From: Escherichia coli phage Shin27
Direction: 5' to 3' (one strand)
Length of the DNA: 64,000 bases
Sequence record: LC788709.1
In this document: positions 1 to 64,000 of the stretch, piece after piece
How the letters are laid out: every line of letters starts with the position of its first letter
Position numbering within the stretch: position 1 is the first letter of the stretch
Position numbers and translations under genes: made by a program
The notes under the pieces: model-generated
Databases searched by the model: none
Told to the model about the DNA's origin: nothing
The model's input: only the letters and a program-made list of their open reading frames with translations

Positions 1-189
1 TTTTTTTTTTTTTTTGAGAGGGTGCAAAACGAACCTCTTGCATTTTGCGTTTTCATATTGTACATAAGAACAGCCTAAGAATCAGCGAACTGTTAACATA
101 ACAGAACACGCGTTGCGTTGCTAGGATAATCAATGTTCAGGCTTGTTTCGCAGCAATATTTTTCAGTGACAGATTGCACTCCACTTATA

Positions 190-3100
190 CTACGGTAGTT
201 CTGTAATTGTTGGAGCATTTCCGTTAAGCATTGATTTTACAAGGTTTTTCAGTTCATATAACTCATTGCGTAATACGTTAATTTCCTCCTGTTGATTATC
301 AATCTTTGCTTTTTGCTCTTTGAATGCGTTAACAAGAAGTGCGACAACACCATTATAGTTAATGCCTTTGATTGCCTCGCCTTTTGGGTCTAGCTGACCA
401 TCGTTATTCAAAGAATGAACCGCTTCCGGCAAAACCCTTTCAACATCTTGTGCGATCAATCCAGCCTCAATACTATAAACGCTGTTTTCATCTTCAATTA
501 GATTGTTGCGCTTGTAGTAAGTATAACCAGTTAGATAATCAATTTTGTCGGATGCCGTTTCGATCTCTTTTAGATGTGCTTTTAATCTAATGTCAGACCT
601 GCTAACCCAATTTGATGCGCTACCATTTCCAGCACTATCAAAAATAAATTCAGCGCCCTTAACATAAAGATGTGTTTCAGCGCTGCCAGAAGTCCACGGA
701 ACAACATCCATGCCAGCTATCCAATCTTTCCCCCAATAAACAGATTTAAATATGGCAACCGCAGAATCAAATCCAGTGTGCTCAACAAGCAATCCAGACG
801 CACGACTACGCCAGTCGGCAAATGCACCACCCTCAACTTGACCAGCAATAAGAGCGTTTGGATCACCGCGCCTAACTCCATTTACATACATACCCCTTGC
901 GTAATCATCAGCATAAGATGATATGACCCTGTAAGTGTTTATTCCTGATGGAGTCCATGCAAATATTCTCGCTGAATCAGCAAACGCGCTTATGTGACCA
1001 TCACGATCCCATTTAAGACCTGAATCATGATCCCCAATTGCTATAGAGTAATCACCAAGAGCCGATTGAGCATCAGGACTTAATAACATCAATTGCTTAT
1101 CAGATCTTGCTATCCTGTACCATCCACCCCAAGAGCCATTATTGCAAATGATACCCCATTTATTGCCATTCATTGTGGTTGCAACAATATTTCCATACTC
1201 AACATGGCCGTTTGCATTTTTACGGTGAACATGCAATTCATACATCCACCAACCAGAGGCTTCAGGTGGTTGATATGTAACAAGTTCTCCGCTTGAGTAA
1301 TAACCGCTTTCTGCGTATGTTGACATAAACCCAAGAATGTTTGAAGTATCCGGGATGACAATTGCTTGACCACCAACAGGAGTGTTTAAGTTCTTTCTTG
1401 CTCCAACATCACTTGTTGCACCAGTGCCGCCCTGTTGAATTCCAAGAGGAACAAACTGTTGCGTTGCAGTATTCCAATAACCCCAGCCATCATTACCAAC
1501 CGTTAGGTATTTAATTGTATCTGGCGACTGAATAAATGTTTCACCATCACCCTGATTAAACCTGTTAACCTGAAAATTAATTCTCGCTTGAGCAACGTTT
1601 TCAGCACCAGTACCGCCAGCATCAATAGAAAGCGCAGATGTGCTGTTATTGTCATTACGCGTAACGCGCCATTCCCCATTGTTAGCGATCCGTAATTCAT
1701 AAGTCCATGCAGGATTACGAAAAGAATTATAAGCGCCAGCATATTGATCTTTTACAGAATTAACAGCCTCAACTTTTAGCGCCTCCCTTGCAAGGTCTTT
1801 GTTTGCAAGATCATTAAGGTTCTGATCCTTCTTTAACGACGCTTGCATAACCTGTTCTGCTGATGCAGCCGCTGTCTCCGCTCTATCTGCTGCACTGGTG
1901 GCATTAGTAGCTTTCTCTCCTGCTATTGTAGCGCTACCAGCGGCCTCCAGGGCCTTGTCTGTTGCTGTCGTTGCAGCAGTAGTGGCGGTATTTTTAAATA
2001 CCTCTGCTTCGTCTCTGTAGCCTTTGGTTGTGGTCATCGCTTGCGTAGCTGTATTCGCACTACCTGATGCACTTTGCTGAGCTAGCTTAGCAGCGTCTTC
2101 ACTAGCTTTTGAGTTAATTTCACTAGTCTTTGTATTAGTTTCTGAGTTTTTTGCTGCTAATGCTGATGTGGAGGCTTGTGCAGCGAATGCTTCTGCTTCA
2201 TCCCTGAATCCTTTGGAGTCAGAAGCAGAGGCAGCGGAATCAGCAGCATTAGTCTCACTAGTTTTTGCTGCTGCATATGCTGCTGCATTAGTCTCACTAG
2301 TTTTTGCATTAATCTCACTAGTTTTTGCATTAATCTCACTAGTTTTTGCTGCAGCTGATGATTCTTCACTAGTTTTTGCTGCTGCATATGCTGCTGCATT
2401 AGTCTCACTAGTTTTTGCATTAATCTCACTAGTTTTTGCATTAATCTCACTAGTTTTTGCTGCAGCTGATGATTCTATAGCAGTAGTTTCACTAATTTTT
2501 GCTGCAGCTGATGATTCTGCAGCTTTAGTAGCGGATGCAGCAGATTGAGAAGCAGAAATAGCAGACTGAGAAGCAGAAGCTTCAGAAGCTTCAGCAGAAA
2601 TAGCAGATTCATTCTCAGAATTCTTAGCATTAAGTTCTGAAGTCTTAGCAGCTATCTCGGAGTCTTTTGCAGTAGTAGCGTATTCTCCCGCCTCTGTAGC
2701 AGAACCAGCAGCAGCAATAGCCTGATTGGTAGATTCAGTAGCAGATGTAGCAGCATTTTGCTCAGAAGTAGCAGCAGCAGTCTTAGCAGCCTCAGCGTCC
2801 TTCTTAGCTTGTTCAGCTAATAGACGACTCTGTTCAGCATTTTGTGCAGCAAGTTCAGCAGAATCACGGAATCCTTTGGATTCCTCAGCTGACGTAGCAG
2901 AGGCATCAGCACTATCTTTAGATAAACCAGCTTGTCTCTCCGCTTCAGTAGCAGAAGCAGCAGATTGAGTTGCAGAAGTTTCTGAAGAGTTAGCGTAAAT
3001 TGCAGCTAGGTTCTCCGAGTCCTTAGCATTTGTTTCAGATTCTTTTGCTGCAATTTCAGAATCTTTTGCTGCCGCAGCAGAAGCAGCAGAGGCCTCAATA

Positions 3101-3240
3101 GCCCCTGTTAGTTCACTAGCAGTAATAGAACTAATAGAAGTACCTAAAACTACCGTATACTTAGGATATTTACTAGCAGTAGTTGTAGTGTCATCTATGT
3201 TCAGAATCTGCTGTACAATAATTTTAGTTTTAAGTGCCAT
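190..3240 (-). CDS. L-shaped tail fibre protein (T5 pb1-like) with A/S/T/E-rich repeat shaft and C-terminal intramolecular-chaperone-like domain
   Basis: 1016-aa ORF; low-complexity repeats; C-terminal ~150 aa resembles self-cleaving tail-fibre chaperone domains; distal end of tail module. Confidence 0.6.
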   Translation of the reverse strand: MALKTKIIVQQILNIDDTTTTASKYPKYTVVLGTSISSITASELTGAIEASAASAAAAKDSEIAAKESETNAKDSENLAAIYANSSETSATQSAASATEAERQAGLSKDSADASATSAEESKGFRDSAELAAQNAEQSRLLAEQAKKDAEAAKTAAATSEQNAATSATESTNQAIAAAGSATEAGEYATTAKDSEIAAKTSELNAKNSENESAISAEASEASASQSAISASQSAASATKAAESSAAAKISETTAIESSAAAKTSEINAKTSEINAKTSETNAAAYAAAKTSEESSAAAKTSEINAKTSEINAKTSETNAAAYAAAKTSETNAADSAASASDSKGFRDEAEAFAAQASTSALAAKNSETNTKTSEINSKASEDAAKLAQQSASGSANTATQAMTTTKGYRDEAEVFKNTATTAATTATDKALEAAGSATIAGEKATNATSAADRAETAAASAEQVMQASLKKDQNLNDLANKDLAREALKVEAVNSVKDQYAGAYNSFRNPAWTYELRIANNGEWRVTRNDNNSTSALSIDAGGTGAENVAQARINFQVNRFNQGDGETFIQSPDTIKYLTVGNDGWGYWNTATQQFVPLGIQQGGTGATSDVGARKNLNTPVGGQAIVIPDTSNILGFMSTYAESGYYSSGELVTYQPPEASGWWMYELHVHRKNANGHVEYGNIVATTMNGNKWGIICNNGSWGGWYRIARSDKQLMLLSPDAQSALGDYSIAIGDHDSGLKWDRDGHISAFADSARIFAWTPSGINTYRVISSYADDYARGMYVNGVRRGDPNALIAGQVEGGAFADWRSRASGLLVEHTGFDSAVAIFKSVYWGKDWIAGMDVVPWTSGSAETHLYVKGAEFIFDSAGNGSASNWVSRSDIRLKAHLKEIETASDKIDYLTGYTYYKRNNLIEDENSVYSIEAGLIAQDVERVLPEAVHSLNNDGQLDPKGEAIKGINYNGVVALLVNAFKEQKAKIDNQQEEINVLRNELYELKNLVKSMLNGNAPTITELP
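2245..2480. repeat. intragenic tandem repeats in tail fibre gene
   Basis: ~21-bp unit CTCACTAGTTTTTGC(A/T)... iterated about 8 times within two copies of a ~110-bp unit. Confidence 0.7.
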
Positions 3241-3662
3241 TATTGAGTTACTCCATCGCTGATGTATACTTTACCTTCCATAATACGGAAAGAATTGACT
3301 TCAGAGCCAATTACATCACGAGTCATTAGGATATCATAATAACCAGCAAAACGTTGTCTTGGGTTATACTTATCACGTTCTTTAGATGCTTTTTCACCAA
3401 TATTAGTAGTGTCTGCAATGGAAAGACTAATTGCAGCAGCACCTTGGGCAGCATCAATAATATGAGTTTTAAAATCAGCTAGAACCTCGGCGTTCTCATC
3501 TAAACTAGATTTAATAGTTCCTCGGAGTGAATATCCGGTTAAGTTAACAGGAACTTCTGTTGGTGGATATACACTGTCATCAACATCCATAAACTGCATG
3601 ATAAGACCATAAGGTACTTTCTCATCAACAACAATATCAATAACTCGGTTTTCTGTACTCAT
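3240..3662 (-). CDS. tail collar protein (T5 p132-like)
   Basis: 140-aa ORF between fibre and central-fibre genes; size and position match the T5 collar protein as recalled. Confidence 0.45.
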
Positions 3663-3667
3663 TATAA

Positions 3668-5725
3668 TTACCTTATATGGATATACCCACTATTTAGGTC
3701 TATCTTCATCTTGTAGTATGCTTCAGGGTTCCCTGATAATGCAGCATTTCTATCGTAGATTATATTAACACCTATTTGTGATAAGAAGGCATTTCCTGCC
3801 ACAATCTTATCAGCAGTTACAGTTCCATTAACAATCATGTTGCCATGAAGAACCATTGCAGGGTTAATCCATCCAGCCCCGTTCCATTGACGGGTAAATG
3901 CTGTTTGTGGAGCATTACTGTTAAATTGTGTTAAGACATCGTATTTAACTGGAGGTTTTCCAAAGTTATTTTGGAAGAATGCATTAGCCTGTCCATCATC
4001 CCAACCACCTAATCCAGGAATACCCATGGAGTACATCCCAGGACCACGCTGTCCATCATGTCCTATAGTACCTTCAGTACCACTCCACTGAACCACATCA
4101 GACCAGCTAGTACCTTCGAGAAGTTTGTTAGTAACTGGATCAAGTGTACCCGTAGTAGCATAGATATTTTGTGTCATATCTGTACGATTAGGTGGAGTTT
4201 TTGACCAACCAGGAGGTGGATAATCTTGTTCTAGCGGTTTAGCTGGTAGAGATGTTGCTAACTTATAAACAAATACTGTTTGTTTACCCTGTAATCCAGT
4301 ACCAATATCTACGTCACCATTTGGTGTTCCAATTACTACACCACTAGAAATACGTAGGGTAGTACCATCATAACGTATCCATTGTGTAGCATTACCAATG
4401 TCTAATTTAGCTTTGGCAGAGGTATTATCCATGCCCATCCAAATACCAGAGTTATTATCTCCCCAAGATTTACCTTGAGTGTAAATTGCTGGATTATCTT
4501 TACCAGACAAGTTAGTCATAATAAAGTTTGCAGCATTAATATCTCTAGTGATTACTTTACCATCAACGTTAACAATACGGTTTATAGGGTCGAAAGAAAT
4601 AGGTGCTTTACCTTCTTCATCTAGCAGACCAATGTTAATAGCACCAGTAGCTGCATCAATTAGGAATGTTTGTCTCCAGATTTCCCCATCTTTCATGCTG
4701 CCTTTAATAAAGGCATAGTTAACATCAATACCCGTCTCATTGACAAAGCTGTTGTCTAGAGGAGTATCTTCATTCAGAATAAATGTTACAGGAACTGACT
4801 CTGTTATATCTTGTTTATTTGGTCCCCAGGCAATTGATGATACCTTAAAAGTATGTTCAACTTTCCATGGGAATGATATAATTGTTGCAGCTCTGGCAGC
4901 ACCCACGTTTATCTTTTGAGCTTTAGCCCATCCGGTTTTAGCATATTCCTCGGAGTTTATGTAAGTAACCAAAAACTCACGAACGTTAGCACCAGCACCA
5001 CGTTCCCAATCCCACTCAATTCTAACATCATATCGTTCTTTACCATCTGCAATTCGTGCAGCTTTAAAAACAATATCGATAGGTGCGGTAGGAGGAACAA
5101 AGTTATAAGCTACAGTTAGAATACTAGGGAATTCATAGTATCCAGAAGAATCAACTGTAACACCATCAGGCATAGTTACTTGACCAGATATTCTGATCTT
5201 ATAATCTCCGATAGGAACTCCACCAAATTTAATAGTAGAACCTAAAGCCCCAATGTAATATTTAGTCCATGGACTGTCTTCAGTGGCTGTACTTTTTAAC
5301 TCAATAGTACAGTAGCTTGCTTCACCAGTTGTTTCCACAACAACTATCGGTGAGCCCACCCCAACATCCACGGGTTCTGACTCAGATCTTGCTGCAACAA
5401 TTATTGGCTTCTCTTTTGTTTTAAAGTTAGTTTCATTAGAGAGGTTAATACCAATTTTTGCATTTAAAAGTTCTGAGTCAATAATTGAGTCATAAAAAGC
5501 TCCCTGAACCTGATAGGTAGTTGAGGGAGTTAAGTTATTGATCATAACAAAGAAAGTGTCGATTCCAGTGAAATCTCTTCTATCCACTTCTTCGCCAAGT
5601 TTAAGCCAAAATGATCTACCGATAACATCGTAGTCGGTATAGATAGAATGCTGGATATACGCCATAGTATATCCAGTCATAATACTATTTAAGACCATCT
5701 TGGCTGGTGCATTATTCGAAATCAT
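3668..5725 (-). CDS. central straight fibre / tail tip protein (T5 pb4-like)
   Basis: 685-aa ORF directly downstream of the baseplate hub gene; size close to T5 pb4. Confidence 0.55.
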
Positions 5726-8575
5726 TTAAATAGATGCCCAATCCACAGATTGCTCGCCATTATCACCTTCTGCTCTTATACGGAAGCGTAACTTCCTATT
5801 AATACCTAGAGCATCCTCGTTATGAAGAGCATAGTCTGCCTTATTGTATATCAGTAGATAATCGTAGACATACTGATCTTCAATTCGTACACTTCTTAAT
5901 AAACGATCTAGGTTATCGTAGATTTCGAGAGTGTAGAAGATTCCATCAATAATATCTTCTTCTGGAATTCTATCCCAGGCCAACTTAACGTCTGGTCCTA
6001 CAAACTCCGATGCATCTCCTGAAGCTGTGTTAGTAACCCTGAAATTACTAACGACGCTTAAGTTTTTAGCAGAGTTAAGTTCTACCGATAGTGTTACAGG
6101 AGAACTTCGTCTACCATTAATATCTACAGCTCTAATCTCAAAGACTGCTAAACCAGCAGGTTCTCCAATAATTTCTTGGATCATTCGTAGATTTGGATTA
6201 GTTTCTAGTTGCTGTACTATATAAGGATCAGCATGCCCAGAGTGAACGATGGAGTAATAAACAACGTTATTAGTTAAGCTAGGAAGCCAAGATAGCTCAC
6301 CATTCTTACCAATAGATCCTACTTGTCCACCAGGTGTTGGTGTATACATAAAGTCTCTAGGAGGCAGTACGTTATTACTAACATCAGGAATATCATTACC
6401 ACTATTATCTACCTGTTCAGAGTTAATAAATACATCTTCTCCATACTCTTGTAGAGTAATATTAATCTTGCCTTCTCTTGAGTTCTCAACCTCATCTACT
6501 AGGAAGTATTTCTTATTCCACCCATAACGGTCATAAGTAAACGCTACTGGATCGTTGGGTTCAATACCAATGAAATGGTAAGGTAGAGAGAAAGATAGAG
6601 TTCGAGAGTAACGAGACTTTTTAAGTTCTCTATCAGCAAAACTACGTGCAGTGTAGTAGTTAGTAATGTTTGCAAAGGATAATTGCAGCTTTTTATCTAA
6701 TCCTTTATCCTGCTCTTTAAATATAGAGTTAAAGAATGTAATGGAGTTAGTTTTCCAGCTTAATGCGGGATCTAGTATAGAGGCTTGTACTGAGTTAAAC
6801 TTATTTCTACCAGTAGTATCTGATAGCTCCAGATCACCATAGGTATCTAAGAAGTCAATCTCTAATGGGGTGTTTGAGAACTTCTCAACAGTTATTCTAT
6901 ACTGTCCAGATAAGTTGTTGATAGCACCGCCATAAGACTCTATTAATCCCTGCACGTTTTTAAATACTGACTCAGAGGTATCGAGAATAGTATTCATTTG
7001 AACTATTTGTCTATTCTCTCCTACAGCATCAGTCCATCCAACGTATCTCCAGTAGGGCTGCCAAGAAACCTGATAGGATTCATCAATGATATCCAGGATA
7101 GCTGCTTCTTGAATAAGTTGCTGGAGAGGGAACTGATCAATAGTGATATTAGCACCGTAGCGGTCAGAGGTTAGGTAGTCCAGAGTTTGCCAGATACCAT
7201 TTAAGCTAGTCTTATCAGCAGTTACTCTACCATCTGAATGATAGATCTTAATCTTCTTACCTTGAACTTCAGCGCTAACTTCTGGAATTTCTGTTCTGTT
7301 TTCATTAATAGTAAAGCGAACAATAGCATAAGCAGTATCTAACAGTTTATAACGAGTGTCCCAGTATTCCGGTCCATTCTCATTCATGTTCTGTAGATAG
7401 AAACCTTTCTCTTTTGCAATGTTAACTAGAACATCAGCAGCAGATTGATCAGCCTTACCATGATAAGTCCAGATACGGATATCGCCATTACCATCATTAT
7501 ACTTATATTCCTGTCCATGAACAGAAGGTTCAGAGCTTGGTTGACCAGAAGCAATACGTTGCATGGTATCGCCAGCTACTTTCTTAGTACCAAAGCAAGT
7601 ACGAGACTTACTATCATTAGGATCAATACAGATCATTGGTACATCACCAAAGTAAAAATCTAGGAACCCATCAATCTCACCCTCACAGAAAGCGTATACT
7701 ACATATACGATATTAGGATTATGCAGTTCAGTATCTGCAAATACTGGGACTCCAGGAATTTTCTGAACTCCATATACTACTGGCAGGAATTTAGCAGCTA
7801 AGTTAAAATCAAGATCTACTTCCTTAGTTACAGTCTCATAGTATTTCTTTAGGCTATAGCTTCTAGAAAGACCAAATAACTTTTTCTTAGATTGTAACTT
7901 ATAACGTTCTTCCTGAACCTGATACTTAGCAAGAATAGAAATACTCTTGTTAGCATGAAAGAATCCGTAGTCCTCTTGATATTCAGGTCGTTTAGCACCA
8001 TTAGATGGAACTAATTGGCCAGCAACAATCTCAAGTCCCCTATGGTCAGCATCATCTGTGAAACGTCCGTTTACTCTATCAAAGTCATAGAATTGGTTTG
8101 AACAGTTCCATGTAATAACAGATGTACTAACTCCAGAAGTACCAATGTTATCCTTAATACCACCACCAGTGATTTTACCACGGAAGTAAAGTAAAGGACC
8201 ATTAGTATCTGGATCTACAGGAAGAATGTTACCTTCTTCATCAATAACCGCTTGATGGATTGAAATAGATCTATCTAGGAAGGATACACCATTTTGGACT
8301 AGTTTTAATACTTCATCCTCAGCAGTACCTGTGATAGTAAAAGAAAGGCTACCAATGGAAAGTTTTCTATTTTGTTTATGTGTTGTTATAGACTTAACTT
8401 TACCGGATGTGTAAAGAATACCATTATAAATTACATCCCTAAAATAGTCTGTAAGATAAATGTACGCAGAACTTGATCCGGTAGAGCTTGGCAATTCAAG
8501 AGTAATAAGGCATGCAGTTTTTATTTTATTATTGGTTCTTAGATACTCTCTTGCACTGTCAAGAATTTTCTTCAT
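5726..8575 (-). CDS. baseplate hub protein (T5 pb3-like)
   Basis: 949-aa ORF following the distal tail protein; size and position match T5 pb3 as recalled. Confidence 0.6.
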   Translation of the reverse strand: MKKILDSAREYLRTNNKIKTACLITLELPSSTGSSSAYIYLTDYFRDVIYNGILYTSGKVKSITTHKQNRKLSIGSLSFTITGTAEDEVLKLVQNGVSFLDRSISIHQAVIDEEGNILPVDPDTNGPLLYFRGKITGGGIKDNIGTSGVSTSVITWNCSNQFYDFDRVNGRFTDDADHRGLEIVAGQLVPSNGAKRPEYQEDYGFFHANKSISILAKYQVQEERYKLQSKKKLFGLSRSYSLKKYYETVTKEVDLDFNLAAKFLPVVYGVQKIPGVPVFADTELHNPNIVYVVYAFCEGEIDGFLDFYFGDVPMICIDPNDSKSRTCFGTKKVAGDTMQRIASGQPSSEPSVHGQEYKYNDGNGDIRIWTYHGKADQSAADVLVNIAKEKGFYLQNMNENGPEYWDTRYKLLDTAYAIVRFTINENRTEIPEVSAEVQGKKIKIYHSDGRVTADKTSLNGIWQTLDYLTSDRYGANITIDQFPLQQLIQEAAILDIIDESYQVSWQPYWRYVGWTDAVGENRQIVQMNTILDTSESVFKNVQGLIESYGGAINNLSGQYRITVEKFSNTPLEIDFLDTYGDLELSDTTGRNKFNSVQASILDPALSWKTNSITFFNSIFKEQDKGLDKKLQLSFANITNYYTARSFADRELKKSRYSRTLSFSLPYHFIGIEPNDPVAFTYDRYGWNKKYFLVDEVENSREGKINITLQEYGEDVFINSEQVDNSGNDIPDVSNNVLPPRDFMYTPTPGGQVGSIGKNGELSWLPSLTNNVVYYSIVHSGHADPYIVQQLETNPNLRMIQEIIGEPAGLAVFEIRAVDINGRRSSPVTLSVELNSAKNLSVVSNFRVTNTASGDASEFVGPDVKLAWDRIPEEDIIDGIFYTLEIYDNLDRLLRSVRIEDQYVYDYLLIYNKADYALHNEDALGINRKLRFRIRAEGDNGEQSVDWASI

Positions 8576-9186
8576 AGACTTTCCCTCAAGGAAAGTGAAA
8601 TACCAGTATATGTACCATTACTATTTAACGTAGAGCCAAAACTGTCTCCGTTCATTAATTTAGTTCTAAACAGAATACCATTAAATACCGGTTTCTCACT
8701 ACCCGTAGTAGTAATGAATAGATCAGGATAAACACTTATATTCCAAGTATTTCCTGCTGTGTTGATAGAAGTGATTTTGTACACTTTTGGATGGTTGGAC
8801 AATTTAAATAAATCGCCTGGTTTAGGCAGTCCACGAAGTGTACCTTTAGTGTCCATAATAACTATTGAACCTTTTTGTCCGGCAGGAATATTTACAGCAC
8901 TAGTATCACCACGAACTCGGAAAGCCTCATATTGTGGTAATAACACATCAATATAGCTACCTGTTCTTTTATAATCTAGAATGAATGAGTCTAATTTAGC
9001 AAATTCATCTGGGAATAATTCTGGATAAGAGATATTAATACCCCAATATTGAGCAGACACCTTAACCTCCCTAACTTTACCATTAGGTAATTCATCACGA
9101 ATCATAGGGTCATTGTCTACTAAGTTAACGCTTTCAAAACCTAACCCTGATAGCTCTGGGTTCGTGTATGGGTCTGGTAGTCTCAT
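8572..9186 (-). CDS. distal tail protein (T5 pb9-like)
   Basis: 204-aa ORF immediately after the tape measure gene. Confidence 0.6.
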   Translation of the reverse strand: MRLPDPYTNPELSGLGFESVNLVDNDPMIRDELPNGKVREVKVSAQYWGINISYPELFPDEFAKLDSFILDYKRTGSYIDVLLPQYEAFRVRGDTSAVNIPAGQKGSIVIMDTKGTLRGLPKPGDLFKLSNHPKVYKITSINTAGNTWNISVYPDLFITTTGSEKPVFNGILFRTKLMNGDSFGSTLNSNGTYTGISLSLRESL

Positions 9187-9212
9187 AGTTAATTTCTCCT
9201 CTTAATAACAAT

Positions 9213-9241
9213 ATTATAATAGGATTGGAAAATTTTATCAA
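9213..9241 (-). promoter_or_regulatory. sigma70-type promoter (TTGATA-N17-TATAAT) upstream of distal tail protein gene
   Basis: read on minus strand; follows the terminator hairpin after tape measure gene. Confidence 0.45.
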
Positions 9242-9257
9242 GAAATTTTTATTTTTC

Positions 9258-9290
9258 CATAAAGAAAAGGAGGACATAAAGTCCTCCTCC
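9258..9290 (-). terminator. rho-independent terminator after tape measure gene
   Basis: GC-rich hairpin GGAGGAC-ATAAA-GTCCTCC followed by U-run on minus strand. Confidence 0.5.
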
Positions 9291-9294
9291 AGTA

Positions 9295-12200
9295 TTAAGA
9301 ATTACCAAGTGATTTCAGGGTGGTTCCATTCTCATTAAGAGCCTGTTCTACGGCATCCCTGAAAGCAGCACTGTTGCTCGAAGCAAAGTCTCGGAAGCTA
9401 GCCGCATCCATCGTACTGATGTTCAGCACAATAGGTCTACCCGATGTACCCTTTGAAGATCCTTTGAGTTCATCAGTAGGAGTAGCCTTCATCGGAACCA
9501 TAGGAGTGATTACTTCGGTACCATGTTCACCCATCTGGTAACTAACTCCAGGATACATATTACCACCTTCTGCACGGGGTACGAAAGAGTTAGCATTACC
9601 AATCCCTTGATCTCCTCGAATATAAGAAAGCTCACCTGCGTTAGCCGACATAGAAACGTCTACGTTCTTCTGGCGCTCTCCAAGAGTTAAGTAACCAGCT
9701 GTCTCAGCACCAGAGTCCCCAATAGAAGACATACCAGATGCAGAGGATGCTTGAGCAAGAGCCATAGCACCTGCTAAACCAGCCGCAACCATCAGAGGAA
9801 TAGAGAATGGATACGGAACAGCTGTTGCTGCCTGCATCACCGCTACTGCCGTCTGGATAATGATTTGCTTCTTAGCCGCATCTTGCTGGATCTTGAGCTT
9901 TTCAGCCTCTAACTTCTTGATCTTAGCTTTAGATTGCTCAGATTTACCATCACGTTTCTGTTCTGCTGCAATAGCTGCATCAATAGCACTTACCTGTTGA
10001 CCAACACTATACTGAATCATTGAAGATACAGTTTGCATACCAGCCGCTACTAGAGAAGTGGTATCCAGAGATCCTTGTGAAAACTGGATCATAGCATTAG
10101 TTAGGTTACCCATGCTTTGTGCTACAGCAGTTGCTTCGGAGTTCAGTTCAGACAGCTTAGAAATAGCCTGGTCATAGGATGCCATTCTATTCTGCATATC
10201 CATATTTGCTTTATCATCTCCTTCCAGTCCAGTTGTTGGAGTGTAAACACCACCAACAGAAGAAGTGACTTGCTGCTGCATCTGAGCATCACGTTGCATC
10301 TTAAGCTGTGCTAGAGCTGCCGAAGTTTCTTGGATTTTACGCTTATACTCTTCCTGAGCTTGTGCATTTCCTTTTGTAATTTCCAGTAAACTTTGGTACA
10401 GAGCTTGCTGTTCGGTTAGTCTCTGAGATTCCCCCGTAACGTTTCTGCTAGTCTGTGAAATATTAAGAGCTCTTTCACGTCCAGAAGCCATTTCCCTTTG
10501 CTGATCCTGACGGAATTTCCAGATTTCACGTTCAATTTGTGCCTGAGCTCGTCTTGATTGTTCAGCTTCCTTCTGCTTATCAATCTGCTTGGAGTACCAC
10601 ACATACTTCTCTTTCTCGATAGTCAGTTCAAGGTTCAACTGAGCTAAACGATATTGAGTATCTGTCATAGTACGGTTATTCAGGAGAGCAATTTCACGAT
10701 CAACACCAAGAATCTTATCGGTATAGTCCTTAACCTTCTTCTGAGCTTCCATACCCTGGTTAGTGATCTTGATACGTTCTAGCTGAATCTTAGCTATCTC
10801 ACCTTCGATTGCTTTGTTACCCTTGTTAGTTTCTAGGACACGCTTAAGAGCTGCTTCCTGTTCTTCTAACTGTTGGATTTCCAGACGTCTACCAGCTTCC
10901 TGTGCTTTCTCTTTGTCCTTAGTCTGGCTATACACTTCGGCAATCTTCTGCTGAACTTCTAGCTGATTCTTAGTCTCATTACCAGTTAATTTTACATAAC
11001 CAGCAAGAGCTTGTGAAGCAGTCTTCATCTCACTAAGAGTATTATACCCTAAGTTCAGGCTCTTAACATACTCATCAGCATTTTTACCAGTACCCGCGGA
11101 TAGAGACTCAATAGTCTTAATCGTATCTGATAAGGATGCACTAGTTTTAGCCGCAGTATTAGTATTCTGAGCGATGTTCTGGATATCGTTAGCTAAATCA
11201 CTAGCAGTTTTCTTAGCCTGATCATATGCTTTCTGCTGTTCTGTCAGTCCTTTCAGAGTTGCAGAGTTGAAGTCATAAACCGCATCAGGGTCATTTGCAT
11301 CTTTCTGTAGGTTAATTTGCTTCTGGAATTCTGGATTAGCCTTAGCAGCTGCAGCACCAGCAGCTTGGTATGCCGATTTCCATGCATTAAGATTGCCAGT
11401 TGAATCCTCTACTTCCTTATCAAGACGCTCTACCTGGAGAGCTAATGCAGCAGTATCTGCAATAAATTTCTGGTTTTCTTCAGAAGATCCTATGCGAACT
11501 CCTCCTACTTCAAAACCTCCTGCAGCTAACCCTACCGGTGCACCTTGAGCAACTAAACGAATAGCCCCTGCTGTAGATGCATCTGCTTGCTGCATACGCT
11601 TATCTAGATCAGCTTTTAACTTATTACGCTTTTCTAGAGATTCTTTGTACATATCAAGAGCTTTATTATATCCTTCCTCAGAAGCGGAAAGACTTAAAGC
11701 TACAGCACCAACGTTAGTTGGGTCAATCTGACGGTTAGTTTCTTCCTGTGCTCTAGCAGCAGAGGCCGAGATAGATGCTTGAGAAGTATAGAACACTGCG
11801 TTGATAGAATCAATTACTGGCCCTAAATACTTAGCAGCAGCCTGTTGAACCTTTCTCAGTGCAGCATCAGCATTAGCAGCAAACTGTTCCCAGGGGGTTG
11901 CACGAAGTACATCATCAAGATAGCCGAAACGTTTAGTAGATTCAGCGATAACTGCGTTAGCATATGCTTGTTGCTTCTGGAAAGTAGAGAGACTATTAAC
12001 GTTATATGTAATACCTGTGTTAGCAGCATTTAACTGTTTAACGTAGTCTGCGTAAGCATCGTTAAGACGAATAGTAACACCAAGTTCGTCCAGAAGTTCG
12101 ATTTCTTGTTTAGATACACCCTTGATTACACGGTTAAGTGCATCAGTCATATCAACACCAAGAACAGCAGCAGCACGACGAGCTACTAGACCAAATTTAT

Positions 12201-13002
12201 TAAGTTGTTCAGCATCAAATCCATATGCAGAAGCAGAGGATGCCTGTCTCATTGCTTCTTCGAAGGAGATTGCATAACCAGCAGCCTCTTGTAGAGATCT
12301 AGCTAGAGTTTGTACAGGAGTACCTGTTTGAGTACCAACAATAGTACCAAACTTCTCAAGACGGTTTAACTGATCCCCCATCTTAAGTTGTTCGAAGGCA
12401 GATTGTAGAACGAACACGTTAGATGCGATAGCAGCATACATAAGAGGCAAACTACCGCCCACTTTAGCCATAGCTGCGAAATCACGAGTAGCACCACGTG
12501 CTGAACCAGAAGTATTACCAATTGCACGACTAGCACGTCCTGCGGAGGTAGTTGTATCGTTAAAGCCTCTAGCAGTATTGCCTAGTGCTCGGTTAGTATC
12601 ATATAATCTATCTTGAACTTTTTCGGTTGCAGCAGCTACATCGTTACCCATAGCCTTAACAGATTTACCCACATGTGTAAATCCAGACTCTAGCTTCTCA
12701 GATACTTCGATCATAGCAAGGGCAAGATCATCTAGCTTATCACCAATACCTTCAATGGATTTAGTGATACCAGCCATACCTCTACTAGCCTGCATTTTAG
12801 TTAGACTTTTAGCTGCTCTATCCGCCGCCCTCTCAATGGAGTAAAGAGTTTTGGGCATTTTTCCTAACTGCTCATTAGTCAGTTCGGAAGCGGCAGCAGC
12901 ATTTTCTAACGCATCGGAAACGTTCTCAATAGATTTTGCAGTACTGGTTGCCCCTTTCTGCTTTACATCTATAAGTAGTTCTCGTATTAGCTTATCAGTC
13001 AT
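9295..13002 (-). CDS. tail tape measure protein (T5 pb2-like)
   Basis: 1235-aa ORF, long Ala/Gln/Glu-rich coiled-coil, hydrophobic segment near C-terminus; position after chaperone genes. Confidence 0.8.
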   Translation of the reverse strand: MTDKLIRELLIDVKQKGATSTAKSIENVSDALENAAAASELTNEQLGKMPKTLYSIERAADRAAKSLTKMQASRGMAGITKSIEGIGDKLDDLALAMIEVSEKLESGFTHVGKSVKAMGNDVAAATEKVQDRLYDTNRALGNTARGFNDTTTSAGRASRAIGNTSGSARGATRDFAAMAKVGGSLPLMYAAIASNVFVLQSAFEQLKMGDQLNRLEKFGTIVGTQTGTPVQTLARSLQEAAGYAISFEEAMRQASSASAYGFDAEQLNKFGLVARRAAAVLGVDMTDALNRVIKGVSKQEIELLDELGVTIRLNDAYADYVKQLNAANTGITYNVNSLSTFQKQQAYANAVIAESTKRFGYLDDVLRATPWEQFAANADAALRKVQQAAAKYLGPVIDSINAVFYTSQASISASAARAQEETNRQIDPTNVGAVALSLSASEEGYNKALDMYKESLEKRNKLKADLDKRMQQADASTAGAIRLVAQGAPVGLAAGGFEVGGVRIGSSEENQKFIADTAALALQVERLDKEVEDSTGNLNAWKSAYQAAGAAAAKANPEFQKQINLQKDANDPDAVYDFNSATLKGLTEQQKAYDQAKKTASDLANDIQNIAQNTNTAAKTSASLSDTIKTIESLSAGTGKNADEYVKSLNLGYNTLSEMKTASQALAGYVKLTGNETKNQLEVQQKIAEVYSQTKDKEKAQEAGRRLEIQQLEEQEAALKRVLETNKGNKAIEGEIAKIQLERIKITNQGMEAQKKVKDYTDKILGVDREIALLNNRTMTDTQYRLAQLNLELTIEKEKYVWYSKQIDKQKEAEQSRRAQAQIEREIWKFRQDQQREMASGRERALNISQTSRNVTGESQRLTEQQALYQSLLEITKGNAQAQEEYKRKIQETSAALAQLKMQRDAQMQQQVTSSVGGVYTPTTGLEGDDKANMDMQNRMASYDQAISKLSELNSEATAVAQSMGNLTNAMIQFSQGSLDTTSLVAAGMQTVSSMIQYSVGQQVSAIDAAIAAEQKRDGKSEQSKAKIKKLEAEKLKIQQDAAKKQIIIQTAVAVMQAATAVPYPFSIPLMVAAGLAGAMALAQASSASGMSSIGDSGAETAGYLTLGERQKNVDVSMSANAGELSYIRGDQGIGNANSFVPRAEGGNMYPGVSYQMGEHGTEVITPMVPMKATPTDELKGSSKGTSGRPIVLNISTMDAASFRDFASSNSAAFRDAVEQALNENGTTLKSLGNS

Positions 13003-13011
13003 TTATTTTTC

Positions 13012-13046
13012 CCAATAAAAAAGGCTCTGGGCAAATCACCCAGAGC
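13012..13046 (-). terminator. rho-independent terminator
   Basis: hairpin GGCTCTGGG-CAAATCA-CCCAGAGCC followed by U6 on minus strand. Confidence 0.6.
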
Positions 13047-13082
13047 CAAGCCTCATCGTGGAACGCCCATTGGAGGAAACTT

Positions 13083-13451
13083 TTACTGAGCTCGAGATCT
13101 AGCATGCGGTTTAATGTTCGGAGTACGACCATTAGGTTTACTATGCTTCTCGGCTCTCTTACGAGCTGCATCTACAGCTTTCGAATCAAATATATTGATG
13201 ATGTGTAGAACAAACTCTTTCTCTATAGGATCAGTAATCCCATAGATATCAAATAAAACACCTAGTGCACTTTTGTCTTTTCCTATAAAGATAGGAAAGT
13301 CACCTGGTATGAAACAGTCAATAAGACTGTTATAAATATTCATACTAGTAGATACAATAGGTGGAAAATCTTCGAGTTCAACAGGCATTGCCTTAGGATC
13401 AGGTTCAATACCTAGTGACTCACAAAGCATTAAATATTGTTGTTTTGTCAT
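13083..13451 (-). CDS. tail assembly chaperone (putative)
   Basis: 122-aa ORF directly upstream of tape measure gene. Confidence 0.35.
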   Translation of the reverse strand: MTKQQYLMLCESLGIEPDPKAMPVELEDFPPIVSTSMNIYNSLIDCFIPGDFPIFIGKDKSALGVLFDIYGITDPIEKEFVLHIINIFDSKAVDAARKRAEKHSKPNGRTPNIKPHARSRAQ

Positions 13452-13512
13452 TTTAGATGCTGAGGATTTAATGCATTTATCTGCAAAATCGGCAACAGCA
13501 TCTAGTAACTGC

Positions 13513-13917
13513 TTACGCTTTTGAGCTACGAAAAGTGTCTAAGTGGAACACTGTCTGGTTGATCCAAGAATCAAACGCAGCAGAGTTCTGCATAAGCATG
13601 ATAGCATTATCGCGGCTAAATGGAACTTCAGTAGTAGGATCAGCTTCAGTTTCGATAAGCATCAGCTTCTCAACATCTCCAATCGTCAAGCCAGTCCAGC
13701 CAGCAATTGCAGTATCAACGAAAGCTTCAATAAACTTATCATCATCCTGAACCTGAATCATAGTACCGTTAACCCACTCATCACGCTTAGCGGAAGAGAT
13801 AACACGCTTAGATGCAGCACGAGACATGTAGTTCAGTTGCAGCTTGAAGTTAGGCATACCTGGGTAAGCCAGCTCAATAGTACGAGTTTCAAGGGTAATA
13901 TCTTTTAAATTGATCAT
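13513..13917 (-). CDS. tail assembly chaperone (putative)
   Basis: 134-aa ORF between tail-tube-proximal genes and tape measure. Confidence 0.35.
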   Translation of the reverse strand: MINLKDITLETRTIELAYPGMPNFKLQLNYMSRAASKRVISSAKRDEWVNGTMIQVQDDDKFIEAFVDTAIAGWTGLTIGDVEKLMLIETEADPTTEVPFSRDNAIMLMQNSAAFDSWINQTVFHLDTFRSSKA

Positions 13918-14813
13918 TTCTTTATTTCTCCAAAGAAGTCGATTCTTACCGGATCAGAGTCTGCAGTAGGGATTACATCCCATTCAACTCTGTATATATC
14001 CGAGAATTGTAGGCGTTTTGTTATACGTGCTGAAGGAAAATCAATCGAAATATGTTCATTTCGGATGGTTAATGGTATGTCAGTTTCGGGTTCAATATTA
14101 TAAAACATATCACCAGCAAATCGCTTGGTGTAGTAAAATGCAATTGTTGCCGAAGCATTCATTTCATTAACATAAGCTCTCTTATTATTATATATTTTGT
14201 TTATGTCAAATACGCTTTTATCTTCTCTCCAAGAACATTGTTGCTGGAATGACATAGAAGCGGATAAAAGAGCTGGTAAAACATTACTGTTGGTAGATAC
14301 TCTAGGAGGACTATATGACATAACTTTACCCTGAACAATAGAACCAGCAGGAGTAAAAGTAGACACCTCAGAGAACTTACCAGATTCAATTCCTACGTTT
14401 AGGATAGGAACGCTTTTATCTAGAGAAAAGTCTACAGTAGATACATAGCAATTCTCAAAGTATACACAGTTATTATCTTTATTAACTATGTATATATTAA
14501 ACATTGTTGGCTCAATATTTGTACTATAAAGTGGTAGTAAGAATGTGTTACCCTCTCGGTCAAAGCCCATCCATTCAAAGAAGTTAGCTTCAGTAAGGGT
14601 ATTACTAAAATTTATAGCCAGTGATATTGAAGATGGAGTTTGTGCATTAATAATAGAGTCAGCATAGTTGGTTCTACGATGGATAGTCCTACGAAGAGTT
14701 TTAAATTCCTCATAGGACGTATTGATATCGTAATTTGACAGGGCATCAAAATGATAAGCCCTGCCATCATACTCAACTATAACTTTTGACTCCCTCATTA
14801 GAGAGTAGTACAT
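13914..14813 (-). CDS. tail tip ring protein (T5 p140-like)
   Basis: 299-aa ORF downstream of tail tube gene; size matches T5 p140 as recalled. Confidence 0.4.
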   Translation of the reverse strand: MYYSLMRESKVIVEYDGRAYHFDALSNYDINTSYEEFKTLRRTIHRRTNYADSIINAQTPSSISLAINFSNTLTEANFFEWMGFDREGNTFLLPLYSTNIEPTMFNIYIVNKDNNCVYFENCYVSTVDFSLDKSVPILNVGIESGKFSEVSTFTPAGSIVQGKVMSYSPPRVSTNSNVLPALLSASMSFQQQCSWREDKSVFDINKIYNNKRAYVNEMNASATIAFYYTKRFAGDMFYNIEPETDIPLTIRNEHISIDFPSARITKRLQFSDIYRVEWDVIPTADSDPVRIDFFGEIKK

Positions 14814-14817
14814 TTAA

Positions 14818-16227
14818 TTAGCCACCAGAAGCAGTAACTGTAATGCTCTTAGTACCTTCTACACCAGAACCATCTTTAGCTACAGCTTTCACAGTAACTG
14901 CACCAGTCTTAGAAGCATCAGCGGTCAGTAAACCAGAAGTTGCATCAATAGTAGCAGCAGTACCAGAGGAAATAGACCAAGTTACTTCCTTATTAGTAGC
15001 TTCAGCAGGTAAAACGTCTACAGTCATCTGAAGAGTTGCGCTATTCTCAACGGAAGTTGTATCGCCCGCAGATTTAACAGTAATACCTGTTACCTTAACC
15101 GGAGCTGCTTTACCACCGTCACCAGTTGCAATCAGATTTGCAATAGTAGTTTTGGTGTACTTATTAGAGAAACCAAGATAACCTTCATCACCAGTATCCA
15201 GATCAGTAGGAATTGCTTTGAACTCTACAGAAGTACCAAGTACATCGTCAGTCTCAATAGTTGGGATGTTAACGTGAGCTTGCTTAGCAACTAGAACAGC
15301 GGCTGGGCGCTCATCATCATATTCACCGCCAAGTACTAGAGCGATTTCGAAACGGTTAACTACCTTCAGGGTCTTAATCAGATCTTTATACAGATCCATA
15401 GAACCTAGAGCTTTATCGCTAAGATAAGCGGTCAGAGAACCAGTTAATTCGAATGCACCAGTAAATGAACCGATTGGGATGTTAACACGGGACATGACGT
15501 TAGGAGTCAGATAGGTGATGTTGTTGTTAATTGTAAAGCTACCACCAGTGATCGGAATGTCATATGCCTTACCAGTATCCATATCCTTAATTTTGAGGAT
15601 AGTCAGTTTGTTCTTGATGTAAGAACCCTGGATAGTCATGTAAGTTTCATCATCAATACCCACAGTATCAGGATCAAAGGGAGCAGCGTCCAGAGGGATC
15701 AGCTGGTTACCATTACCCGACCAAGTTACACGACCGATATCTTCGATATCAACGTTTACTTCAGCCTGGTTGATCTGACAGGAATCGATGTAGCTCCATG
15801 CTTTATCAGTAAGGATGTAAATATGTAGCATTGCCAGCTCGTGGTATGCGTTATCCTTAAAGTTAACCATGAAGTTAGTTTCGTTAGTGTGAGCACCTGT
15901 ATCACCATCTAGGTTGATAGGCTTACCGCTAGAAAGAGCATGCCACAGCATGTAGTCCGGGACGATCTGCTTACTAGTAGTCTTATCTAAGTAAGGCAGG
16001 ATGTAAGTAGAGAAACTCCACTCAGCTGCGTTCAGGGAGTCGTTGAAACGTTTTGAACCACGAGTTGGACGCGGACCAGCTTCGTTAACAGTAATATCGG
16101 TTGAGTTACTGTCCTGACCCCAAGAAATATCATCTTGAACTAGAATCTCTTGCGTGTTGGTCTTATCGTGACCAGTCTTAACCGTAGACACGAAGATTCG
16201 AGTATTACGTAATAGTTGTAAAGACAT
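14818..16227 (-). CDS. major tail tube protein (T5 pb6-like) with C-terminal Ig-like domain
   Basis: 469-aa ORF; C-terminal T/S/V-rich Ig-like segment; position upstream of chaperones and tape measure. Confidence 0.7.
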   Translation of the reverse strand: MSLQLLRNTRIFVSTVKTGHDKTNTQEILVQDDISWGQDSNSTDITVNEAGPRPTRGSKRFNDSLNAAEWSFSTYILPYLDKTTSKQIVPDYMLWHALSSGKPINLDGDTGAHTNETNFMVNFKDNAYHELAMLHIYILTDKAWSYIDSCQINQAEVNVDIEDIGRVTWSGNGNQLIPLDAAPFDPDTVGIDDETYMTIQGSYIKNKLTILKIKDMDTGKAYDIPITGGSFTINNNITYLTPNVMSRVNIPIGSFTGAFELTGSLTAYLSDKALGSMDLYKDLIKTLKVVNRFEIALVLGGEYDDERPAAVLVAKQAHVNIPTIETDDVLGTSVEFKAIPTDLDTGDEGYLGFSNKYTKTTIANLIATGDGGKAAPVKVTGITVKSAGDTTSVENSATLQMTVDVLPAEATNKEVTWSISSGTAATIDATSGLLTADASKTGAVTVKAVAKDGSGVEGTKSITVTASGG

Positions 16228-16253
16228 TTATTTATATTCTCCTAATCTGTAAC

Positions 16254-16739
16254 TTATCTGCGAAGTGCCCTACGAGGTGGCTGATACCTCACTGTTACAT
16301 TTATTTCCGCTAAACCATATGGGGCCAGTAGACCCTCATCTGTAGCTACTGAGGTGATGCTCATATCAGTTGCCTCACATGGGAAGGTCGATCCATTAGG
16401 TTTACTAACAGTATATTCTAAATTTCCACCTGTGTCAATGACGGTTTTTATGTCAGCTACGAGTTTTTCAAGTTGCTCTTGAATATCTGTTTTCTCTTTA
16501 TCATACACGAGGATTGGAAGTTCTAAAAACACCCACTGTTGGCCTGAAGGAAGATACTGCCCAGTTTCAGTTCCGATATGGACTGCCACATAAGGAAATT
16601 CTCGGATTTCCTCGAATTTATAAGTTTGACGAGAAACGTTTCCATAAAGGTTATTGAAATACTCGTCAGGTTGTGAACCATCCATTTGTGTGGCGATTCG
16701 GTCAACCACTGCTTGTGCAATACTTGTTCTGTGATCCAT
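16254..16739 (-). CDS. tail terminator / completion protein (putative)
   Basis: 161-aa ORF between capsid and tail tube genes. Confidence 0.4.
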   Translation of the reverse strand: MDHRTSIAQAVVDRIATQMDGSQPDEYFNNLYGNVSRQTYKFEEIREFPYVAVHIGTETGQYLPSGQQWVFLELPILVYDKEKTDIQEQLEKLVADIKTVIDTGGNLEYTVSKPNGSTFPCEATDMSITSVATDEGLLAPYGLAEINVTVRYQPPRRALRR

Positions 16740-16742
16740 TTA

Positions 16743-17510
16743 TTAGGTTCCTTGATTAACCTTGATTTTATATCTAGAGTGAATCAGGTCTCTTGCAGCT
16801 TTTGCGATTGCTTCCCCAATAAGTTTTTGAGGGTTTCGAGCGCCAGGGTAAGGTCGTAGAGAAAGTCTTCGATATGTAGAAACTGCGGGGTTGAACACAG
16901 AGTAAGGACGAACCATATAGTTATACGTCACATTCAGCTCTGGAGCACCTTTACTAGTTTCTGCATCACGTAGCATAACGTCTTTAATCTTTAAGGAGTT
17001 AGCAAAGCGACCAGTTCTGAACTTCAATGGTGCCCCTGCTTTTTTCATATCCTTGATTAAATATTCCTTAGCAACTATCTCAAGAATAGCACGCATGTTA
17101 CTGTTCGATACGAAACGACCGGAAGCACCTGTTACTGCACCAGAATAGCCATCTTCAGTATCTCTAGGATCTCCAAAGTTTACCTGAACTCTACCGGTAG
17201 AACGTTTTTTACCAACAGCAGAACGTTTACCTGCTGTTGCTTGAATTAAATTCTCTAGAGCGCCTAAATCACCAGAAAGATCTAAATTAGAAGAAACAGC
17301 CTTCAGTATAGATGCTGTCCTAACATTTAATAAGTCTTGAGATACTGGTTTTGAGAATTTGAAAGATACCTGTGCAACTGTACCATCTCTTGTAGGATCT
17401 TTCAAACCTGTCTCAACTGTATACACAACAGTATTCTTATTATTCTCAGATCGTCCTGCAGTATCTAGCTGCTCTTTAATAATTTGTCTAGCTAGATCAG
17501 AAAGAGCCAT
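16743..17510 (-). CDS. head-tail joining / tail completion protein (putative)
   Basis: 255-aa ORF in connector region. Confidence 0.4.
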   Translation of the reverse strand: MALSDLARQIIKEQLDTAGRSENNKNTVVYTVETGLKDPTRDGTVAQVSFKFSKPVSQDLLNVRTASILKAVSSNLDLSGDLGALENLIQATAGKRSAVGKKRSTGRVQVNFGDPRDTEDGYSGAVTGASGRFVSNSNMRAILEIVAKEYLIKDMKKAGAPLKFRTGRFANSLKIKDVMLRDAETSKGAPELNVTYNYMVRPYSVFNPAVSTYRRLSLRPYPGARNPQKLIGEAIAKAARDLIHSRYKIKVNQGT

Positions 17511-18022
17511 TATACTCTCCTGTAGACTTCGATGATTGTACGAATATGCTCTGGAATACCAGACTTAGTATTGTTAAACGTAACTGTCTCACCACCAATA
17601 GTCTTGGCTTGACGATAATCTTGCTTATGCCAGTGGTCTACTAACAGACATGCTGCCAGTTTAAGATCTTCAGGCATTGGATTGAAACCACCTTGAGTAT
17701 ACTCTACATCCATATACCCTTCAGGAGGATTAAACTTAAGAAGAATAACACCATCAGGATACAGTTTAAACTGTTCCGGGTCTATTTCATTCTCGTTAAT
17801 AGTCATCTTTGTAATAGATGTGGCTGAAGGAGAACTCAGGAAATATTTCCTACGGCTAGGTTTTGTGGTAATTAATTGATCTACCGCATCTGCATCATCC
17901 ATACCTAGAAGGCTTGTAATCAGCGTATTGGCAGCTTTAATCATCATCTCAACCTGAGTTTCCATATCAGGACGTTTTAAATTCCCATATAGTTTATAAT
18001 CTTCAACAGTGATGATTTGCAT
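17510..18022 (-). CDS. head completion protein (putative)
   Basis: 170-aa ORF immediately downstream of major capsid gene. Confidence 0.4.
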   Translation of the reverse strand: MQIITVEDYKLYGNLKRPDMETQVEMMIKAANTLITSLLGMDDADAVDQLITTKPSRRKYFLSSPSATSITKMTINENEIDPEQFKLYPDGVILLKFNPPEGYMDVEYTQGGFNPMPEDLKLAACLLVDHWHKQDYRQAKTIGGETVTFNNTKSGIPEHIRTIIEVYRRV

Positions 18023-18031
18023 TTATTTTTC

Positions 18032-18060
18032 CCAATAAAAAAGGAGAGCCGAAGCTCTCC
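18032..18060 (-). terminator. rho-independent terminator after major capsid gene
   Basis: hairpin GGAGAGC-CGAA-GCTCTCC followed by U6 on minus strand. Confidence 0.6.
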
Positions 18061-18081
18061 TTATCGGCTGAAAAGCCTGTA

Positions 18082-19458
18082 TTAAGATGCAGCGTAAGCA
18101 CCAGATACAACGCCGTTTTCGAAGTAACGTTGCAGGTTAACACGCTGGGTAACGTAGTATGCATCACGCTGTTTGCCAGCTTGGCGCTCACGTTCAACAG
18201 TAACGGCACGCTGACGCGGCATTACGAAGTTATCTTTATAAACAATAACTGCGAATTCAGCGGAAGCAGCTTTAGCTGGGAAGTACTCAGAAACTACAAC
18301 CGGCAGACCGTAAATACGACCAACCTGACCCTGCAGTTTAACAGCATCGTTACCAACCTGGGCAACATCCTGCCATTCTTCATCTTCCAGCAGATCGTAG
18401 TAAGCATCCATAGATACGATCAGTACCAGTTTGCTTAGTTTCAGACCGTGACGGCCCAGTTTACGACGCAGCTTGGAGATAGTCTTAGCAGTTACCAGAA
18501 CAGAACCGTCAGCTTTAGCTTCGGTAACAACCTTAGCACCATCATCAGCAGCCAGTTTCAGCAGACCCTTAGGCTGACCAGTACCATTACCGGACATGAA
18601 AGCTTCTTCGATAGAAACAGCGTGTGCTTCGATCAGACGCTTACGCAGCAGAGGCAGCAGGGAGAAGATTGCATCTTCTTCAGTTTCATCAGTGATGAAG
18701 GATTTAGCAGCCAGCTTGTAAGTTTTGAAGCTGATTTCAGTCAGTTGACCTTTAACTTCGTCACCAACAGTTTCGTCAGTACCGAATTTGGAAGCATCTA
18801 CCCAAGTAGCACGACCAGCTTCTGGTTCAACGAGCATAGTAAGGATTTTGCTGGACATTGGCAGTTCATCGAACAGTGCACCAACTACCAGTTCCTTCTG
18901 CAGGTCACGGATAATACGGGTAGAGAAGATAGTTTCGTATGCTTCGCTAGACATGGAAACGGAAGAAGAACCGTTAACAGCTTTAACGTGAGCCTTACCA
19001 TGTTCAGTTTCGAATACGTCTTTCTCCATCATATAAGACAGAAGAACCAGTTTCTCAACTTCATCTTCGAAAGCATCCTGAGTGCCATAAAGAGCTTTAG
19101 CTACGCTATCACCAACGAAGGAACGACCTTCACGAGCTGCCAACAGAGACTTGATTTCGTCCTGAAGACCAACGATGGTTTCCTGTTGCTTTTCTACAGT
19201 CTGTGCAAACAGTTCTGCGCTCTTCTTAGACTTCTCATCCAGGTTCTTAACCAGATCCAGAGCTTCTTCCAGACGCTTACGGTCTTCACCAACAGCTTTA
19301 GATACTAGGTCGTTCATACGAGCCAGTTCTTTTTCTTCCTGCTCTTCACGCAGACGCTTAGCTTCCGCAGCTTTCTGAGCAGCAGTCAGACCTTCCAGAG
19401 ATTTAGCCAGATCACCCAGACCAAGTTCTTCCTTCAGCTTATTAATATCAATAGTCAT
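18082..19458 (-). CDS. major capsid protein precursor (T5 pb8-like, HK97 fold expected)
   Basis: 458-aa ORF following prohead protease; N-terminal coiled-coil scaffolding-like delta domain; size matches T5 pb8. Confidence 0.8.
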   Translation of the reverse strand: MTIDINKLKEELGLGDLAKSLEGLTAAQKAAEAKRLREEQEEKELARMNDLVSKAVGEDRKRLEEALDLVKNLDEKSKKSAELFAQTVEKQQETIVGLQDEIKSLLAAREGRSFVGDSVAKALYGTQDAFEDEVEKLVLLSYMMEKDVFETEHGKAHVKAVNGSSSVSMSSEAYETIFSTRIIRDLQKELVVGALFDELPMSSKILTMLVEPEAGRATWVDASKFGTDETVGDEVKGQLTEISFKTYKLAAKSFITDETEEDAIFSLLPLLRKRLIEAHAVSIEEAFMSGNGTGQPKGLLKLAADDGAKVVTEAKADGSVLVTAKTISKLRRKLGRHGLKLSKLVLIVSMDAYYDLLEDEEWQDVAQVGNDAVKLQGQVGRIYGLPVVVSEYFPAKAASAEFAVIVYKDNFVMPRQRAVTVERERQAGKQRDAYYVTQRVNLQRYFENGVVSGAYAAS

Positions 19459-19475
19459 TTTTAAATAATTCTCCG

Positions 19476-20108
19476 TTATTCTTTAACGTAGCCTAAAGCT
19501 ATCGCAAGTTTTTCTAGTTCAGAAAGATTACGTTCTTGAGCTGGGACAGCCTTAGAACTTGTTGCAGTAAAAGATTTGCGCCATTCAGTGTAATCGTGGC
19601 CATTCATACTCTTAGCGAGGTTGAACGTTGAGTCCTGATTACAAGGTACAGAAACTACCGAAACTTCGTATAGTTCTAAATCTTTAATAATAAATATGTC
19701 AGTAGCTTCATCCCATTCTGCGTCTAGGCAGCGGAATCCGATACTGAAGGTTTTCAGTACACCGTTTTTAATTAGTGAGAAGATAGCTGGATCAGAACTT
19801 TCATAAATCTCGCATTCAATTTCGAGACCCATTTCAGTAGGGTTAAGATCAATACACTTGCCGATTGGACGACGATGGTCGTGGCCGAAAAGAATAATCG
19901 GGTTTTTCATGTAGTTAGCAAGTGCATTAGACGTTTTCCATGCCGAAGCAGGAATTACGTCACCAGCGCGATCTTTACTAATTGTATTAGCGAATCCACG
20001 GATTTTTACAACACCCTCTTTGGATTCGCTATCAATAGACTTAATGTAAGCGTCTAAATGAACCGGTGCTGATTTTAACTTGTTATAGTCAATAGCAGCA
20101 TTTGTCAT
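19476..20108 (-). CDS. prohead protease (T5 pb11-like)
   Basis: 210-aa ORF between decoration and capsid genes; conserved His/Ser-containing protease-like core. Confidence 0.65.
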   Translation of the reverse strand: MTNAAIDYNKLKSAPVHLDAYIKSIDSESKEGVVKIRGFANTISKDRAGDVIPASAWKTSNALANYMKNPIILFGHDHRRPIGKCIDLNPTEMGLEIECEIYESSDPAIFSLIKNGVLKTFSIGFRCLDAEWDEATDIFIIKDLELYEVSVVSVPCNQDSTFNLAKSMNGHDYTEWRKSFTATSSKAVPAQERNLSELEKLAIALGYVKE

Positions 20109-20111
20109 TTA

Positions 20112-20594
20112 TTAAGCCTCCGGCGCAGGGTTGATAGTTGTTACACACTCATTAGAAGTAATGGAAGTAGATTTACTATCCGTTACAACAACTTTGTAAG
20201 TACCAGCATCTTCTGCAACAGCTGTAGCTTTGTTGAAATTAGGGCCAGTAACACCACTAAGTGGAGAACCGTCTTTAGTCCAAGCATAAGTATATGGTGC
20301 AGTACCACCAGTAACTGTTACGCCCAGATTAATTGCTGCACCAGTATCAACAGCTAGAGTTTTAGCCAAATTCTTCGTGAAAGCTAGAGCCGGAACAACC
20401 GGAGCAGTAACTTCGTATGCTTCTTTGAACTTATTCCAAACCTTGCGGTTGGTATGTGCAGTGGTCATTCCAAACTCTTTACGTAGAGTAGCGTAGTTTG
20501 GAACGAACTTGTGTGCTGCAACCGTAGCAAAGAAGATATGAGATTCTGGCAGCTTTTCACCAAAAATGGCCTTTAGACCATCATAATCAATCAT
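20112..20594 (-). CDS. capsid decoration protein with Ig-like domain (T5 pb10-like)
   Basis: 160-aa ORF downstream of portal; C-terminal Ig-like T/V/G-rich segment. Confidence 0.55.
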   Translation of the reverse strand: MIDYDGLKAIFGEKLPESHIFFATVAAHKFVPNYATLRKEFGMTTAHTNRKVWNKFKEAYEVTAPVVPALAFTKNLAKTLAVDTGAAINLGVTVTGGTAPYTYAWTKDGSPLSGVTGPNFNKATAVAEDAGTYKVVVTDSKSTSITSNECVTTINPAPEA

Positions 20595-21808
20595 TCTTTA
20601 TCCCCATCGGCAGTGCCTTGCGGTCTACCACCTTCTTGACCAGATACACCTGTTGCAGAACCAGCAACGTTAGCAGGAATACGAATCTTATTCATCTGCT
20701 CATCATCTAAAGGTTCAAGGTTAAGCTCTTCACGAGCCTCGTTACCAGTCATGATACCGTTATTAACCAAAGAGGTTAAATGTTTAGCCTCAGCTTCTTT
20801 ATCTGGCGTCAGTGCAGCTACTTCCTTAGTATTAGGAGTAACCTTGTAGCCAAAGAAGAAAGTAAGAGAACTAGTCAGCTTGTTCAGCATAGGAATGACA
20901 GTCATGTAATAGAACAATTCGATGTTTGGTCGAATGTTAGCATTATTACCACCATCAAGTAACACTTGCGGAACACCAAAGGCAAGACAGATGGATTTAT
21001 TAAATCCTTCGATATCTTCCTTGAAGTCTAGATCTTTAAAAGAGGATATTTGGGAGTACGGTTTTGCTTTCATACCACCATCTAGAATCAGGACAGTAGA
21101 CTGACCAGTACTAGGATTATAATCGAGTTGTAATTCTTCTTGTTTACGCTCACGCAATTTCTTGTTCAGGATTTCATCCGTCTCAAGAATAAGACCAATC
21201 ACAGTGCCGTTATCGAGGAACTTCTCTTTAAAGTTAAGCATTTTAGAACGCTTCTCAAGAGAGTCAATAACTGTAGCAACACGAGATTGTCCAGAAATTT
21301 GGGAGTTTGTGCCACACACGTAACTGTTATCCTTTATAAAGATAATCTCATCTACGCGATAGTCTATCTGGTTATTAAATATGAATTTTTTGATAAACTT
21401 ATTGGCATCTGCCTCTACTTGCATTAGTGCAGCAGGGACATGGTAAAGTGCTGTGCCATCCCAATAGATGTATGCACAACCCTCAAAAAGTAGGTCAGTG
21501 ACTACAAGTCTACGGAATGTGCTTATATCCATGAATGGATTAGGTCGTACATTTAAGAGAGTGTCTAGAGTCTTTGCCTTGACGCCATTAGCGTACGTGA
21601 CAATATTATATTTATCTCCGACAGTATAAGAACACTCCGCCGCACTATCGATAACCATGTTAGCAGTTCGGTTGAGAATCTCAATCTTACTGTAGGCTTG
21701 TCCAGTGGTAAATGGCTTACGGTTAGTGCGATGACTAACTGGTTCCATGTCTCTTATAATACGTTGACCCGGATTTAGCTTTTCAGTAATCCAGCTTTTT
21801 AAACCCAT
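20591..21808 (-). CDS. portal protein (T5 pb7-like)
   Basis: 405-aa ORF downstream of terminase; size and position typical. Confidence 0.75.
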   Translation of the reverse strand: MGLKSWITEKLNPGQRIIRDMEPVSHRTNRKPFTTGQAYSKIEILNRTANMVIDSAAECSYTVGDKYNIVTYANGVKAKTLDTLLNVRPNPFMDISTFRRLVVTDLLFEGCAYIYWDGTALYHVPAALMQVEADANKFIKKFIFNNQIDYRVDEIIFIKDNSYVCGTNSQISGQSRVATVIDSLEKRSKMLNFKEKFLDNGTVIGLILETDEILNKKLRERKQEELQLDYNPSTGQSTVLILDGGMKAKPYSQISSFKDLDFKEDIEGFNKSICLAFGVPQVLLDGGNNANIRPNIELFYYMTVIPMLNKLTSSLTFFFGYKVTPNTKEVAALTPDKEAEAKHLTSLVNNGIMTGNEAREELNLEPLDDEQMNKIRIPANVAGSATGVSGQEGGRPQGTADGDKE

Positions 21809-22332
21809 TATAAGAACCTTGCGAATCCTGATTTAGTTTCAGTCTTGACTTGTGTCTTTTCTTGAGGATTCTGTAGCTTTTCCTTTTGTTTAAGAACCCA
21901 TGCCTTCTGCTTATTAGCGGAAAAAAGAGGAGGTTCTTTAGTGTACACCTTATGTAATAGTTGGTGATGGTGTACACAAAGGGTAACAGTGTCATCTACT
22001 AGCTCATGCCTATATCTTTCATAGAATGCCGTCCTATTTGAGAGGACTGTTTCTTCGTCAGTGAAATCCAATTGGAGTTCTTTAGCAAATTTTTTGACTA
22101 GTAGAGACACTGTATGGTAATGATGAAGCTCTAATTCTTCACCACAACCACAGATTTCGCAGCGATCGGCTTTTTTATATTGACTTTTTATACCATCTCG
22201 CATGAGTGATATAGCATCACGTTTATATTTTACATTTCCTGCCACAGTATTCTCCTCAACTGTATGAATATAGTATACATAATCATGTCGAATTTGTAAA
22301 GGGGATTTTAAAATGCAGGAATGGGATACCAA
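21808..22332 (-). CDS. HNH endonuclease
   Basis: 174-aa ORF with CEICGC and HHY / VHHHQLLH motifs; inserted between terminase and portal. Confidence 0.5.
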   Translation of the reverse strand: MVSHSCILKSPLQIRHDYVYYIHTVEENTVAGNVKYKRDAISLMRDGIKSQYKKADRCEICGCGEELELHHYHTVSLLVKKFAKELQLDFTDEETVLSNRTAFYERYRHELVDDTVTLCVHHHQLLHKVYTKEPPLFSANKQKAWVLKQKEKLQNPQEKTQVKTETKSGFARFL

Positions 22333-22359
22333 CTGAGTAGTATCCCATCCTATACTTAT

Positions 22360-23676
22360 TTATTTCCCACGGGAAATTGAGTAAATTCCATAACGCAGTG
22401 CGTCACAAAGGTGAGAGTTCGCATCATGACGTGGTTTTTCACGTGATAATTTCTCTTCGCCTTCCTGGAAGTCCCACTTGTAGTTCGCTAGGGCGTGGAT
22501 CAATGAGGTACATGAAGCATCTACGATGATCTTACCTTGCTGGAACAGTGCTTGCAGGCATGCCAAACCATCTAGGACAGATTTCTTAGCAGGTGCAGAA
22601 GCGATTTCATGTTCATAGGCTAAGTCCTGACGGAACTGAGCAGCAGCGGAGTCTACAAATATACGATCAACATTATAACGATCTATGCAGTGTTGGATAT
22701 AAGCAGCGTGTTGAGCTGTAGTCTTTTCAGCTTGCTGATACTCTTCCAGTACGTAGTAAATATCTTCATCGTAGTGATACTTAATAGTAAGAACTGCTGT
22801 AGGATCACGATAACCAACGTCGATACCAAGTAATGTTTCGAATGCTTCATCATCTTTAAAGAAGTGACGCATACCCTTGAGGTCTTTAACATGCTCTATA
22901 GCATTGAAAGTATCAAAGATCTGACCTTCGAATACGGAGAAGTCAGCTTCATATTCTTGGCGGAAGTAGTTTTTACTAACAGTACGACGCGCTTCCTCGA
23001 TATCGTTCAGGTCAGCACGTGGGTTATCACGATATGTACCATGAATGGATACCCAGTTAGGTAACGTTTCGTTAAATCCTTTCTCGTAGAACTCTTTGAA
23101 CCAGTTACCACCACGAGGTGTGGAAATAAATAGAGCTTTAGAGTTTGGCTTATCTAGGGTAGGACGTAACTGAATATCGAAAGCTGCACCACCAACGTCG
23201 GAAATCGCTGCTTCGTCAAAAATGATGAAGTCATATGAACGACCAACCGCGGAGTCAGCCTGAGCCGCAGAAGCTAGTTTAAAGAGAGAACCATTCGCCA
23301 GTTCAATCTCTTTATCTTTGGCATTCTCACGTTCAGTCTGTAGTCCATACTTCTTAATAAGACCACGAATCTGAGACCAACCGATATTAGCTAGGGAGTA
23401 GTTAGGTGCAACTACCAGCACCTTCACATTAGGTTCCAGAAGTTTTAGGAACCCAAGTGTATATGCGATGAATGACTTACCTACACGACGTGATACACAT
23501 GCAGTCACGAAGCGGTGTTTTGGGTCTTCCAGCGCATTAATGATTGCAATCTGAGGGGCATTAGGTGTAATCCCCTCTTGAGCTAAAATGCTAGAGACTG
23601 GCAGACGGAAGAATCGTTTGTCAATACCAAAGTCAATAACATCTGTGGTGTTAATATAGTCTCTAGAGACTTTCAT
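22360..23676 (-). CDS. terminase large subunit
   Basis: 438-aa ORF; Walker A-like CVSRRVGKS, Walker B-like IIFDEAA, C-terminal nuclease acidic motifs. Confidence 0.85.
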   Translation of the reverse strand: MKVSRDYINTTDVIDFGIDKRFFRLPVSSILAQEGITPNAPQIAIINALEDPKHRFVTACVSRRVGKSFIAYTLGFLKLLEPNVKVLVVAPNYSLANIGWSQIRGLIKKYGLQTERENAKDKEIELANGSLFKLASAAQADSAVGRSYDFIIFDEAAISDVGGAAFDIQLRPTLDKPNSKALFISTPRGGNWFKEFYEKGFNETLPNWVSIHGTYRDNPRADLNDIEEARRTVSKNYFRQEYEADFSVFEGQIFDTFNAIEHVKDLKGMRHFFKDDEAFETLLGIDVGYRDPTAVLTIKYHYDEDIYYVLEEYQQAEKTTAQHAAYIQHCIDRYNVDRIFVDSAAAQFRQDLAYEHEIASAPAKKSVLDGLACLQALFQQGKIIVDASCTSLIHALANYKWDFQEGEEKLSREKPRHDANSHLCDALRYGIYSISRGK

Positions 23677-24158
23677 TATCTCTTACCTCCTCCTGCTAGA
23701 GCGGTAATAAGATTCATATAGTTTTCGTCACCACTTCCAGCAATAATATTATTCTGAATATTAGTCTGGTTAGCCGGAGTACGGGCTGCTGCCTTCACTT
23801 TCTCCAGTTCTACCATCATTTTCATTTCTTCCATCTTCATCTTGTGCGCCTTCCAGAGAATATCCATGATATCCTGGTCAGAACCCATGCCAGTTTCTTC
23901 AAGTTCTTCCAGCTTACGCTTGATAACTTCGTCAAGAACTCCGAATAAGCGGTCACGATTACGGAAGCCACTTTCCATAAAGATATCGTTGAGATAGTTT
24001 TTAACTTCCCCACGATTCATTATATCACGGAATGCAATCTCGGACATTCCAAGACTACGAGCGGCGGCAGGAACATCACTACCGCACTGTAAATAGGCTT
24101 CAATAACATCCATGCCTTCGGGAGACATGAGATCGGGAACTAATACATCATTTGCCAT
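23676..24158 (-). CDS. terminase small subunit (putative, HTH)
   Basis: 160-aa ORF translationally coupled upstream of large subunit; helix-turn-helix-like segment. Confidence 0.5.
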
Positions 24159-24168
24159 ATATCCTCCT

Positions 24169-25950
24169 TTAGGTTAGGCGTTGAACTGTTACACGTAGTC
24201 TTGGCAAGAAAACAGCTGCCGCTTCTGCAGCGTGAATGATAACACCCAACTCAACGTTGCCATTACCAAGGTTTTTAATAGTATAAATATATCCGTTCCT
24301 ACGGAAAGCAAACTCATCAGGCCTACTAGCCCAAGTCTGTGTATAACTATAGGAAGTTGTACTGTGATAAGGTACTAGATATCCAGGTGGCAGAGTAAGA
24401 ATCTGGTGGAATACACCATCACCAGCTGTATAACTTTGTTGACGTCTACCTTGTACCTGCCAAGCGCTACCGCCGTAAGTACGCACAGGCATTCCAGCAG
24501 TATTAAGATTACCCATAATAACTTCAGTAGTTAATATAACAGTAGAGTGAGCATTTGGTAATCCCAACCAAACTGTGGCCAAAGGTGTGTAGAAGTCACC
24601 AGCACCAGGGTAGGATGGAGTTATATCGTCCCCTACATAAGTACTTGCAACGTTGCCTGGGAATAACCTGAGTGGTACAGTACTAGGACTCCACACAGGT
24701 CCATGTTCATTACCAATGGAGTTGGTATTAGTATCTACATACCATTGTTTACCTACACCAAATTTATATAAGCTAATTTGAGAAGCTGCACCCCCATAGT
24801 TAACAGGAGACCACAACCCGCCATTACTAGAGCCGATAAATTCACATCGTGCAGTATTATCACCAAAAACTCCGGTATACGCAGCGTTATTACCAACATA
24901 CTCCATATCAGGGCGATAGCCTAAGTTTCCGAAAGCATTCTGGTTAATAAATTTATAGCCTGTATTTGGTAGGCTAACACCTTTAATAGTAAAATTAGAC
25001 GGAGATATTAGGATATCTGAACCGGTAAATGGATTACCAGAAACTCCCATACTACCATTAGAATAGCGCAGATTTAGCACATACCAAATAACCTTAGTTG
25101 GCGTAACGTTATACCAGTCCTGTACATATACCTTTCTAGCAGACTGAGCAGCCATATTAGAAGTAGAACCTCTACAAACATATATTTTTTCTGGGTATGC
25201 AGGAGATTGGTAAAGAACGTTTACGTTATCTGGTAGTACGCCTTTTTTACCTGCGAAGCCACGAATATTAGAACTACAAACATAAAACCAATCATGGCCT
25301 CTACCAGCAGAACCAATAGGCGCCTGCCAGTTAGGTTCCCAATAATCTGCGTTACCACCATCTAAAGGAACAGTAGAGACACCAGTTGGAAAACCCATAA
25401 GACTCCAGGCTCTGGCAATGGCTTCACCAGCAGAAACACCACCAGGTCTAAAGATCTGGAAACCAGAGGACTGTAGTAAACTGCCTCCAGAACCTTGCCT
25501 AGCAATAGATTCCTCATGACCAAGACCACCATTATAGATATAAGTACCATGAGCTAAACTATCACCGATCGCAAAAGCAGATGTTACAGATAATTCAGCA
25601 CCAGCACGTGGTGGGTCTTCAAAGAATGATAAGAACTGGCCAACCTGAGATTGAGTACCATTCAGAAATCCACGATGAGTACCGTTTATCTCAATAGCAG
25701 TTAATATAACTCTACCCGGATCATTGGATTTAATATTTATAATATCCCAAGGCATCTGAGTAACAAAGTATCCATTACCTGCATTACCTAGGGCTGCTTC
25801 ATAAGTCCCATCAACTAGGACAAATGGCATATCTGAGTGGAAGATACTATTAGTATTTGGAGAGTAGTGCTGATTTATATCACCACCATTAGCAGCGTTT
25901 AGAGATAATACAGTTTTACCATCACTAAATTTTCCTGCGAAAAAACTCAT
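24169..25950 (-). CDS. receptor-binding tail protein (T5 pb5/Oad-like)
   Basis: 593-aa Gly/Asn/Tyr-rich ORF at the end of the late module, divergent from a lipoprotein gene as for T5 oad-llp. Confidence 0.5.
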
Positions 25951-25975
25951 ACAATCTCCTTCTTTAAAAATGTAT

Positions 25976-26004
25976 TTGCTTAGATCCCTCTATTTTGCTA
26001 TAAT
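25976..26004 (+). promoter_or_regulatory. T5-type sigma70 promoter (TTGCTT-N17-TATAAT) for the llp-like gene
   Basis: consensus hexamers with 17-bp spacer, AT-rich leader ATATTTATAAATT, ~30 bp upstream of ATG at 26034. Confidence 0.6.
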
Positions 26005-26033
26005 ATATTTATAAATTAAACAGAGGAACGATT

Positions 26034-26300
26034 ATGAAAAAGTTACTAGCCATCGTAGTTGCAGCAGTAGTGTTGACGGGTTGTGTGCCAGCTCCCGAGC
26101 CATTTTGTAAGGCATATGTGAAGTCTTATGGTCATGTTGGTGAAGAACACTACGCTTTAGATATTCGAGAAGCACGTACTGTGGGCTACCGATTCCCTAA
26201 AACTCAGTTACGCACTAAGTTTGGGTGGTGGGATTTGTCACAGTTTGATCTCAAATATGGTGATTGCAAATTTAAACTAGAACAATCTGGTCACTTGTAA
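26034..26300 (+). CDS. llp: lipoprotein, Llp-like receptor-blocking / superinfection-exclusion candidate
   Basis: 88-aa ORF with signal peptide and lipobox LTGC; divergent from putative RBP gene; own sigma70 promoter. Confidence 0.55.
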   Translation: MKKLLAIVVAAVVLTGCVPAPEPFCKAYVKSYGHVGEEHYALDIREARTVGYRFPKTQLRTKFGWWDLSQFDLKYGDCKFKLEQSGHL

Positions 26301-26629
26301 TTAGTATAAAGTAAAAAGATCTCGAAGTAAACAAAAATTTTTATTTCTGGGATGAGGTACAGGTAGCAAACACAATGCAAGATGAAGAAAAGTCCTTTCA
26401 GGAACCTGTTAACTTTGAAATAAATCCCAGGAATAAAAAGCAATACATGATGCAATTGATGAAATCATTCAAGACGTCATAGAAGATACAATAGAAGACG
26501 TGATGGGAACATCCTTCTTACTAGAAGAATCCGGCTTCGACGAAGTAATGGATCTAATCGGGACAGTCGTAATGGTTCGTGCAATTGCTAGGGTATTCCA
26601 AATACCAAGACTATAGGAGAAGCAAAGAG

Positions 26630-26764
26630 ATGTCAGACGACAACAGAAGAAAGAACAGACGCGGGGAAGTGTACGAAAGTTGGATAAATAGTTTCGGATT
26701 CGGGACTGTGTTATTCTTTATCTTTGTACTCTTTTGGTTAGCAGCTATGGCGGGGTGGTTATAA
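26630..26764 (+). CDS. small membrane protein
   Basis: 44-aa ORF from ATG with AGGAG RBS, basic N-terminus and C-terminal TM helix; ORF track gives a longer GTG-start version from 26579. Confidence 0.35.
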   Translation: MSDDNRRKNRRGEVYESWINSFGFGTVLFFIFVLFWLAAMAGWL

Positions 26765-26868
26765 TGGAAGTAGTAATTATTACTTTACTAGTTGTGGTAA
26801 TTATAGGGCAGTGTATTTTAGATAACCACTTAGCTCGTATTGAACGTAAGCTGCGGGGAGATAAATAA
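26764..26868 (+). CDS. small membrane peptide
   Basis: 34-aa ORF, N-terminal TM helix, stop overlaps next start (TAATG). Confidence 0.3.
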   Translation: MEVVIITLLVVVIIGQCILDNHLARIERKLRGDK

Positions 26869-27062
26869 TGGATTGGTTAGGACTTATTACACTTGTAGTA
26901 TGGATTGTCTGGATTGTTGGATACATGACGTCACATCGTAATCGTATACAGAAGCTAGAGGATAAAGTCACCCAACTAAACATTAATATGGATAAGTTAC
27001 TGGACTCCCAACGTAATGATCGGGCGCGTATTCACCAACTTGAGAGGGAATTAGATGTTTAG
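26868..27062 (+). CDS. small membrane protein with coiled-coil tail
   Basis: 64-aa ORF, N-terminal TM, translationally coupled. Confidence 0.4.
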   Translation: MDWLGLITLVVWIVWIVGYMTSHRNRIQKLEDKVTQLNINMDKLLDSQRNDRARIHQLERELDV

Positions 27063-27300
27063 CTTTGTAGCTATCTTCATTATCGGAGTGCTTGCGGGGA
27101 TCTTCGGAACACTCGGGGCGATTAACAAGCATCGTGAATACGTTGCGGGAATATCGCGGGAGCTTTCGGAAAGGGAGCGGAGGTTTGCGGAGAAACGTGC
27201 GGAGTTTGAGCGGGAGTGGTCGGATGGATCTCGGGCGTCGCGGAGGAGATTTCGTATGTCAGAATCAGGAGACAAGCCGGTAGACCGGTGTTCCTCCTAA
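27055..27300 (+). CDS. small membrane protein with charged coiled-coil tail
   Basis: 81-aa ORF, N-terminal TM, R/E-rich C-terminus. Confidence 0.4.
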   Translation: MFSFVAIFIIGVLAGIFGTLGAINKHREYVAGISRELSERERRFAEKRAEFEREWSDGSRASRRRFRMSESGDKPVDRCSS

Positions 27301-27463
27301 GTTAGCGCTAATTACCAATTCTCGAAATCTCATAAGATTACACATGAAGGTGTGCCCAGAGGTTACCTAGATGAGAATGAGTCTCATTACCGCCCCGGTA
27401 CTTAGCAAGCTAATAGTCACACTATGTGATGATAACATAGTGTGACTATTTTATTTTTAATTG

Positions 27464-28198
27464 TTAGGCGACTTTTAATTTATCAATGAATTGTTGCGGG
27501 CTGCAACTATATTCTGCGCGTTCTTCCTCGGTCATACCTTCCCAACACATTTTTAAACGGTCGGCTAGGAATTGATAATCATTATCATCATCTAATGATT
27601 CATCAATAAAGGTTTCACCGATCAATGTTACGCCGATTGATAGGATATCATTAACGGCTTGAGCGTCCAGCGTTTTAAATCCAGCACTTGCCGCCGCCGA
27701 TAATACGCCTTTATGATCATCAATCATCGTAAAATCAGCGTTCGGATATAACTGTTTAAACAGTTCAAAGTAATAGCTTTTGTATACAGCGTCTTTACTA
27801 TGATATATTTCGCTAACCTTATCCGCTTCAAAGTATTTGTGTAATGTATCGCGAGAGAATACGCGGATATTGCTATTTCCGCGCCCTCGCAAGCCTTGTT
27901 TACGCAAATAAAAGTAATCGCTTTTAGACATAAGGCGCGCGGTACAAATAATATTTAAAGTATTTGCATCATTCATACATTGGCGCATATATTCAACCAA
28001 TGGCAATAAAGAATCCTGCATAATTAAATCATGTTTACAGGCTTCGCGTGAATACTTATTTAAATTTAAATTCCCGTTATCATCAAAGCAAGGCGCTACA
28101 CGGTGGAAAGAATTAATGATAGTTCCGTCTAAGTCCCAAATCATAACGCGGGAAATATGCGGGAAAGCGCGGGCAATATTCAAGGTTACTTGATTCAT
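27464..28198 (-). CDS. dmp: HAD-family 5'-deoxyribonucleotidase (T5 Dmp-like)
   Basis: 244-aa ORF with HAD motif I (IWDLDGTI); size and position next to A1-like gene. Confidence 0.65.
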   Translation of the reverse strand: MNQVTLNIARAFPHISRVMIWDLDGTIINSFHRVAPCFDDNGNLNLNKYSREACKHDLIMQDSLLPLVEYMRQCMNDANTLNIICTARLMSKSDYFYLRKQGLRGRGNSNIRVFSRDTLHKYFEADKVSEIYHSKDAVYKSYYFELFKQLYPNADFTMIDDHKGVLSAAASAGFKTLDAQAVNDILSIGVTLIGETFIDESLDDDNDYQFLADRLKMCWEGMTEEERAEYSCSPQQFIDKLKVA

Positions 28199-28285
28199 TT
28201 GTTACATTCTCCATTTAAGGGATTTAGGTTAATTCAATCTTGCCAGCTAATTATATTGGATTAGCTGGCAATGTTCAATTAACTA

Positions 28286-28678
28286 TTAATTAGTGAGGCC
28301 ATACGCTAGCGCGTCACCAATAAAGCTAATATCTTCACCATGTACGCTAGAACGAATCCCCGCGCAAGTGTAAACCATCGCGCTAGCTTCTGGATTGCAG
28401 ACCGGACACGGCTTAACAACTGCAAACGCTAGACCGGATTTAAGCGCATCAATAATAATTGTTTGCACTGTCAAAGTATCAGCGTAAACGCCTTTTGCTT
28501 TCGTATGGCTTGCCACTTTGCCGGTATCATAAGCAAAGGTAGTAACCTGCAAAGCGTCGTTATAATTCAGCAAATCAAAATTAACTTGCCCCGCCTCGAC
28601 GTGATAACGTTCACCATTAGAATAAACTAGAACGATGGAAGAAGTAGCACGATCAAAAGGAATGTTTTGGTTTTTCAT
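28286..28678 (-). CDS. hypothetical pre-early protein
   Basis: 130-aa ORF between dmp-like and A1-like genes. Confidence 0.4.
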   Translation of the reverse strand: MKNQNIPFDRATSSIVLVYSNGERYHVEAGQVNFDLLNYNDALQVTTFAYDTGKVASHTKAKGVYADTLTVQTIIIDALKSGLAFAVVKPCPVCNPEASAMVYTCAGIRSSVHGEDISFIGDALAYGLTN

Positions 28679-28710
28679 GTTTATGACTCCAGATTATTTA
28701 ATTACGGGAT

Positions 28711-28989
28711 TTATTGAAAAAATACATTTAAAGATAAATCAGTTTTACGAAAATATGTTTCGTCGCCGTCTTTCCTTTCTTGATTAAGGTAATCGCCTGT
28801 CATTACCTGAATATGATCTTTTTCGAAAAAGATCATATTTTCGCCAATATTACTATCCCATACGGCATACATTCCCGCGTACATTCCACGGGTAACTAAA
28901 TAAACGCAACTATCAAAAGACATTTCAGACCATGCAATATCTTCTAAACAATTGCTATCAGGGATAGATATATTAATTTTACTAGCCAT
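28711..28989 (-). CDS. hypothetical pre-early protein
   Basis: 92-aa ORF. Confidence 0.4.
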   Translation of the reverse strand: MASKINISIPDSNCLEDIAWSEMSFDSCVYLVTRGMYAGMYAVWDSNIGENMIFFEKDHIQVMTGDYLNQERKDGDETYFRKTDLSLNVFFQ

Positions 28990-29041
28990 TTAATAAACCT
29001 TTTATTAATGGCGGTATATTTCAACCGCCGATTAAATTTAA

Positions 29042-30706
29042 TTATGCAAAGAATTTACCGTTTTTGAAATCAATCAAAGTACGTTGCCCGTTTGCATAGG
29101 TAATTAAATGCGTTTGCGTCCAGCTTGACGCGCCCACGTTGTAGCCCATATCAAGGGAACCAGCAACGCCAGCGGTATAAACGCCGCCGTAAATGCTAGC
29201 CGTGTGAGTGTGACCAGTGTTAAGGCGTCCCAACTTTTTAAACTGCTTAGGATTGCCCCGACTGCCGTTAATGCCATTGTGACCATGTACGCCGCATTCA
29301 ATGCCAGCGATTTTAAAGGACTGGTCAGTAGTCAAAAAAATGGCGTTAAATTCGCATCCTGCAACGTTTCTAAGCGCATAATCTAACACGTTAAAGGTAT
29401 CATCCTTTTCAGCAATAGCGGCGTAAATCGCAGCGTTTAGACGGTGATACAGTTCCGCGTTTGCGGGATCATCTTTAATGTTTGCGTTACGATCATCTAA
29501 CCAGCGGGATAATGCTAAATCATGGTTAGATTCCACAATGATTGTTTGACTAAAATCACGTTCCATAGATTCTAATACGCGTCCAGTATCGATAAGATCA
29601 TCAATAACTTTATCACGTCCGGCGGCGTATTGTTTCGCAAGGAATACACCACTAGCGCGGTTATGATGGTTACGCGATGTAAAATCATGCACGTCATGAA
29701 TAAATTGATATTTCGGTTTAAGAATATCAAGCAAGCTGTTTTCACTAGCCCATGAAGCGACGGCGCAATCATCATCTAATTTTTCGGCGTGAATATCGCC
29801 ATATTGCAAGCCTAGAACATGATCGGACGTTTCAAAACATCCGGTAGGCATAGCGCAAACATTCAAATCATAGAACATTCCGCTTTCATCCATTGTTTCA
29901 ATCTGGCGAGCATAAAATTCGCCGTCGTCGTCGAACTCTACCAGCAAAGCGCCATAATTATGTAAAGCCTCAGCTTTTTGACCTGCTTTCTGCTGAATGT
30001 AGTTTTTAAGCGTAGCCGTTCCGGTTGAATACATACGGCACACTACTTCACCTTTTAACGCTGGCACACTTTCAGCGGTAATTTTAGCGTGACCAATTGC
30101 CAGACCTTCAATATTTAAAGCCGTGGCGGTTTCTGCGAATCCTGAAAGCGGGTAATCTGCCGTTGGTAAAACGTTAATTTCAGCCATGAAAGCAAAGCGG
30201 CGGTTATTTAAAAATACGTTTTTATCACAAACATATTTATCAAATGCGGGATCGTATTTAATACCGTTTGCCCCTTCCCCGTTCTGAAATCCGTTTTTGT
30301 TGTAAATGAATTTGCTAACAAGTAATTCAGCGCCGCAATATTCAGCGAATTTTTCCAGACTTGCTAAAAAGTTTTTATGCGGGAAAGTATTATTTTGAAT
30401 CGACGTTAGAATAAAACGGCGACCGGACTTAACTTCCCATTGCTCAACGGTGCTAGAAACAATTCCCGCCGCCTCTGGGCGATCATCGTTTTTAATCGCC
30501 TTTTCGGCTTTTGCCGCTTTCGGTTTCGCTGGTTTATTTGCTTCCAGCCAGTCACAAATTGCGGTCGAATGTTTCGGCGTACCATAAACAGCTTTTGAAA
30601 TATCGTCGCAAACTTCCAATTTAGTAGCGCGTAAACGCTTACCGTAGAAGTTAAAATCTGCGGCCATTTTCAAAATTTGAGCTTGTTTTTCTGCGGAAAT
30701 ATTCAT
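29042..30706 (-). CDS. A1: metallophosphoesterase, T5 A1-like (host DNA degradation / second-step transfer)
   Basis: 554-aa ORF with calcineurin-like motifs (GDIHAE, NHD, GHTHT); size matches T5 A1 as recalled. Confidence 0.65.
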   Translation of the reverse strand: MNISAEKQAQILKMAADFNFYGKRLRATKLEVCDDISKAVYGTPKHSTAICDWLEANKPAKPKAAKAEKAIKNDDRPEAAGIVSSTVEQWEVKSGRRFILTSIQNNTFPHKNFLASLEKFAEYCGAELLVSKFIYNKNGFQNGEGANGIKYDPAFDKYVCDKNVFLNNRRFAFMAEINVLPTADYPLSGFAETATALNIEGLAIGHAKITAESVPALKGEVVCRMYSTGTATLKNYIQQKAGQKAEALHNYGALLVEFDDDGEFYARQIETMDESGMFYDLNVCAMPTGCFETSDHVLGLQYGDIHAEKLDDDCAVASWASENSLLDILKPKYQFIHDVHDFTSRNHHNRASGVFLAKQYAAGRDKVIDDLIDTGRVLESMERDFSQTIIVESNHDLALSRWLDDRNANIKDDPANAELYHRLNAAIYAAIAEKDDTFNVLDYALRNVAGCEFNAIFLTTDQSFKIAGIECGVHGHNGINGSRGNPKQFKKLGRLNTGHTHTASIYGGVYTAGVAGSLDMGYNVGASSWTQTHLITYANGQRTLIDFKNGKFFA

Positions 30707-30814
30707 AACTAAATCAACTCCTATAAAGGGATAAATATTAATACTGGCAATATTGCCAAATATAACGCCTTGCCTGAAGTGAGGACAATTTAAAAGGCGT
30801 TATAATTTGCAATA

Positions 30815-31060
30815 TTATTCTAGAATTGGCATAAGACTAGAACTAAAACCGCAACTAATAGCCAGCGTTAAAAATATAATCGCTAGATATTTTTGTTTAT
30901 TAGCTTGACGTTTAAACATATCAGCGGCATAAGCTGAATTAATGCCGATAATAGAGATTATATATTTGCCGTAATTAAATATAAATATAGCGGCAACTAT
31001 AAATAAACCTAAAATAAACGCTTCACTAGGGAAGAAAATCATTTTAATAACTCCGGTCAA
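30815..31060 (-). CDS. small membrane protein
   Basis: 81-aa ORF with two predicted TM helices. Confidence 0.4.
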   Translation of the reverse strand: MTGVIKMIFFPSEAFILGLFIVAAIFIFNYGKYIISIIGINSAYAADMFKRQANKQKYLAIIFLTLAISCGFSSSLMPILE

Positions 31061-31100
31061 AGGGAAATTATAGCGGGGAATATTCCCCGCTAATTAGAAT

Positions 31101-31517
31101 TTATTCACCTGCGGCCTGTTTTACTTCCTCCGCTACGCCTAACAATTGCGCTACGGCGTCCAGCGTTTCCAGTTTAGCACTTTCAAGGCTTGCCAGATCG
31201 TCGGCATCTTTTACGATACCTGAATCAATGGCGTGTTTAGCGATGACGCGCACATAGTGAGCTTTACGAATTGAGCTACCGCCGCCAACTTTGCGAGGTT
31301 TATCGCTTTTCTGATAGGCTTTTGCGCTTGTCAGTTTAGAACGTACAGACACCGGACTAGCAGCACCAACGGCGGCGGCAATTTCTTTCAGGCCGTCACT
31401 GTTAGCAAATTCACTTCCGCTTTTAGCGACCATTTCAGAATACATAGAAACAGCTTTTTCGGTGTTTTCTTCGTTCCAAGAGAATTTTGCGGTTTTTTCG
31501 GTTTTAACGTTAGACAT
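31101..31517 (-). CDS. hypothetical pre-early protein (possible A2 equivalent by size and position)
   Basis: 138-aa ORF immediately upstream of A1-like gene. Confidence 0.35.
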   Translation of the reverse strand: MSNVKTEKTAKFSWNEENTEKAVSMYSEMVAKSGSEFANSDGLKEIAAAVGAASPVSVRSKLTSAKAYQKSDKPRKVGGGSSIRKAHYVRVIAKHAIDSGIVKDADDLASLESAKLETLDAVAQLLGVAEEVKQAAGE

Positions 31518-31805
31518 AATTTAATACTCCATTCAATTATTAATTAAGGGATTATGATTAACTAAATGTTAATCGCTATATATTCTATTAGCTAGAATAT
31601 ATATAACGGAAACATTTTATTTTTATTTCCAGTTTCAAGCGGTTTATTAATTCCCGAATATATTTATATTCTCACCTTACCCGGCTTGCCAGAGAATTAA
31701 TAAGGCAACATTGTATTTATACGCTGTTTATTATTCCGTTCACGCTAGGAATATTTCGAGTTATCTTTATTGCCTAACTAAGCATGATATGTAAGGCGCA
31801 TTAAT

Positions 31806-32057
31806 TTATGCGATAGCTTGCCATTTATCATCTTTCTGAATGATTTTTACAACGTCGCCAGATTTAACACGGACGTTATAAATAGGCTTGCCGTGGTTAC
31901 TGCGTTCCGTTTCCGCATAGACCGCTTCAATCTTATCAAAGGGATCAAGCGCCGCACCTTTAATACGTTCAGCTTTTCCAGTTAATTCATCCGTTTTAGT
32001 AACGAAAGGAATAAAAACGGATTGACCTACTTTCGGTGCGGTGATAACGTTTTGCAT
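31806..32057 (-). CDS. hypothetical protein
   Basis: 83-aa ORF with GGAG RBS. Confidence 0.4.
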   Translation of the reverse strand: MQNVITAPKVGQSVFIPFVTKTDELTGKAERIKGAALDPFDKIEAVYAETERSNHGKPIYNVRVKSGDVVKIIQKDDKWQAIA

Positions 32058-32223
32058 TTTTAATACTCCGGTTTATTGGGGGATTATTCCACAATAGCGC
32101 CTCGATACTTTGAAACGCTATTAGATTATAATCCGCTAGGAGTTAGCCTAAACATTACCGTTTTTCCAAATTGTTAAAGAGCAGTTACTACGGGGAACAT
32201 CTTAAAACCTATCGGCTAGCGTG

Positions 32224-32433
32224 TCAATCGTTTTTTAAACTTTTTTCGATTTGATGGGAGTTATATAAATCAATCATTATATTACGCCACACCATTTCCA
32301 GCCCTTGTTGCTTGCCTTTCTTGTATTGCTTGAATCTGTATTTTACAGATCGTTGCGCTACTGTCAACAAATTTTTTGTTCTGCTATCAAGCGACTTGAT
32401 AGGCTTGCCAGTGATCAAAAGCGTTTGTTTCAT
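32224..32433 (-). CDS. hypothetical basic protein
   Basis: 69-aa ORF with AAGGA RBS, Lys/Arg-rich. Confidence 0.35.
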   Translation of the reverse strand: MKQTLLITGKPIKSLDSRTKNLLTVAQRSVKYRFKQYKKGKQQGLEMVWRNIMIDLYNSHQIEKSLKND

Positions 32434-32840
32434 ATCGTCGATTCCTTATAATATCTAAGTTTACCGCCGATAGGCTTTAAGATGTTCCCTAATTTTTAAA
32501 GAGCATGGCAGGGTTTTGAAAGGTCAAACAGACTGTCAATCGCTGTTATCCCCGCCGTGTAGTTCGTCATTGCCGCCCTACGTGATAAATAATAGGAGAA
32601 TACCGAGAAGGGCGCAAGCGTATTTTTGTAAAGAAACGTAAAGAAAACCACTACTCGCAAACGTCCAGCGGCGCATTAAATTTAATGAAACGGGCGCGCG
32701 AATAACACCAAAACAACCATTTTAGCAAGTAATTTTTTTCATTTATATTTGCTTTGCCATACTTGACAAAATCTAAAATCCTCGTGGTGAGGTTTTCTCG
32801 GTGTATCCCTTATGATTGCCTATCCTTTCCTTTGAGGCGC

Positions 32841-32867
32841 TTAGAATGCGTTACAGAGCGTTTTAGA
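32841..32867. repeat. 27-bp exact direct repeat, copy 1
   Basis: TTAGAATGCGTTACAGAGCGTTTTAGA identical to 37085-37111. Confidence 0.8.
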
Positions 32868-33185
32868 CCCTGTTAATAACTTATACAAAAAGCAAAAATG
32901 AAATTTAATGAGTTATCCACTTGATTTTTCAAAAAAGTATTTTCTGCTGTTATTTTTCATTGACAAATAAGTTTAGACGTGCATTTATTGGTTAGCAGAC
33001 TAATAATCGCTAGGAGGATAATCACGCTGGTGGATTGTAACAGCCGAAACAGTTAGCGGACTATTAATACTTTAAAAACCTATTAGCCAACTAACTATTT
33101 CATAATATATAATATACACATAAATTAATGAGAAATAATAACTATGAGAAACTATCGGGCTAAGTGAGAACCACTATCATTTAGG

Positions 33186-33255
33186 TTATGCACAAAGCTA
33201 TCCACAGCACAAAATAACTTGACGCAATAGGCGACGTTTTGGCGACTTATCCACA
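33186..33255 (+). promoter_or_regulatory. DnaA-box cluster
   Basis: TTATGCACA 33186-33194, cTATCCACA 33198-33206, TTATCCACA 33247-33255. Confidence 0.5.
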
Positions 33256-33295
33256 GACTTATATACAGGTTATCCTACTGTATAAATATACAGGG
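33241..33295. repeat. inverted-repeat arm L (DnaA box + LexA-like box)
   Basis: TTATCCACA at 33247-33255 and TACTGTATAAATATACAG at 33276-33293; reverse-complement partner at 37141-37205. Confidence 0.65.
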
Positions 33296-33543
33296 TAGAA
33301 TGGTAGCAGTAACAACCGCAATCAAATTTAAGCGGCCTAGAACGCGCTACACGGCGTTTTCTCACTGCTACCCTTATTATAATAAAGCCTTGTGTACGCT
33401 TACAGAGAGCTAGAAATAGAAAACGCGCGATTATCATAAAAACGGGCAGTAGGCAAGGAATAAAAAACCTTTTCTTTTTTTCTTGCCCCTAGCGAACAAT
33501 TATCTATATCATTCACTCACCGATTAACGAGGGAGACAAAGAA

Positions 33544-34545
33544 ATGTCTACTGTAAGAATTGCAGTACCAGCAAACGCAACTATTATTAAAGGTAGTTTG
33601 CGCAACCTGCTAGATGGTAGTAGTGCGGCAAGTATTCAGCACACCGCCGCAATGGTTGAAAAAATTCACGAGGATATTTTAGATAATAATGATACTCATT
33701 ATTCAGTCGATGATTTCACGCTATTACTAGACCAGACAAGGGCGCTAGTAATTTTCAACCGTGATTATCACATTTTCCGTAATAGTCAGGGAACTGATAT
33801 TGATTTTATCATTGTTGGTTATAGTGAGTCTCATAGTGGTTACATTGCGCGATTATATAACGTGCAAGAAAAAGAGCAGGTAACAGCAACAAAAGTAAAT
33901 AATATCAGATTGGATAGTGTCGGATCGTTATTAAATAGTATCTGGCGTGAATTATCATCCAGTTATAAAGGTGCTGATAGTGACGCAATCGAAACAACTG
34001 GCGTATTGTGCTTTGAACGCGCTAGCGGTAACATGTTGATCCCTAACGATTATTTAGAGTATGGGAATGAATCAAACGTTGCAAACGCTGGATTTACACT
34101 TTTACCGCTTGACAATGTAGCAAAACAGGCTGTAAACTCTCAAACTTCAAGCGCAAATGCGCAAACTACTGAAAATAAAGGAAATATTATGTCTAAAGTA
34201 TCTTCTATCGTTGCCGCTAATAAATCCGCCGTTGTTAACGCTGCTAAACTGGAAGCGGGTAAAATTGCACTGACTCAAATCACAAAAGTAGCGGCGAAAA
34301 AAGCGCCGTTTATGATTAAAGGTTATATCGATACGCCGATCGGTCGCGTAGTGATCGCTAACCTGTTAAGCGTAGCGGTTGACCAGTACGCCCCGACTAA
34401 TGCGAAAGCGAAAGCGGTAGCAGGCGCGGCAATGGAAGCGGCAATGCTGGAAATGGTACAGAGTTTCAATATTGCGGAAATGATCGATGAAATGGTAAAA
34501 GGTATTGACATTTCTACTTTTACCACTAACACCGAAAGTGAGTAG
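33544..34545 (+). CDS. hypothetical protein, first gene of plus-strand pre-early cassette
   Basis: 333-aa ORF with GAGGGAG RBS; Ala/Lys-rich C-terminal half; no recognisable motif. Confidence 0.55.
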   Translation: MSTVRIAVPANATIIKGSLRNLLDGSSAASIQHTAAMVEKIHEDILDNNDTHYSVDDFTLLLDQTRALVIFNRDYHIFRNSQGTDIDFIIVGYSESHSGYIARLYNVQEKEQVTATKVNNIRLDSVGSLLNSIWRELSSSYKGADSDAIETTGVLCFERASGNMLIPNDYLEYGNESNVANAGFTLLPLDNVAKQAVNSQTSSANAQTTENKGNIMSKVSSIVAANKSAVVNAAKLEAGKIALTQITKVAAKKAPFMIKGYIDTPIGRVVIANLLSVAVDQYAPTNAKAKAVAGAAMEAAMLEMVQSFNIAEMIDEMVKGIDISTFTTNTESE

Positions 34546-34612
34546 TAATAACTAGCGGGGATTATTTCCCCGCGTTACTATTTCCCTGTTAATTGTTAGG
34601 AGACTACTTATT

Positions 34613-34921
34613 ATGCAACTGAATCAAATCATGTTGACGCAATTAGCCGAAAAAATGCCGAATAGCCCCCATGTTAATTATTCGGACGATCAAAGCAATA
34701 TTCCTATATGGGAAAAACAAGGCCGTCCCTTTTTATGGGAACATGTAGAAAGCGCGAATAATTATCATGCTTTCTTTGATCGTGGTTATGGCTGGCTATG
34801 TATTTTTGTAGACGAAACTTTGCTGGATTATGGAATGGATGAAATAGTCCGTGATGACGTAATTTTCTTAAATAAAGGATTTTACAGTGTAGCAAATTCT
34901 CTTTATTTCCCTGCTAATTAA
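34613..34921 (+). CDS. hypothetical protein
   Basis: 102-aa ORF with AGGAG RBS. Confidence 0.5.
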   Translation: MQLNQIMLTQLAEKMPNSPHVNYSDDQSNIPIWEKQGRPFLWEHVESANNYHAFFDRGYGWLCIFVDETLLDYGMDEIVRDDVIFLNKGFYSVANSLYFPAN

Positions 34922-34934
34922 TAGGAGGCTAGTT

Positions 34935-35429
34935 ATGTCAGAAGAAAAATATGGCTTTTCACTAGAAAGTGTGAATGAAGCTAAACACGATATGATAGTT
35001 TTAGTTGATTGTCATACTGGCTATTGCGGGGAAGGCTGGACGGAGGAACATTTTGTTCCCGCTGGCTGTGATCTGGACGCTTTCGCAAACGAACACGCAT
35101 ATGATAATGCTTCTCGTTTCGGTAGTGATGGGGAAGAAGATGAAGAAACAGGGGAATGGATTGAAAATGATAATGTTTATGCGAGTATTTATCATTATCA
35201 ATTGAGTAAATCCGGTATTTATGTAAATGGCGGCGATCCTATTAATACCGTTATGAAACTAATTATTAAACACGGTGGCGCGGAAATAATTGGTAACAAG
35301 GCGTTATTATATGCAAATCGATTAAAACAGCTTGTTTATATTCCTGATAATTCCCGTTGGGATGAATATGCCGTTTTACAGAAAGAACTAAAACGCTGTT
35401 TCGGTGTGGAAGCATTAGAAATAGTCTAA
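34935..35429 (+). CDS. hypothetical acidic protein (DNA-mimic / anti-restriction candidate)
   Basis: 164-aa ORF with TAGGAGG RBS; strongly acidic segment DGEEDEETGEWIENDN. Confidence 0.5.
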   Translation: MSEEKYGFSLESVNEAKHDMIVLVDCHTGYCGEGWTEEHFVPAGCDLDAFANEHAYDNASRFGSDGEEDEETGEWIENDNVYASIYHYQLSKSGIYVNGGDPINTVMKLIIKHGGAEIIGNKALLYANRLKQLVYIPDNSRWDEYAVLQKELKRCFGVEALEIV

Positions 35430-35536
35430 TGTAAAGTTTTGTAAAGGTCGCCTATTATGGCGACCTTTTTTGTTATAATGCCTTTACACCGAAACGGTGG
35501 GTTGAAAATTTTCCCTGATTTCTAGGAGGCGTTAAA

Positions 35537-35764
35537 ATGGTACATTCATCATCTTCTGCAATTTTTAACGGTATGGAATGGGTATCCGTTCCCGCTATTG
35601 TCAGCGTTATGGTTTCTGAGTTCGGCATAGGTAAAACTTATGTTACCATTCAGGGGCTTTACGACAATGACAAGATTGACCAGCAAACCGCCGGATTTTT
35701 GCTGGATGAATTGAAAGCTAACCATTGCACTAAAAAGCAAGCGGCAAAAATTGTTTTAATGTAA
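35537..35764 (+). CDS. hypothetical protein
   Basis: 75-aa ORF with TAGGAGG RBS. Confidence 0.45.
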   Translation: MVHSSSSAIFNGMEWVSVPAIVSVMVSEFGIGKTYVTIQGLYDNDKIDQQTAGFLLDELKANHCTKKQAAKIVLM

Positions 35765-35810
35765 TTAATAAAGGGGGTATATTATCCCCTAATTTCTAGG
35801 AGCTAATAAA

Positions 35811-35960
35811 ATGGTTATTTTTCGATCTATTCTAGCTAGTATCTTGGGCGCTATTTTATCACTGTTTGTAATAGCTTTCGGCGTTAACGTGGTTATTATT
35901 GGAGCAGGTATCGCTGGGTTTTCTTACTTGTTAGGCTGTATGACTGGTAAAGGGGAATAA
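35811..35960 (+). CDS. small membrane peptide
   Basis: 49-aa hydrophobic ORF with TAGGAG RBS; below ORF-track size cutoff. Confidence 0.35.
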   Translation: MVIFRSILASILGAILSLFVIAFGVNVVIIGAGIAGFSYLLGCMTGKGE

Positions 35961-35962
35961 AA

Positions 35963-36175
35963 ATGTTAAAGAATGTTTCCCTTGCCCGTTCTAAAGGTTT
36001 TAAGCTGGTGGATGTTAACACGTTCGAGCGTCCAGATTGTAAAATCGAATATGTAGCACGCAACAAAAACGCTTTCCGTGTTACTGAAAAGAAATTTGAC
36101 AAGCGCGGAAATTTGGTAGCCGAAACGGTTAAACACTTTGCTACTTTTTACGCTGCGTTTCGTGGGGTATTATGA
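35963..36175 (+). CDS. hypothetical protein
   Basis: 70-aa ORF tightly packed after preceding ORF. Confidence 0.45.
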   Translation: MLKNVSLARSKGFKLVDVNTFERPDCKIEYVARNKNAFRVTEKKFDKRGNLVAETVKHFATFYAAFRGVL

Positions 36176-36273
36176 GATCCTTATATATTGCTCTAGCGTT
36201 TGCTACCGTTGGCGTTGTTTGCTCATTCGCTGCATTTGTTCTAAAAATGTACCTGATATTTTCCCAGCTTTAG
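36172..36273 (+). CDS. small membrane peptide
   Basis: 33-aa hydrophobic ORF overlapping previous stop (ATGA). Confidence 0.25.
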   Translation: MRSLYIALAFATVGVVCSFAAFVLKMYLIFSQL

Positions 36274-36284
36274 GAGCTTGACAA

Positions 36285-36632
36285 ATGGTTATTTATGAGG
36301 GTAATCGCTTTGTTACTAATTGCCGTCCGGCATTATTAGCAAACTATTTAAATCAGCTTTCCCCTGTTTATAAAGGCGTGGTTAACATCTATGAAGGCAA
36401 AGCGCACTATAGAATTAATGCCGTTGTCGCTCGCGAGCTTGCCTTTCAGTTTCTTACTTTTAACTCATGCGATATTCAGGTTATGGGTGAGTCTTTGATT
36501 GCAGAAAATGAAGATGAATTTATTAACATTTTCCGCAAAGTATGTACAGAGCGCCTGATTATGAAAGGCGCATATATTCAATCAACCGCTGATAGTATTG
36601 AAACAGCGTTTCGAAAAATTGTAAATGAATAG
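36285..36632 (+). CDS. hypothetical protein
   Basis: 115-aa ORF with TAGGAG RBS. Confidence 0.5.
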   Translation: MVIYEGNRFVTNCRPALLANYLNQLSPVYKGVVNIYEGKAHYRINAVVARELAFQFLTFNSCDIQVMGESLIAENEDEFINIFRKVCTERLIMKGAYIQSTADSIETAFRKIVNE

Positions 36633-36755
36633 CTGGTGGCGTAAAACGCAATCCCATAAATCTAATAATACCGCTGGGAAACATTCCCAGCGTTTACGAT
36701 TTGGGAACGGCTTCACAATGTTAATAATAATCATTCTCATTCTAGGAGCAATGGC

Positions 36756-36995
36756 ATGGCTGTAAGAATTTTACGATATGTAGAACGTAAAGAAACCGAT
36801 ATTATGCAGCATCATTTAACTGATGGGCAATACGCGCAATTTTTAGAAATGCAGAAAAGCGGAGCTAGTACGGCGGCGCTAGGGGCGTGGATCAATTCAG
36901 TTTCAACGTGTACGCATTTTGATTCATACGGGTATACGCCAGCCGAAACCGTCCAGATCTTTGACGACTACGAGAAGGAATACATAGCAGACTAA
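36756..36995 (+). CDS. hypothetical protein, last gene of cassette
   Basis: 79-aa ORF with TAGGAG RBS. Confidence 0.45.
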   Translation: MAVRILRYVERKETDIMQHHLTDGQYAQFLEMQKSGASTAALGAWINSVSTCTHFDSYGYTPAETVQIFDDYEKEYIAD

Positions 36996-37084
36996 TAATA
37001 GCGGGGCGCAACTATCGGCCCCGCCTTTTCTGCCTGCAAACAAATTTCCCCTTATTAAAATACCTCCTCCAAAAATAAACGCGT

Positions 37085-37111
37085 TAGAATGCGTTACAGA
37101 GCGTTTTAGAG
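37085..37111. repeat. 27-bp exact direct repeat, copy 2
   Basis: identical to 32841-32867. Confidence 0.8.
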
Positions 37112-37140
37112 CTATATTAGAGTTATTCACTACGTAGGAA

Positions 37141-37205
37141 TACTGTATATTTATACAGTAGAATAACCTGTGGATAAGTCAGTGGATAACGCCTCAAAAT
37201 CGCTA
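37141..37205. repeat. inverted-repeat arm R (LexA-like box + DnaA boxes)
   Basis: TACTGTATATTTATACAGTA at 37141-37160, TGTGGATAA at 37169-37177. Confidence 0.65.
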
Positions 37206-37251
37206 GGATTTTGTCAAGTCAAATCGTGCTGTTAATAAACCTGTGGATAAC
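37169..37251 (-). promoter_or_regulatory. DnaA-box cluster
   Basis: reverse complement of TTATCCACA at 37169-37177 and 37243-37251, near-match at 37181-37189. Confidence 0.5.
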
Positions 37252-37269
37252 TTAAATAGCAGTGTTTCT

Positions 37270-37420
37270 CACTTCGCTTTCTAAATGCGAATCATTCTCA
37301 TTATGCGACTCATTCGTATTCAATTCTGTAAATGATAATCATTCCCATTCCACTTTCTAAATGCGAGTAGTTCTCATTCGCATTCAACTTCTCAAATGCG
37401 AATCAATCTCATTATCAGTT
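37270..37420. repeat. three copies of ~25-bp motif (CTTTCTAAATGCGAATCATTCTCATT family)
   Basis: copies near 37277, 37344, 37385. Confidence 0.6.
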
Positions 37421-37463
37421 GCATTTCGGCAGGCAGGGCATTTTCTATTTGCCCTGCGCTTTT

Positions 37464-38065
37464 GTGCAAATCCGACATCTGCCCCCACGGATTACGTGCC
37501 AGCGTGCATGTGCGAATCCGACAATTTTTGGTAGTGTGCAAATCCGATGGGAAATATTTTTTATATGTGCGAATCCGACAATGAATTTTCCTAAAAACTC
37601 CAGCAATCCGCAACTGCGATGCAATCCAGCTGGATTTACTAGAGTATGCGCAAATCCGACATGAGTTTATTTGTGCAAAACCGACAAGATTTTTGTGACT
37701 TCGATGAGAGGGTGTGTGATTGTGAGGGTTTGGGGAGAAGTGCGAATCCGATGAGATTTTGGGAGGAACTACGGAAGGAGCAGCGGTGATGGTGCTTTAG
37801 CACCGGTTTGCTGCATTTTTGAGGATAATGCGGGATGTTTTGGCTAGAATTGAGATTAGGGGAGATAAAGCGAAATTTTATTAGCAAAATGGGGCAAAAT
37901 CGCTTGACAAGTGAAAATTCCTGTGGCTCTAAAAAACTCAGGCAAATATGGGCCTTCGGCCCGAAATAATGCTGCTATTTTCAGTGTTCCTAAAAACTTT
38001 GGAGACTCCTATCAATGTGCAAATCCGACCATAAATTTCTAGAAACACAGTGTGCAAATCCGATA
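37464..38065. repeat. dispersed array of ~10 copies of 14-bp motif GTGCRAATCCGAYR
   Basis: copies at 37464, 37510, 37538, 37567, 37648, 37673, 37740, 38017, 38052, degenerate at ~37603; irregular spacing. Confidence 0.75.
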
Positions 38066-38230
38066 GCAATTTCCAGAAATGTGTTTTGGAAAAATGTCTC
38101 CTAGAAATAACCGCCCTCCCTATAACCGCCCTGTATTAAACCGCCTATTGCTGGAGTTTCTAGGAACATGAAAACCGCCTGAGTTGGCGAGAGTTTTCCT
38201 AGAAACTTAGGAGTCTACTAGAAAGTGTTG
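38030..38230. repeat. cluster of TTCTAGAA-type palindromes and AACCGCC repeats
   Basis: TTTCTAGAAAC, TCCTAGAAA, TTTCTAGGAAC, TTCCTAGAAAC plus four AACCGCC copies at 38100-38170. Confidence 0.6.
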
Positions 38231-38528
38231 TGCTATCCTAGCAGATGAGCGGCAACAGGTGTATCATCTTGAACATTAATTTATCTATTCAACAGTATTA
38301 GTTTTTATATAAGTATAAGATCCCCAGGGGATTGTGAGAGATGCTCCACCCCTGGGATACGAATTGCGTGAGATGGTACAAAACTTCTGAAGATTTCCCT
38401 AGCCCTCCGACAAGCTACGGGGGAAATAGAAGTTTCCCATCCACCATCCGTATCCGGGTGGATCTCTTTATTCTATGTTATTTCATAGAGTTATTATAAC
38501 ATGCAGAAATCATAACGTCAAGTAGAGT

Positions 38529-39419
38529 TTATTCATCGAACATGAGATTTCCTTTCATCCCCATCTCCGCATACTCCATGAGTTCTCCTAGGGATCTCAC
38601 AGGGTAATCTACTTTACTGAAGTTATCATAGATCTTACATGAACTCTCGTACAACTCGTTAGGTATCTGCAATTTGTTATCAGTTAGCTTCTCATAACGT
38701 GTAGAAGATTTTGTACCTTCAAACAGAACTGCAATAACTGCGGCGATTTGTTTGGTAAGATCATCTGCTCCTAGAATTATTCTATTAATAGCAATCGTTA
38801 CTTCATGCTTAGGTTTCACAGGTGGAAGGATAGGCTTGAGATCCTTAGGTAAAGGTTCTGTTCCTAGGAATCCTTCTTTTGTGCGGAACCAATAATTATC
38901 TAGATCAGATATTGTCTTAGACTTATTCCATATAGTGAAGCAAGGTTTATTTCCTTCACGATCTCTGTATTCACGAACTGGAAGATAATGATCAGGGAAT
39001 GAGTTGAGTGCATCATGCATTGGTGAGCCTGTCTTTTTAAATGACAAACCGTACAACTCATTATAATTCATAACTTCATCTTCATAAACATGGAAATCTT
39101 TATATGCTGGAAGATTAAACCATTCCTGAAGTGAATGAACTGCAAAACGTTGTGCCCAAGCATGCATCACAAGAACTCTGTACTCTTTTACTTCATCTTT
39201 TGGAGAAGTACCTCTAACTGTTCTAGCTGACCGAATACAGAACATCTCAACAACACGTCTCTCGTTTAAAGAAAGCTCAGAGTAACAACGTTCATGGCAA
39301 CCTTCTAGCATTTCTAGAAGTTCACGTAGTTTCTCTACATCGACCGGTGGAAAAGGTCTCTCTTCCACCGCGAATTTACCAACTACACCTTTCGGCTTTC
39401 TATTACTATAAAATCCCAT
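38529..39419 (-). CDS. hypothetical early protein
   Basis: 296-aa ORF, last gene before the repeat region. Confidence 0.5.
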   Translation of the reverse strand: MGFYSNRKPKGVVGKFAVEERPFPPVDVEKLRELLEMLEGCHERCYSELSLNERRVVEMFCIRSARTVRGTSPKDEVKEYRVLVMHAWAQRFAVHSLQEWFNLPAYKDFHVYEDEVMNYNELYGLSFKKTGSPMHDALNSFPDHYLPVREYRDREGNKPCFTIWNKSKTISDLDNYWFRTKEGFLGTEPLPKDLKPILPPVKPKHEVTIAINRIILGADDLTKQIAAVIAVLFEGTKSSTRYEKLTDNKLQIPNELYESSCKIYDNFSKVDYPVRSLGELMEYAEMGMKGNLMFDE

Positions 39420-40030
39420 TAACGACCTCTAGCCTTATCTGCATCAATAGCTTCGAATACTTTCGTTAACATTTCTTCAAGCTCACCTTCTTTGCTAGGA
39501 TTGCTCAAACGAATAGTATATGAGTTCCTAGAAACTCCTGAGTCTTCTTGTGCTCCGCGATCTTTTGCAAAGCCCATCATTGCAACGCCAGCTTTATTCC
39601 ACTCGTCTACGCTAGATGCTTCCCCAAATTTATATGATTGCGTATTGCTTACCACGCCACCACAAGGAACATTGTGCATATCCGGCATTAATCTTTTATC
39701 GGAATTATTCAGCATTGCGATTGGTCCCGACTGCCACGGATCTCGAATAGTCACTGGAGTACTCGGGCGGTTCACTTCAGTCTTCACGAGTTTGTATCCA
39801 GCATCGATTAGTGCATTAATCAGATTATCAGCCGGGATACGAGCCGTGCCAAAGATAGCACGAGCATTCATAAGCTTAGCCTGAAATTCCTTGCAACCTT
39901 GAAGATCAGTGTGCAAAAACGACAGTTGCATAGATTTAAACTGTACTGTAGCAGTCAGATCTTTAAAGCTGTAATCCCATGTGTCGAGTTCATGATCTGC
40001 AACTACTTTAATGGTTTGTTGTGTAAACAT
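39419..40030 (-). CDS. hypothetical early protein
   Basis: 203-aa ORF. Confidence 0.5.
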   Translation of the reverse strand: MFTQQTIKVVADHELDTWDYSFKDLTATVQFKSMQLSFLHTDLQGCKEFQAKLMNARAIFGTARIPADNLINALIDAGYKLVKTEVNRPSTPVTIRDPWQSGPIAMLNNSDKRLMPDMHNVPCGGVVSNTQSYKFGEASSVDEWNKAGVAMMGFAKDRGAQEDSGVSRNSYTIRLSNPSKEGELEEMLTKVFEAIDADKARGR

Positions 40031-40215
40031 TATTTATTCTCCAGTTTATCTAACAGCTTACGAGCTGCGATATTGTGTTGTTTAATTTCTCTGTTAAGAA
40101 TCTCGTTCTCACAGTTTAACTCTAGATTCTTAGTATTAAGACGACTGCAAATCAGTATCAAGCCTAGAATAGTTAAGAGTGAACCGCCCAGTAATATAAG
40201 AAGTAATGTTTCCAT
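40030..40215 (-). CDS. small membrane protein
   Basis: 61-aa ORF with N-terminal TM. Confidence 0.35.
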   Translation of the reverse strand: METLLLILLGGSLLTILGLILICSRLNTKNLELNCENEILNREIKQHNIAARKLLDKLENK

Positions 40216-40448
40216 TATTTGATTCCCATGTAACGTTTAAGATAAACAATGAAGTCTTCCGGTGCATGCTCTAGGCTACCTTGAGCCACGAATAACTTCA
40301 GAGCTTCACGTTGTAGTTTAAGAGTCGCCACCTCGCCACGTAACTTTGTTAGATCCTCTGCTAATTCTCTGGCTCTACGCATAATAACGAAAGATACAAG
40401 TATTACTATGAATAACATAACTACTAAGACGCTTGCTACAATTTCCAT
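40215..40448 (-). CDS. small membrane protein
   Basis: 77-aa ORF with N-terminal TM and coiled coil. Confidence 0.35.
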   Translation of the reverse strand: MEIVASVLVVMLFIVILVSFVIMRRARELAEDLTKLRGEVATLKLQREALKLFVAQGSLEHAPEDFIVYLKRYMGIK

Positions 40449-40735
40449 TAGTTACCCCAAATTAACATCCAACTCTTATCAAAGTTAGATACTCTATTAA
40501 TTAATTCGCCCATAGAAATGTTATTGTTGTCTATGGCTTCTTGTACAAACTCTTTACCGAAATCATCTACTAGGTATTCTGTACCATTTATAATAATCTT
40601 GTAGAGAGCTGGGACTAAAGGATGTTGATGATTAAGAGGACTCTCGTTAACAATTATCTCATTCTTTCCCCACGTCGTCTTGAACAGTTTGTGAGAGAGT
40701 AGAGCTAAGGGGTTTGACCAGACTACGTACTCCAT
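40448..40735 (-). CDS. hypothetical protein
   Basis: 95-aa ORF; overlaps 3' end of upstream ORF by 77 nt in another frame. Confidence 0.35.
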   Translation of the reverse strand: MEYVVWSNPLALLSHKLFKTTWGKNEIIVNESPLNHQHPLVPALYKIIINGTEYLVDDFGKEFVQEAIDNNNISMGELINRVSNFDKSWMLIWGN

Positions 40736-41201
40736 CTTTCTTTAACTCCTGTTTTAACTTTTGATCTTTATTATACCAAATTATGTGCTCACCGTCAACT
40801 ACAAATTTGTGGAAAGGTGCTGGTACGGTGTACACTCCATATTCTGTTAAGCGTGTCACAACTTTATGTGCACATAATCGGCAACCATGTCCTTCTAAGT
40901 GAGACCGTGCAGTTTGCAAGAAGTAACCATCATGATCTGGACAATAGATCTCAACTTGCTGTTGCATAGTTCTATACTTAACTCTCTCGTATCCAAAGAA
41001 CTTACCATGTGCTTCTACAGCTCTCCTGATAAAGATTAGATTAAGTGCATCTTGCTGGAAGTCTGGATGAAGTTGTTTGAGTTTAATTCTATTAATAGAT
41101 CCATCTGATTTAGTGAATCTATTTATGGGAAACTGTAATGCTTCCTCATAAAGTAATTCGTTTATTTTATCTCTCATAGTATACACGAAAGGCCAGAACA
41201 A
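40659..41201 (-). CDS. hypothetical protein (Cys/His-containing)
   Basis: 180-aa ORF; HEGHGCRLC motif; 3' end overlaps next ORF. Confidence 0.4.
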   Translation of the reverse strand: MFWPFVYTMRDKINELLYEEALQFPINRFTKSDGSINRIKLKQLHPDFQQDALNLIFIRRAVEAHGKFFGYERVKYRTMQQQVEIYCPDHDGYFLQTARSHLEGHGCRLCAHKVVTRLTEYGVYTVPAPFHKFVVDGEHIIWYNKDQKLKQELKKDGVRSLVKPLSSTLSQTVQDDVGKE

Positions 41202-41222
41202 TTAAGTCCTGGCCTCTAGAAA

Positions 41223-41645
41223 TTAGGTAGCGTCAATGCTCACTAAATCCGTTATAAATTCACCTGATTCCATAGGGATAGAGATCGCAGGGTCACATTC
41301 ACAGGAGGTTATCCATTCGTCCCATTTACTATCAAGTAAAGAGATAAAGCTATCAGGACTTCCTCTTTCTTTATACCTAGCTAAATATTCTTCTTTTAGC
41401 TCTCGTTCTGGATAAAGCAAAATAAAATCTATTCCAGCAGCATGAAGAGCATCTCGTACTTCTTTATGGCTAGAAACTAAGATCAGTTTACCTTCTTCTA
41501 TAGCTTGTGAAATGTGCTCAATATAGTTTGCTGGAAAGTTATCCTTCGGGAACTTAGAAGAATCCGAATCTAGTACACGTGGAAAACACTTAGTGAAGTA
41601 AGTCTTACCGCACCCTGGAAAAGCAGATATAACATTAAATTGCAT
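41223..41645 (-). CDS. P-loop NTPase-like small protein
   Basis: 140-aa ORF with Walker A-like FPGCGKT at N-terminus. Confidence 0.45.
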   Translation of the reverse strand: MQFNVISAFPGCGKTYFTKCFPRVLDSDSSKFPKDNFPANYIEHISQAIEEGKLILVSSHKEVRDALHAAGIDFILLYPERELKEEYLARYKERGSPDSFISLLDSKWDEWITSCECDPAISIPMESGEFITDLVSIDAT

Positions 41646-41655
41646 AATTATTTCC

Positions 41656-42039
41656 TTAATGAAGTTGCTTGCCGTTTAAGGCCATATCAGCGGTTTCCAG
41701 AAGAGATTCAGTAATCTCACGAGAAACTAGATATTCATCAATTGAGTGGCGGCGTTTGCAGGCATAAGCATTAACAATCAGATCTAGAGCACCAAGAACA
41801 TCATGAATAGTTACTTCTTCATCCTTGTCTAACTCTTCTTTGGTAATCTCAATTAACTGGCCAACTGCCATTAAAAGCCCAAGAATATCTGCTGTTTCGC
41901 CTGCCACCAGCGGATTAGCACATCCTACTGTAAGATCGAAAGCATGATTGACAATTGACTGCCCATCAACGCTTCCTTCCTCAATCTGCTTCTCCAACTG
42001 CTTCATCTGCTCTAGCACTGGATTTTTCTTTTGTGTCAT
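41656..42039 (-). CDS. hypothetical protein
   Basis: ORF trimmed to internal ATG with AGGAAA RBS; ORF track gives 41656..42105. Confidence 0.4.
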   Translation of the reverse strand: MTQKKNPVLEQMKQLEKQIEEGSVDGQSIVNHAFDLTVGCANPLVAGETADILGLLMAVGQLIEITKEELDKDEEVTIHDVLGALDLIVNAYACKRRHSIDEYLVSREITESLLETADMALNGKQLH

Positions 42040-42448
42040 GGTAAAGATTTCCTGTATCAGTTGGAAGGAATGCCGATTGTGCCTTCGGCGGATGTTGTTT
42101 AGCAATCCAGTTGAGGATCAGTACACGGCTAGGAACGATATCGGTATTATACCAGAAATCATGAACCCAATGTCGTGCATTTTCAAACTTACCGAACTTA
42201 TACGCTTTCTTGAACAGCTCAAAACCAAAACAGTCAGGTGCAAAATCTACATCACGATAAGGAATTACCTTAGATCCGGTGAGATCTTGAATCGCTGCGT
42301 TAATCTCTGTATGCGAGAACTTCGTTTCATGGAAAGTATTAAAGAAGCGGTAATTAAAACGTCCGTTCGTTTCGACAAACAACTGGATGAATAAATCATT
42401 AAATTGGCCATCAAACCAGTAATTCTGTAATCTTTGCAGTGCTGTCAT
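41981..42448 (-). CDS. hypothetical protein
   Basis: 155-aa ORF. Confidence 0.4.
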   Translation of the reverse strand: MTALQRLQNYWFDGQFNDLFIQLFVETNGRFNYRFFNTFHETKFSHTEINAAIQDLTGSKVIPYRDVDFAPDCFGFELFKKAYKFGKFENARHWVHDFWYNTDIVPSRVLILNWIAKQHPPKAQSAFLPTDTGNLYHDTKEKSSARADEAVGEAD

Positions 42449-42645
42449 TTACGAACCCCATTTATTGCTGCGATAACGCCTTCATACATGAAAGGAAGAA
42501 CTTGTGAAATGTGGAAATCTTGGACTGTCCAACCAGCTTCTTGATACATAATGTTAATGATTGCACAACTTAACATAAAAGCTGGTAGAATTATAAAGTA
42601 ATCCCACGTTGCTTTCTGCAAGTTAGGGTTATAAAAATTAATCAT
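42445..42645 (-). CDS. small membrane protein
   Basis: 66-aa ORF with TM helices. Confidence 0.35.
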   Translation of the reverse strand: MINFYNPNLQKATWDYFIILPAFMLSCAIINIMYQEAGWTVQDFHISQVLPFMYEGVIAAINGVRK

Positions 42646-42745
42646 CTGTTTTTAAGTCTCCGTATTACTTTGGCCTGCTCAACGATTATGAAAGCGGCAA
42701 CCACTAAACCGAAGATTAGGATTGCCGTAACAGTTGTTAAATCAA

Positions 42746-43078
42746 TCAAGGCAGACGCCAAATATAATGGGCTGTCCAAAGTGTTTCTGGTTCATCGTCA
42801 TGATGCATCACTAGGGACTCTGGAGAATAACTATTAGCCAGTTCTTTACGAACCATCTCACGTTCTTCGCCAGTTTCAATATTTTTAACAATCACTTTCA
42901 TATTAAGAGGAGTTAGCTCAGAAAGTGGTCGCCATAAGTCTTCCAGATCTGTTTTAGTTTTATTCTGGATGGATTGCAAGACTTCTAGTGTCTGAGGATC
43001 TACATTAATAAACCCACGTTCAGTAACAAAACCTAGAAACTCGTCCAGCAGGGTTAATTCACTAAAATTAAGCTTCAT
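42746..43078 (-). CDS. hypothetical protein
   Basis: 110-aa ORF. Confidence 0.4.
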   Translation of the reverse strand: MKLNFSELTLLDEFLGFVTERGFINVDPQTLEVLQSIQNKTKTDLEDLWRPLSELTPLNMKVIVKNIETGEEREMVRKELANSYSPESLVMHHDDEPETLWTAHYIWRLP

Positions 43079-43313
43079 CTTTCAGAATATCCTCGATCAT
43101 GTCAGAAGATTGCTGTAGTTCGTCTACAATGCGTTTAACGTCAGTTTTTGTCACTTTACAGGCCAACATCGTGAACAGCATTGCAACGATGATGATAGGA
43201 ACTGGCAGAACAAACAGTGCTACTTTAGCAACGTTCTTCGGGGTCCAGGTATGATACTTAGTAACCAGAACACCAACAATAACCAGATAAAAAGCTAAGA
43301 TAATTAACATCAT
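43068..43313 (-). CDS. small membrane protein
   Basis: 81-aa ORF with two TM helices. Confidence 0.35.
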   Translation of the reverse strand: MMLIILAFYLVIVGVLVTKYHTWTPKNVAKVALFVLPVPIIIVAMLFTMLACKVTKTDVKRIVDELQQSSDMIEDILKDEA

Positions 43314-43591
43314 TTCTTAATCTCCGTGATTACCTGAGCGCGCAGGACTTTAATAGGAAGTTTAGTGTTACCAACAAGAGTTTCAATATTCGTTAGCTTT
43401 TCTTTAAGAAGATCTGAGCGTCTTTGTGCTAATTCGATATCTTCTTCCTGTTCAACGAGACGTTTAACTAGCCCATCATTGGTGAGGCGCATCCTATCCA
43501 TATTTTTATTAGCATTAATAATGCCAATGATTCCACCAATTGCTGCTAAAGTCGTGAGAACCAGTAATCCAATTAAAATTTCTGTTATCAT
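43310..43591 (-). CDS. small membrane protein with coiled coil
   Basis: 93-aa ORF with N-terminal TM. Confidence 0.35.
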   Translation of the reverse strand: MITEILIGLLVLTTLAAIGGIIGIINANKNMDRMRLTNDGLVKRLVEQEEDIELAQRRSDLLKEKLTNIETLVGNTKLPIKVLRAQVITEIKK

Positions 43592-43995
43592 TTAAATACT
43601 CCATTAGCACACCACATGGATGGTGGGACTTCTTCTACATTTCCATAAAATTTGATCTTAAATAAGACACTACCTTTATTTTGGCAGAAAATCTTTCCTT
43701 CCTCTACCATAATTTTTGCTTGATTTGTGTCACCAGATCTTAAAACATCTATTACTGTAACCCCTGTAAATCTGGAGAATTGTTCATCAGCATATTCACC
43801 TTGTTGACGGTGTCTCTGCTCCATTTCCATGGCTGCTTTCTTTGCCTCTTCCCATTTATCCTTATGCTGGGTTGGGGCTTCCTTAACTTCTACTTTATCA
43901 CGCTGGTTAAGCATGAAATCGGTAACACCGAGTGTGATAGCTAGAGAGACTAGGGCATTCAGCCCTAGTACAAGTAAGAATTTTCCATTAGTCAT
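43588..43995 (-). CDS. membrane-anchored protein
   Basis: 135-aa ORF with N-terminal TM. Confidence 0.4.
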   Translation of the reverse strand: MTNGKFLLVLGLNALVSLAITLGVTDFMLNQRDKVEVKEAPTQHKDKWEEAKKAAMEMEQRHRQQGEYADEQFSRFTGVTVIDVLRSGDTNQAKIMVEEGKIFCQNKGSVLFKIKFYGNVEEVPPSMWCANGVFK

Positions 43996-44264
43996 TATTT
44001 CTTACCTTTCAGTTGCTTAACTTCACGCTCAAAAGATGCTGCACGACGTTCGGCAGTTGCCTGATGCTCTTTCGCAAAACGTGCTTCTTGTTTCGCAAGG
44101 TTGAATGCCATAGCATTCTTGTTCAGAGAATCATACATCTTTTTCATTGCCGGAATAGACATCTTCATGAGCTGACCTTCAAACCCTTGCATGTCCAACA
44201 GGATAGCCAATACGTTTGCCATTTCAGTTTTAGTCATGTTTTCCATTTGAACTTCCTCTCTCAT
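43995..44264 (-). CDS. hypothetical protein
   Basis: 89-aa ORF directly downstream of a T5-type promoter. Confidence 0.4.
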   Translation of the reverse strand: MREEVQMENMTKTEMANVLAILLDMQGFEGQLMKMSIPAMKKMYDSLNKNAMAFNLAKQEARFAKEHQATAERRAASFEREVKQLKGKK

Positions 44265-44278
44265 TAATTTATAAATAT

Positions 44279-44307
44279 ATTATATAAGATTTCTGGACAT
44301 TTAGCAA
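44279..44307 (-). promoter_or_regulatory. T5-type early promoter (TTGCTA-N17-TATAAT)
   Basis: minus-strand hexamers with 17-bp spacer and conserved AT-rich leader. Confidence 0.55.
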
Positions 44308-44312
44308 GTAAA

Positions 44313-44843
44313 TTATTTATTTAATTCTTCTAATGCTGGAAGCAACCCGCGAAAGACTTCCTTAACTGCTAGCTCTCCGTGAAGCTCTTCCCTTAGTATA
44401 TTAGCTGCTTCAACAGCTAAATTTAGATCTTGGTATCTAAAGTAGCCACCATGTACTGGAGTACTTTCAGAATTTCTGGCTTGGACTCTCCATTGCTGGA
44501 GATCTTTCTTCCAGCTAACCCCTAGATATCCAGAATTAGATTGTGCGACTTTATTACGATTATTTTCCTGAGATGTGGCATCCTTTAGATTACACCATCT
44601 GTTATCTTTTCTTATATTATTTAAGTGATGAACTAAACCTGGGATATAACCCTCCATATACAGGAAAGCTAATCTATGGGCTGCATATCTTTTTCTGTTT
44701 ATCCCGATAAATATATAACCATCTTTATCGGGACTGCCAGCGATAGCTCCAGCTTTAGCTCTACCCTTACTGACTTTCCTTATAAAGTCTCCTGTATCGG
44801 GATTATATTCAAATAGTTCTTTTAGTAGTTCTTGTGTTATCAT
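44313..44843 (-). CDS. HNH homing endonuclease (HNH_3/AP2-like)
   Basis: 176-aa ORF; motifs YAAHRLAF, HHLNNIRKDNRWCNL. Confidence 0.6.
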   Translation of the reverse strand: MITQELLKELFEYNPDTGDFIRKVSKGRAKAGAIAGSPDKDGYIFIGINRKRYAAHRLAFLYMEGYIPGLVHHLNNIRKDNRWCNLKDATSQENNRNKVAQSNSGYLGVSWKKDLQQWRVQARNSESTPVHGGYFRYQDLNLAVEAANILREELHGELAVKEVFRGLLPALEELNK

Positions 44844-45275
44844 TTACCAATCGTTAACGAAACCTGAGAACTCAGAAGCAAAGACTAACTCAAATTTCTC
44901 AGCAATTTCAGGATGATCTTTACAGATCAGTTCAATGCACTTCTCAGGTTCCATACCATCTTCTTCAGGATCACCGTAATACTTGTCCCAAAGATCATCA
45001 GGAATAACTTGCTCAGCTAGATCTTGGAAGTTCACTAACTGATAGCGTGGAGTATCCTCATTAATAAAGATCTCATGCAATTCCTCAGATACTTCTCCCT
45101 TATAATCGGAAATTAGCAGAGCATTGCAAGCAAAACATTCCCACATCATCAAACGCTCAGAAATCGGGTTCGATTTGTCTTGAACATAGGACTGAAAGAC
45201 TGCCTTAAAAGTAGCTTTAACTTGCTCAAACTTATCTGCTGTTGCGATTAAAAGTGCTTTATCAATCTTTTGCAT
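44844..45275 (-). CDS. hypothetical acidic protein
   Basis: 143-aa ORF downstream of a T5-type promoter. Confidence 0.45.
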   Translation of the reverse strand: MQKIDKALLIATADKFEQVKATFKAVFQSYVQDKSNPISERLMMWECFACNALLISDYKGEVSEELHEIFINEDTPRYQLVNFQDLAEQVIPDDLWDKYYGDPEEDGMEPEKCIELICKDHPEIAEKFELVFASEFSGFVNDW

Positions 45276-45305
45276 TTTGATTCCTTCTCATCAATTTATA
45301 AAGTA

Positions 45306-45334
45306 ATTATACAGAAAACTAAGCATTTTAGCAA
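45306..45334 (-). promoter_or_regulatory. T5-type early promoter (TTGCTA-N17-TATAAT)
   Basis: as above, upstream of 44844..45275. Confidence 0.55.
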
Positions 45335-45436
45335 ATGAAGTTTTAAAATAAAAGGCCTAAGCCTAGGCCCGTAAAGAAAGAGATAAGAACTACTATCCCT
45401 ATTGCTATAAATATCTCACGAGCCATGCCATCAAAA

Positions 45437-46027
45437 TCAAACATTGATATCTCCCCTCAATACCGCTGCCACATCTTCATCGATTTGGAGTATTTCACCA
45501 GTAGTGCAGTTAACCACTTTATCATAGCTTGTGAACTTGCCAGACACAATATCCTCTAGAGGAATAGGAGTCTTGCTCATCTCAAAAGAGACGTTGATAT
45601 AACGTGGGTCACGCACAGAATTGGTGTGCACATGTCCGTGAATGTTTAGCTTACCACGAAGTTCTGCTTCGTGCAATGGACAATGTGACAGCCAAAACTT
45701 CTTGCCACCACCTGTTTGCTTACCTAGAGCCTGAATATCATCATAAACGTCTACAAGATCTTTAATACGCAGACCCTGACGTTCAGCATCGTGGTTGCCC
45801 ATGATTAATTGGTTAGGCACATTGTAGATAACCGACTTCAATTTAGCCAACCCTTCACGCCCCACGGCAATATCTCCTAGCAATACAAGTTTTGTACGCT
45901 TGCCAATGTGCTTGGACAAAGTATCTAGGATATATTCATCGTGCTCTTTCCTGTTCTTAAACCACGGACGGAAGCGAAGAGTTCCAGGATGGTCTAGGTG
46001 CAAATCCGACCAGAATTTAACTTTCAT
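45437..46027 (-). CDS. calcineurin-like metallophosphoesterase
   Basis: 196-aa ORF with DLHLDH, GDIAVG, GNHD, GHVH motifs. Confidence 0.55.
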   Translation of the reverse strand: MKVKFWSDLHLDHPGTLRFRPWFKNRKEHDEYILDTLSKHIGKRTKLVLLGDIAVGREGLAKLKSVIYNVPNQLIMGNHDAERQGLRIKDLVDVYDDIQALGKQTGGGKKFWLSHCPLHEAELRGKLNIHGHVHTNSVRDPRYINVSFEMSKTPIPLEDIVSGKFTSYDKVVNCTTGEILQIDEDVAAVLRGDINV

Positions 46028-46233
46028 TACTTATTCCTTACACAAGTTGAGGTAATAGTATAACTATCGTAGAATATACCTTTTGTGAGTCCAATTTGGA
46101 TGCTGGAATTATCCAGCTTACCTCCAGCTACGTCACACAAGTGTCTAGTATCTTCTGCGGTGAATCTCATACTATTATCATAAGGATCACATCCAGCTAG
46201 TATTAGTACTGATACTAGTAGTAATCTCTTCAT
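46027..46233 (-). CDS. small lipoprotein
   Basis: 68-aa ORF with signal peptide and lipobox LAGC. Confidence 0.4.
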   Translation of the reverse strand: MKRLLLVSVLILAGCDPYDNSMRFTAEDTRHLCDVAGGKLDNSSIQIGLTKGIFYDSYTITSTCVRNK

Positions 46234-46601
46234 TACAGAACTTCCTCCGCATATTTATTCCAACCCTGACAATAACTACTAATACCACGAAGTTTGAATA
46301 TTTCATCATAAACCTCATGGTGCTCTTTTGCTTCTTGATATCCTTTGTCAAGTTCTTCTTGTCGTGCTTGCTCAAAATCAACACGATTCTCTAGCATTTT
46401 CCAGACTTTTTCATACTCTGGCCAGTCATGCTCTACCACAACGGTTTTGAGATCCTCTTTTCCACGTTGTGCTCGACTATACCACAGTTTGGATAAGATA
46501 TGTTCCAAAGTGGTAAAGTTGCTTTGAGTGATATGCCCTAATTCTAGGGCTTTCTCAATATCAGACAACTTTATAACTACATAACGTTCTTCACGTTCCA
46601 T
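46233..46601 (-). CDS. hypothetical protein
   Basis: 122-aa ORF. Confidence 0.4.
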   Translation of the reverse strand: MEREERYVVIKLSDIEKALELGHITQSNFTTLEHILSKLWYSRAQRGKEDLKTVVVEHDWPEYEKVWKMLENRVDFEQARQEELDKGYQEAKEHHEVYDEIFKLRGISSYCQGWNKYAEEVL

Positions 46602-47464
46602 TATAGAATCCTCTGTACACCACAGCTATCATTTTTATCTGTGGTAAATGTCAAGATCTTACCAGCTTCATCATTAACTTGCGCAACCGTCAACTGCCCG
46701 TTGAAAACACCGCCAGTATCGAGATAAACACGGTTCTTGTACAGAATTGGGTAAGGAACACCAGTGTGGCCATGGAATACGAAATCTACACTTTCAACTT
46801 CTGGCACTTCCACAGTCAGTTCATCTTTAAATCCTGCATAACGCTGGAAATAGGGGTGCTCTGCACCTTGCTTAGACAGATGAAAACCAATTTCCTGAAT
46901 TACATCACGATCCCATAGATATGGCTCAATGTAATAACTAGGATGATCATTAGGATCATTTTCACTTGCAGCGATATGATCAATAATATCATCCCAATTA
47001 GGTGTATGTACATCGAATCCCGCATCTTTATACTGGAATGGTATTCCACCATGAACAACACCATATTTCTTGCCACGATGGAGTACAGTCATGAATACTG
47101 GCATTTTAACTGCCATATCTTCTGCGATACCTTTAATTGTATCGGTATCTAGATCATTCATTGCCCACATTCCACCATTATACATCCAGTTGGCGTAGTC
47201 ACCAGCAATCATAAACTGATCATGGTTGCCACGAACGCTGCGGAAGCGTGGGTTATATAAGAATTTGGCTAGAACCTGTAAGTTCTGCGGGCCACGGTCA
47301 ATTAAGTCGCCAACACAGACAACATAGTCACGCTTCTCTTTATATCCTGCTAGTTTAAGAGCATCTTCCAGCATATCATTACAGCCGTGAATATCTCCTA
47401 CGAAGAACAGGTTAACATCGTCTGGTACTACTAACATTTCATGCAGGTTAAATTCTTTTTTCAT
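46601..47464 (-). CDS. Ser/Thr protein phosphatase (PPP family)
   Basis: 287-aa ORF with GDIHGC, GDLIDRG, GNHD motifs. Confidence 0.7.
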   Translation of the reverse strand: MKKEFNLHEMLVVPDDVNLFFVGDIHGCNDMLEDALKLAGYKEKRDYVVCVGDLIDRGPQNLQVLAKFLYNPRFRSVRGNHDQFMIAGDYANWMYNGGMWAMNDLDTDTIKGIAEDMAVKMPVFMTVLHRGKKYGVVHGGIPFQYKDAGFDVHTPNWDDIIDHIAASENDPNDHPSYYIEPYLWDRDVIQEIGFHLSKQGAEHPYFQRYAGFKDELTVEVPEVESVDFVFHGHTGVPYPILYKNRVYLDTGGVFNGQLTVAQVNDEAGKILTFTTDKNDSCGVQRIL

Positions 47465-47495
47465 TATCTGGTTCCTTTCTCAAGTTTATAGGTAT

Positions 47496-47524
47496 ATTAT
47501 ATCAAAATTTTAAGCGTTTAGCAA
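47496..47524 (-). promoter_or_regulatory. T5-type early promoter (TTGCTA-N17-TATAAT)
   Basis: immediately after terminator 47527-47557, upstream of phosphatase gene. Confidence 0.55.
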
Positions 47525-47526
47525 AT

Positions 47527-47557
47527 AAAGAAAAACCCAGATCAGCTAAGATCTGGG
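47527..47557 (-). terminator. rho-independent terminator
   Basis: hairpin CCCAGATC-AGCTAA-GATCTGGG followed by U-run on minus strand. Confidence 0.6.
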
Positions 47558-47566
47558 TTGGATTTA

Positions 47567-47857
47567 TTAATCTTCTGGATTATCTTCCAGGAAGTTTTTG
47601 ATTGCATCGTGCATAGTTTCCTTACGAAGCTGACGACCAATCAGAATGTGGTTGGCTTCCACACGACCATTCGGTAGACGATCTGCTAGAACTACTACAG
47701 GAACTTGTCTAACACCGAACTTCTGCATAAGTTCTGTATTATCAGTCTCTTTATGAACTTCTAGACTGTAGCCCTGTACTACTTTATCGAATACAGGCTC
47801 GAAAAGTTTACATGGGTTGCAAGTGGAACCTTTTAATAGATATATTAATTTACTCAT
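47567..47857 (-). CDS. thioredoxin/glutaredoxin-like protein
   Basis: 96-aa ORF with CNPC redox motif near N-terminus. Confidence 0.5.
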   Translation of the reverse strand: MSKLIYLLKGSTCNPCKLFEPVFDKVVQGYSLEVHKETDNTELMQKFGVRQVPVVVLADRLPNGRVEANHILIGRQLRKETMHDAIKNFLEDNPED

Positions 47858-48260
47858 GTTTATTAATGGCCTCCAAAAAGCCTTTCATTACCTTGACAGT
47901 TGCAGTGCTAAGATCTAAGGTAGCACCTAAGCACTCGGATACAGCAGCTTGATAAGGGGCTTTTAGCCTGCCTTCCGGTACTTGTACTTTCTTATAGGTT
48001 TTCTTCTTGACTTTATCCAGCATCGTTTCAAGAACATTGAGAGGCAACTTCTGACCTTCAATATTCACGCCAAGCTCTTCCATTAGCATGGTATTTAAGT
48101 CAATACGAGTAAGTTTCTTGCCCTTGCTAGACATACGAATTCCCGCCTTTTTCTCAAGTTTTGCACGCTCTGGTGAATCGAGGTCACGTAATGCGATGTT
48201 CAATTCATACGGAGCCATATTGTAATGGTTAGCCATCTGAGTATAGTAACGATCTGACAT
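47850..48260 (-). CDS. hypothetical protein
   Basis: 136-aa ORF. Confidence 0.4.
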   Translation of the reverse strand: MSDRYYTQMANHYNMAPYELNIALRDLDSPERAKLEKKAGIRMSSKGKKLTRIDLNTMLMEELGVNIEGQKLPLNVLETMLDKVKKKTYKKVQVPEGRLKAPYQAAVSECLGATLDLSTATVKVMKGFLEAINKHE

Positions 48261-48293
48261 TTGTGAAACTCCTCTGATTCAATTTATATAAAT

Positions 48294-48322
48294 ATTATAT
48301 AAAAATTTCAGCGGAAAGTCAA
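48294..48322 (-). promoter_or_regulatory. T5-type early promoter (TTGACT-N17-TATAAT)
   Basis: upstream of 47850..48260. Confidence 0.55.
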
Positions 48323-48335
48323 CTACTTTTTTATA

Positions 48336-48752
48336 TTAGTGTGCTTGATGTGGGAATCTCTTCCTAACTAAGTACATAGTTATTGGATATATTGAATACA
48401 TAAGTATAGGGGAGAAAAGGGTGAAATAAGCCGTGACTCCCCCAGCTAACATTAGTGGTATCAATGCTAGAGTAAGGGCCATAAGAATCATACCGAATGA
48501 GACAGCCAGGGCTACTGTGATGCAGTTCTCTAACTCCATCCAAAGCCAACAATATTTCGTATTCCTCTGGCAGTTGCATTTGCAAACGCCGAATGTGCCC
48601 ATAATTATATACTCTAGCCCATGAACGACTTTCTTTAATGTATCATTTTGGGTAACTAGTGCGACAACAGTGAGAATTATCATTAAGATGAAAATTACTA
48701 GGCTTATTTTCCATATTCCTAGTAATATCATGGTGAATAGTTCTGCAAACAT
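48336..48752 (-). CDS. multi-pass membrane protein (lysis-associated candidate)
   Basis: 138-aa ORF with 3-4 TM helices and a Cys cluster; adjacent to endolysin. Confidence 0.4.
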   Translation of the reverse strand: MFAELFTMILLGIWKISLVIFILMIILTVVALVTQNDTLKKVVHGLEYIIMGTFGVCKCNCQRNTKYCWLWMELENCITVALAVSFGMILMALTLALIPLMLAGGVTAYFTLFSPILMYSIYPITMYLVRKRFPHQAH

Positions 48753-48827
48753 GGCTTTCTCCTATCATTAAGTTTTTAAAGCCCCCTTTGCTTTAAAAGG
48801 CGGGAATTACCCCGCCTTGATTTATTA

Positions 48828-49241
48828 TCAGACTAATTCTACGTGACCACCGTCGTAAGTACCACGATCGATCTCATCATGATAATCACCAGAACTATTC
48901 CAGTCGGCACCAAAACGAAGTTTGACACCAAGTTCCTTACCGGCTTGTTCAAAAGCCTTCTTAACAGCCCAAAATGCTTCCAGATCTTTCCAATCAATCT
49001 TTCCATTAATATATGGTGCAAAATCGATAGCGTCTCCAGTTACATGCTTACTCTTGCTAGGGTCTTTCAAAAATGAAGTACCATTAGCAATGTTTTGGGC
49101 ACTTTGTGCTACTGTACGAATACCCTGTACGATTGTGAAATCATATGGAGATAATTCTAAAGCCCTACGAGCTACCTTTTGTAGCTCGGGCTTAACAGTT
49201 GCTAATTGTTTTTCGCTATTTTTACCAAATTTAAAACTCAT
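48828..49241 (-). CDS. lys: endolysin, M15-type peptidoglycan peptidase (T5 Lys-like)
   Basis: 137-aa ORF with VanY/M15-like HVTGDAIDF and DGGHVE motifs; size equals T5 endolysin as recalled. Confidence 0.7.
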   Translation of the reverse strand: MSFKFGKNSEKQLATVKPELQKVARRALELSPYDFTIVQGIRTVAQSAQNIANGTSFLKDPSKSKHVTGDAIDFAPYINGKIDWKDLEAFWAVKKAFEQAGKELGVKLRFGADWNSSGDYHDEIDRGTYDGGHVELV

Positions 49242-49894
49242 ATAGATCTACCTAATGATCTCCGTTGTGGGGAACAGAGCTTTGCTAAGTACTCATTAAA
49301 TTGTTCCGAATCAGCTGTATCTACGGGTTTATCCTTCCATGCAATACCTATGTATCCAGCATAGATATTATTTAGGTTGAAATATGGACAAGTGTAGACG
49401 TAATTAAAAGTAATGTTCTTAAATGCTGGTATATTTGACCCAGTATATTTATTTACTTTTACACTTAAATCCGCAGCGTAGTTAAAGCCTTCCAGGTGAC
49501 GTCTATAAAGTTCAGACGTCTTATTTACTGCTTTATCGGCCAAGTCAGCCCTATCCAATTGCGCATTGCTTTCCCATGCAATAATGTTTGAATAATCATT
49601 TATAGCATCTGGTTTATACTTTACTACAAAAACGGCATCCGCACCAGTCTGGGAGAAAAGAACCATACTCTTTTCTCGTGCTACATTAGGAAAGTTATCT
49701 ATCCTTTGGGTTTGAACATCCTGTAAAACCGAAGACGTGGAGAAAGTCTTTAAAAATGACATCACCTCGCTAGTGTTACTTACAAACAAGAAAATAATGA
49801 CAGCAACTAAGATAGTTAGCAGACGTTTTAGTAGTGAAGCTGGATCTTTCGCTTCTTGTAGCAGTATCGTTAATAGTTGTATAAACTTTTCCAC
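49238..49894 (-). CDS. membrane protein upstream of endolysin (holin candidate)
   Basis: 218-aa ORF with single N-terminal TM; translationally coupled to endolysin. Confidence 0.4.
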   Translation of the reverse strand: MEKFIQLLTILLQEAKDPASLLKRLLTILVAVIIFLFVSNTSEVMSFLKTFSTSSVLQDVQTQRIDNFPNVAREKSMVLFSQTGADAVFVVKYKPDAINDYSNIIAWESNAQLDRADLADKAVNKTSELYRRHLEGFNYAADLSVKVNKYTGSNIPAFKNITFNYVYTCPYFNLNNIYAGYIGIAWKDKPVDTADSEQFNEYLAKLCSPQRRSLGRSI

Positions 49895-49917
49895 TTGTAA
49901 CCTCCTCTAACCACTAC

Positions 49918-49946
49918 CATTATACTAATTCTAGAGTAAAATTACA
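49918..49946 (-). promoter_or_regulatory. sigma70-type promoter (TTGTAA-N17-TATAAT) upstream of lysis cassette
   Basis: upstream of 49238..49894. Confidence 0.45.
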
Positions 49947-50007
49947 ATGTGTTTTTTAAGATCACTTCTGGAGCACAATTTTTTGTCGTTGTCAAGAAGA
50001 ATTTTAG

Positions 50008-50041
50008 GCAAAAGAAAAGCCAGAGTCGTTAAACTCTGGCT
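50008..50041 (-). terminator. rho-independent terminator after ClpP-like gene
   Basis: hairpin GCCAGAG-TCGTTAAAC-TCTGGC followed by U-run on minus strand. Confidence 0.55.
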
Positions 50042-50050
50042 TAAAACTAC

Positions 50051-50650
50051 TTACACTTCTCCATGTTCTTCTGGATGCGGGGCTTGAGCTTTACTACACT
50101 GCTCTTTACGATAATTCGCCAAAATTTCAATACGCTTATTGATTTCTTTGCTGTTGAGATAGATATTCTTATTCTCTTTTACCATATCCTCGATTTCGTC
50201 GACAGAGAAGAACGGAAAGTAAATATCTAGCATCATATCTTCTACAAACTGGTTGTAGGATTCATAGGCTTTCTTGATTTCTTGACCTTTCTCGCAGAAT
50301 CCGCCAGAGAACGTATGTCCCATAAGCGTAGCATGTGGATGTACAACCCAACCGTGGCAAGACAGGAAGATTGTGCAGTAAGCAGAAGCACTAGGACCGA
50401 GCAGGTGTCCAATAACAGTTCCACGACAGTTAGCGATTAGGTTAGATAGTTGTGCAGCAGTATCAACGTAACCACCCGGCCCATTAATCATCAGATTAAT
50501 TTCATCATCTTCACCAGCCTGCATCAGTATCATGGATAGGTCACGATACTCATCCGGTGAGCCTAATTCTTCATCAAAGAAAAAGGTATATTCGTTAGAT
50601 TGGCGAACAGTGTGAAACAGGTTAGTCTTTTCTTCTTTCTTATTAGTCAT
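50051..50650 (-). CDS. ClpP-like serine protease
   Basis: 199-aa ORF; INGPGG, GPSASAY, LMGHTFSGG segments resemble the ClpP core. Confidence 0.55.
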   Translation of the reverse strand: MTNKKEEKTNLFHTVRQSNEYTFFFDEELGSPDEYRDLSMILMQAGEDDEINLMINGPGGYVDTAAQLSNLIANCRGTVIGHLLGPSASAYCTIFLSCHGWVVHPHATLMGHTFSGGFCEKGQEIKKAYESYNQFVEDMMLDIYFPFFSVDEIEDMVKENKNIYLNSKEINKRIEILANYRKEQCSKAQAPHPEEHGEV

Positions 50651-50662
50651 AGTGATCCTTAA

Positions 50663-51415
50663 TTATCCAACTAGTGGTTCTAGTTCTAAGTCACAGAAGT
50701 GGTACACATCGGTACGAAGTGCATCAAGTCCGTTGAAGGTATTCTCAAATTTATGAGAAATGTATTTTTCAGGAATACCGCTTTCAGACGGATGATCTGT
50801 CTCGATGCGATACTTATTAGTAATACCAGATTCAACCTTAATAAGCATGGAATCCATATCTAGAGTATTGGTTTCCATGATTAGCTCTCCCTCATTGGGG
50901 AAACGCACATCGGTAACGATTGCGACGTCTGGGTCGTCTTTATCGATGGATTGCTCCAGAATTATGAGCCAAATGCGTTCATGCACCAGCTGCCTTCCTA
51001 ACTCAGTACCTACAAGCTGTAGCATTTTTCTTGGGGAGATAAATACGCTATACAGCGCATCATCAGCTTGCCCAATTAACTGCTGAGGATCAAGGTATTT
51101 TCCTTCAAAAATCGGCCAAACGTACGAGAAGTCCTCAAACTTATCGATACCATACTTAAACCATACGTCTCTAGCTCGCTCCAATTGAGATTGTGTGACC
51201 GTAAACCATTGGTCAATCTCTTTTCCCCTGCGCTCTCCCAGAAACTCTGGAGTTACCCCGAGGATTACGGATGCAAGTTCGTAAACGGGTTTAGCAAAAC
51301 TGTAACGACGGGATAAACACGTTGGGAACGTGTCATTACACCAGTCAATCATTAATTCTGCAACGGTATCTTTTCCCGCACCAGCCTCACCATGTAAACC
51401 GACTAATACTGACAT
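50663..51415 (-). CDS. deoxynucleoside monophosphate kinase-like P-loop protein
   Basis: 250-aa ORF with N-terminal GEAGAGKDT P-loop as in phage dNMP kinases. Confidence 0.5.
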   Translation of the reverse strand: MSVLVGLHGEAGAGKDTVAELMIDWCNDTFPTCLSRRYSFAKPVYELASVILGVTPEFLGERRGKEIDQWFTVTQSQLERARDVWFKYGIDKFEDFSYVWPIFEGKYLDPQQLIGQADDALYSVFISPRKMLQLVGTELGRQLVHERIWLIILEQSIDKDDPDVAIVTDVRFPNEGELIMETNTLDMDSMLIKVESGITNKYRIETDHPSESGIPEKYISHKFENTFNGLDALRTDVYHFCDLELEPLVG

Positions 51416-51768
51416 TAATCTTTCCTATTTGTAATGGGTGGATAGTAAACTAAGCAACGTTTTTCTTGTAAATCTTGACGATAGAAGCAAACCATACCAG
51501 TCAGTCGTGAAATGTAAGAGTAAACTGCTTCCTCGCATTTTGCTTTTGCATTCCAATCTTTGTAAGGTACAACAACTACTACGCCATCTTCGCCATTCGT
51601 AGCTAATTTCTTTTCGAATTTGAAATCAAAGCTACACGGCTGAAGTCCTTTAGGCCAGTCAACATGGGCTTGCTTTAACTCATGTGAAGGCTCTGGTTTT
51701 ATTTCTTCTGCACAGCCTGTGATTGTGATTGCGGCTGCGAGCAGTACTCCAAGTTTCCAGTTAAGCAT
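51415..51768 (-). CDS. lipoprotein
   Basis: 117-aa ORF with signal peptide and lipobox ITGC. Confidence 0.45.
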   Translation of the reverse strand: MLNWKLGVLLAAAITITGCAEEIKPEPSHELKQAHVDWPKGLQPCSFDFKFEKKLATNGEDGVVVVVPYKDWNAKAKCEEAVYSYISRLTGMVCFYRQDLQEKRCLVYYPPITNRKD

Positions 51769-52148
51769 GCTAATCTTTCCTCGAACTCCTTACTCTGCTT
51801 TTTAGCAATTAATGTAACCAATCCAGGCTTTGCAGCTATAATGTCTTGACGACTAAGTGCTTTATCAAGCTGACTAATTTTCTTGTCTAGATCTGCTTGG
51901 GAAACATTATTCATTGTGAAATACTGATTCATACGAGTTTCACGAAGTTCACTTTCAGCTTTCACATTATTAAGGGAAGTCTCTAGGGACGTAATCTTTT
52001 TAGTAGCTACTGCAAGATCACCTGCTAGAGTCTCAACCTTATTTACTAAGTGATAAGCACCGAATCCGATACCTATCGCAAGACCAGCTCCCAGGATATA
52101 CCACTTACCTTGCCATATTCCTGAAAGAAGTTTTTGTATCAAATCCAT
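51699..52148 (-). CDS. membrane-anchored coiled-coil protein
   Basis: 149-aa ORF; N-terminal TM; overlaps neighbours. Confidence 0.4.
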   Translation of the reverse strand: MDLIQKLLSGIWQGKWYILGAGLAIGIGFGAYHLVNKVETLAGDLAVATKKITSLETSLNNVKAESELRETRMNQYFTMNNVSQADLDKKISQLDKALSRQDIIAAKPGLVTLIAKKQSKEFEERLACLTGNLEYCSQPQSQSQAVQKK

Positions 52149-52803
52149 GTGCTGCTAACCTGTCTTTATCTGATACGGTAATCATATCAGGCTCACCAGT
52201 TCCTAGTACACCGAAGATATACTGTTCGAGAACTTGGTGTAAACGGTATAAGTTACTTTCAATTTCCTGCCACGGAATACCTGACTGGTGGAAACGAATG
52301 TTTGTCTGAATTACGAAGTTACGAACATCATCGTTATCGTTCTTCTTAATACCTTTCACATATGCAATTGGTACGCGCAGTTCAGATAAGATACGTTCTG
52401 CTTTAGGTTTTGCTTCAACCAACATATCTCGCATGGTTTCACGAACATCACCACGATTCTTGTCTAGTAAGTAAGAACGGGCATGTAATCCCATTTCTTC
52501 CATTTTATCAAATACAGCATCGATGTTGAACGTTTTGAAACTGAATGCCGGATGCCAGCAGGACAGCTCATGTAACCAGTAAACTTCACCTGCAATAAAC
52601 AGCGGATTTACTGAGTATTCGAAATCACCACGGAAGGATAAGGAACCTTCACGAAACACCTGACGATTATGAACAATATTCTTTTCTACATCGTCGGTTA
52701 CTTTTACTCGCAGCTCTTCAGTTTTACGCTCCCAGACACGATCTGGATCAAATAAACTATTCTGCAAATCGTATACATCATTGAACTTTGAAATGATTCT
52801 CAT
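52105..52803 (-). CDS. hypothetical protein
   Basis: 232-aa ORF downstream of a T5-type promoter. Confidence 0.5.
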   Translation of the reverse strand: MRIISKFNDVYDLQNSLFDPDRVWERKTEELRVKVTDDVEKNIVHNRQVFREGSLSFRGDFEYSVNPLFIAGEVYWLHELSCWHPAFSFKTFNIDAVFDKMEEMGLHARSYLLDKNRGDVRETMRDMLVEAKPKAERILSELRVPIAYVKGIKKNDNDDVRNFVIQTNIRFHQSGIPWQEIESNLYRLHQVLEQYIFGVLGTGEPDMITVSDKDRLAAHGFDTKTSFRNMAR

Positions 52804-52834
52804 AAATTATCCTTTTGCCTCAATCTATAAACAT

Positions 52835-52863
52835 ATTATACAATACTTGTGGCATCTGAGCAA
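52835..52863 (-). promoter_or_regulatory. T5-type early promoter (TTGCTC-N17-TATAAT)
   Basis: upstream of 52105..52803, after terminator 52876-52913. Confidence 0.5.
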
Positions 52864-52875
52864 CTGAAATTTTAT

Positions 52876-52913
52876 TACAAAAATAGCCCAGTCGCAAAAT
52901 TGCAGGCTGGGCT
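52876..52913 (-). terminator. rho-independent terminator
   Basis: hairpin AGCCCAG...CTGGGCT followed by U-run on minus strand. Confidence 0.5.
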
Positions 52914-52948
52914 TTGTCATTATTATTCTTGCTAGGAGGTGATTATCA

Positions 52949-53338
52949 TCACTCTTGTTTACTTAATTCTCTAGCACGACGTAGCGATCCAGCGGTTCTC
53001 CATAGTTTAATGTCGTCAACAACTTCTTTGTAGGGAGCAATAGTAAGACCTAGCGGCCCCGCTACCAACAGTCCAAAGAAACCAATTACACGCATGTAAA
53101 GCAAGCATTCTTTGGGAGTCATTGACTGGACAGCCTGTCTTTCCTCAGCACTGTCGAACTCGTGTTCTCGATCGTCTAAACGTAGGTACTTAATAAACCA
53201 TTCAGCAGAATATTCATCCAGATGACGAATAACTGCAATAGCATAGCCTAAACCAATAATAAACCATGCTGCTACAATGAATAAAATAAAGCTCATGATA
53301 TCTCCAGTTAAAGTTGAGGTCAGCGACCAACTCACCAC
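52949..53338 (-). CDS. membrane protein
   Basis: 129-aa ORF with 3 TM helices. Confidence 0.45.
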   Translation of the reverse strand: MVSWSLTSTLTGDIMSFILFIVAAWFIIGLGYAIAVIRHLDEYSAEWFIKYLRLDDREHEFDSAEERQAVQSMTPKECLLYMRVIGFFGLLVAGPLGLTIAPYKEVVDDIKLWRTAGSLRRARELSKQE

Positions 53339-53413
53339 TTACCGCACTAAAGGGGCACGACTCCCTTATCCGTAACAGTTGCAGGTGACGCAACTCGGTC
53401 CTACGCGAGTTCT

Positions 53414-53698
53414 TTACTTGCTCTGCATTTCAGCGCGAAACTTTTTCATCTTACGAGTTTTACGGAAGAAGAAGTAAGTAGCTACTGGCCCGAACAAGGT
53501 GTCCATGATAAGCATACCTGACATAATGAATTTGAACATCTTTTCATTGTCAAATTCTGCTAATTCTGGTGGACGATATTTGTTTATAACATAAAGAATA
53601 ACATCTTTATTTTTAGAGATATACAGATCATCAATCAGGCTGTAAATCGCGACAACTGCACCAATAACAAACCACAAAGCAAATGGAGAGATAATCAT
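53414..53698 (-). CDS. membrane protein
   Basis: 94-aa ORF with 2 TM helices. Confidence 0.4.
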   Translation of the reverse strand: MIISPFALWFVIGAVVAIYSLIDDLYISKNKDVILYVINKYRPPELAEFDNEKMFKFIMSGMLIMDTLFGPVATYFFFRKTRKMKKFRAEMQSK

Positions 53699-53988
53699 TT
53701 AAGATCCTTTTCATCAATTAGAATAGTAACAAACAATGGTACACAACCTGGGCACAAATCTTTACCAAACTTTTCCATCACATCCCAAAGTGGTAAAGTA
53801 ATCACACCATTCTTAACTCTAGGATCTGTATACTCAGCTATTCGTTTATTTGCAAAATCAGTAGCTAAATCTGAGTTATGCTCGTAGCTATAATCAGTCC
53901 AGAATTTAACATGATCCTTTCTAAGATATTCTAGTACAGCATCAGTTGCTGGAATCTGTACTAGACTGTTGAGATTTAGCTCTTTCAC
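53695..53988 (-). CDS. hypothetical protein
   Basis: 97-aa ORF. Confidence 0.4.
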   Translation of the reverse strand: MKELNLNSLVQIPATDAVLEYLRKDHVKFWTDYSYEHNSDLATDFANKRIAEYTDPRVKNGVITLPLWDVMEKFGKDLCPGCVPLFVTILIDEKDLK

Positions 53989-54439
53989 GTTCTTCTCTCC
54001 GACGTTTGCGTTCTTTCATCATGTAAGCTGCTACAACTTCATGATAGTAGTCATTAATGTTATCTTCTGGCAAGAAATGTTTAATTGTTTCTAGCTGACA
54101 GATAACACGGTAAAGATGTTTATTTGGTAGACATAGTTTCATGCCCATAACAAATCCAGAGAAGCCTGGAACACTGAACATGGGTTGGGCTTCTACGTTG
54201 CCCTCTGGATTGATACTAAGTTCAATCGAGATGCCCATTTTCATGCTATAAAGCTGACAGCCTTCACCATTGCCAAATCTTGACCAAACAGTGAAGTCCT
54301 CATCTATCTGATCTTGGATTTCTTCGACTGCATGTTTAATTCTAGGGTCTAAATTACTCATCTTCACCTTCAAAGTCGCAGTCATAACGGCAAGTAAAAG
54401 AATCAGAACTATTAGTACGTTGAGTAGTGATTTCACCAC
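53942..54439 (-). CDS. membrane-anchored protein
   Basis: 165-aa ORF with N-terminal TM. Confidence 0.4.
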   Translation of the reverse strand: MVKSLLNVLIVLILLLAVMTATLKVKMSNLDPRIKHAVEEIQDQIDEDFTVWSRFGNGEGCQLYSMKMGISIELSINPEGNVEAQPMFSVPGFSGFVMGMKLCLPNKHLYRVICQLETIKHFLPEDNINDYYHEVVAAYMMKERKRRREERERAKSQQSSTDSSN

Positions 54440-54653
54440 GTTTACTAACAGTAACAGCCGGAGTAGAGAAGTTTTTATTAGTATATATTTCTACTTTGCC
54501 ATTACGTTCTTTTACATCACGTACTTTACCATATTCGGTGGTAATGCCATTCTGCTGAACTTTAACATTACCATTTTTCATAGAAACTTTGGTAGATGCC
54601 AGAGAACCGAAACTAACTGCTGAAATTACTAGAGCAATAATAAACTTATTCAT
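54354..54653 (-). CDS. secreted small protein
   Basis: 99-aa ORF with N-terminal signal peptide. Confidence 0.35.
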   Translation of the reverse strand: MNKFIIALVISAVSFGSLASTKVSMKNGNVKVQQNGITTEYGKVRDVKERNGKVEIYTNKNFSTPAVTVSKRGEITTQRTNSSDSFTCRYDCDFEGEDE

Positions 54654-54925
54654 TATTCTTCTCCTTCACAATCGGAACAGTAGGAACCTTCTTCAGAACG
54701 ATCATGCTCTGGACACCACCAATTACAGTTACCACACTGGAAGACTTCAGCACTACTACAAGTTTCCATTAGAAGATCTTCAATTTCAGTATCTTCCATA
54801 TGTACGCCTTTCTCGGCTAACATTTCCTGAAATACTATAGCAGACTCGAATAAACTATTGCAACTGCCTTGCATATAGGAAACGATGAATATTCTAGCCA
54901 TTTCATTAATTTCTGCTTCTTTCAT
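54653..54925 (-). CDS. Cys-rich zinc-ribbon-like protein
   Basis: 90-aa ORF with CGNCNWWC and CSDC motifs. Confidence 0.4.
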   Translation of the reverse strand: MKEAEINEMARIFIVSYMQGSCNSLFESAIVFQEMLAEKGVHMEDTEIEDLLMETCSSAEVFQCGNCNWWCPEHDRSEEGSYCSDCEGEE

Positions 54926-54955
54926 TTCAAAGCCCTCTCATCAATTTATATAAAT

Positions 54956-54984
54956 ATTATATCAAAAGGAGAGGGTTTTAGCAA
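54956..54984 (-). promoter_or_regulatory. T5-type early promoter (TTGCTA-N17-TATAAT)
   Basis: upstream of 54653..54925. Confidence 0.55.
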
Positions 54985-55001
54985 ATGAATTATTTACGAA
55001 A

Positions 55002-55397
55002 TTAGTCGTAGCACCACCATAACCCACGCTTACGCAGATCATGATCGCGATTATAGTCGTAATTTTCTGGATCTTTCATCACACGATGAAGTTCGCGACG
55101 GTTTCCCTGACGAACCATTTTGTTAGAATGCCACTTAACATTCCTACTAACAGAATCCCACCAGTGCCCATCTTTCTTCTCGTTACGGATGATATTTTCC
55201 TGAATCTCCTTCTCAATTTCATCCCAAGTTTTAGCCCATGCTTCATTGGATCGAACTTGATAATACTTCCACTGCTTACCCTCCCTATCCGTGTAGGTAT
55301 ACGGAATACGGATATTAGTGCTATGAAAATTATAAGTAGAACGATGTGCATCACGCCAGTGACGATCACCAGATTGTTTACGATATGTACGGCTCAT
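55002..55397 (-). CDS. hypothetical basic protein
   Basis: 131-aa ORF, Arg/Lys/Trp-rich. Confidence 0.4.
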   Translation of the reverse strand: MSRTYRKQSGDRHWRDAHRSTYNFHSTNIRIPYTYTDREGKQWKYYQVRSNEAWAKTWDEIEKEIQENIIRNEKKDGHWWDSVSRNVKWHSNKMVRQGNRRELHRVMKDPENYDYNRDHDLRKRGLWWCYD

Positions 55398-55455
55398 ATT
55401 ACCTCCATTAAGTCTTTTAAATTAACTTAATGTGGGCGAACTTCAAAATATAACA

Positions 55456-55641
55456 TCAGTAATCTCCGTTGTTGTTGTATACTACCCCACTGCTCGGGAG
55501 TTCTTCTACTATCACATCCTCGAATTCTATAGAACTTCTATGGTTTCTAGTCAGTTCGATTGCTTCTTCTGCAGTTTCTGCAACGACAATAGCTGTACCA
55601 CCTAACCACAGGCCGCTATAGTTCACTTTAAAAATTTTCAT
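55456..55641 (-). CDS. hypothetical protein
   Basis: 61-aa ORF. Confidence 0.3.
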   Translation of the reverse strand: MKIFKVNYSGLWLGGTAIVVAETAEEAIELTRNHRSSIEFEDVIVEELPSSGVVYNNNGDY

Positions 55642-55659
55642 TTCGAAAATCCTACATAC

Positions 55660-55695
55660 AAGAAAACCCCAGACTACCTATTCAATAGCTGGGGT
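55660..55695 (-). terminator. terminator-like hairpin
   Basis: CCCCAG...CTGGGG stem with large loop flanked by T/A runs. Confidence 0.35.
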
Positions 55696-55705
55696 TTATT
55701 ATTAA

Positions 55706-56005
55706 TTAGATAATTTCGACAATATCCTGAGTTACAAAACCGTCGAATTCATCAGAGATACCACCTGTAAAGGTGATGCCCATAATCATTGCATCCATCT
55801 TTTTAATCTCCGAGATTTTCATGCCTGCTTTACTATTCTTATAGTATTTGCGAGGATTCCCACACATCCAACAAGAACAGATGCAAGGAGTGGTAGTGAT
55901 AATGCCTAACCGCTTAGGACTTTCTTCATGTGGGAAGACTGTCCAATACTTTTTGCGATTGTTTTTCACACGTTGCCGGTGATGGCGTCTTAATGCTCGA
56001 TCCAC
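55706..56005 (-). CDS. Cys-rich small protein
   Basis: 99-aa ORF with CICSCWMC motif. Confidence 0.35.
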   Translation of the reverse strand: MDRALRRHHRQRVKNNRKKYWTVFPHEESPKRLGIITTTPCICSCWMCGNPRKYYKNSKAGMKISEIKKMDAMIMGITFTGGISDEFDGFVTQDIVEII

Positions 56006-56086
56006 ACATTTCTCCTAAAACTTGGGAGATAAATGGAGTTTGCTCGACTACCTTGCGTAGCTGGGAGAAATCGTATCCAAACCCCA

Positions 56087-56455
56087 TTATATCGCCTGAG
56101 TAAATGTACGACTAATAACGTCGTTCTGTTGTTCACGCGTCAATGCGTTAAATCGAACAGCATAGCCAGAGACACGGATGGTCAACTGAGGATATTTTTC
56201 AGGATGTTTCTGTGCATCCAAAAGCTGATCACGGCTTAACACATTGACATTTAGGTGCTGACCACCCTCGACTTGAGGAACCACTTCCACATCTACAATG
56301 CGAAAGGCCTCAGGGTCAAAGTGAGGTGTGATACCTTCTAGATCTTCGACTAGAACTTTCTGTTTAAGTTCACCATCTTTAGAATATAGTTGAATGATCT
56401 GATTGTTATGAACAATGTTAATTACGCCAGACTTAAGACTTTGATATGCTTTCAT
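56087..56455 (-). CDS. grcA: autonomous glycyl radical cofactor (GrcA/YfiD-like)
   Basis: 122-aa ORF; C-terminal [10 protein letters not shown]...[24 protein letters not shown] matches the glycyl-radical signature RVSGY and the E. coli GrcA C-terminus as recalled. Confidence 0.7.
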
Positions 56456-56820
56456 TAGATCTCCCTGATGTTAGAATTTGGCTCAGCTTTTTGTTAACCC
56501 AGAAGCAAGATAAAAACTGGAAGGCAGGCTTGCTTATTAAGTGAATACCCGATAATCGCTCGTAGTCCGGCTTGTGGATTGATAGTCCCATTCAGTTTAA
56601 TAAGCACAGGAGCTTTGATTTTAACGTTGCGATCTTCCAGGTCTGTTGCAACTACGTGATTGCTCACGCTAAGACAATGGCTATCTAAAGTCTTAGCTTC
56701 TACATTTATACTCCTGGATAGCATGGAGTTGCAGTCTACTTCCTGCTGTCACGCCCGGCCATTTATAGAATGTGGACTCTCTTCTCAGCAGGATCTGGTA
56801 CAATGACCTGATCCTCTGTT

Positions 56821-56896
56821 TGGTAGTTAGTAGTGGATTTGAACCACTGTAGTCGCTCCGTATGAAGGAGGTGCATAACCACTCTGCCAACTAACT
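56821..56896 (-). tRNA. tRNA-Met(CAT): tRNA with CAT anticodon (Met / initiator / Ile2 not distinguishable)
   Basis: hand fold: 7-bp acceptor, T-loop TTCAAAT, anticodon loop TTCATAC, encoded CCA. Confidence 0.6.
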
Positions 56897-56902
56897 ATAA
56901 TT

Positions 56903-56978
56903 TGGTACTCCGACTTGGGATCGAACCAAGATTTGACGATTATCGGTCGCCTGTTCTAACCGTTTGAACTATCGGAGC
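56903..56978 (-). tRNA. tRNA-Ile(GAT): tRNA-Ile (GAT) candidate
   Basis: hand fold: acceptor GCTCCGA/TCGGAGT, T-loop TTCGATC, anticodon loop CCGATAA (C at position 33), CCA encoded. Confidence 0.5.
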
Positions 56979-56979
56979 A

Positions 56980-57273
56980 TTACATCATTTCGTCTAAGTA
57001 AGAAGTATACTGGTATTTAGCTTCTCCAGTTTTATCTACTTCGACTTCTGTTCTAGGTACTTTTCGTACCAGACCGTGAATCATCTTGTACTGAATAGAC
57101 TTAGATGGTTCGTGATCTTTTGGAAATACTTGTTTAACCGTTACTACTTTGAAGCCTTCACGAGGTGTTAGCACAACAACTTGATCACCTTCTTTTATTT
57201 TCCAAGACTCAGGAAATTCGTAAGTGTAGCGTTGACCACCCGTTTGGAACACGACAGAAAGATAACGTTTCAT
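56980..57273 (-). CDS. hypothetical protein
   Basis: 97-aa ORF between tRNA genes, downstream of a T5-type promoter. Confidence 0.4.
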   Translation of the reverse strand: MKRYLSVVFQTGGQRYTYEFPESWKIKEGDQVVVLTPREGFKVVTVKQVFPKDHEPSKSIQYKMIHGLVRKVPRTEVEVDKTGEAKYQYTSYLDEMM

Positions 57274-57303
57274 TTGGTTTCCCTCTCATTAATTTATGTA
57301 AAT

Positions 57304-57332
57304 ATTATAACAAGAAATAAGAGAGAAGGCAA
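57304..57332 (-). promoter_or_regulatory. T5-type early promoter (TTGCCT-N17-TATAAT)
   Basis: upstream of 56980..57273 and the first tRNAs. Confidence 0.5.
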
Positions 57333-57347
57333 ATGAATTTTTAAATT

Positions 57348-57422
57348 TGGTGCTCCCACCAGGAATCGAACCCGGTTCAGATGCTTACAAGGCAACTGCA
57401 TCGCCAGCAATGCTTTAGGAGC
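57348..57422 (-). tRNA. tRNA-Thr(TGT): tRNA-Thr (TGT)
   Basis: hand fold: acceptor GCTCCTA/TGGGAGC, D-stem GCAT/ATGC, anticodon loop CTTGTAA, T-loop TTCGATT. Confidence 0.6.
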
Positions 57423-57589
57423 AATAAACCCGTTATTTCAACGGAATTTCTTTTTCAAATACAGGAGACTTATCAGACATTACTGTCATAGCCAACTGCT
57501 GTAGAAATTCGAATGAGAGTTTTAAACGTTCTTCACCCAACTCAACCTCAACACACTTCATTTGCTTATCAACCTTTAGCTTTAGATTA

Positions 57590-57811
57590 TCAGCCCTCTT
57601 CGGGTTCTCTTTGCTCAGCTATTGCTAGCCAGTCTGGTAAAAGAAACTTAGTACGAAATTCTTCATATGTTTCTTCTGGATGAAAGCTATAGCCTTGCTT
57701 TTCATCATTTAATAAAACCGAACCGTCTTCCTGTTCATAAGCTCGGTATGTTTCACCAATAATTAAAACTCGTCTATTGGGGTTTTTATTACGAAACTCA
57801 AAAACGTCCAT
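57590..57811 (-). CDS. hypothetical protein
   Basis: 73-aa ORF. Confidence 0.35.
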   Translation of the reverse strand: MDVFEFRNKNPNRRVLIIGETYRAYEQEDGSVLLNDEKQGYSFHPEETYEEFRTKFLLPDWLAIAEQREPEEG

Positions 57812-57826
57812 AACGTTTCCTTAAGT

Positions 57827-57901
57827 TGGTGCGGGATACGAGAGTCGAACTCGTGTCTACTGGTTGGAAGCCAGTTATTCTAGCCACTGAACTAATCACG
57901 C
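57827..57901 (-). tRNA. tRNA-Gly(TCC): tRNA-Gly (TCC)
   Basis: hand fold: anticodon arm ACTGG-CTTCCAA-CCAGT, T-loop TTCGACT, CCA encoded; one acceptor mismatch. Confidence 0.6.
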
Positions 57902-57907
57902 ATAAAT

Positions 57908-57983
57908 TGGCTGGAGAAGGAGGAATCGAACCTACCATTAACGGAGTCAAAGGCCGTTGTGCTAACCGTTACACTACTCTCCA
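57908..57983 (-). tRNA. tRNA-Gln(TTG): tRNA-Gln (TTG)
   Basis: hand fold: U1-A72 acceptor, anticodon loop CTTTGAC, T-loop TTCGATT. Confidence 0.6.
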
Positions 57984-57989
57984 AGTATT

Positions 57990-58065
57990 TGGCTGGGATG
58001 CCACGGATCGAACGTGGAACCTTCGGAGTCAGAGGCCGACGATCTGCCAATTGATCTACATCCCA
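57990..58065 (-). tRNA. tRNA-Gln(CTG): tRNA-Gln (CTG)
   Basis: hand fold: U1-A72 acceptor TGGGATG/CATCCCA, D-stem GATC/GATC, anticodon loop CTCTGAC. Confidence 0.6.
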
Positions 58066-58072
58066 ATAATTT

Positions 58073-58273
58073 TTATTCTACAGGAACCGTGGCAATTGGA
58101 TCTGGTTCTTCTAGACGTTTACCATTATGGTCAACACGAATAATACCACAACCTTCACAGATTACAACAGCACCATAGCCTTCTTTAACTTCGGCTTCTG
58201 TAATCAGACCAGAAAGATCACCAGTATCTTTGCCCCACATATCGATAGAGCATTCTTTGCAGAAATCAGCCAT
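58073..58273 (-). CDS. Cys-rich zinc-ribbon-like small protein
   Basis: 66-aa ORF with CKEC and CEGC pairs. Confidence 0.35.
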   Translation of the reverse strand: MADFCKECSIDMWGKDTGDLSGLITEAEVKEGYGAVVICEGCGIIRVDHNGKRLEEPDPIATVPVE

Positions 58274-58287
58274 ATTTTAGTTCCTGT

Positions 58288-58362
58288 ATAAGTTAATTGG
58301 TGCATCCTCAGGGAATCGAACCCCGATCGTAAAGTTCGTAGCTTTACATTCTTTCCGTTGAA
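58288..58362 (-). tRNA. tRNA-Arg(ACG): tRNA-Arg (ACG)
   Basis: hand fold: anticodon arm TAAAG-CTACGAA-CTTTA, T-loop TTCGATT, CCA encoded. Confidence 0.65.
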
Positions 58363-58367
58363 ATAAG

Positions 58368-58444
58368 GACGCATATTTGGGGTGGCTAGTGGAATTCGAA
58401 TCCACATAGGCCTGATTCACAATCAGGATCATTAACCAATTATG
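58368..58444 (-). tRNA. tRNA-His(GTG): tRNA-His (GTG)
   Basis: hand fold: acceptor GTGGCTA/TAGCCAC, discriminator C, anticodon arm CCTGA-TTGTGAA-TCAGG. Confidence 0.65.
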
Positions 58445-58699
58445 ATATAGCCACAATTGAATACTATTAGGGGATGATCAGTCCTCCATTTGGCCGTCTA
58501 AGGTACCAAAGTTAGTCATTCTGCGCACAGGTTTTTCTCCTGATTCTTTATTGCGAATGCTCTCTAATAATACTCAATTGTGGCGGCTCTCCGAAACTCT
58601 TCTACTCTAGCCTTAGCAGCTTACTCCCGAACGCATGTCGGGAAAGTCTTACTAAGAACATCAAATAGCACCGTTACACTTTGAGCCATTAATGTATCA

Positions 58700-58835
58700 A
58701 GAAGCAGAAGGACTTGAACCTTCACGAGATAGACCATTTATCTCAGCCTCGTTTTCGGGTATCTTATGAGGAGTGGATGTTCCCCTTACGCCCTTTAGGA
58801 AGCCCCGTCTACCGATTCCGGCATACTTCAAGATT
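58700..58835 (-). ncRNA. tRNA-like element of atypical length (no canonical cloverleaf found)
   Basis: contains GGTTCAAGTCC T-arm and GAATCGGTAGA D-loop-like motifs but ~130 nt and no pairing acceptor stem by hand. Confidence 0.25.
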
Positions 58836-58925
58836 TGGCAGAAGATAATGGAGTCGAACCATCACCGTATCACTACAGCGGGCCGGTTTTCAAGACCGGT
58901 TACGTACCACTACGTCCTATCTTCT
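58836..58925 (-). tRNA. tRNA-Ser(TGA): tRNA-Ser (TGA), class II
   Basis: hand fold: perfect acceptor AGAAGAT/ATCTTCT, anticodon arm CCGGT-CTTGAAA-ACCGG, long variable arm, CCA encoded. Confidence 0.7.
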
Positions 58926-59152
58926 AGTATTTGTTCTACTTCTTTTCGAAGATCTTCTGGATTATCATGATAGGTTGTTTGCCATACATAAATAACTCCA
59001 GTATCACATGCTTTATCAAATATTTCTCGCTCAGGAAGTTTCATGCCCATTGCGTACTTGATATGAAACTCTAAAGCTTGCTTACTAGGGAATGTATGAC
59101 GCAAGAAAAACTTATCATTAACTAAATCCAACATCATAATCTTGACTTTCAT
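58910..59152 (-). CDS. hypothetical protein
   Basis: 80-aa ORF; 3' end overlaps tRNA-Ser by ~16 nt. Confidence 0.35.
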   Translation of the reverse strand: MKVKIMMLDLVNDKFFLRHTFPSKQALEFHIKYAMGMKLPEREIFDKACDTGVIYVWQTTYHDNPEDLRKEVEQILEDRT

Positions 59153-59173
59153 TTATATTCCCTATTAGTTGTT

Positions 59174-59266
59174 TGGCGGAAGAAGAGAGATTCGAACTCT
59201 CAAGCCTGCTTTAACAAGTCAGCCACTTTCCAAGCGGTTTTCGTCACCTAATCGATTTGCTCTTCC
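59174..59266 (-). tRNA. tRNA-Ser(GGA): tRNA-Ser (GGA) candidate, class II
   Basis: hand fold: acceptor GGAAGAG/TTCTTCC, anticodon loop TTGGAAA, long variable arm, T-loop TTCGAAT. Confidence 0.55.
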
Positions 59267-59440
59267 GTAGATCTCAGGATTAAATCATAAACTTCATTAG
59301 CAGATACTGGAAGTATGAGATTATACATCTTTTGGTCATACCTCTGACCATACTCTATAAACACATACTCTTTAGTTAATGTATTAACAGCTAACCAGAT
59401 ATCAGTTATAGGAGTTTTCATCATGAGTTAATCCAATGTT

Positions 59441-59521
59441 TGGTAGGGATGGAGGGACTCGAACCCACACCCGAAGACTAGAACCTAAATCTAGCGCGTC
59501 TGCCAATTTCGCCACATCCCC
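59441..59521 (-). tRNA. tRNA-Leu(TAG): tRNA-Leu (TAG)
   Basis: hand fold: acceptor GGGGATG/CATCCCT, D-loop AAATTGGCAGA, anticodon arm CTAGA-TTTAGGT-TCTAG, extended variable region. Confidence 0.6.
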
Positions 59522-59528
59522 ATTTTAT

Positions 59529-59747
59529 TTAGTTAGAAATAAATAGTAACCCTGCAACAATGGAACCTATGCCACTGAATACCATTATCAGCATAGCTTC
59601 TAAGCTGATAAAGCGGACGTTATATGGAGCGCCCCAAGAATAATCAGTAAAGAAAGTTTTCTTTTCTTTAGCTAAATCTTTAATAGTTCTAAAATAGATA
59701 GCTAGTGCTAAAGCTACAAGAACTACAGAGGCTGCTAAGAATACCAT
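59529..59747 (-). CDS. small membrane protein
   Basis: 72-aa ORF with two TM helices. Confidence 0.35.
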   Translation of the reverse strand: MVFLAASVVLVALALAIYFRTIKDLAKEKKTFFTDYSWGAPYNVRFISLEAMLIMVFSGIGSIVAGLLFISN

Positions 59748-59766
59748 ATTATTTCCTTAATTTGTT

Positions 59767-59842
59767 TGGTGGAGTCACTCAGAATTGAACTGAGTTCCAC
59801 TGCTTGCAAGGCAGTAAGTTTAACCAAATAACCTATGACCCC
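59767..59842 (-). tRNA. tRNA-Ala(TGC): tRNA-Ala (TGC)
   Basis: hand fold: G3-U70 in acceptor, anticodon arm ACTGC-CTTGCAA-GCAGT. Confidence 0.65.
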
Positions 59843-59847
59843 GAATT

Positions 59848-59926
59848 TGGTGGAGAATAAGAGATTCGAACTCTTCTGATATCCTCGGTGCAAGCGAGGT
59901 GTCCACTCCAAGCAGACCCATTCCCC
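59848..59926 (-). tRNA. tRNA-Ala(TGC): second tRNA with TGC anticodon (Ala-like, 7-nt variable loop)
   Basis: hand fold: acceptor GGGGAAT/ATTCTCC with G3-U70, anticodon arm CCTCG-CTTGCAC-CGAGG, T-loop TTCGAAT. Confidence 0.5.
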
Positions 59927-59929
59927 AAA

Positions 59930-60165
59930 ATCTTTAAGTTTACTAAGGCTATTAGCTCGGTGTGCGTATTACCCTCAGACATTAGCCAGTAGAGGATAAC
60001 CGCTCTTCACAAACCCGATACACTATTCAGTTGCCGCTGAATCTAGTGGACTAATCTAGAACTTATTGCAAAGTATCCCCCGCCATTAAGGGTCTACTTG
60101 CAATTGTGCTTTTTGGCAGCCAGTCCTAGGTCGAGCTAATACCTTAGTGAACTTTGATGAGGATT
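59930..60165 (-). ncRNA. ORF-free ~235-nt segment in tRNA array (candidate stable small RNA)
   Basis: no ORF >= 60 aa on either strand, lies downstream of promoter 60189-60217 and upstream of tRNAs. Confidence 0.2.
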
Positions 60166-60188
60166 TCTCCTCATCAATTTATATAAAT

Positions 60189-60217
60189 ATTATAACAAGA
60201 AATTAAGCATCAAGCAA
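60189..60217 (-). promoter_or_regulatory. T5-type early promoter (TTGCTT-N17-TATAAT)
   Basis: upstream of the ORF-free segment and tRNAs 59767-59926. Confidence 0.55.
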
Positions 60218-60569
60218 GTACATTTTTAGCGATTTCTTGTATTTCCTTAACGTCACTAACGAAAAGGTAATCAGAGCTTCCAGAGTGCATACTCTGCATA
60301 ACCACACCATCCTCTGGTGCATCTTCTTTCAAAGTAATACCTAACCAGAACTCGGCAAAACTAGGTGTTACCTCACCTTGACTTGCCTTGAATACATCGG
60401 CTTCTGTGATCTCCTGACCAGTAGAGAGTCCCATGTACGGTACGTTCAGATCAATATCTTTGTAAAACTCAGCTAGATCTTGTTCGAAGTCCCAACCTTT
60501 AGAGATAGCGAACTCCATTGTTACATGACCGAAATAGCCTTGAACCTTGCTTGATAATTGCATTTGCAA
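60210..60569 (-). CDS. hypothetical acidic protein
   Basis: 119-aa ORF. Confidence 0.4.
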   Translation of the reverse strand: MQMQLSSKVQGYFGHVTMEFAISKGWDFEQDLAEFYKDIDLNVPYMGLSTGQEITEADVFKASQGEVTPSFAEFWLGITLKEDAPEDGVVMQSMHSGSSDYLFVSDVKEIQEIAKNVLA

Positions 60570-60588
60570 TTCCTTATTTTGAGTTAAT

Positions 60589-60662
60589 TGGTACTCGGTG
60601 ATAGAATCGAACTATCGCAACCGCCGTGTAAAGACGGGGTTCTCCCATTAAACTAACCGAGC
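60589..60662 (-). tRNA. tRNA-Val(TAC): tRNA-Val (TAC)
   Basis: hand fold: anticodon arm CCGTC-TTTACAC-GGCGG, T-arm GATAG-TTCGATT-CTATC. Confidence 0.65.
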
Positions 60663-60666
60663 AATT

Positions 60667-60744
60667 TGGTGGATTGCCTGGGATTCGAACCCAGAACTGA
60701 CGGATTAAAGGTCCGCTACTCTTATCCGGTTGAGCTAGCAATCC
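60667..60744 (-). tRNA. tRNA-Lys(TTT): tRNA-Lys (TTT)
   Basis: hand fold: perfect acceptor GGATTGC/GCAATCC, anticodon loop CCTTTAA (C at position 33), T-loop TTCGAAT. Confidence 0.6.
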
Positions 60745-61208
60745 AATTTTTCTACTAATAATTTAAAAGCATCTAGTACAGGTACTTCAAACCATTCCCC
60801 GGATACTCTGTAGTCTTTGAGAAGATTATGTAACTCTTTCTCCGTACGTCTTTTATCTGACGAAAATCTGAAATGGTGTAGCTTGTAGTCTCTATTAGGT
60901 GAATAGGTTTGATAACTTGCTAACCTCTCATTTACATCTATAGTCATACCTATTTTATACATGCCTGGCCATGCGGGATTACCGATTACATATACAAAAC
61001 CTTCCGTTATAGGTATTTTATGTTCTCTTTTGTATTTTAAGAGATTTAAAGCTGCCATTCGATAACAGAATTTAAATTCTGAAGTTTTTAACTTACCCTC
61101 TTTACCAGAAATTTCATTATATTTGCTCATATAAGCTCTTATAAGCTTATCATCTATAATAAAATTATCAGGAAGGTTTAAGGCAGCTAAAACTTTATTA
61201 ATTAGCAT
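60735..61208 (-). CDS. T5orf172 / GIY-YIG-like domain protein
   Basis: 157-aa ORF; GFVYVIGNP...GMYKIGMT segment resembles T5orf172-type domain. Confidence 0.4.
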   Translation of the reverse strand: MLINKVLAALNLPDNFIIDDKLIRAYMSKYNEISGKEGKLKTSEFKFCYRMAALNLLKYKREHKIPITEGFVYVIGNPAWPGMYKIGMTIDVNERLASYQTYSPNRDYKLHHFRFSSDKRRTEKELHNLLKDYRVSGEWFEVPVLDAFKLLVEKLDC

Positions 61209-61383
61209 AAACTTCCTTAATAGAGTAGACTTTCAAGTAAGGATGATTAATACCAAATTCCGCCATTACTTCATTTTCATCTTTACCATAATGGGCTAGT
61301 GGATACTTCTTACGATCTTTACTAGAACGTAAATCACTTACTTTTAAACGAAATAATTTCATTTCGAAATCCTTCTATTAAAT

Positions 61384-61461
61384 TGGAAGCGGGTGCAGGA
61401 ATCGAACCTACCTCTTTCTAGCTTATGAGACTAGCGATCTCTACCAGAGATCTAACCCGCA
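61384..61461 (-). tRNA. tRNA-Met(CAT): tRNA with CAT anticodon and unpaired 1:72 position (initiator-like feature)
   Basis: hand fold: D-stem GATC/GATC, anticodon arm CTAGT-CTCATAA-GCTAG, T-loop TTCGATT, CCA encoded. Confidence 0.5.
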
Positions 61462-61467
61462 ATTGTT

Positions 61468-61545
61468 TGGTCTCCGTGGGAGGATTTGAACCCCCGACCC
61501 TATCGCCCCAAACGAAACGCTCTGGCCAAACTGAGCTACACGGAG
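61468..61545 (-). tRNA. tRNA-Pro(TGG): tRNA-Pro (TGG)
   Basis: hand fold: perfect acceptor CTCCGTG/CACGGAG, D-arm GCTC/GAGC, anticodon loop TTTGGGG, T-loop TTCAAAT. Confidence 0.65.
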
Positions 61546-61577
61546 AATATTCTTTGTTAACTCACTTTATAAAATAT

Positions 61578-61606
61578 ATTATACAGAGAATTAAGCTAAA
61601 TAGCAA
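61578..61606 (-). promoter_or_regulatory. T5-type early promoter (TTGCTA-N17-TATAAT)
   Basis: upstream of tRNA-Pro and the CAT tRNA. Confidence 0.55.
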
Positions 61607-61624
61607 CTACATTTTTTAATAAAT

Positions 61625-61855
61625 TTACTTATTGCGTAGGCCACCTGGAGGGTTCAAGCCCCACGGCTGACAAAGAAGTTTGCGAGACTTCTCTTAAACG
61701 CCAGAATAGACCCGCCGATCTATCGGAACCTACTCAATAAGTAAACTTTCGTTTACCTACACCTACCTGGTCGGGAGGATTTTCAGCGACTAGAACCGGC
61801 CGGAAACTCATCGCCTTGTTTATCTAGGAGTCCGTTCTCTAGGAAGCAGAAACCT
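61625..61855 (-). ncRNA. ORF-free ~230-nt segment in tRNA array (candidate stable small RNA)
   Basis: no ORF, between tRNA-Gly(GCC) and promoter 61578-61606. Confidence 0.2.
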
Positions 61856-61860
61856 AAATT

Positions 61861-61934
61861 TGGTGCGGTCGGAGGGAATCGAACCCTCAACTTCTGGTTG
61901 GCAACCAAAAATTATACCTTTTAACTACGAACGC
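61861..61934 (-). tRNA. tRNA-Gly(GCC): tRNA-Gly (GCC)
   Basis: hand fold: anticodon arm TTTGG-TTGCCAA-CCAGA, T-loop TTCGATT, CCA encoded. Confidence 0.6.
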
Positions 61935-61944
61935 ATAATAAGTC

Positions 61945-62060
61945 AATCTAGGCAGGACTTGAACCTGCTATCACTTGTGCGGATTTACGAGAACCATTCT
62001 TTCACTCGAATCGAACGAGCTTCTACCCTCGGCAAGCTGGTGTCCCCTCTCCACCACGCT
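61945..62060 (-). ncRNA. tRNA-like fragments (possible tRNA pseudogene or atypical RNA)
   Basis: two T-arm-like motifs (GCAGG-TTCAAGT-CCTGC and GCTCG-TTCGATT-CGAG) without a complete cloverleaf by hand. Confidence 0.2.
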
Positions 62061-62147
62061 AGAATGATAATTAGTGCCTGCTCCTTTGAATCAAGAAGTC
62101 CACCCCGGACTTTGGGTCTTTGCAGTACATCACGCTGCTCTGATGTT

Positions 62148-62224
62148 TGGTACACCCACTAGGACTTGAACCTAGAACCTACCGCTTAAGAGGCGGTAGC
62201 TCTAACCAATTGAGCTATGGATGT
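62148..62224 (-). tRNA. tRNA-Lys(CTT): tRNA-Lys (CTT)
   Basis: hand fold: D-arm GCTC-AATTGGTTA-GAGC, anticodon arm ACCGC-CTCTTAA-GCGGT, T-arm CTAGG-TTCAAGT-CCTAG. Confidence 0.6.
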
Positions 62225-62230
62225 ATAATT

Positions 62231-62305
62231 TGGCGGTACTAAGGGTAATCGAAACCCTACCTCTCCCGTGACAGGGGAGTATCCTAACCGTTAGACTATA
62301 GTACC
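62231..62305 (-). tRNA. tRNA-Asp(GTC): tRNA-Asp (GTC)
   Basis: hand fold: perfect acceptor GGTACTA/TAGTACC, anticodon arm CTCCC-CTGTCAC-GGGAG. Confidence 0.65.
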
Positions 62306-62877
62306 TTTAACTTTTTAAGTTCTTTAGGATTGCCTCCTAAAGAAGTGTATCTTTTACGCAACCCATTATCTGAATAACTTAACTTTCTCCCTGCACCTGA
62401 CCAGCCTAGCTCTCTTACTGTAACCTCGATTATTTCTTTAGTTATAGAGATATCTTTTGGTTTATGTGAAGAGCACTCCTGACATTTTTCAGCTTTTAAA
62501 GAAATAGCTTTACCACAATCCTTACAACAATTATCATGGTTTAGTTTACTAAATCCTTTATCTTTTAAAGTCTTTTCTAGATGCTGCTCTTTTGTGAGCA
62601 CTTGTAAGTTATTAAGACCCCAATAAGTAATGTCTGTGTTAATATGGTCAACTTCTAGTTCAGAGTCTAGACTTGGTAATTTCTTAAATGCACATGCTAA
62701 AATCCTATGTACACCGGTATTTCTCTGTTGACCATTTTTATGGAGACGTATAGATAAGTATCCGTAATTACTGGTTATTTGGGTTAGTATTTTGTTTGAT
62801 TTGATACTAAATACTAACCCATCCAAACTTACTAAGTACTCCTCAAACCCTGGAATGGGTAAGGATATTCCGTGCAT
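62296..62877 (-). CDS. HNH homing endonuclease
   Basis: 193-aa ORF; NUMOD4-like N-terminus, HNH core VDHINTD...NNLQVLTKEQH; abuts tRNA-Asp. Confidence 0.6.
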   Translation of the reverse strand: MHGISLPIPGFEEYLVSLDGLVFSIKSNKILTQITSNYGYLSIRLHKNGQQRNTGVHRILACAFKKLPSLDSELEVDHINTDITYWGLNNLQVLTKEQHLEKTLKDKGFSKLNHDNCCKDCGKAISLKAEKCQECSSHKPKDISITKEIIEVTVRELGWSGAGRKLSYSDNGLRKRYTSLGGNPKELKKLKVL

Positions 62878-62880
62878 AAT

Positions 62881-63066
62881 TTACTCAGTTTTGAGTTTTT
62901 CGATAGCTTCCTCAACCTCTTTTAGAGCTTCACGACGCTCTACTTGACCTTGAAGTTCTTCAAGAAGTTCAGCTTTCAGAGCCTTAATAATATTACCACG
63001 AACCTTAATATTATTAATCAGATTATCACGATCAGCTTCTAGTCGAGCAATTGCACGAGTTGTCAT
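62881..63066 (-). CDS. small coiled-coil protein
   Basis: 61-aa ORF. Confidence 0.3.
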   Translation of the reverse strand: MTTRAIARLEADRDNLINNIKVRGNIIKALKAELLEELQGQVERREALKEVEEAIEKLKTE

Positions 63067-63169
63067 ATCTATTTCCTCAGTTGTTAATGAAAAATGGTAT
63101 CTGTGACTGAATTCGATATCAGCAATGATAGCTGGTTGGCTACCGGTTTACTTAACTCTACACAGAATA

Positions 63170-63252
63170 TGGCGGGCCGTGTAGGATTCGAACCTACGTT
63201 GTCTTTCGACATGGATTAACAGTCCACCGCCAAACCGCTTGGCTAACGACCC
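63170..63252 (-). tRNA. tRNA-Asn(GTT): class II-like tRNA (Tyr-type architecture) with GTT (Asn) anticodon
   Basis: hand fold: 3-bp D-stem GCC/GGC, anticodon arm GTGGA-CTGTTAA-TCCAT, 13-nt variable arm, T-arm GTAGG-TTCGAAT-CCTAC, discriminator G. Confidence 0.5.
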
Positions 63253-63259
63253 TAAAATT

Positions 63260-63335
63260 TGGACGACCGCATGAGATTCGAACTCACATAAGGAGGTTTT
63301 GCAGGCCTCCGCCTAAGCCATTCAGCCAACGGTCG
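63260..63335 (-). tRNA. tRNA-Cys(GCA): tRNA-Cys (GCA)
   Basis: hand fold: anticodon loop CTGCAAA, T-loop TTCGAAT, CCA encoded. Confidence 0.55.
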
Positions 63336-63513
63336 ATTTATCTTGCTTTTCGAGATTAGTAAACTCTAGATCTTTAGAATGTCCTATAGATCTAGCATAA
63401 TAGCCATCTCCAGCATCGTAGCCTGATTTACCGCACTCACACATCTTAAACTCTCTATAATGAGTGAAAATATGTTCAGAACCACAACACTTAAATTTAA
63501 CTAACATTTTCAT
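63322..63513 (-). CDS. Cys-rich zinc-ribbon-like small protein
   Basis: 63-aa ORF with CCGSEH and CECG motifs. Confidence 0.35.
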   Translation of the reverse strand: MKMLVKFKCCGSEHIFTHYREFKMCECGKSGYDAGDGYYARSIGHSKDLEFTNLEKQDKSTVG

Positions 63514-63752
63514 TTAACACGCTCCGGTAAATCTTCGAGTTTATATTGAGTAGCCACATTAGCAGCATCTAGTAACAAACCCATATGTTTAAGAATCCTA
63601 GTGATAGCCTCGCCTTCTGCTTCTTCTACAAAAGTGCGTAGTTGAATGAAGTCAATACCCCCATCCATACCAGAGAAAATGTTTAGTAAGCGAAGCATTA
63701 CCAGCTTACGTTCTTTCAATTCTTGTTCTGTCATGTTGCTTCTCCAGTTCAA
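63510..63752 (-). CDS. hypothetical protein
   Basis: 80-aa ORF directly downstream of a T5-type promoter. Confidence 0.4.
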   Translation of the reverse strand: MNWRSNMTEQELKERKLVMLRLLNIFSGMDGGIDFIQLRTFVEEAEGEAITRILKHMGLLLDAANVATQYKLEDLPERVK

Positions 63753-63763
63753 TTTATGTAATA

Positions 63764-63792
63764 ATTATACAGAACTTTAAGCGGTTAAGCAA
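63764..63792 (-). promoter_or_regulatory. T5-type early promoter (TTGCTT-N17-TATAAT)
   Basis: upstream of 63510..63752. Confidence 0.55.
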
Positions 63793-63801
63793 CTACATTT
63801 T

Positions 63802-64000
63802 TTAAGAATTTGATGCCTTTCTTTTTCTTCTTATATTTCCACGTTAACGGGTTCTGTCGATTATGAACGCTTGAGATCTTTGTCTCGTCAAAGTTCTTCA
63901 AAACCATGTAATCACAGGCCAACTGTTCTAGTGGGATGTGATCTCCATCAAAAGCATAAACATAAGGCTGTTGACTAGCACGATAATGATAGACTTTGTT
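63802..64000 (-). CDS. hypothetical protein, 3' portion only (gene start beyond window)
   Basis: open minus-strand frame running to window edge, stop near 63802. Confidence 0.3.

What the first reader, a model, noticed from the sequence alone, without database searches (positions are those of the whole stretch)
32841..32867. Exact 27-bp direct repeat 4.2 kb apart flanking the cassette
TTAGAATGCGTTACAGAGCGTTTTAGA occurs identically at 32841 and 37085. Exact repeats of this length across 4 kb are unlikely by chance. They could mediate deletion or duplication of the cassette by homologous recombination, or serve as paired protein-binding sites.
Basis: seen in the sequence. Interest (0 to 1): 0.5.

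Follow-up and report, generated by a model that had tools for sequence, protein, structure and literature searches.

The report
Conserved repeat element in T5-like phage
The exact 27-base repeat is real, but it is two copies of a short non-coding element that T5-like phages keep in three places around the DNA that enters the cell first, and it is most likely a protein-binding site, not a device for losing the gene cassette.

Summary
None are expected by chance.

The window is a T5-like (Epseptimavirus-type) phage. Both copies lie in the non-coding repeat regions of its terminal-repeat, first-step-transfer (FST) region.

Each copy is three 10-bp units in helical phase: GCGTTAGAAT, GCGTTACAGA, GCGTTTTAGA. 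A third, diverged copy sits inverted at 33326-33363. The three sites match T5's annotated inverted repeats B and B' plus an unannotated site just left of the injection-stop inverted repeat.

The cassette itself is bracketed by a 135-bp inverted repeat that carries DnaA boxes and a LexA-box-like palindrome.

The element recurs, with the same conserved positions, in over 500 phage genomes, and in recognisable form in the one Proteus and one Vibrio relative read. The exact pair also occurs in published phages such as chee130_1.

No genome shows the deletion or duplication junction that recombination between the copies would make. One natural cassette-less phage keeps all three sites and both arms; its junction lies at a different 8-bp microhomology.

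Best reading: a conserved protein-binding array. The binder is unknown, and phage protein A2 is only a candidate.

The parts
32841..32867 (+). Site 1: the 27-mer, made of three helically phased 10-bp units (GCGCTTAGAAT / GCGTTACAGA / GCGTTTTAGA). It is the positional and sequence homolog of T5 'inverted repeat B' in Repeat Region 1.
   Evidence: Exact match. Unit register. Homology to T5 5285-5310.
32871..32889 (.). DnaA-box-like pair directly 3' of site 1: TGTTAATAA, which is the reverse complement of TTATTAACA (called a DnaA* box by Davison), followed by TTATACAAA.
   Evidence: Sequence read. The conserved block CCTGTTAATAACTTATACAA follows site 1 in all Epseptimavirus-type sequences. DnaA* is defined.
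33159..33293 (.). Left arm of the large inverted repeat (T5 IRC-spacer-IRD), with DnaA boxes at 33186 and 33247 and a LexA-box-like palindrome at 33276-33295.
   Evidence: T5 nomenclature.
33326..33363 (-). Site 2: an inverted, diverged copy of the element. Read on the - strand it is GAGAAAACGC CGTGTAGCG CGTTCTAGGC CGCTTAAATT. It is the homolog of T5 'inverted repeat B''.
   Evidence: (family D4). It is the only other place in the window with the unit GCGTTNNAGR, apart from one isolated hit.
33544..36995 (+). Variable pre-early gene cassette of eight ORFs. The functions are unknown, except that 35963-36175 resembles T5.015 (Ung-dependent AP-site nickase) and 33544-34545 is DUF7566.
   Evidence: The cassette is dispensable: it is absent in phagemcphageface, and T5 hegG-017 can be deleted (bioRxiv 10.64898/2026.04.02.716235).
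37001..37030 (+). Terminator-like hairpin with a T run closing the cassette (GCGGGGC ... GCCCCGC CTTTTCT); proposed homolog of T5 palindrome C (a positional inference, not aligned).
   Evidence: Sequence read. T5 annotation.
37084..37110 (+). Site 3: the second exact 27-mer (GCGTTAGAAT / GCGTTACAGA / GCGTTTTAGA with the preceding GCG), 33 bp left of the right arm of the inverted repeat. It is the homolog of T5 9273-9299, which is not annotated as a repeat in T5.
37111..37131 (+). Conserved continuation of site 3: a degenerate fourth unit GCTATATTAGA, then the DnaA-box-like TTATTCACT at 37123-37131.
   Evidence: It reads TTATTCACA in Klebsiella phage vB_Kpn_3 site 2.
37143..37277 (.). Right arm of the large inverted repeat (T5 IRD'-spacer-IRC', the proposed core of the injection stop signal), with DnaA boxes at 37169 and 37242 and a LexA-box-like palindrome at 37141-37160.
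31101..31517 (-). Gene A2, an essential pre-early DNA-binding protein. It is the candidate binder of the arrays by inference only.
   Evidence: The model has two three-helix modules resembling Myb, GcrA and homeodomain DNA-binding domains.

Best explanation

Anatomy:
- It is an array of three 10-bp units (consensus CGnTnnAG in a 10-nt register), so all units face the same side of the helix.
- It is present at three sites per terminal repeat.
- Site 1 and site 3 (the exact pair) are in direct orientation, and each precedes, in the direction of DNA entry, one arm of the DnaA-box / LexA-box-like inverted repeat.
- Site 2 is the inverted partner of site 3 and forms the inner extension of that inverted repeat.

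Proposed mechanism: the arrays are bound cooperatively by a sequence-specific protein. The essential pre-early DNA-binding protein A2 is the best phage candidate; a conserved host protein is the alternative. Together with the adjacent DnaA-type boxes, the arrays would organise the entering DNA, either for injection arrest and restart or for control of pre-early genes.

The exact identity of the two copies reflects selection for the same recognition sequence, helped by occasional sequence exchange between the sites. It is not a recent duplication scar.

Shown: the anatomy, the conservation, the retention of the sites without the cassette, and the absence of recombinant junctions. Inferred: that a protein binds, which protein it is, and the role in injection.
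For: 1. Unit structure and restriction to these sites. GCGTTNNAGR occurs in the 64-kb window only at the three sites, plus one isolated hit.
2. Position-specific conservation. In 24 distinct site-3 sequences and 35 site-1/2 sequences, CG, T and AG of each unit are kept, while positions 3, 5, 6, 9 and 10 of the middle unit vary.
3. Breadth. The 111-nt site-3 context is found in 527 phage records, 509 of them at 80% coverage or more. The 57-nt site-1 context is found in 383 records, 84 of them at 99% identity or more. This holds although the cassette between the sites has little homology among types (Davison).
4. Depth. The array sits next to the CTGTATAAATATACAG palindrome in Proteus phage Stubb (A2 only 43% identical). 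In Vibrio phage D414 (A2 42% identical) two inverted copies occur, one of them about 30 nt from a DnaA box that follows a CTGT-N8-ACAG palindrome.
5. Sites 2 and 3 extend the inverted repeat. Both lie 61 nt from palindrome D in T5. In Klebsiella phage vB_Kpn_3 the two sites share their flanks within a 176-nt inverted repeat.
6. The natural cassette-less phage phagemcphageface retains all three sites and both arms.
8. Rhoades's two FST bands in T5, at about 5.8 kb and about 9.6 kb, fall near the two site-plus-arm composites (Davison).
Against: - No binding data exist for any protein at this sequence. The BF23 paper states that experimental studies of these repeats are lacking.
- The sequences compared are phylogenetically related, so conservation counts overstate independent support.
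- One IMG/VR genome (L021) lacks the first one and a half units of site 3.
- An engineered T5 deleted from hegG to gene 017 is viable, with smaller plaques. That interval spans the annotated positions of site 2 and the left arm, but the exact end points were not in the text read. If they were removed, not every copy is essential in the laboratory.
- The spacing between the array and the palindrome is not the same in Stubb, Vibrio phage D414 and the coliphages.
Confidence: 0.55

Rival explanations
1. Recombination substrate. The two exact 27-bp direct repeats exist, or matter, because homologous recombination between them deletes or duplicates the 4.2-kb segment made of the left inverted-repeat arm plus the cassette.
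For: 27 bp of perfect identity is about the minimum length for efficient RecA-type recombination (my own knowledge). The product would probably be viable: T5 deleted from hegG to gene 017, roughly the interval between site 1 and site 3, grows with smaller plaques, and the cassette is naturally absent in phagemcphageface. Cassette length between the arms varies from 1.6 to 4.1 kb among relatives.
Against: None of about 540 related records covers at least 80% of the deletion-junction or duplication-junction query. The only cassette-less genome keeps both copies 564 bp apart, and its end points lie at the microhomology CCCTTATT just inside sites 2 and 3. The pair is not exact in many relatives that have the same architecture: L004 has 3 differences, S114 has 5, and T5 is much diverged. 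The conservation is position-specific rather than plain identity. The only rearrangement actually seen among relatives is inversion of the cassette between the inverted arms.
Confidence: 0.08
2. Passive relic. The copies are left-overs of an old duplication of the repeat region, the same event that made the large inverted repeat. They are kept similar by gene conversion and have no function of their own.
For: Sites 2 and 3 are physically part of the extended inverted repeat. There are signs of exchange between sites. Site 1 differs between close relatives by three adjacent bases (ATCGCTT versus ATGCGTT), and the window's version matches site 3 exactly. Site 1 of L027/L033 carries a right half resembling site 2 of L022/L006. 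One genome has a partial deletion of site 3.
Against: Conservation extends to Proteus and Vibrio phages whose A2 proteins are only 42-43% identical, which is far beyond what drift plus conversion would keep in non-coding DNA. The variable and conserved positions repeat with a 10-nt period. The sites are retained when the cassette is lost.
Confidence: 0.2
3. Transcript-level signal. The element acts as a terminator, attenuator or structured RNA at the edges of the pre-early operons.
For: The simple scan flags a weak terminator-like hairpin on the - strand at 37095-37078 (AACGC...GCGTT followed by a T-rich tail), formed by the first unit and the preceding AACGC.
Against: Folding of both strands of both copies gives -3 to -5.2 kcal/mol, with z-scores of -0.16 to -1.29 against shuffles. 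Site 1 lacks the AACGC partner. There is no Rfam match near the sites at E-value 1 or below. A 10-bp direct-repeat organisation is not what a hairpin signal needs.
Confidence: 0.04

Closest known systems
T5 'inverted repeat B / B'' (Wang et al. annotation of AY587007, 5285-5310 and 6184-6209; Repeat Regions 1 and 2 of Davison)
   Same: Same positions: between hdi/009 and IRC for B, and just right of IRD for B'. Same core sequence, GCGTTTTAGG followed by C(C/G)GCTTA. Same non-coding FST setting.
   Different: In T5 the annotated pair is inverted (site 1 versus site 2) and has two clear units. Here the striking pair is direct (site 1 versus site 3), has three units and is exact. The T5 homolog of site 3 (9273-9299) is not annotated as a repeat at all. 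No function has been assigned to IRB or IRB'.
T5 injection stop signal region (iss), with the DnaA-box inverted repeats IRC-spacer-IRD and IRD'-spacer-IRC' (Heusterspreute 1987; Davison bioRxiv 10.1101/866236)
   Same: Site 3 lies inside the stretch annotated as iss in AY543070 (9140-10149) and 33 bp from IRD'. Sites 2 and 3 extend that inverted repeat. The level of conservation across T5-like phages is the same.
   Different: The 27-mer is not one of the eight DnaA boxes and does not match the DnaA 9-mer. It is not discussed in the main text or legends of the preprint that I could read (its figures and supplements are not held; the 2015 review was not available). Whether it takes part in injection arrest is untested.
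Arrays of helically phased direct-repeat binding sites, such as plasmid or phage iterons, MetJ boxes and OmpR/PhoB-type operators (named from general knowledge)
   Same: Three or four short units spaced about 10 bp apart in the same orientation, with conserved contact positions and variable spacers, placed next to DnaA boxes as in several plasmid origins.
   Different: There is no replication initiator gene or origin here. According to Davison, T5 origins map mid-genome. No binder is known, and the units match none of the consensus sequences I could recall.
Short direct repeats that mediate deletions
   Same: Perfect direct repeats a few kilobases apart that bracket dispensable DNA.
   Different: No recombinant product was found in about 540 genomes. 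The one natural cassette deletion used a different 8-bp microhomology.

Membership tests
T5 IRB/IRB' repeat family (FST Repeat Regions 1 and 2) | Site in the non-coding region between the hdi/009 genes and IRC, containing the core GCGTTTTAG(G/A) | tested here: met
   Window 32841-32867 aligns in position and core sequence with T5 5273-5310.
T5 IRB/IRB' repeat family (FST Repeat Regions 1 and 2) | Inverted partner immediately to the right of IRD | tested here: met
   Window 33326-33363 (- strand) reads ...GCGTTCTAGGCCGCTTAAAT, homologous to T5 IRB' ...GCGTTTTAGGCCGCTTATTT. It is more diverged from the 27-mer, with 8 mismatches in direct register.
T5 injection stop signal (iss) | Lies within the conserved untranslated Repeat Region 3, left of the FST shear point and the 7.9% nick | tested here: met
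   Site 3 is homologous to T5 9273-9299 (AY587007), inside the iss feature of AY543070. The nick-site homolog GCCCTGCGC lies about 350 bp further right in the window.
T5 injection stop signal (iss) | Cis-acting requirement for arrest of DNA transfer | not testable with these tools
   This needs mutant phages and FST length assays. The literature says functional studies are lacking.
Recombination-generated deletion or duplication substrate | Relatives carry the recombinant junction: a single hybrid copy without the cassette, or a tandem duplication | tested here: not met
   No record covers at least 80% of either chimeric junction query. The cassette-less phagemcphageface keeps both copies.
DnaA box / LexA box | Match to TTATNCACA or to CTGT-N8-ACAG | tested here: not met
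   The 27-mer contains neither. The consensus DnaA boxes and the two LexA-like palindromes of the window lie in the adjacent inverted-repeat arms.
Intrinsic terminator / structured RNA | Stable hairpin (plus a T run), or a match to a curated RNA family | tested here: not met
   Fold energies are not different from shuffles. There is no Rfam match at the sites.
Replication-origin iterons | Adjacent initiator gene, or a mapped origin | not tested
   No Rep-type gene was seen in the ORF and family scans of 30-40.5 kb. T5 origins are reported mid-genome (Davison). Origin activity was not tested.

The most novel reading that the evidence does not exclude
The 10-bp-phased arrays are the specific docking sites of the essential pre-early protein A2, whose model shows two Myb-like three-helix modules. 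Together with the neighbouring DnaA boxes and the near-perfect LexA-box palindrome, they would form a tripartite nucleoprotein lock, conserved from coliphages to Vibrio phages, that arrests DNA transfer and is then released by A1 and A2. That would make them the long-sought molecular core of the T5 injection stop signal.
Probability: 0.15. Interest if true: 0.7.

Novelty: new member of a known kind. Interest (0 to 1): 0.33.

Why it matters
How T5 stops and restarts DNA injection has been open since the 1960s, and the repeats of the stop region have been catalogued but never dissected experimentally.

This work shows that one small element has a defined 10-bp unit grammar. It occurs at three fixed places beside the DnaA-box arms, survives loss of the cassette, and was found in the Proteus and Vibrio relatives that were read. 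That gives a concrete, short target for binding assays with A2, A1 and host factors, and for scrambling mutations.

For the finding as written, the value is mainly corrective. The repeat is part of a known, family-wide repeat architecture and not a device for cassette excision.

Tried and rejected
- Chance: rejected. 0 matches in 100 shuffles.
- Unique to this genome: rejected. The exact pair is present in chee130_1 at 5505 and 8081. At least 84 records have an identical site-1 context, and most of the top 60 have a second place in the record.
- Recent duplication with longer homology: rejected. Identity stops at both edges.
- Hairpin or terminator: rejected.
- Known RNA family: none.
- DnaA or LexA site: the 27-mer itself matches neither.
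- T5 nick site: it lies elsewhere, about 350 bp to the right.
- Coding: only spurious 40-aa and 68-aa ORFs overlap the copies.
- Promoter element: the consensus scan puts no sigma-70-like site on either copy, and the characterised T5 pre-early promoters lie more than 100 bp away from the homologous sites.
- Host-factor consensus sequences recalled from memory (IHF, Fis, ArcA, OmpR, MetJ, TrpR, Lrp, RcsAB) gave no convincing, conserved match. This was not a formal test.
- A regex for phased units in distant phages failed on the window's own sites and was dropped.
- The Davison 2015 review and the supplements of the 2020 preprint could not be obtained.
- The exact 27-mer in IMG/VR gave only one contig, the site 3 of L004.

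Full report
**Observation.** TTAGAATGCGTTACAGAGCGTTTTAGA occurs exactly twice in the window, at 32841-32867 and 37084-37110, both on the + strand. There are no further matches with up to 3 mismatches, and none in 100 dinucleotide-preserving shuffles. The bases on either side differ immediately, so this is a 27-bp island of identity and not the core of a longer duplication.

**Where this is.**
- A 6.5-kb stretch around the finding is 92-94% identical to Salmonella and Escherichia phages of the genus Epseptimavirus, which are T5-like (Demerecviridae).
- Annotated relatives and T5 itself identify the genes to the left: A1 (29042-30706, - strand), A2 (31101-31517, -), the T5.007 homolog (31806-32057, -) and the hdi/T5.008 homolog (32224-32433, -).
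- Next comes about 1 kb of non-coding DNA (32500-33540).
- Then comes a + strand cassette of eight small pre-early ORFs (33544-36995). Their functions are unknown apart from a T5.015-like nickase.
- A terminator-like hairpin follows (37001-37030), and then the long non-coding region that T5 workers call Repeat Region 3 or the injection stop signal.
- By homology to the annotated left terminal repeat of phage chee130_1, the terminal repeat spans roughly 27456-37720. Both copies therefore lie in the DNA that enters the cell first, and a packaged genome with two terminal repeats would carry four copies. That last point is an inference.

**Anatomy of the element.**
- The 27-mer is three tandem 10-bp units: with the preceding GCG, site 3 reads GCGTTAGAAT GCGTTACAGA GCGTTTTAGA. 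A degenerate fourth unit and a DnaA-box-like TTATTCACT follow.
- Site 1 reads GCGCTTAGAAT GCGTTACAGA GCGTTTTAGA. It is followed directly by TGTTAATAA, the reverse complement of a 'DnaA*' box in Davison's terms, and then TTATACAAA.
- The unit GCGTTNNAGR occurs in the whole 64-kb window only at these two sites, at a third place (33336, - strand), and once in isolation at 61692.
- The third place is a diverged, inverted copy (33326-33363, - strand) just to the right of the left arm of a 135-bp inverted repeat (33159-33293 / 37143-37277).
- That inverted repeat holds 4 of the 5 consensus DnaA boxes of the window. It also holds the window's only two LexA-box look-alikes (37141-37160, 1 mismatch to TACTGTATATATATACAGTA; 33276-33295, 3 mismatches).
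- It is the homolog of T5 IRC-spacer-IRD / IRD'-spacer-IRC', which Davison proposes as the core of the injection stop signal.
- So the cassette is bracketed by inverted repeats, not by the direct repeat. The order is: site 1 (+), 292 bp, left arm, site 2 (-), cassette, terminator, site 3 (+), 33 bp, right arm.

**Relation to T5.**
- In T5 (AY587007), site 1 is the annotated 'inverted repeat B' (5285-5310) and site 2 is 'inverted repeat B'' (6184-6209).
- The homolog of site 3 (9273-9299, TTAGAATGCGATCTAGGACGTTTTAGG) carries no annotation.
- In T5, sites 2 and 3 align in register and both lie 61 nt from palindrome D. They are therefore the inner extension of the large inverted repeat.
- Klebsiella phage vB_Kpn_3 shows this directly. 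Its site 2 (- strand) has the same flanks as site 3, within a 176-nt inverted repeat.

**Conservation.**
- I oriented 40 loci from IMG/VR that encode A2, together with GenBank records, and extracted the three sites from each.
- All three sites are present in essentially all of them. One genome (L021) lacks the first one and a half units of site 3.
- In the 10-nt register, CG, T and AG of each unit are conserved, while positions 3, 5, 6, 9 and 10 of the middle unit vary. These sequences are related to one another, so the counts are not independent.
- The 111-nt context of site 3 is found in 527 GenBank phage records, and the 57-nt context of site 1 in 383. By contrast, the cassette between them is reported to be poorly conserved among types.
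- The element reaches far beyond the close relatives. In Proteus phage Stubb (A2 43% identical) the array CGCCTAGAGT CGATTCTAGGA CGTTCTAGGG abuts the palindrome TACTGTATAAATATACAGTG.
- In Vibrio phage D414 (A2 42% identical) there are two inverted copies of CTGTAAGC(G/C)ATTCTAAGCGGTTTTAG. One lies about 30 nt from a DnaA box that follows a CTGTATGGATATACAG palindrome.

**Is the exact pair special?** No.
- chee130_1 (MF431736.1) has the same exact 27-mer at 5505 and 8081, only 2.6 kb apart.
- At least 84 records have the site 1 context 100% identical, and 50 of the 60 listed have a second matching place.
- In other relatives the pair is imperfect: IrmaTschudi has 1 difference, vB_Kpn_3 has 2, L004 and phagemcphageface have 3, and S114 has 5. 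In T5-type phages site 1 is clearly diverged from site 3.
- Close relatives differ at site 1 by three adjacent bases (ATCGCTT versus ATGCGTT). Some site 1 versions carry a right half like other phages' site 2. This suggests occasional exchange between the sites but does not prove it.

**Test of the recombination idea.**
- I built the two junctions that recombination between the copies would produce and searched both in the GenBank phage collection. No record covers 80% or more of either.
- The search did turn up one phage in which sites 1 and 3 lie within 700 bp of each other: Salmonella phage phagemcphageface (105,405 bp).
- Joining the ends of that circularly permuted record and aligning it to the window shows that window 33379-37056, the whole cassette with its promoter region and terminator, is absent.
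- Site 1, the left arm, site 2, site 3 and the right arm are all present. The junction falls in an 8-bp sequence (CCCTTATT) that is shared just inside site 2 and site 3.
- So a cassette-less variant exists, but it was not made through the 27-mers, and it keeps them.
- Independently, an engineered T5 lacking hegG through gene 017 is viable with smaller plaques (bioRxiv 10.64898/2026.04.02.716235). Recombination between the repeats would therefore probably give a viable product. The exact end points of that deletion were not in the text I could read.
- The rearrangement that is actually seen among relatives is inversion. In vB_Kpn_3 and Torridgeon the cassette genes run in the same direction as A2, and a piece homologous to window 34205-34557 is inverted. 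This is what exchange between the inverted arms would give, and it agrees with Davison's remark on his Type 2 and 3 phages.

**Other readings tested.**
- Single-strand folding of either strand of either copy is no better than shuffled sequence.
- There is no Rfam match near the sites.
- The consensus scans place no promoter on the copies, and only a weak terminator-like hairpin at the left edge of site 3 on the - strand.
- The homolog of the T5 7.9% nick site lies about 350 bp to the right.

**Mechanism.**
- Four features together are the signature of a protein-binding array: a 10-bp phased unit grammar, fixed placement beside DnaA-type boxes, deep conservation, and retention when the cassette is lost. 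This is inference, because no binding has been shown.
- Among FST-encoded proteins, only a few are found across the family (A1, A2, dmp, 007). A2 is essential for second-step transfer and binds double-stranded DNA as a dimer.
- Tandem helix-turn-helix modules reading adjacent 10-bp units would fit the array. However, the scores are weak and this remains a lead only. A conserved host protein is equally possible.
- Davison notes two FST bands in old T5 experiments, at about 5.8 and 9.6 kb. These fall near the two composites of a + oriented array followed by an inverted-repeat arm. That is compatible with a role in arrest of DNA entry.

**Verdict.**
- The 'mediates deletion or duplication' half finds no support in about 540 genomes and is contradicted by the one natural cassette loss.
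- The element belongs to the known repeat architecture of the T5 first-step-transfer region (the IRB/IRB' family). The additions here, which I did not find in the literature available to me, are the third site, the unit grammar, the neighbouring DnaA-like boxes and the conservation depth.

Noticed in passing
window 37141-37160 and 33276-33295: The palindrome at the inner end of each arm of the big inverted repeat (T5 'palindrome D') is a near-perfect LexA (SOS) box. TACTGTATATTTATACAGTA has 1 mismatch to the E. coli consensus (recalled from memory), and TACTGTATAAATATACAGGG has 3. These are the only two matches in 64 kb, with 0.01 expected. The palindrome is also present in T5 and Proteus phage Stubb, and as CTGTATGGATATACAG in Vibrio phage D414. 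LexA is not mentioned in Davison's preprint, and no paper linking it to T5 pre-early DNA was found.
   Followed up: partly
Salmonella phage phagemcphageface MT074447.1 (L049 + L050); corresponds to window 33379-37056: This is a natural T5-like phage that lacks the whole pre-early cassette (about 3.7 kb). The two DnaA-box arms are left only about 170 bp apart as a near-palindrome. The junction lies at the 8-bp microhomology CCCTTATT.
   Followed up: yes
L048 (Klebsiella phage vB_Kpn_3) 9144-9494 versus window 34205-34557; L053 (Torridgeon): The cassette between the inverted-repeat arms is in the opposite orientation in these Klebsiella phages. This is consistent with inversion by recombination between the arms.
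   Followed up: partly
window 32193-32216 / 32466-32489: A 24-nt, 96% complementary inverted repeat (analog of T5 IRA/IRA') tightly brackets the small hdi-like gene (DUF7416, 32224-32433, - strand). The homologs of the strong T5 promoters P-H22 and P-D/E20 lie within and beside that gene.
   Followed up: no
window 37462-38069: About 7-9 copies of an iteron-like repeat, TGTGC(A/G)AATCCGACA (T5 'direct repeat D'), fill the non-coding region to the right of the inverted repeat. The homolog of the T5 7.9% nick site (GCCCTGCGC, about 37449-37458) sits just before the first copy.
   Followed up: no
window 31101-31517 (- strand): The A2 protein model has two three-helix modules joined by a conserved basic glycine-rich linker (KPRKVGGGSS.RKAHY). 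It has its own Pfam family (PF26822) and no relative with a solved structure by sequence.
   Followed up: partly
between site 1 and the left arm (window 32868-33158); T5 5411-5929; Salmonella phage bux L051 2394-2678: This spacer is where T5 carries the HNH endonuclease hegG and where phage bux carries another putative endonuclease. The window has no gene there. It looks like a recurrent insertion spot for homing endonucleases.
   Followed up: no
window 27000-27456 and 38529 onward: Tail and receptor-blocking genes run directly into the terminal-repeat sequence, and early genes follow it. The source assembly therefore seems to carry one collapsed copy of the terminal repeat (a circular permutation) and not the true linear ends.
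   Followed up: no

What the first reader, a model, noticed from the sequence alone, without database searches (positions are those of the whole stretch)
33241..37205. Repeat-bracketed plus-strand cassette of about nine small unknown genes in the pre-early region
Genes 33544-36995 are tightly packed, each with a strong TAGGAGG-type RBS, and all run opposite to every flanking gene. None carries a motif I can assign. The cassette is bracketed by an imperfect inverted repeat (33241-33295 / 37141-37205) and an exact 27-bp direct repeat (32841 / 37085). In T5-like phages the first DNA injected carries host-takeover and anti-restriction functions, and most of these are still unassigned, so this is the most likely place for an undescribed anti-defence or host-shutoff module. 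The bracketing repeats also suggest a swappable module.
Basis: partly seen in the sequence, partly recalled or inferred. Interest (0 to 1): 0.8.

Follow-up and report, generated by a model that had tools for sequence, protein, structure and literature searches.

The report
Known T5-type rightward pre-early operon
This is the already described rightward "pre-early" gene block of a T5-like phage, sitting between two conserved DnaA-box inverted repeats tied to the DNA-injection stop; several of its small genes still have no known function.

Summary
Eight solid and two possible plus-strand genes (33544-36995) form the only sizeable plus-strand block in the window. A 135-nt inverted repeat (33159-33293 / 37143-37277) and an exact 27-bp direct repeat (32841 / 37084) bracket them. 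It is not an undescribed module. The window matches E. coli phage Shin27, an Epseptimavirus-like T5 relative. The block is the rightward operon of the first-step-transfer (FST) region: T5.011-012-013-014-015 orthologues plus accessory genes (102, 164, 79 aa; two possible tiny membrane ORFs). The inverted repeat is Davison's IRC-spacer-IRD / IRD'-spacer-IRC', carrying eight DnaA-type boxes. It occurs in the same place and orientation in all 33 related loci examined, so it belongs to the conserved injection-stop architecture rather than marking a mobile cassette. In T5, 011, 013 and 015 are toxic, 015 is an Ung-dependent abasic-site nickase, and hegG-017 can be deleted. What varies is gene-level content at three slots. 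The 102-aa gene is gained or lost as one "33-nt leader + ORF" unit. The 164-aa acidic protein has a confident predicted fold with no known relative. An anti-defence role for the accessory genes is possible but untested; Epseptimaviruses are reported to be restriction-sensitive.

The parts
32841..32867 (.). 27-bp repeat, upstream copy (TTAGAATGCGTTACAGAGCGTTTTAGA), in the non-coding region between the hdi-like gene and the left inverted-repeat arm
   Evidence: exact match, 0 expected by chance. An upstream copy was found only in Epseptimavirus-like loci, where it differs from the downstream copy by 3-8 nt. The two copies are identical only in this window.
33159..33293 (.). Left arm of the 135-nt inverted repeat, equivalent to T5 IRC-spacer-IRD (Repeat Region 2). 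It carries paired DnaA-type boxes: TTATGCACA-aag-CTATCCACA and TTATCCACA-gac-TTATATACA
   Evidence: I1; consensus DnaA boxes at 33186 and 33247; alignment with T5 6098-6228; present in 33 of 33 loci.
33337..33363 (.). Degenerate third copy (70%) of the 27-bp motif, at the position of T5 IRB'
   Evidence: D5; T5 IRB/IRB' at 5275-5311 / 6260-6296; alignment.
33483..33512 (+). Sigma-70-type promoter for the rightward operon (-35 TTGCCC, 18-nt spacer, -10 TATCAT), homologous to the promoter annotated upstream of T5.011
   Evidence: scan hit; the last 70 nt or so before the ATG are nearly identical to T5 6411-6494. One search gives the T5 promoter annotation. Annor et al. list the promoter upstream of 011 as experimentally characterised.
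33544..34545 (+). T5.011 orthologue (333 aa, '37 kD pre-early protein', Pfam DUF7566): a variable N-terminal alpha/beta domain and a near-invariant Ala-rich helical C-terminal domain
34555..34573 (.). GC-rich hairpin directly after 011 (GCGGGGATTATTTCCCCGC)
   Evidence: conserved in SIY1lw and L006.
34579..34611 (+). 33-nt leader repeat, copy 1 (TATTTCCCTGTTAATTGTTAGGAGACTACTTAT), containing the RBS of the 102-aa gene
   Evidence: (D8, 85% to copy 2).
34613..34921 (+). Accessory gene w102 (102 aa, pI 4.5; EPS7_0008 type), absent from T5
   Evidence: (phrog_16959). Only 2 clusters among 5.8 billion proteins. Present in 80 of 50,697 phage records. Coding-like substitution pattern.
34904..34936 (+). 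33-nt leader repeat, copy 2, containing the RBS of the 164-aa gene
   Evidence: (D8).
34935..35429 (+). Accessory gene w164 (164 aa, net charge -17; EPS7_0009 type), absent from T5 but found across Demerecviridae, including a My1 protein
35443..35468 (+). Intrinsic terminator (10-bp stem followed by a T run), homologous to the T5 terminator annotated right after T5.011
   Evidence: T5 7534-7559.
35537..35764 (+). T5.012 orthologue (75 aa)
   Evidence: phrog_5145; 72% identity.
35811..35960 (+). T5.013 orthologue (49 aa, hydrophobic membrane protein)
   Evidence: 62% identity; maximum KD 2.65. T5 013 causes lysis-like toxicity.
35963..36175 (+). T5.014 orthologue (70 aa, pI 10.1), the most conserved gene of the block. 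It carries the PHROG/RefSeq label 'Ung-dependent AP endonuclease', which is probably misplaced
   Evidence: phrog_4227; 93% identity. Strong third-position bias, 392 of 484 substitutions.
36172..36273 (+). Possible 33-aa single-TM ORF (its ATG overlaps the 014 stop codon) in variable slot 2
   Evidence: Too few homologues to test whether it is coding.
36285..36632 (+). T5.015 orthologue (115 aa), the probable Ung-dependent abasic-site nickase
   Evidence: phrog_4379; 88% identity over 112 aa; UniRef name of T5.015.
36625..36765 (+). Possible 46-aa basic single-TM ORF overlapping both neighbours, in variable slot 3
   Evidence: Substitutions by codon position 23/8/35; intact in 7 of 7 homologues.
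36756..36995 (+). Accessory gene w79 (79 aa, pI 4.8), occupying the place of T5.016/017
   Evidence: (phrog_12351). Present in 90 phage records. Coding-like.
37001..37031 (+). Terminator-like hairpin after the last gene (GCGGGGC, 10-nt loop, GCCCCGC, then CTTTTCT)
   Evidence: Read directly. The scanner missed it because the loop exceeds 8 nt. T5 annotates a terminator at the equivalent place.
37084..37110 (.). 27-bp repeat, downstream copy; it always lies 59 bp before the right arm
   Evidence: position conserved in 33 of 33 loci, 0-7 mismatches.
37143..37277 (.). [quoted passage not shown]
   Evidence: (boxes at 37169 and 37242).
37253..38069 (.). Rest of the non-coding injection-stop repeat region: DRE-like 50-nt repeats (37253-37413) and at least 8 copies of TGTGCRAATCCGA (37462-38069). 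By homology the terminal repeat ends near 37929
   Evidence: D1, D2, D4; same families in T5; iss annotations; terminal-repeat end mapped from SIY1lw.

Best explanation
The region is the rightward-transcribed half of the first-step-transfer (pre-early) DNA of a T5-like phage; the window matches E. coli phage Shin27 (exact protein matches), with an Epseptimavirus-type gene set.

Shown: the segment lies inside the roughly 10-kb terminal repeat next to dmp-A1-A2-007-hdi. It is read divergently from a sigma-70 promoter that is conserved with T5's promoter upstream of 011. It encodes a fixed backbone 011-012-013-014-015, plus accessory genes in three variable slots. It is flanked by the conserved IRC-spacer-IRD / IRD'-spacer-IRC' inverted repeat, which carries eight DnaA-type boxes.

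Inferred from T5, BF23 and Bas33 experiments: host RNA polymerase transcribes these genes during the pause after about 8% of the genome has entered. The products act on the host. 011 disturbs the nucleoid, 013 damages the membrane, and 015 binds Ung and nicks the abasic sites Ung creates. The block is dispensable in laboratory hosts, so it acts as an accessory host-takeover and fitness module.

The inverted repeats are not cassette borders. They are cis elements of the injection-stop architecture; Davison's still untested proposal is that they bind membrane-associated DnaA at two points.

Gene content changes one gene at a time. Each accessory gene travels with a roughly 33-nt leader/RBS repeat, and recombination between leader copies adds or removes one 'leader + ORF' unit.
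For: Identity and context: annotated relatives and T5; orthology; 100% match to Shin27; terminal-repeat end at about 37929.

Operon signals.

Backbone and slots: (33 loci, 26 distinct cassettes, spacing between arms 2833-4060 bp).

Prevalence among 50,697 phage records: 011 in 508, w164 in 338, w79 in 90, w102 in 80.

Inverted repeat and DnaA boxes: (4 of the window's 8 consensus boxes lie in 270 bp, where about 0.03 are expected). The literature description matches.

Functions in T5. Pre-early transcription and proteins in the Tequintavirus Bas33.

Leader-mediated indel: D8; the SIY1lw 011-to-w164 junction is a crossover inside the leader; a leader precedes w164/w102 in every motif-positive cassette; L006 carries a diverged copy.
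Against: No experiment exists for this phage or for any Epseptimavirus pre-early gene; timing and toxicity are extrapolated from T5 and Bas33. 011 is only 57% identical to T5.011, in its N-terminal domain especially, and five of the ten ORFs have no T5 counterpart. Structure prediction and fold searches gave no function for 011 or w164. The role of DnaA binding in the injection stop is a hypothesis that has not been tested. No promoter for 012-w79 downstream of the strong terminator at 35443-35468 was identified, so transcription of the distal genes (read-through or an unrecognised promoter) is unresolved.
Confidence: 0.9

Rival explanations
1. One reading: the block, or at least its accessory genes w102, w164 and w79, is an anti-defence module, for example anti-restriction, anti-RecBCD or an inhibitor of some other immunity system.
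For: It lies in the DNA that enters first. T5's restriction and CRISPR insensitivity is attributed to an unidentified pre-early function. The accessory genes are patchily distributed. They are small and acidic, with net charges of -8, -17 and -6, as many known anti-defence proteins are. w164 has a confident but unmatched fold. [quoted passage not shown]
Against: No similarity to any known family in Pfam, PHROGs, NCBIfam, PADLOC, or PDB sequence or fold searches. Epseptimaviruses carrying these genes, such as Bas28 (IrmaTschudi) with w164, are reported as generally R-M sensitive, whereas T5, which lacks them, is resistant. So they are not the broad anti-restriction factor. The backbone genes already have other phenotypes: toxicity and Ung-dependent nicking.
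Confidence: 0.3
2. The inverted and direct repeats delimit a mobile or invertible cassette that is exchanged as a unit.
For: A long inverted repeat and an exact 27-bp direct repeat flank the genes. According to Davison, Type 2 and 3 T5-like phages carry unrelated, oppositely oriented genes in this region.
Against: No recombinase or transposase is present. The arms are only 75% complementary. Both arms are present at fixed positions, and A2 lies upstream on the opposite strand, in 33 of 33 loci, with no inversion. Left arms match other left arms better than their own right arm. The 011-015 backbone and its order are constant. The upstream 27-mer lies 318 bp outside the left arm and is diverged or absent in most relatives.
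Confidence: 0.03
3. The two inverted-repeat arms, together with their DnaA boxes, form a two-point membrane or DnaA anchor that loops out the cassette and sets the injection stop (Davison's model). On this view the gene block is simply whatever sits inside the loop.
For: Eight DnaA-type boxes occur in pairs 3 bp apart at the same positions in both arms, as Davison describes for 25 phages. The arms are more conserved than the genes between them, and the spacing between arms is free to vary from 2.8 to 4.1 kb. Davison cites an old report of a second FST fragment ending near IRC.
Against: No DnaA-binding or mutational data exist. The model is a preprint hypothesis. Type 4 phages are reported to lack the left arm.
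Confidence: 0.35

Closest known systems
Bacteriophage T5 pre-early region T5.011-T5.017, between Repeat Regions 2 and 3 of the left terminal repeat (NC_005859 6495-9157)
   Same: Same position next to dmp/A1/A2/hdi and same divergent orientation. The promoter and the post-011 terminator are homologous. Orthologues of 011, 012, 013, 014 and 015 occur in the same order (57-93% identity). The flanking IRC-spacer-IRD / IRD'-spacer-IRC' repeats and the downstream iss repeats are the same.
   Different: There is no hegG insertion. Two extra genes (w102, w164) sit between 011 and its terminator. Tiny ORFs w33 and w46 are present. w79 replaces T5.016/017. The 011 N-terminal domain is strongly diverged.
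Epseptimavirus FST regions (EPS7, S114, S126, SIY1lw, Bas28 IrmaTschudi)
   Same: 92-95% DNA identity over 5.7-6 kb, and the same accessory genes (EPS7_0008 to EPS7_0012 types).
   Different: Gene-level indels, for example SIY1lw lacks w102 and 013. Only this window has the two 27-bp repeat copies identical.
T5.015, the Ung-dependent abasic-site nickase (Mahata et al. 2021, PMC8201957)
   Same: Window ORF 36285-36632 is 88% identical over 112 of 115 residues.
   Different: Its activity has not been tested in this phage. Public annotation (PHROG 4227, RefSeq) places the name on the neighbouring 70-aa gene.
Early 'host-takeover / anti-defence' gene clusters of other virulent phages, such as the T7 class I genes with Ocr, or the T4 immediate-early small ORFs (comparison from general knowledge)
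   Same: The first-expressed DNA is packed with small, often toxic or acidic, dispensable and patchily distributed genes.
   Different: No sequence or fold homology was found. Here expression is gated physically by two-step DNA transfer, and the block lies between conserved cis-acting DnaA-box repeats.

Membership tests
T5-like rightward pre-early (FST) operon | Lies inside the terminal repeat / first-step-transfer DNA next to dmp, A1 and A2 | tested here: met
   Searches give the annotations of S114, SIY1lw and T5. In the window, A2-like is at 31101-31517, A1-like at 29042-30706 and dmp-like at 27464-28198. The terminal-repeat end maps to about 37929.
T5-like rightward pre-early (FST) operon | Transcribed divergently from the dmp-A1-A2 unit, from the promoter upstream of 011 | tested here: met
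   Strand layout. The promoter sequence is conserved with the T5 annotated promoter. Actual transcription was not measured.
T5-like rightward pre-early (FST) operon | Orthologues of T5.011-T5.015 in conserved order | tested here: met
   (57, 72, 62, 93 and 88% identity). (same order in 26 distinct cassettes).
T5-like rightward pre-early (FST) operon | Flanked by IRC-spacer-IRD and IRD'-spacer-IRC' carrying about 8 DnaA or DnaA* boxes in pairs 3 bp apart | tested here: met
   The description is in Davison 2020.
T5-like rightward pre-early (FST) operon | Expressed before second-step transfer (pre-early timing) | not testable with these tools
   Inferred from T5 and Bas33 data.
T5.015-type Ung-dependent AP-site nickase | Sequence orthology to T5.015 (114 aa) | tested here: met
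   (88% identity over 112 residues for 36285-36632). (UniRef names T5.015 a DNA-(apurinic or apyrimidinic site) endonuclease).
T5.015-type Ung-dependent AP-site nickase | Binds Ung, nicks abasic sites, and shows ung-dependent toxicity | not testable with these tools
   Biochemistry is available only for T5.
Known anti-defence proteins (Ocr/ArdA-type DNA mimics and other described inhibitors) | Sequence or fold similarity to a described inhibitor family | tested here: not met
   [not shown]
Known anti-defence proteins (Ocr/ArdA-type DNA mimics and other described inhibitors) | Protects the phage from a defined defence system | not testable with these tools
   Indirect evidence only: Epseptimaviruses with these genes are generally R-M sensitive.
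Mobile or invertible element bounded by terminal inverted repeats | Encodes a transposase or recombinase | tested here: not met
Mobile or invertible element bounded by terminal inverted repeats | Variable location or orientation among related genomes | tested here: not met
   same location and orientation in 33 of 33 loci.
DNA N6-adenine methyltransferase (label on many 011 homologues in UniRef and GenBank) | Methyltransferase domain or Rossmann-type MTase fold | tested here: not met
   [not shown]

The most novel reading that the evidence does not exclude
One or more of the accessory genes is a new inhibitor of a host defence or host factor. The main candidate is w164: net charge -17, a confident predicted fold with no match, found across Demerecviridae including phages whose remaining cassette is otherwise replaced, with an optional zinc-ribbon insert. 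The acidic ORFans w102 and w79 are secondary candidates. On this reading the 33-nt leader repeats are the recombination handles by which T5-like phages shuffle such genes one at a time within the first-injected DNA.
Probability: 0.3. Interest if true: 0.55.

Novelty: already known. Interest (0 to 1): 0.22.

Why it matters
The functions of T5-type pre-early genes, including the factor behind restriction and CRISPR insensitivity and the mechanism of the injection stop, are long-standing open questions. This locus is where the answers lie. The finding adds little that is not already in the T5 literature, because the operon, its repeats and its variability are all described and under active study.

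This re-analysis adds four practical points:
- A gene-by-gene map of which parts are backbone and which are accessory in the Epseptimavirus version.
- Evidence that accessory genes move as "leader + ORF" units.
- A shortlist of candidates for anti-defence screens (w164, w102, w79).
- Two probable annotation errors that are spreading through databases.

Tried and rejected
1. Pfam, PHROGs, NCBIfam and PADLOC scans of all ten ORFs. These returned only DUF7566, function-less PHROGs and the nickase label. The sub-threshold NCBIfam hits (CbiM, RatA, DrpB; E 0.04-0.07) were dismissed as noise.
2. PDB sequence searches for the 70-aa and 115-aa proteins: nothing.
5. Rfam scan of 32000-38600. Two sub-threshold sRNA hits fell on the terminator hairpin and were rejected.
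6. The AFDB50 fold library was unavailable.
7. I tried to settle which T5 protein Mahata et al. called 015 from primers or residue numbers. The supplement is not held, so this rests on locus tags and the UniRef name only.
8. Davison 2015 (PMC4743489) is not held.
9. The transposon / invertible-segment idea was rejected.
10. The 37-aa ORF at 33300-33413 was rejected as a gene, since substitutions are concentrated at codon position 2.

Full report
**What is in the sequence**

Between 33544 and 36995 the plus strand carries eight clear ORFs of 333, 102, 164, 75, 49, 70, 115 and 79 aa. Two small overlapping ORFs of 33 and 46 aa are also present. All other substantial genes in the 64-kb window lie on the minus strand, and GC skew is positive only over 33-38 kb. 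Six of the eight solid genes have a TAGGAG[G/A/C] ribosome-binding site.

The inverted repeat is real and longer than reported: 33159-33293 / 37143-37277, 135 nt, 75% complementary. The 27-bp direct repeat is exact at 32841 and 37084, with none expected by chance. The first gene is not small. The inverted repeat extends about 80 nt further. The second direct-repeat copy starts at 37084.

**Identity of the genome and the locus**

The 6-kb region is 92-95% identical to Epseptimavirus-type T5-like phages such as S126, IrmaTschudi, Wa28 and EPS7. Several proteins match E. coli phage Shin27 exactly.

In annotated relatives the same block lies inside the roughly 10-kb terminal repeat. It sits immediately right of dmp, A1, A2, 007 and hdi, and left of the "injection stop signal". 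Mapping the terminal-repeat end annotated in SIY1lw places it near window position 37929.

**Gene-by-gene orthology with T5**

| Window ORF | T5 counterpart | Identity |
|---|---|---|
| 333 aa | T5.011 | 57% |
| 75 aa | T5.012 | 72% |
| 49 aa | T5.013 | 62% |
| 70 aa | T5.014 | 93% |
| 115 aa | T5.015 | 88% |
| 102, 164, 33, 46, 79 aa | none | - |

The 333-aa protein is Pfam DUF7566.

The last 70 nt or so upstream of 011 are almost identical to T5's annotated promoter, which Annor et al. list as experimentally characterised. T5's terminator after 011 is homologous to the window's strong terminator after the 164-aa gene. So w102 and w164 are insertions between 011 and its own terminator.

**The bracketing repeats are a known, conserved cis architecture**

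Aligned with T5, the two arms are IRC-spacer-IRD (Repeat Region 2) and IRD'-spacer-IRC' (the start of Repeat Region 3 and the iss). Four of the window's eight consensus DnaA boxes (TTWTNCACA) fall within these 270 bp. Each is paired with a variant box 3 bp away. This is exactly the eight-box arrangement Davison described for 25 T5-like phages.

I examined 33 loci: T5, S114, SIY1lw and 30 IMG/VR loci. Both arms are present in every one, and A2 lies upstream on the opposite strand. There are no inversions. The window's left arm is 77-97% identical to the other loci's left arms but only about 75% to any right arm. The similarity is therefore old and maintained, not the product of recent mobility.

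The downstream 27-mer always lies 59 bp before the right arm. The upstream copy is detectable only in Epseptimavirus-like loci, where it differs from the downstream copy by 3-8 nt. Only this phage has identical copies, which is most simply a short conversion patch. So the repeats do not show that the cassette moves as a unit. According to Davison, whole-region replacement is seen only in distant Type 2 and 3 phages.

**What does vary**

The 33 loci yield 26 distinct cassettes, with 2833-4060 bp between the arms. All keep the order 011-012-013-014-015, although 012 or 013 is missing from a few cassettes such as SIY1lw. They differ at three slots:

- Between 011 and 012: nothing, w164, or w102 + w164.
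- Between 014 and 015: alternative tiny hydrophobic ORFs.
- After 015: w46 + w79, T5.016 + T5.017, or other small ORFs.

Across 50,697 phage records, 011 is found in 508, w164 in 338, w79 in 90 and w102 in 80.

A 33-nt leader containing the RBS (TATTTCCCTGyTAATT..TAGGAG...) precedes both w102 and w164. In SIY1lw, which lacks w102, the 011-to-w164 junction is exactly a crossover within this leader. In every motif-positive cassette the leader sits directly upstream of w164 or w102; one w164-carrying cassette (L006) has only a diverged copy. I infer that accessory genes are gained and lost as "leader + ORF" units by recombination between leader copies.

**Function**

From the literature on T5:

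- 011, 013 and 015 are toxic when expressed alone.
- 011 disorganises the nucleoid.
- 013, a two-TM protein, gives lysis-like damage.
- 015 binds Ung and nicks the abasic sites it generates.
- A T5 mutant with hegG-017 deleted (built in a background already lacking the leftward non-essential genes) is viable with small plaques.

In the Tequintavirus Bas33, pre-early transcripts and ten pre-early proteins are detected when infection is arrested after first-step transfer. By orthology, the window's block is a dispensable host-takeover operon.

**Anti-defence hypothesis**

It remains possible for the accessory genes, which are acidic, patchily distributed and carried on first-injected DNA. Nothing tested here supports it. 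The BF23 study reports that Epseptimaviruses (Bas26-29, close relatives carrying w164) are generally sensitive to R-M systems, whereas Tequintaviruses, which include T5 without these genes, are resistant. These genes are therefore not the broad anti-restriction factor. A narrower role is not excluded, given for example the unexplained resistance of Epseptimaviruses to Eco29kI and Esp1396I.

**Verdict**

The locus is the known T5-type rightward pre-early operon, flanked by the known iss-associated DnaA-box inverted repeats. Novelty is low ("already known"). The residual interest lies in the uncharacterised accessory genes and in the still unproven role of the repeats.

Noticed in passing
window 35963-36175 versus 36285-36632 (T5.014 and T5.015 orthologues): The name 'endonuclease nicking abasic sites generated by host Ung' (PHROG 4227, many RefSeq records) sits on the 70-aa T5.014-type protein, which is called 'ORF015' in another T5 record. 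Mahata et al. used T5.0xx locus tags, and UniRef names the 114-aa T5.015 as the AP endonuclease. This looks like an off-by-one annotation error that is spreading; the real nickase orthologue is probably 36285-36632.
   Followed up: partly
[not shown]
   Followed up: yes
window 32841-32867 and 37084-37110: The two 27-bp copies are identical only in this phage. In close relatives they differ by 3-8 nt, and the sequence shared here is the downstream type (identical to L006's downstream copy). This suggests a short gene-conversion patch between sites 4.2 kb apart. The motif contains GCGTT twice, 10 bp apart, and may be a protein-binding site.
   Followed up: partly
window 33544-34545; Klebsiella phage records H62 and H63: Only the C-terminal 98 residues or so of 011 (236-333, about 60% identity) are found in Klebsiella T5-like phages. 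Within Escherichia and Salmonella phages the C-terminal 130 residues are nearly invariant while the N-terminal domain diverges to well under 50% identity. 011 appears to be a two-module protein with an exchangeable N-terminal domain.
   Followed up: partly
w164 homologues P0084, P0087, P0088, P0090 (alignment A2, columns 72-95): Some w164 homologues carry a CPxC...CxxC zinc-ribbon insert in the acidic linker that the window's copy lacks.
   Followed up: partly
window 32193-32216 / 32466-32489: A 24-nt, 96% complementary inverted repeat tightly flanks the hdi-like gene (32224-32433). It corresponds to T5 IRA/IRA' around T5.008, where the strong promoters P-H22 and P-D/E20 lie.
   Followed up: no
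window about 25950-27460 and about 37929: The record is a collapsed-terminal-repeat assembly. Late structural genes (up to 25950) abut the dmp end of the pre-early region, so the physical left genome end should lie near 27.35 kb, and the terminal repeat should span about 27.35-37.93 kb.
   Followed up: partly
window 35443-35540: No recognisable promoter was found between the strong terminator after w164 and the 012 start codon. How 012-w79 are transcribed (read-through or an atypical promoter) is unclear.
   Followed up: no
window 56821-63335: A cluster of 21 tRNA genes on the minus strand, typical of T5-like early regions.
   Followed up: no

What the first reader, a model, noticed from the sequence alone, without database searches (positions are those of the whole stretch)
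33276..33294. Near-consensus LexA (SOS) box next to a perfect DnaA box upstream of the cassette
TACTGTATAAATATACAG fits the CTGT-N8-ACAG LexA operator and lies 20 bp downstream of a perfect DnaA box (33247-33255), with two further DnaA-like boxes at 33186-33206. SOS operators are unexpected in a strictly lytic T5-like phage. They could place cassette expression under LexA control or act as decoys for host LexA/DnaA on the first-injected DNA.
Basis: partly seen in the sequence, partly recalled or inferred. Interest (0 to 1): 0.65.

Follow-up and report, generated by a model that had tools for sequence, protein, structure and literature searches.

The report
Conserved SOS box in T5 injection-stop repeats
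The near-perfect binding site for the host SOS repressor LexA is real, has an even better inverted twin 3.8 kb away, and turns out to be the most conserved element of the DnaA-box repeats that T5-like phages carry on their first-injected DNA, which gives the 60-year-old puzzle of T5's two-step DNA injection a new, directly testable host factor.

Summary
TACTGTATAAATATACAG lies at 33276-33293, 20 bp after a perfect DnaA box, with two more DnaA-type boxes upstream. The window is a T5-like phage and the site lies in its terminal repeat (first-step-transfer DNA). An inverted twin sits at 37141-37160: TACTGTATATTTATACAGTA, 19/20 to the LexA consensus. The two end a 135-nt inverted repeat that brackets the variable right-hand pre-early gene cassette. 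These arms are T5's known IRC-spacer-IRD and IRD'-spacer-IRC'. The right arm belongs to the proposed injection-stop region, and the twin is T5's annotated "palindrome D". The DnaA boxes have been published since 1987. No paper I could read mentions LexA. A LexA matrix scores the sites 22.9 and 25.7 bits, against 14.6 for the next best in 64 kb. All 39 T5-like loci sampled carry exactly two such boxes. Phages of Klebsiella, Pantoea, Pectobacterium, Proteus, Aeromonas and Vibrio keep CTGTAT-N4-ATACAG beside DnaA boxes, usually 10 bp from a tandem pair. It is the only invariant block in the arms. No sigma-70-like promoter overlaps it, so the classical-operator reading is not supported. Best reading: a host LexA site in a LexA+DnaA module organising first-injected DNA. 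Binding is untested.

The parts
33276..33295 (.). Left LexA-type box (the finding): TACTGTATAAATATACAGGG, at the inner end of the left repeat arm
   Evidence: The LexA matrix scores it 22.9 bits and the heterology-index-type score is 3.7. The orthologous box is present in 39/39 T5-like loci.
33159..33293 (+). Left arm of the 135-nt inverted repeat, equivalent to T5's IRC-spacer-IRD (Repeat Region 2)
   Evidence: the repeat finder pair I1, 75% complementary, 3849 nt between the arms. T5 annotation and Davison 2020.
33247..33267 (+). Tandem DnaA-box pair: TTATCCACA (33247-33255), GAC, then degenerate TTATATACA (33259-33267), which ends 10 bp before CTGT
   Evidence: The pairs-separated-by-3-bp arrangement is described for T5-like phages.
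33186..33206 (+). Outer DnaA-box pair: TTATGCACA (33186-33194), AAG, cTATCCACA (33198-33206)
33337..33363 (+). 'X-box' (about equal to T5 inverted repeat B'): three roughly 10-bp-phased CTAG/TTAG repeats on the cassette side of the LexA-type box
   Evidence: Direct-repeat family D5. It is present outside every LexA-type box in all genera sampled.
33483..33512 (+). Predicted sigma-70-type promoter of the cassette (TTGCCC-18-TATCAT), equivalent to T5's annotated putative pre-early promoter P4. It does not overlap the LexA-type box.
33544..36995 (+). Variable right-hand pre-early gene cassette: a DUF7566 protein, several unknown proteins, and a homologue of T5.015 at 35963-36175
   Evidence: The cassette has the opposite orientation in Sugarlandvirus and My1.
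37001..37029 (+). Rho-independent-type terminator closing the cassette: GCGGGGC, a 10-nt loop, GCCCCGC, then CTTTT. It matches the position of T5's palindrome C, which is also annotated there as a putative rho-independent terminator.
   Evidence: Sequence read directly. The positional match to T5 palindrome C rests on the T5 annotation; I did not align the two.
37084..37110 (+). X-box copy on the cassette side of the right LexA-type box. It is identical to a third copy at 32841-32867.
37141..37160 (.). Right LexA-type box: TACTGTATATTTATACAGTA, 19/20 to the consensus TACTGTATATATATACAGTA. It is the orthologue of T5's annotated 'palindrome D'.
   Evidence: It scores 25.7 bits. The consensus is quoted in PMC13203515.
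37143..37277 (-). Right arm of the inverted repeat, equivalent to T5's IRD'-spacer-IRC' (Repeat Region 3), the published candidate for the injection-stop signal
37169..37250 (-). Two tandem DnaA-box pairs. The first is TGTGGATAA (37169-37177), GTC, AGTGGATAA (37181-37189), and it starts 10 bp after ACAG. The second is TGTTAATAA (37230-37238), ACC, TGTGGATAA (37242-37250).

Best explanation
The site is one of two inverted copies of a high-affinity binding site for the host SOS repressor LexA. Both lie in the terminal repeat, the first-step-transfer DNA, of a T5-like phage. Each copy sits at the inner, cassette-facing end of a conserved non-coding module. The module runs: X-box, LexA box, 10 bp, a tandem DnaA-box pair, a spacer containing TTGTCAAG, a second DnaA-box pair. 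The two modules are T5's IRC-spacer-IRD and IRD'-spacer-IRC' (with palindrome D). They bracket the variable right-hand pre-early cassette. By the T5 coordinates, the right module ends a few hundred bp before the point where injection pauses.

Proposed working: as soon as this DNA enters an uninduced cell, a LexA dimer occupies each box. DnaA occupies the phased boxes about two helical turns away. Together they form two protein-DNA complexes that organise or hold the first-injected DNA. This is a boundary or injection-stop and hand-over complex, not a promoter operator. Because LexA self-cleaves when RecA is activated, the complex would loosen once the pre-early nuclease function starts degrading host DNA.

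Shown here: the sequence, its statistics, the architecture, family-wide conservation, and the lack of promoter overlap. Inferred: LexA and DnaA occupancy. Speculative: the role in the injection stop or restart and the SOS-sensitive release.
For: 1. Match quality. The sites score 22.9 and 25.7 bits and the twin is 19/20 to the consensus. That is as good as or better than the real E. coli SOS boxes in the matrix. The next best site in 64 kb scores 14.6 bits, and none of 300 random sequences reached 22.9.
2. Close relatives. All 39 T5-like loci with at least 4.2 kb upstream of A2 have exactly two boxes of 17 bits or more, in orthologous places. There are none in 305 kb of other sequence from the same loci.
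3. Deep conservation. Sugarlandvirus, Pantoea AAS21, Myunavirus, Novosibvirus, Shenzhenvirus and two Vibrio phage lineages all carry 2-3 CTGTAT-N4-ATACAG boxes in this region, and in each at least one lies close to TTATCCACA boxes. Their A1 proteins are only 32-74% identical to the window's (My1's A1 identity was not measured) and their A2 proteins 34-62% identical.
4. In an alignment of 15 arms from 8 lineages, the only fully invariant block is CTGTA...CAG. The central four bases vary (AAAT, ATTT, GGAT, ATCC). That is the information profile of LexA sites.
5. Most of the rare variants, CTGG, CTGTAC, CCAG and CACAG, are alternatives also seen in genuine SOS boxes.
6. Fixed phasing. ACAG lies 10 bp from the first DnaA box in 56 of 73 distinct boxes.
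7. The neighbouring motif is the exact consensus of a second conserved host protein, DnaA. LexA and DnaA specificity is shared across Gammaproteobacteria (established knowledge), whereas the phage proteins have diverged strongly.
8. No first-step-transfer protein has a Pfam LexA-type DNA-binding domain. The A2 model resembles GcrA and Myb-type three-helix domains, not a LexA winged helix.
9. The composite LexA-N10-DnaA pattern is found only in T5-like contigs, in both IMG/VR and 596 Gb of bacterial genomes.
Against: No binding data exist, so everything about occupancy is inferred from sequence. The LexA matrix was built from sites recalled from memory. All known hosts of the family share the same LexA motif, so there is no natural host-swap test. 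A2 keeps a conserved helix (SVRSKL..Y.K), so a phage protein could also read a conserved palindrome. The phage boxes are more uniform (CTGTAT/ATACAG almost invariant) than host SOS boxes. That could mean a more demanding reader than LexA. The left copy has decayed at the CTG in a few genomes (CCTTGTAT..., 17.2 bits). To my knowledge recA1 laboratory strains are lysed by T5-type phages (own knowledge, not checked here). If so, LexA cleavage cannot be essential for growth. It is also unclear how proteins bound to DNA already inside the cell could stop further entry.
Confidence: 0.55

Rival explanations
1. The palindrome is read by a phage pre-early protein, for example the dimeric DNA-binding protein A2 alone or the A1/A2 nuclease complex. 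Davison proposed such a complex as a restriction-like cutter of palindromes in this region. Under this reading the likeness to the SOS box is coincidence or mimicry.
Against: An unrelated 20-bp palindrome matching the LexA consensus at 19/20 is very improbable by coincidence. It also sits 10 bp from the exact consensus of another host protein. The box stays constant while A2 drops to 34-40% identity. Myb- and GcrA-type domains usually read short asymmetric sites (established knowledge). No LexA-type domain is present in the first-step-transfer proteins.
Confidence: 0.2
2. It is a classical SOS operator. LexA represses a promoter that drives the cassette, or an unannotated transcript, so that these pre-early genes respond to the SOS state of the host.
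For: The box lies upstream of the cassette in the divergent promoter region between the A2 operon and the cassette. LexA boxes contain -10-like TATAAA and TATATT hexamers. The cassette encodes a homologue of T5.015, a protein that nicks DNA. Temperate phages such as GIL01 do use host LexA as a repressor.
Against: The promoter scan finds no sigma-70-like promoter overlapping the box. The predicted cassette promoter starts about 190 bp downstream. No -35-like element is conserved at the right distance on either side across genera. The stronger twin lies after the cassette terminator and faces about 1.4 kb of non-coding repeats. Pre-early genes must be expressed at once in uninduced cells, where a 23-26-bit operator would be fully occupied.
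Confidence: 0.12
3. The module is an origin-like unwinding unit. The AT-rich palindrome acts as a DNA-unwinding element next to a tandem DnaA-box pair, in the same order and orientation as the AT-rich 13-mers and box R1 in oriC. LexA is at most a gate on it.
For: The order AT-rich element, 10 bp, TGTGGATAA x2 mirrors the oriC arrangement (own knowledge). DnaA boxes come in tandem pairs with fixed spacing.
Against: An unwinding element needs AT-richness, not invariant C and G at positions 3, 5, 16 and 18. Mapped T5 origins are near the genome centre, and replication genes are not expressed during first-step transfer (Davison 2020).
Confidence: 0.08
4. It is a chance match in AT-rich DNA with no function.
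For: The loose pattern CTGT-N8-ACAG alone is not significantly enriched.
Against: Matrix scores lie far beyond random expectation. There are two copies in homologous arms. The box is invariant across eight lineages while its flanks have diverged.
Confidence: 0.02

Closest known systems
Bacteriophage T5 'palindrome D' with inverted repeats D/D' and C/C' (IRC-spacer-IRD in Repeat Region 2, IRD'-spacer-IRC' in Repeat Region 3, the proposed injection-stop signal region). Sources: the AY587007 annotation, Heusterspreute 1987, Davison 2020.
   Same: This is the same element. The window's right box is the orthologue of T5 palindrome D (9330-9349, TACTGTATAAATATACAGTA). The finding's box is the end of inverted repeat D (6112-6152). 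The DnaA-box pairs separated by 3 bp, the position in the terminal repeat, and the variable cassette between the arms also match.
   Different: In the sources I could read, the palindrome is only called a palindrome, or a possible restriction-type site. It is not equated with the SOS box; LexA and SOS have zero occurrences. Conservation down to Vibrio and Aeromonas phages, the 10-bp phasing to the DnaA pair, and the box's status as the most conserved block are added here.
Chromosomal SOS boxes of E. coli and other Gammaproteobacteria (LexA operators of recA, sulA, umuDC, dinD and others)
   Same: It has the same 20-bp palindrome, taCTGtatatatataCAGta. Its matrix score is at the top of the range of real sites. 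It shows the same pattern of conserved outer bases and a variable centre.
   Different: It is not placed over or next to a recognisable promoter. It occurs as an inverted pair 1.6-4.1 kb apart on a lytic phage's first-injected DNA. It is phased to DnaA boxes.
Use of host LexA by mobile elements: temperate phage GIL01 (LexA plus gp7 at promoter P1), CTX-phi, dinI-like genes of N15/phiKO2-type phages, colicin operons
   Same: A phage or plasmid carries bona fide host LexA sites and so ties itself to the SOS state of the cell.
   Different: Those sites are promoter operators in temperate or plasmid elements that use SOS as an induction signal. Here the phage is strictly lytic, there is no promoter overlap, and the partner is DnaA.
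DnaA-box clusters: oriC, datA and DARS, and DnaA-box transcription blocks
   Same: It has consensus TTATCCACA boxes in closely spaced tandem arrays next to an AT-rich element.
   Different: There is no evidence of origin or titration function. The published idea is that membrane-associated DnaA holds the injected DNA. None of those chromosomal loci is known to me to pair DnaA boxes with a LexA box at fixed spacing, and a search of 596 Gb of bacterial genomes found the composite only in a phage contig.

Membership tests
LexA operator (SOS box), gammaproteobacterial type | A 16-20-bp palindrome CTGT-N8-ACAG (taCTGtatatatataCAGta) matching at the level of proven sites | tested here: met
   The sites score 22.9 and 25.7 bits against 12.6-23.7 for 23 recalled E. 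coli sites. The twin is 19/20 to the consensus.
LexA operator (SOS box), gammaproteobacterial type | LexA protein binds the site | not testable with these tools
   This needs EMSA, footprinting or ChIP. Here it is inferred from sequence only.
LexA operator (SOS box), gammaproteobacterial type | The site overlaps or abuts a promoter, so that binding represses transcription | tested here: not met
   No sigma-70-like promoter overlaps the box. The nearest predicted promoter, 33483-33512, starts about 190 bp away. The twin lies after a terminator. The consensus scan could miss an atypical promoter.
LexA operator (SOS box), gammaproteobacterial type | Expression or function changes with SOS induction (lexA or recA dependence) | not testable with these tools
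   No expression data were available. The literature searches found nothing.
T5-type IRC-spacer-IRD / IRD'-spacer-IRC' repeats of the terminal repeat (injection-stop-associated) | A pair of inverted repeats of about 131 nt in the terminal repeat, one between the A2 operon and the right-hand cassette and one just before the non-coding repeat array | tested here: met
   The arms are 33159-33293 and 37143-37277. The position relative to A2, the cassette and the DRD-type repeats matches the T5 annotation. The terminal repeat was mapped through phage Stitch.
T5-type IRC-spacer-IRD / IRD'-spacer-IRC' repeats of the terminal repeat (injection-stop-associated) | Four tandem pairs of DnaA or DnaA-like boxes, with the boxes of each pair 3 bp apart | tested here: met
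   The pairs are at 33186-33206, 33247-33267, 37169-37189 and 37230-37250.
T5-type IRC-spacer-IRD / IRD'-spacer-IRC' repeats of the terminal repeat (injection-stop-associated) | Acts in cis to stop DNA injection after first-step transfer | not testable with these tools
   This has never been shown experimentally, even for T5.
DnaA-dependent replication origin or unwinding unit | DnaA-box array next to an AT-rich unwinding element, with DnaA-dependent opening or replication | tested here: inconclusive
   The order and orientation resemble oriC. The invariant G and C positions in the AT-rich element argue for protein recognition instead. Function was not testable.

The most novel reading that the evidence does not exclude
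Host LexA, together with DnaA, is a working component of the T5 two-step injection switch. LexA-DnaA complexes on the two inverted arms hold the first-injected DNA. The A1-dependent breakdown of host DNA then activates RecA, LexA cleaves itself, and the complex is released or handed to A1/A2. In this way second-step transfer is licensed only after host takeover has succeeded. This would explain why A1 is needed both for host DNA degradation and for second-step transfer. It would also be the first case of an SOS repressor used structurally by a strictly lytic phage.
Probability: 0.12. Interest if true: 0.9.

Novelty: new variant of a known kind. Interest (0 to 1): 0.68.

Why it matters
How T5 stops injecting after about 8% of its genome and then restarts has been open since the 1960s. 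A 2026 paper still calls the mechanism poorly understood and lists only repeats, palindromes and DnaA boxes. This work adds three things. The most conserved block of the proposed stop region is a consensus SOS box. It is phased to the DnaA boxes. The pair is kept from coliphages to Vibrio and Aeromonas phages. That names a second candidate host factor and makes the question testable with standard strains (lexA(Def), lexA(Ind-), recA) and purified LexA. It would also widen the known uses of LexA sites from promoter operators of temperate elements to non-promoter sites on a lytic phage. If LexA does not bind, the element is still the best-defined candidate site for the A1/A2 proteins.

Tried and rejected
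1. Host-motif swap test. I looked for A1-bearing phages of hosts with a different LexA motif. Rhizobium phage RHph_X3_9 is an Autographiviridae with A1 inside its replication module and no first-step-transfer architecture. All Demerecviridae genera infect Gammaproteobacteria (host knowledge is my own). The test is therefore not applicable.
2. Rfam scan of 31500-39000 at E<=1. Only two sub-threshold sRNA hits at about 35430, nothing at the boxes.
3. Promoter and terminator scan. No promoter overlaps the box and no terminator lies at it. By eye I found no -35-like hexamer conserved across genera at the right spacing.
5. Literature. Searches for T5, T5-like or Tequintavirus with LexA or SOS box gave nothing relevant. 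Davison 2015 could not be opened and Heusterspreute 1987 was not among the papers I could read, so an earlier mention of the LexA likeness cannot be excluded.
6. Vibrio phage pVp-1. The record does not start at the terminal repeat, so it served only as a coding-DNA control. Its best LexA-type hit scores 18.9 bits.
7. Bacterial genome scan for the composite. The single hit is a T5-like contig inside a metagenome-assembled genome.

Full report
**What the window is.** The window is a T5-like phage of the family Demerecviridae. The region 32700-33600 is 96-97% identical to many Salmonella and E. coli T5-like phages. The 554-aa protein at 29042-30706(-) is the A1 DNA-transfer protein, 100% identical to that of E. 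coli phage Wa28. The ORF at 31101-31517(-) is A2. Mapping onto phage Stitch puts the start of the terminal repeat near 27354. By analogy with T5, it ends near 37.9-38.0 kb. The finding therefore lies on the first-step-transfer DNA. It sits in the non-coding gap between the leftward dmp-A1-A2 operon and a rightward block of small genes at 33544-36995.

**The observation.**
- TACTGTATAAATATACAG lies at 33276-33293. The full 20-mer is TACTGTATAAATATACAGGG.
- TTATCCACA lies at 33247-33255, 20 nt upstream of the 20-mer.
- TTATGCACA lies at 33186-33194 and cTATCCACA at 33198-33206.

The loose pattern CTGT-N8-ACAG is not significant on its own, with 2 hits against 0.82 expected. I built a 20-position LexA matrix from 23 E. 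coli SOS boxes recalled from memory, so it is approximate. It scores the site 22.9 bits. The next best unrelated site in 64 kb scores 14.6 bits, and the training sites score 12.6-23.7. None of 300 Markov random 64-kb sequences reached 22.9 bits. The consensus TACTGTATATATATACAGTA is quoted in PMC13203515 and PMC7556043.

The only other CTGT-N8-ACAG in the window is its reverse complement, at 37143-37158. Its 20-mer at 37141-37160, TACTGTATATTTATACAGTA, is 19/20 to the consensus and scores 25.7 bits. The two boxes are the inner ends of a 135-nt inverted repeat with arms at 33159-33293 and 37143-37277. All three perfect TTATCCACA boxes in the window lie in these arms.

Each arm has the same order of elements:
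- a LexA-type box;
- 10 bp;
- a tandem DnaA-box pair with the boxes 3 bp apart;
- a spacer containing TTGTCAAG;
- a second DnaA-box pair.

On the cassette side of each LexA-type box lies a further conserved element that I call the X-box. It consists of three roughly 10-bp-phased TTAG/CTAG repeats, at 33337-33363 and 37084-37110, with a third copy at 32841-32867.

**What is already known.** This is the architecture published for T5. Inverted repeats C and D form Repeat Region 2. D' and C' form Repeat Region 3, the candidate injection-stop signal. The DnaA boxes were noted in 1987 and surveyed in 25 phages by Davison. In the T5 record the right box is annotated as 'palindrome D' (9330-9349, TACTGTATAAATATACAGTA). 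The left box is the end of inverted repeat D. Davison treats palindrome D only as one of several palindromes that a hypothetical A1/A2 restriction-like activity might cut. 'LexA' and 'SOS' do not occur in that text. They also do not occur in the 2023 BF23 genome paper, and 'LexA' and 'SOS' are both absent from a 2026 PNAS paper that summarises the state of the injection-stop problem. Targeted searches found no paper linking T5-like phages with LexA. Davison 2015 could not be opened and Heusterspreute 1987 was not among the papers I could read. The claim that this is unreported therefore holds only for the literature I could read.

**Conservation in close relatives.** In 39 of 39 IMG/VR loci with at least 4.2 kb upstream of A2, there are exactly two boxes of 17 bits or more. 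One lies 1.6-2.3 kb from A2 and the other 3.4-6.2 kb from A2. There are none in the remaining 305 kb of those loci. The right, palindrome-D copy is always strong, at 23.4-25.8 bits. The left copy is weaker and has decayed at the CTG in a few genomes.

**Conservation in distant relatives.** The same arrangement appears in seven further lineages: Klebsiella phage Spivey, Pantoea AAS21, Pectobacterium My1, Proteus Stubb, Aeromonas AhSzw-1, Vibrio Cody and Vibrio 70E37.1. Each has 2-3 CTGTAT-N4-ATACAG boxes in this region, and in each at least one lies close to TTATCCACA boxes. In these phages A1 is only 32-74% identical to the window's and A2 34-62%; My1's A1 identity was not measured.

In an alignment of 15 arms from 8 lineages, the only fully invariant block is CTGTA...CAG. 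The central four bases vary: AAAT, ATTT, GGAT, ATCC. The spacing from ACAG to the first DnaA box is 10 bp in 56 of 73 distinct boxes. It is 22-23 bp where the first box of the pair is degenerate. The composite pattern CTGTAT-N4-ATACAG-N10-TGTGGATAA occurs in 41 stretches of IMG/VR. Nearly all lie on contigs of about 100-120 kb. Many of these are the contigs already retrieved through A2. Two lie on shorter metagenome contigs, one of which has T5-like sequence and one of which I could not place. In 596 Gb of bacterial genomes the pattern occurs once, in a T5-like contig inside a metagenome-assembled genome.

**Who reads the box.** The case for host LexA rests on five points.
- The box is near-identical to the consensus, and its conserved and variable positions follow the profile of LexA sites.
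- Most of the rare variants (CTGG, CTGTAC, CCAG, CACAG) are alternatives also seen in real SOS boxes.
- The immediate neighbour is the exact consensus of another conserved host protein, DnaA.
- The box stays the same while the phage proteins diverge strongly.
- No first-step-transfer protein has a LexA-type DNA-binding domain.

**What it does.** The classical-operator reading is not supported.
- No sigma-70-like promoter overlaps either box.
- The predicted cassette promoter (33483-33512, TTGCCC-18-TATCAT) starts about 190 bp downstream of the left box. It corresponds to T5's annotated putative P4.
- The stronger right box follows the cassette's terminator (37001-37029). It faces about 1.4 kb without convincing genes.
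- No -35-like element is conserved at the right distance in other genera.

The symmetric placement suggests a boundary or architectural role. The boxes sit at the inner ends of inverted arms around a cassette whose length and content vary. The cassette's orientation also differs between lineages. The DUF7566 gene is divergent from A2 in the window, T5, AAS21 and Stubb, but co-directional with A2 in Spivey and My1.

I therefore commit to this mechanism: LexA dimers, with DnaA on the phased boxes, assemble on both arms of the first-injected DNA. This extends Davison's DnaA-only 'knot' idea. The extra idea is that LexA self-cleavage, triggered by A1-dependent host DNA breakdown, loosens the complex. 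That idea is attractive because it links the two phenotypes of A1, but it is speculative. It is weakened by my recollection, not verified here, that recA1 strains support T5-type phages.

**Verdict.** The DnaA part and the repeat architecture are already known. Three things appear new in the literature I could read: the identification of palindrome D and its twin as consensus SOS boxes, their family-wide conservation, and their fixed phasing to DnaA boxes. Together they make a long-standing problem experimentally approachable.

Noticed in passing
window 27373-27592, 33685-33703, 35163-35181, 36720-36738, 37272-37420: Fur-box-like sequences are concentrated in the terminal repeat. GATAATGATAATCATTATC with 3 or fewer mismatches gives 5 hits against 0.01 expected, and every hit with 4 or fewer mismatches lies in 27.3-37.4 kb. 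The repeats right of the right arm (AAATGCGAATCATTCTCATT, equivalent to T5 palindromes E-I) are inverted TGAGAAT units. T5's TGAGAATCATTATCA is 14/15 to the 7-1-7 Fur motif (motif from my own knowledge). 'Fur' does not occur in Davison 2020. T5's receptor FhuA is Fur-regulated, so a third host-factor site is conceivable.
   Followed up: partly
window 32841-32867, 33337-33363, 37084-37110: The 'X-box' consists of three roughly 10-bp-phased TTAG/CTAG repeats (TTAGAATGCG TTACAGAGCG TTTTAGAGC). It lies 3-45 bp outside every LexA-type box in all eight lineages examined, and partly corresponds to T5 inverted repeats B/B'. Its reader is unknown, and it is a candidate site for A2.
   Followed up: partly
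window 33544-36995 compared with L042 (Spivey) 6275-9498 and L049 (My1) 8019-10487: The cassette between the inverted arms has the opposite orientation relative to A2 in Sugarlandvirus and Myunavirus compared with T5-like, AAS21 and Stubb phages. The shared DUF7566 gene shows this. It is consistent with inversion by recombination between the arms during evolution.
   Followed up: partly
window 33285-33286 and 37150-37151; loci L002-L041: The two central bases of the box flip between AA and TT (TATAAATATA versus TATATTTATA), both between phages and between the two arms of one phage. The perfectly symmetric TATATATATA was never seen. With the DnaA boxes to the right, the TTT form outnumbers the AAA form about 3:1.
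   Followed up: no
window 37462-38069: There are seven to eleven copies of TGTGCAAATCCGACA (T5 direct repeat D) spread over about 600 bp at the end of the terminal repeat. No reader is known.
   Followed up: no
window 35963-36175: The cassette encodes a homologue of T5.015 (PHROG 4227), the protein reported to nick abasic sites made by host Ung. This DNA-damaging function sits between the two LexA-type boxes.
   Followed up: no
[not shown]
   Followed up: partly
L044 (Proteus phage Stubb) 9839-9858 and L047 (Vibrio phage 70E37.1) 12939-12958: These phages have a third X-box plus LexA-type box near A2 that lacks adjacent DnaA boxes. It is followed instead by TTGNCA and a shared ACGCATACGC motif. 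In the window the equivalent place (32868-32921) holds only a decayed box (CCCTGTTAATAACTTATACAA) and a TTATCCACT.
   Followed up: no
window 32193-32216 and 32466-32489: A 24-nt inverted repeat, 96% complementary, flanks the small DUF7416 gene at 32224-32433(-). It probably corresponds to T5 inverted repeats A/A'.
   Followed up: no
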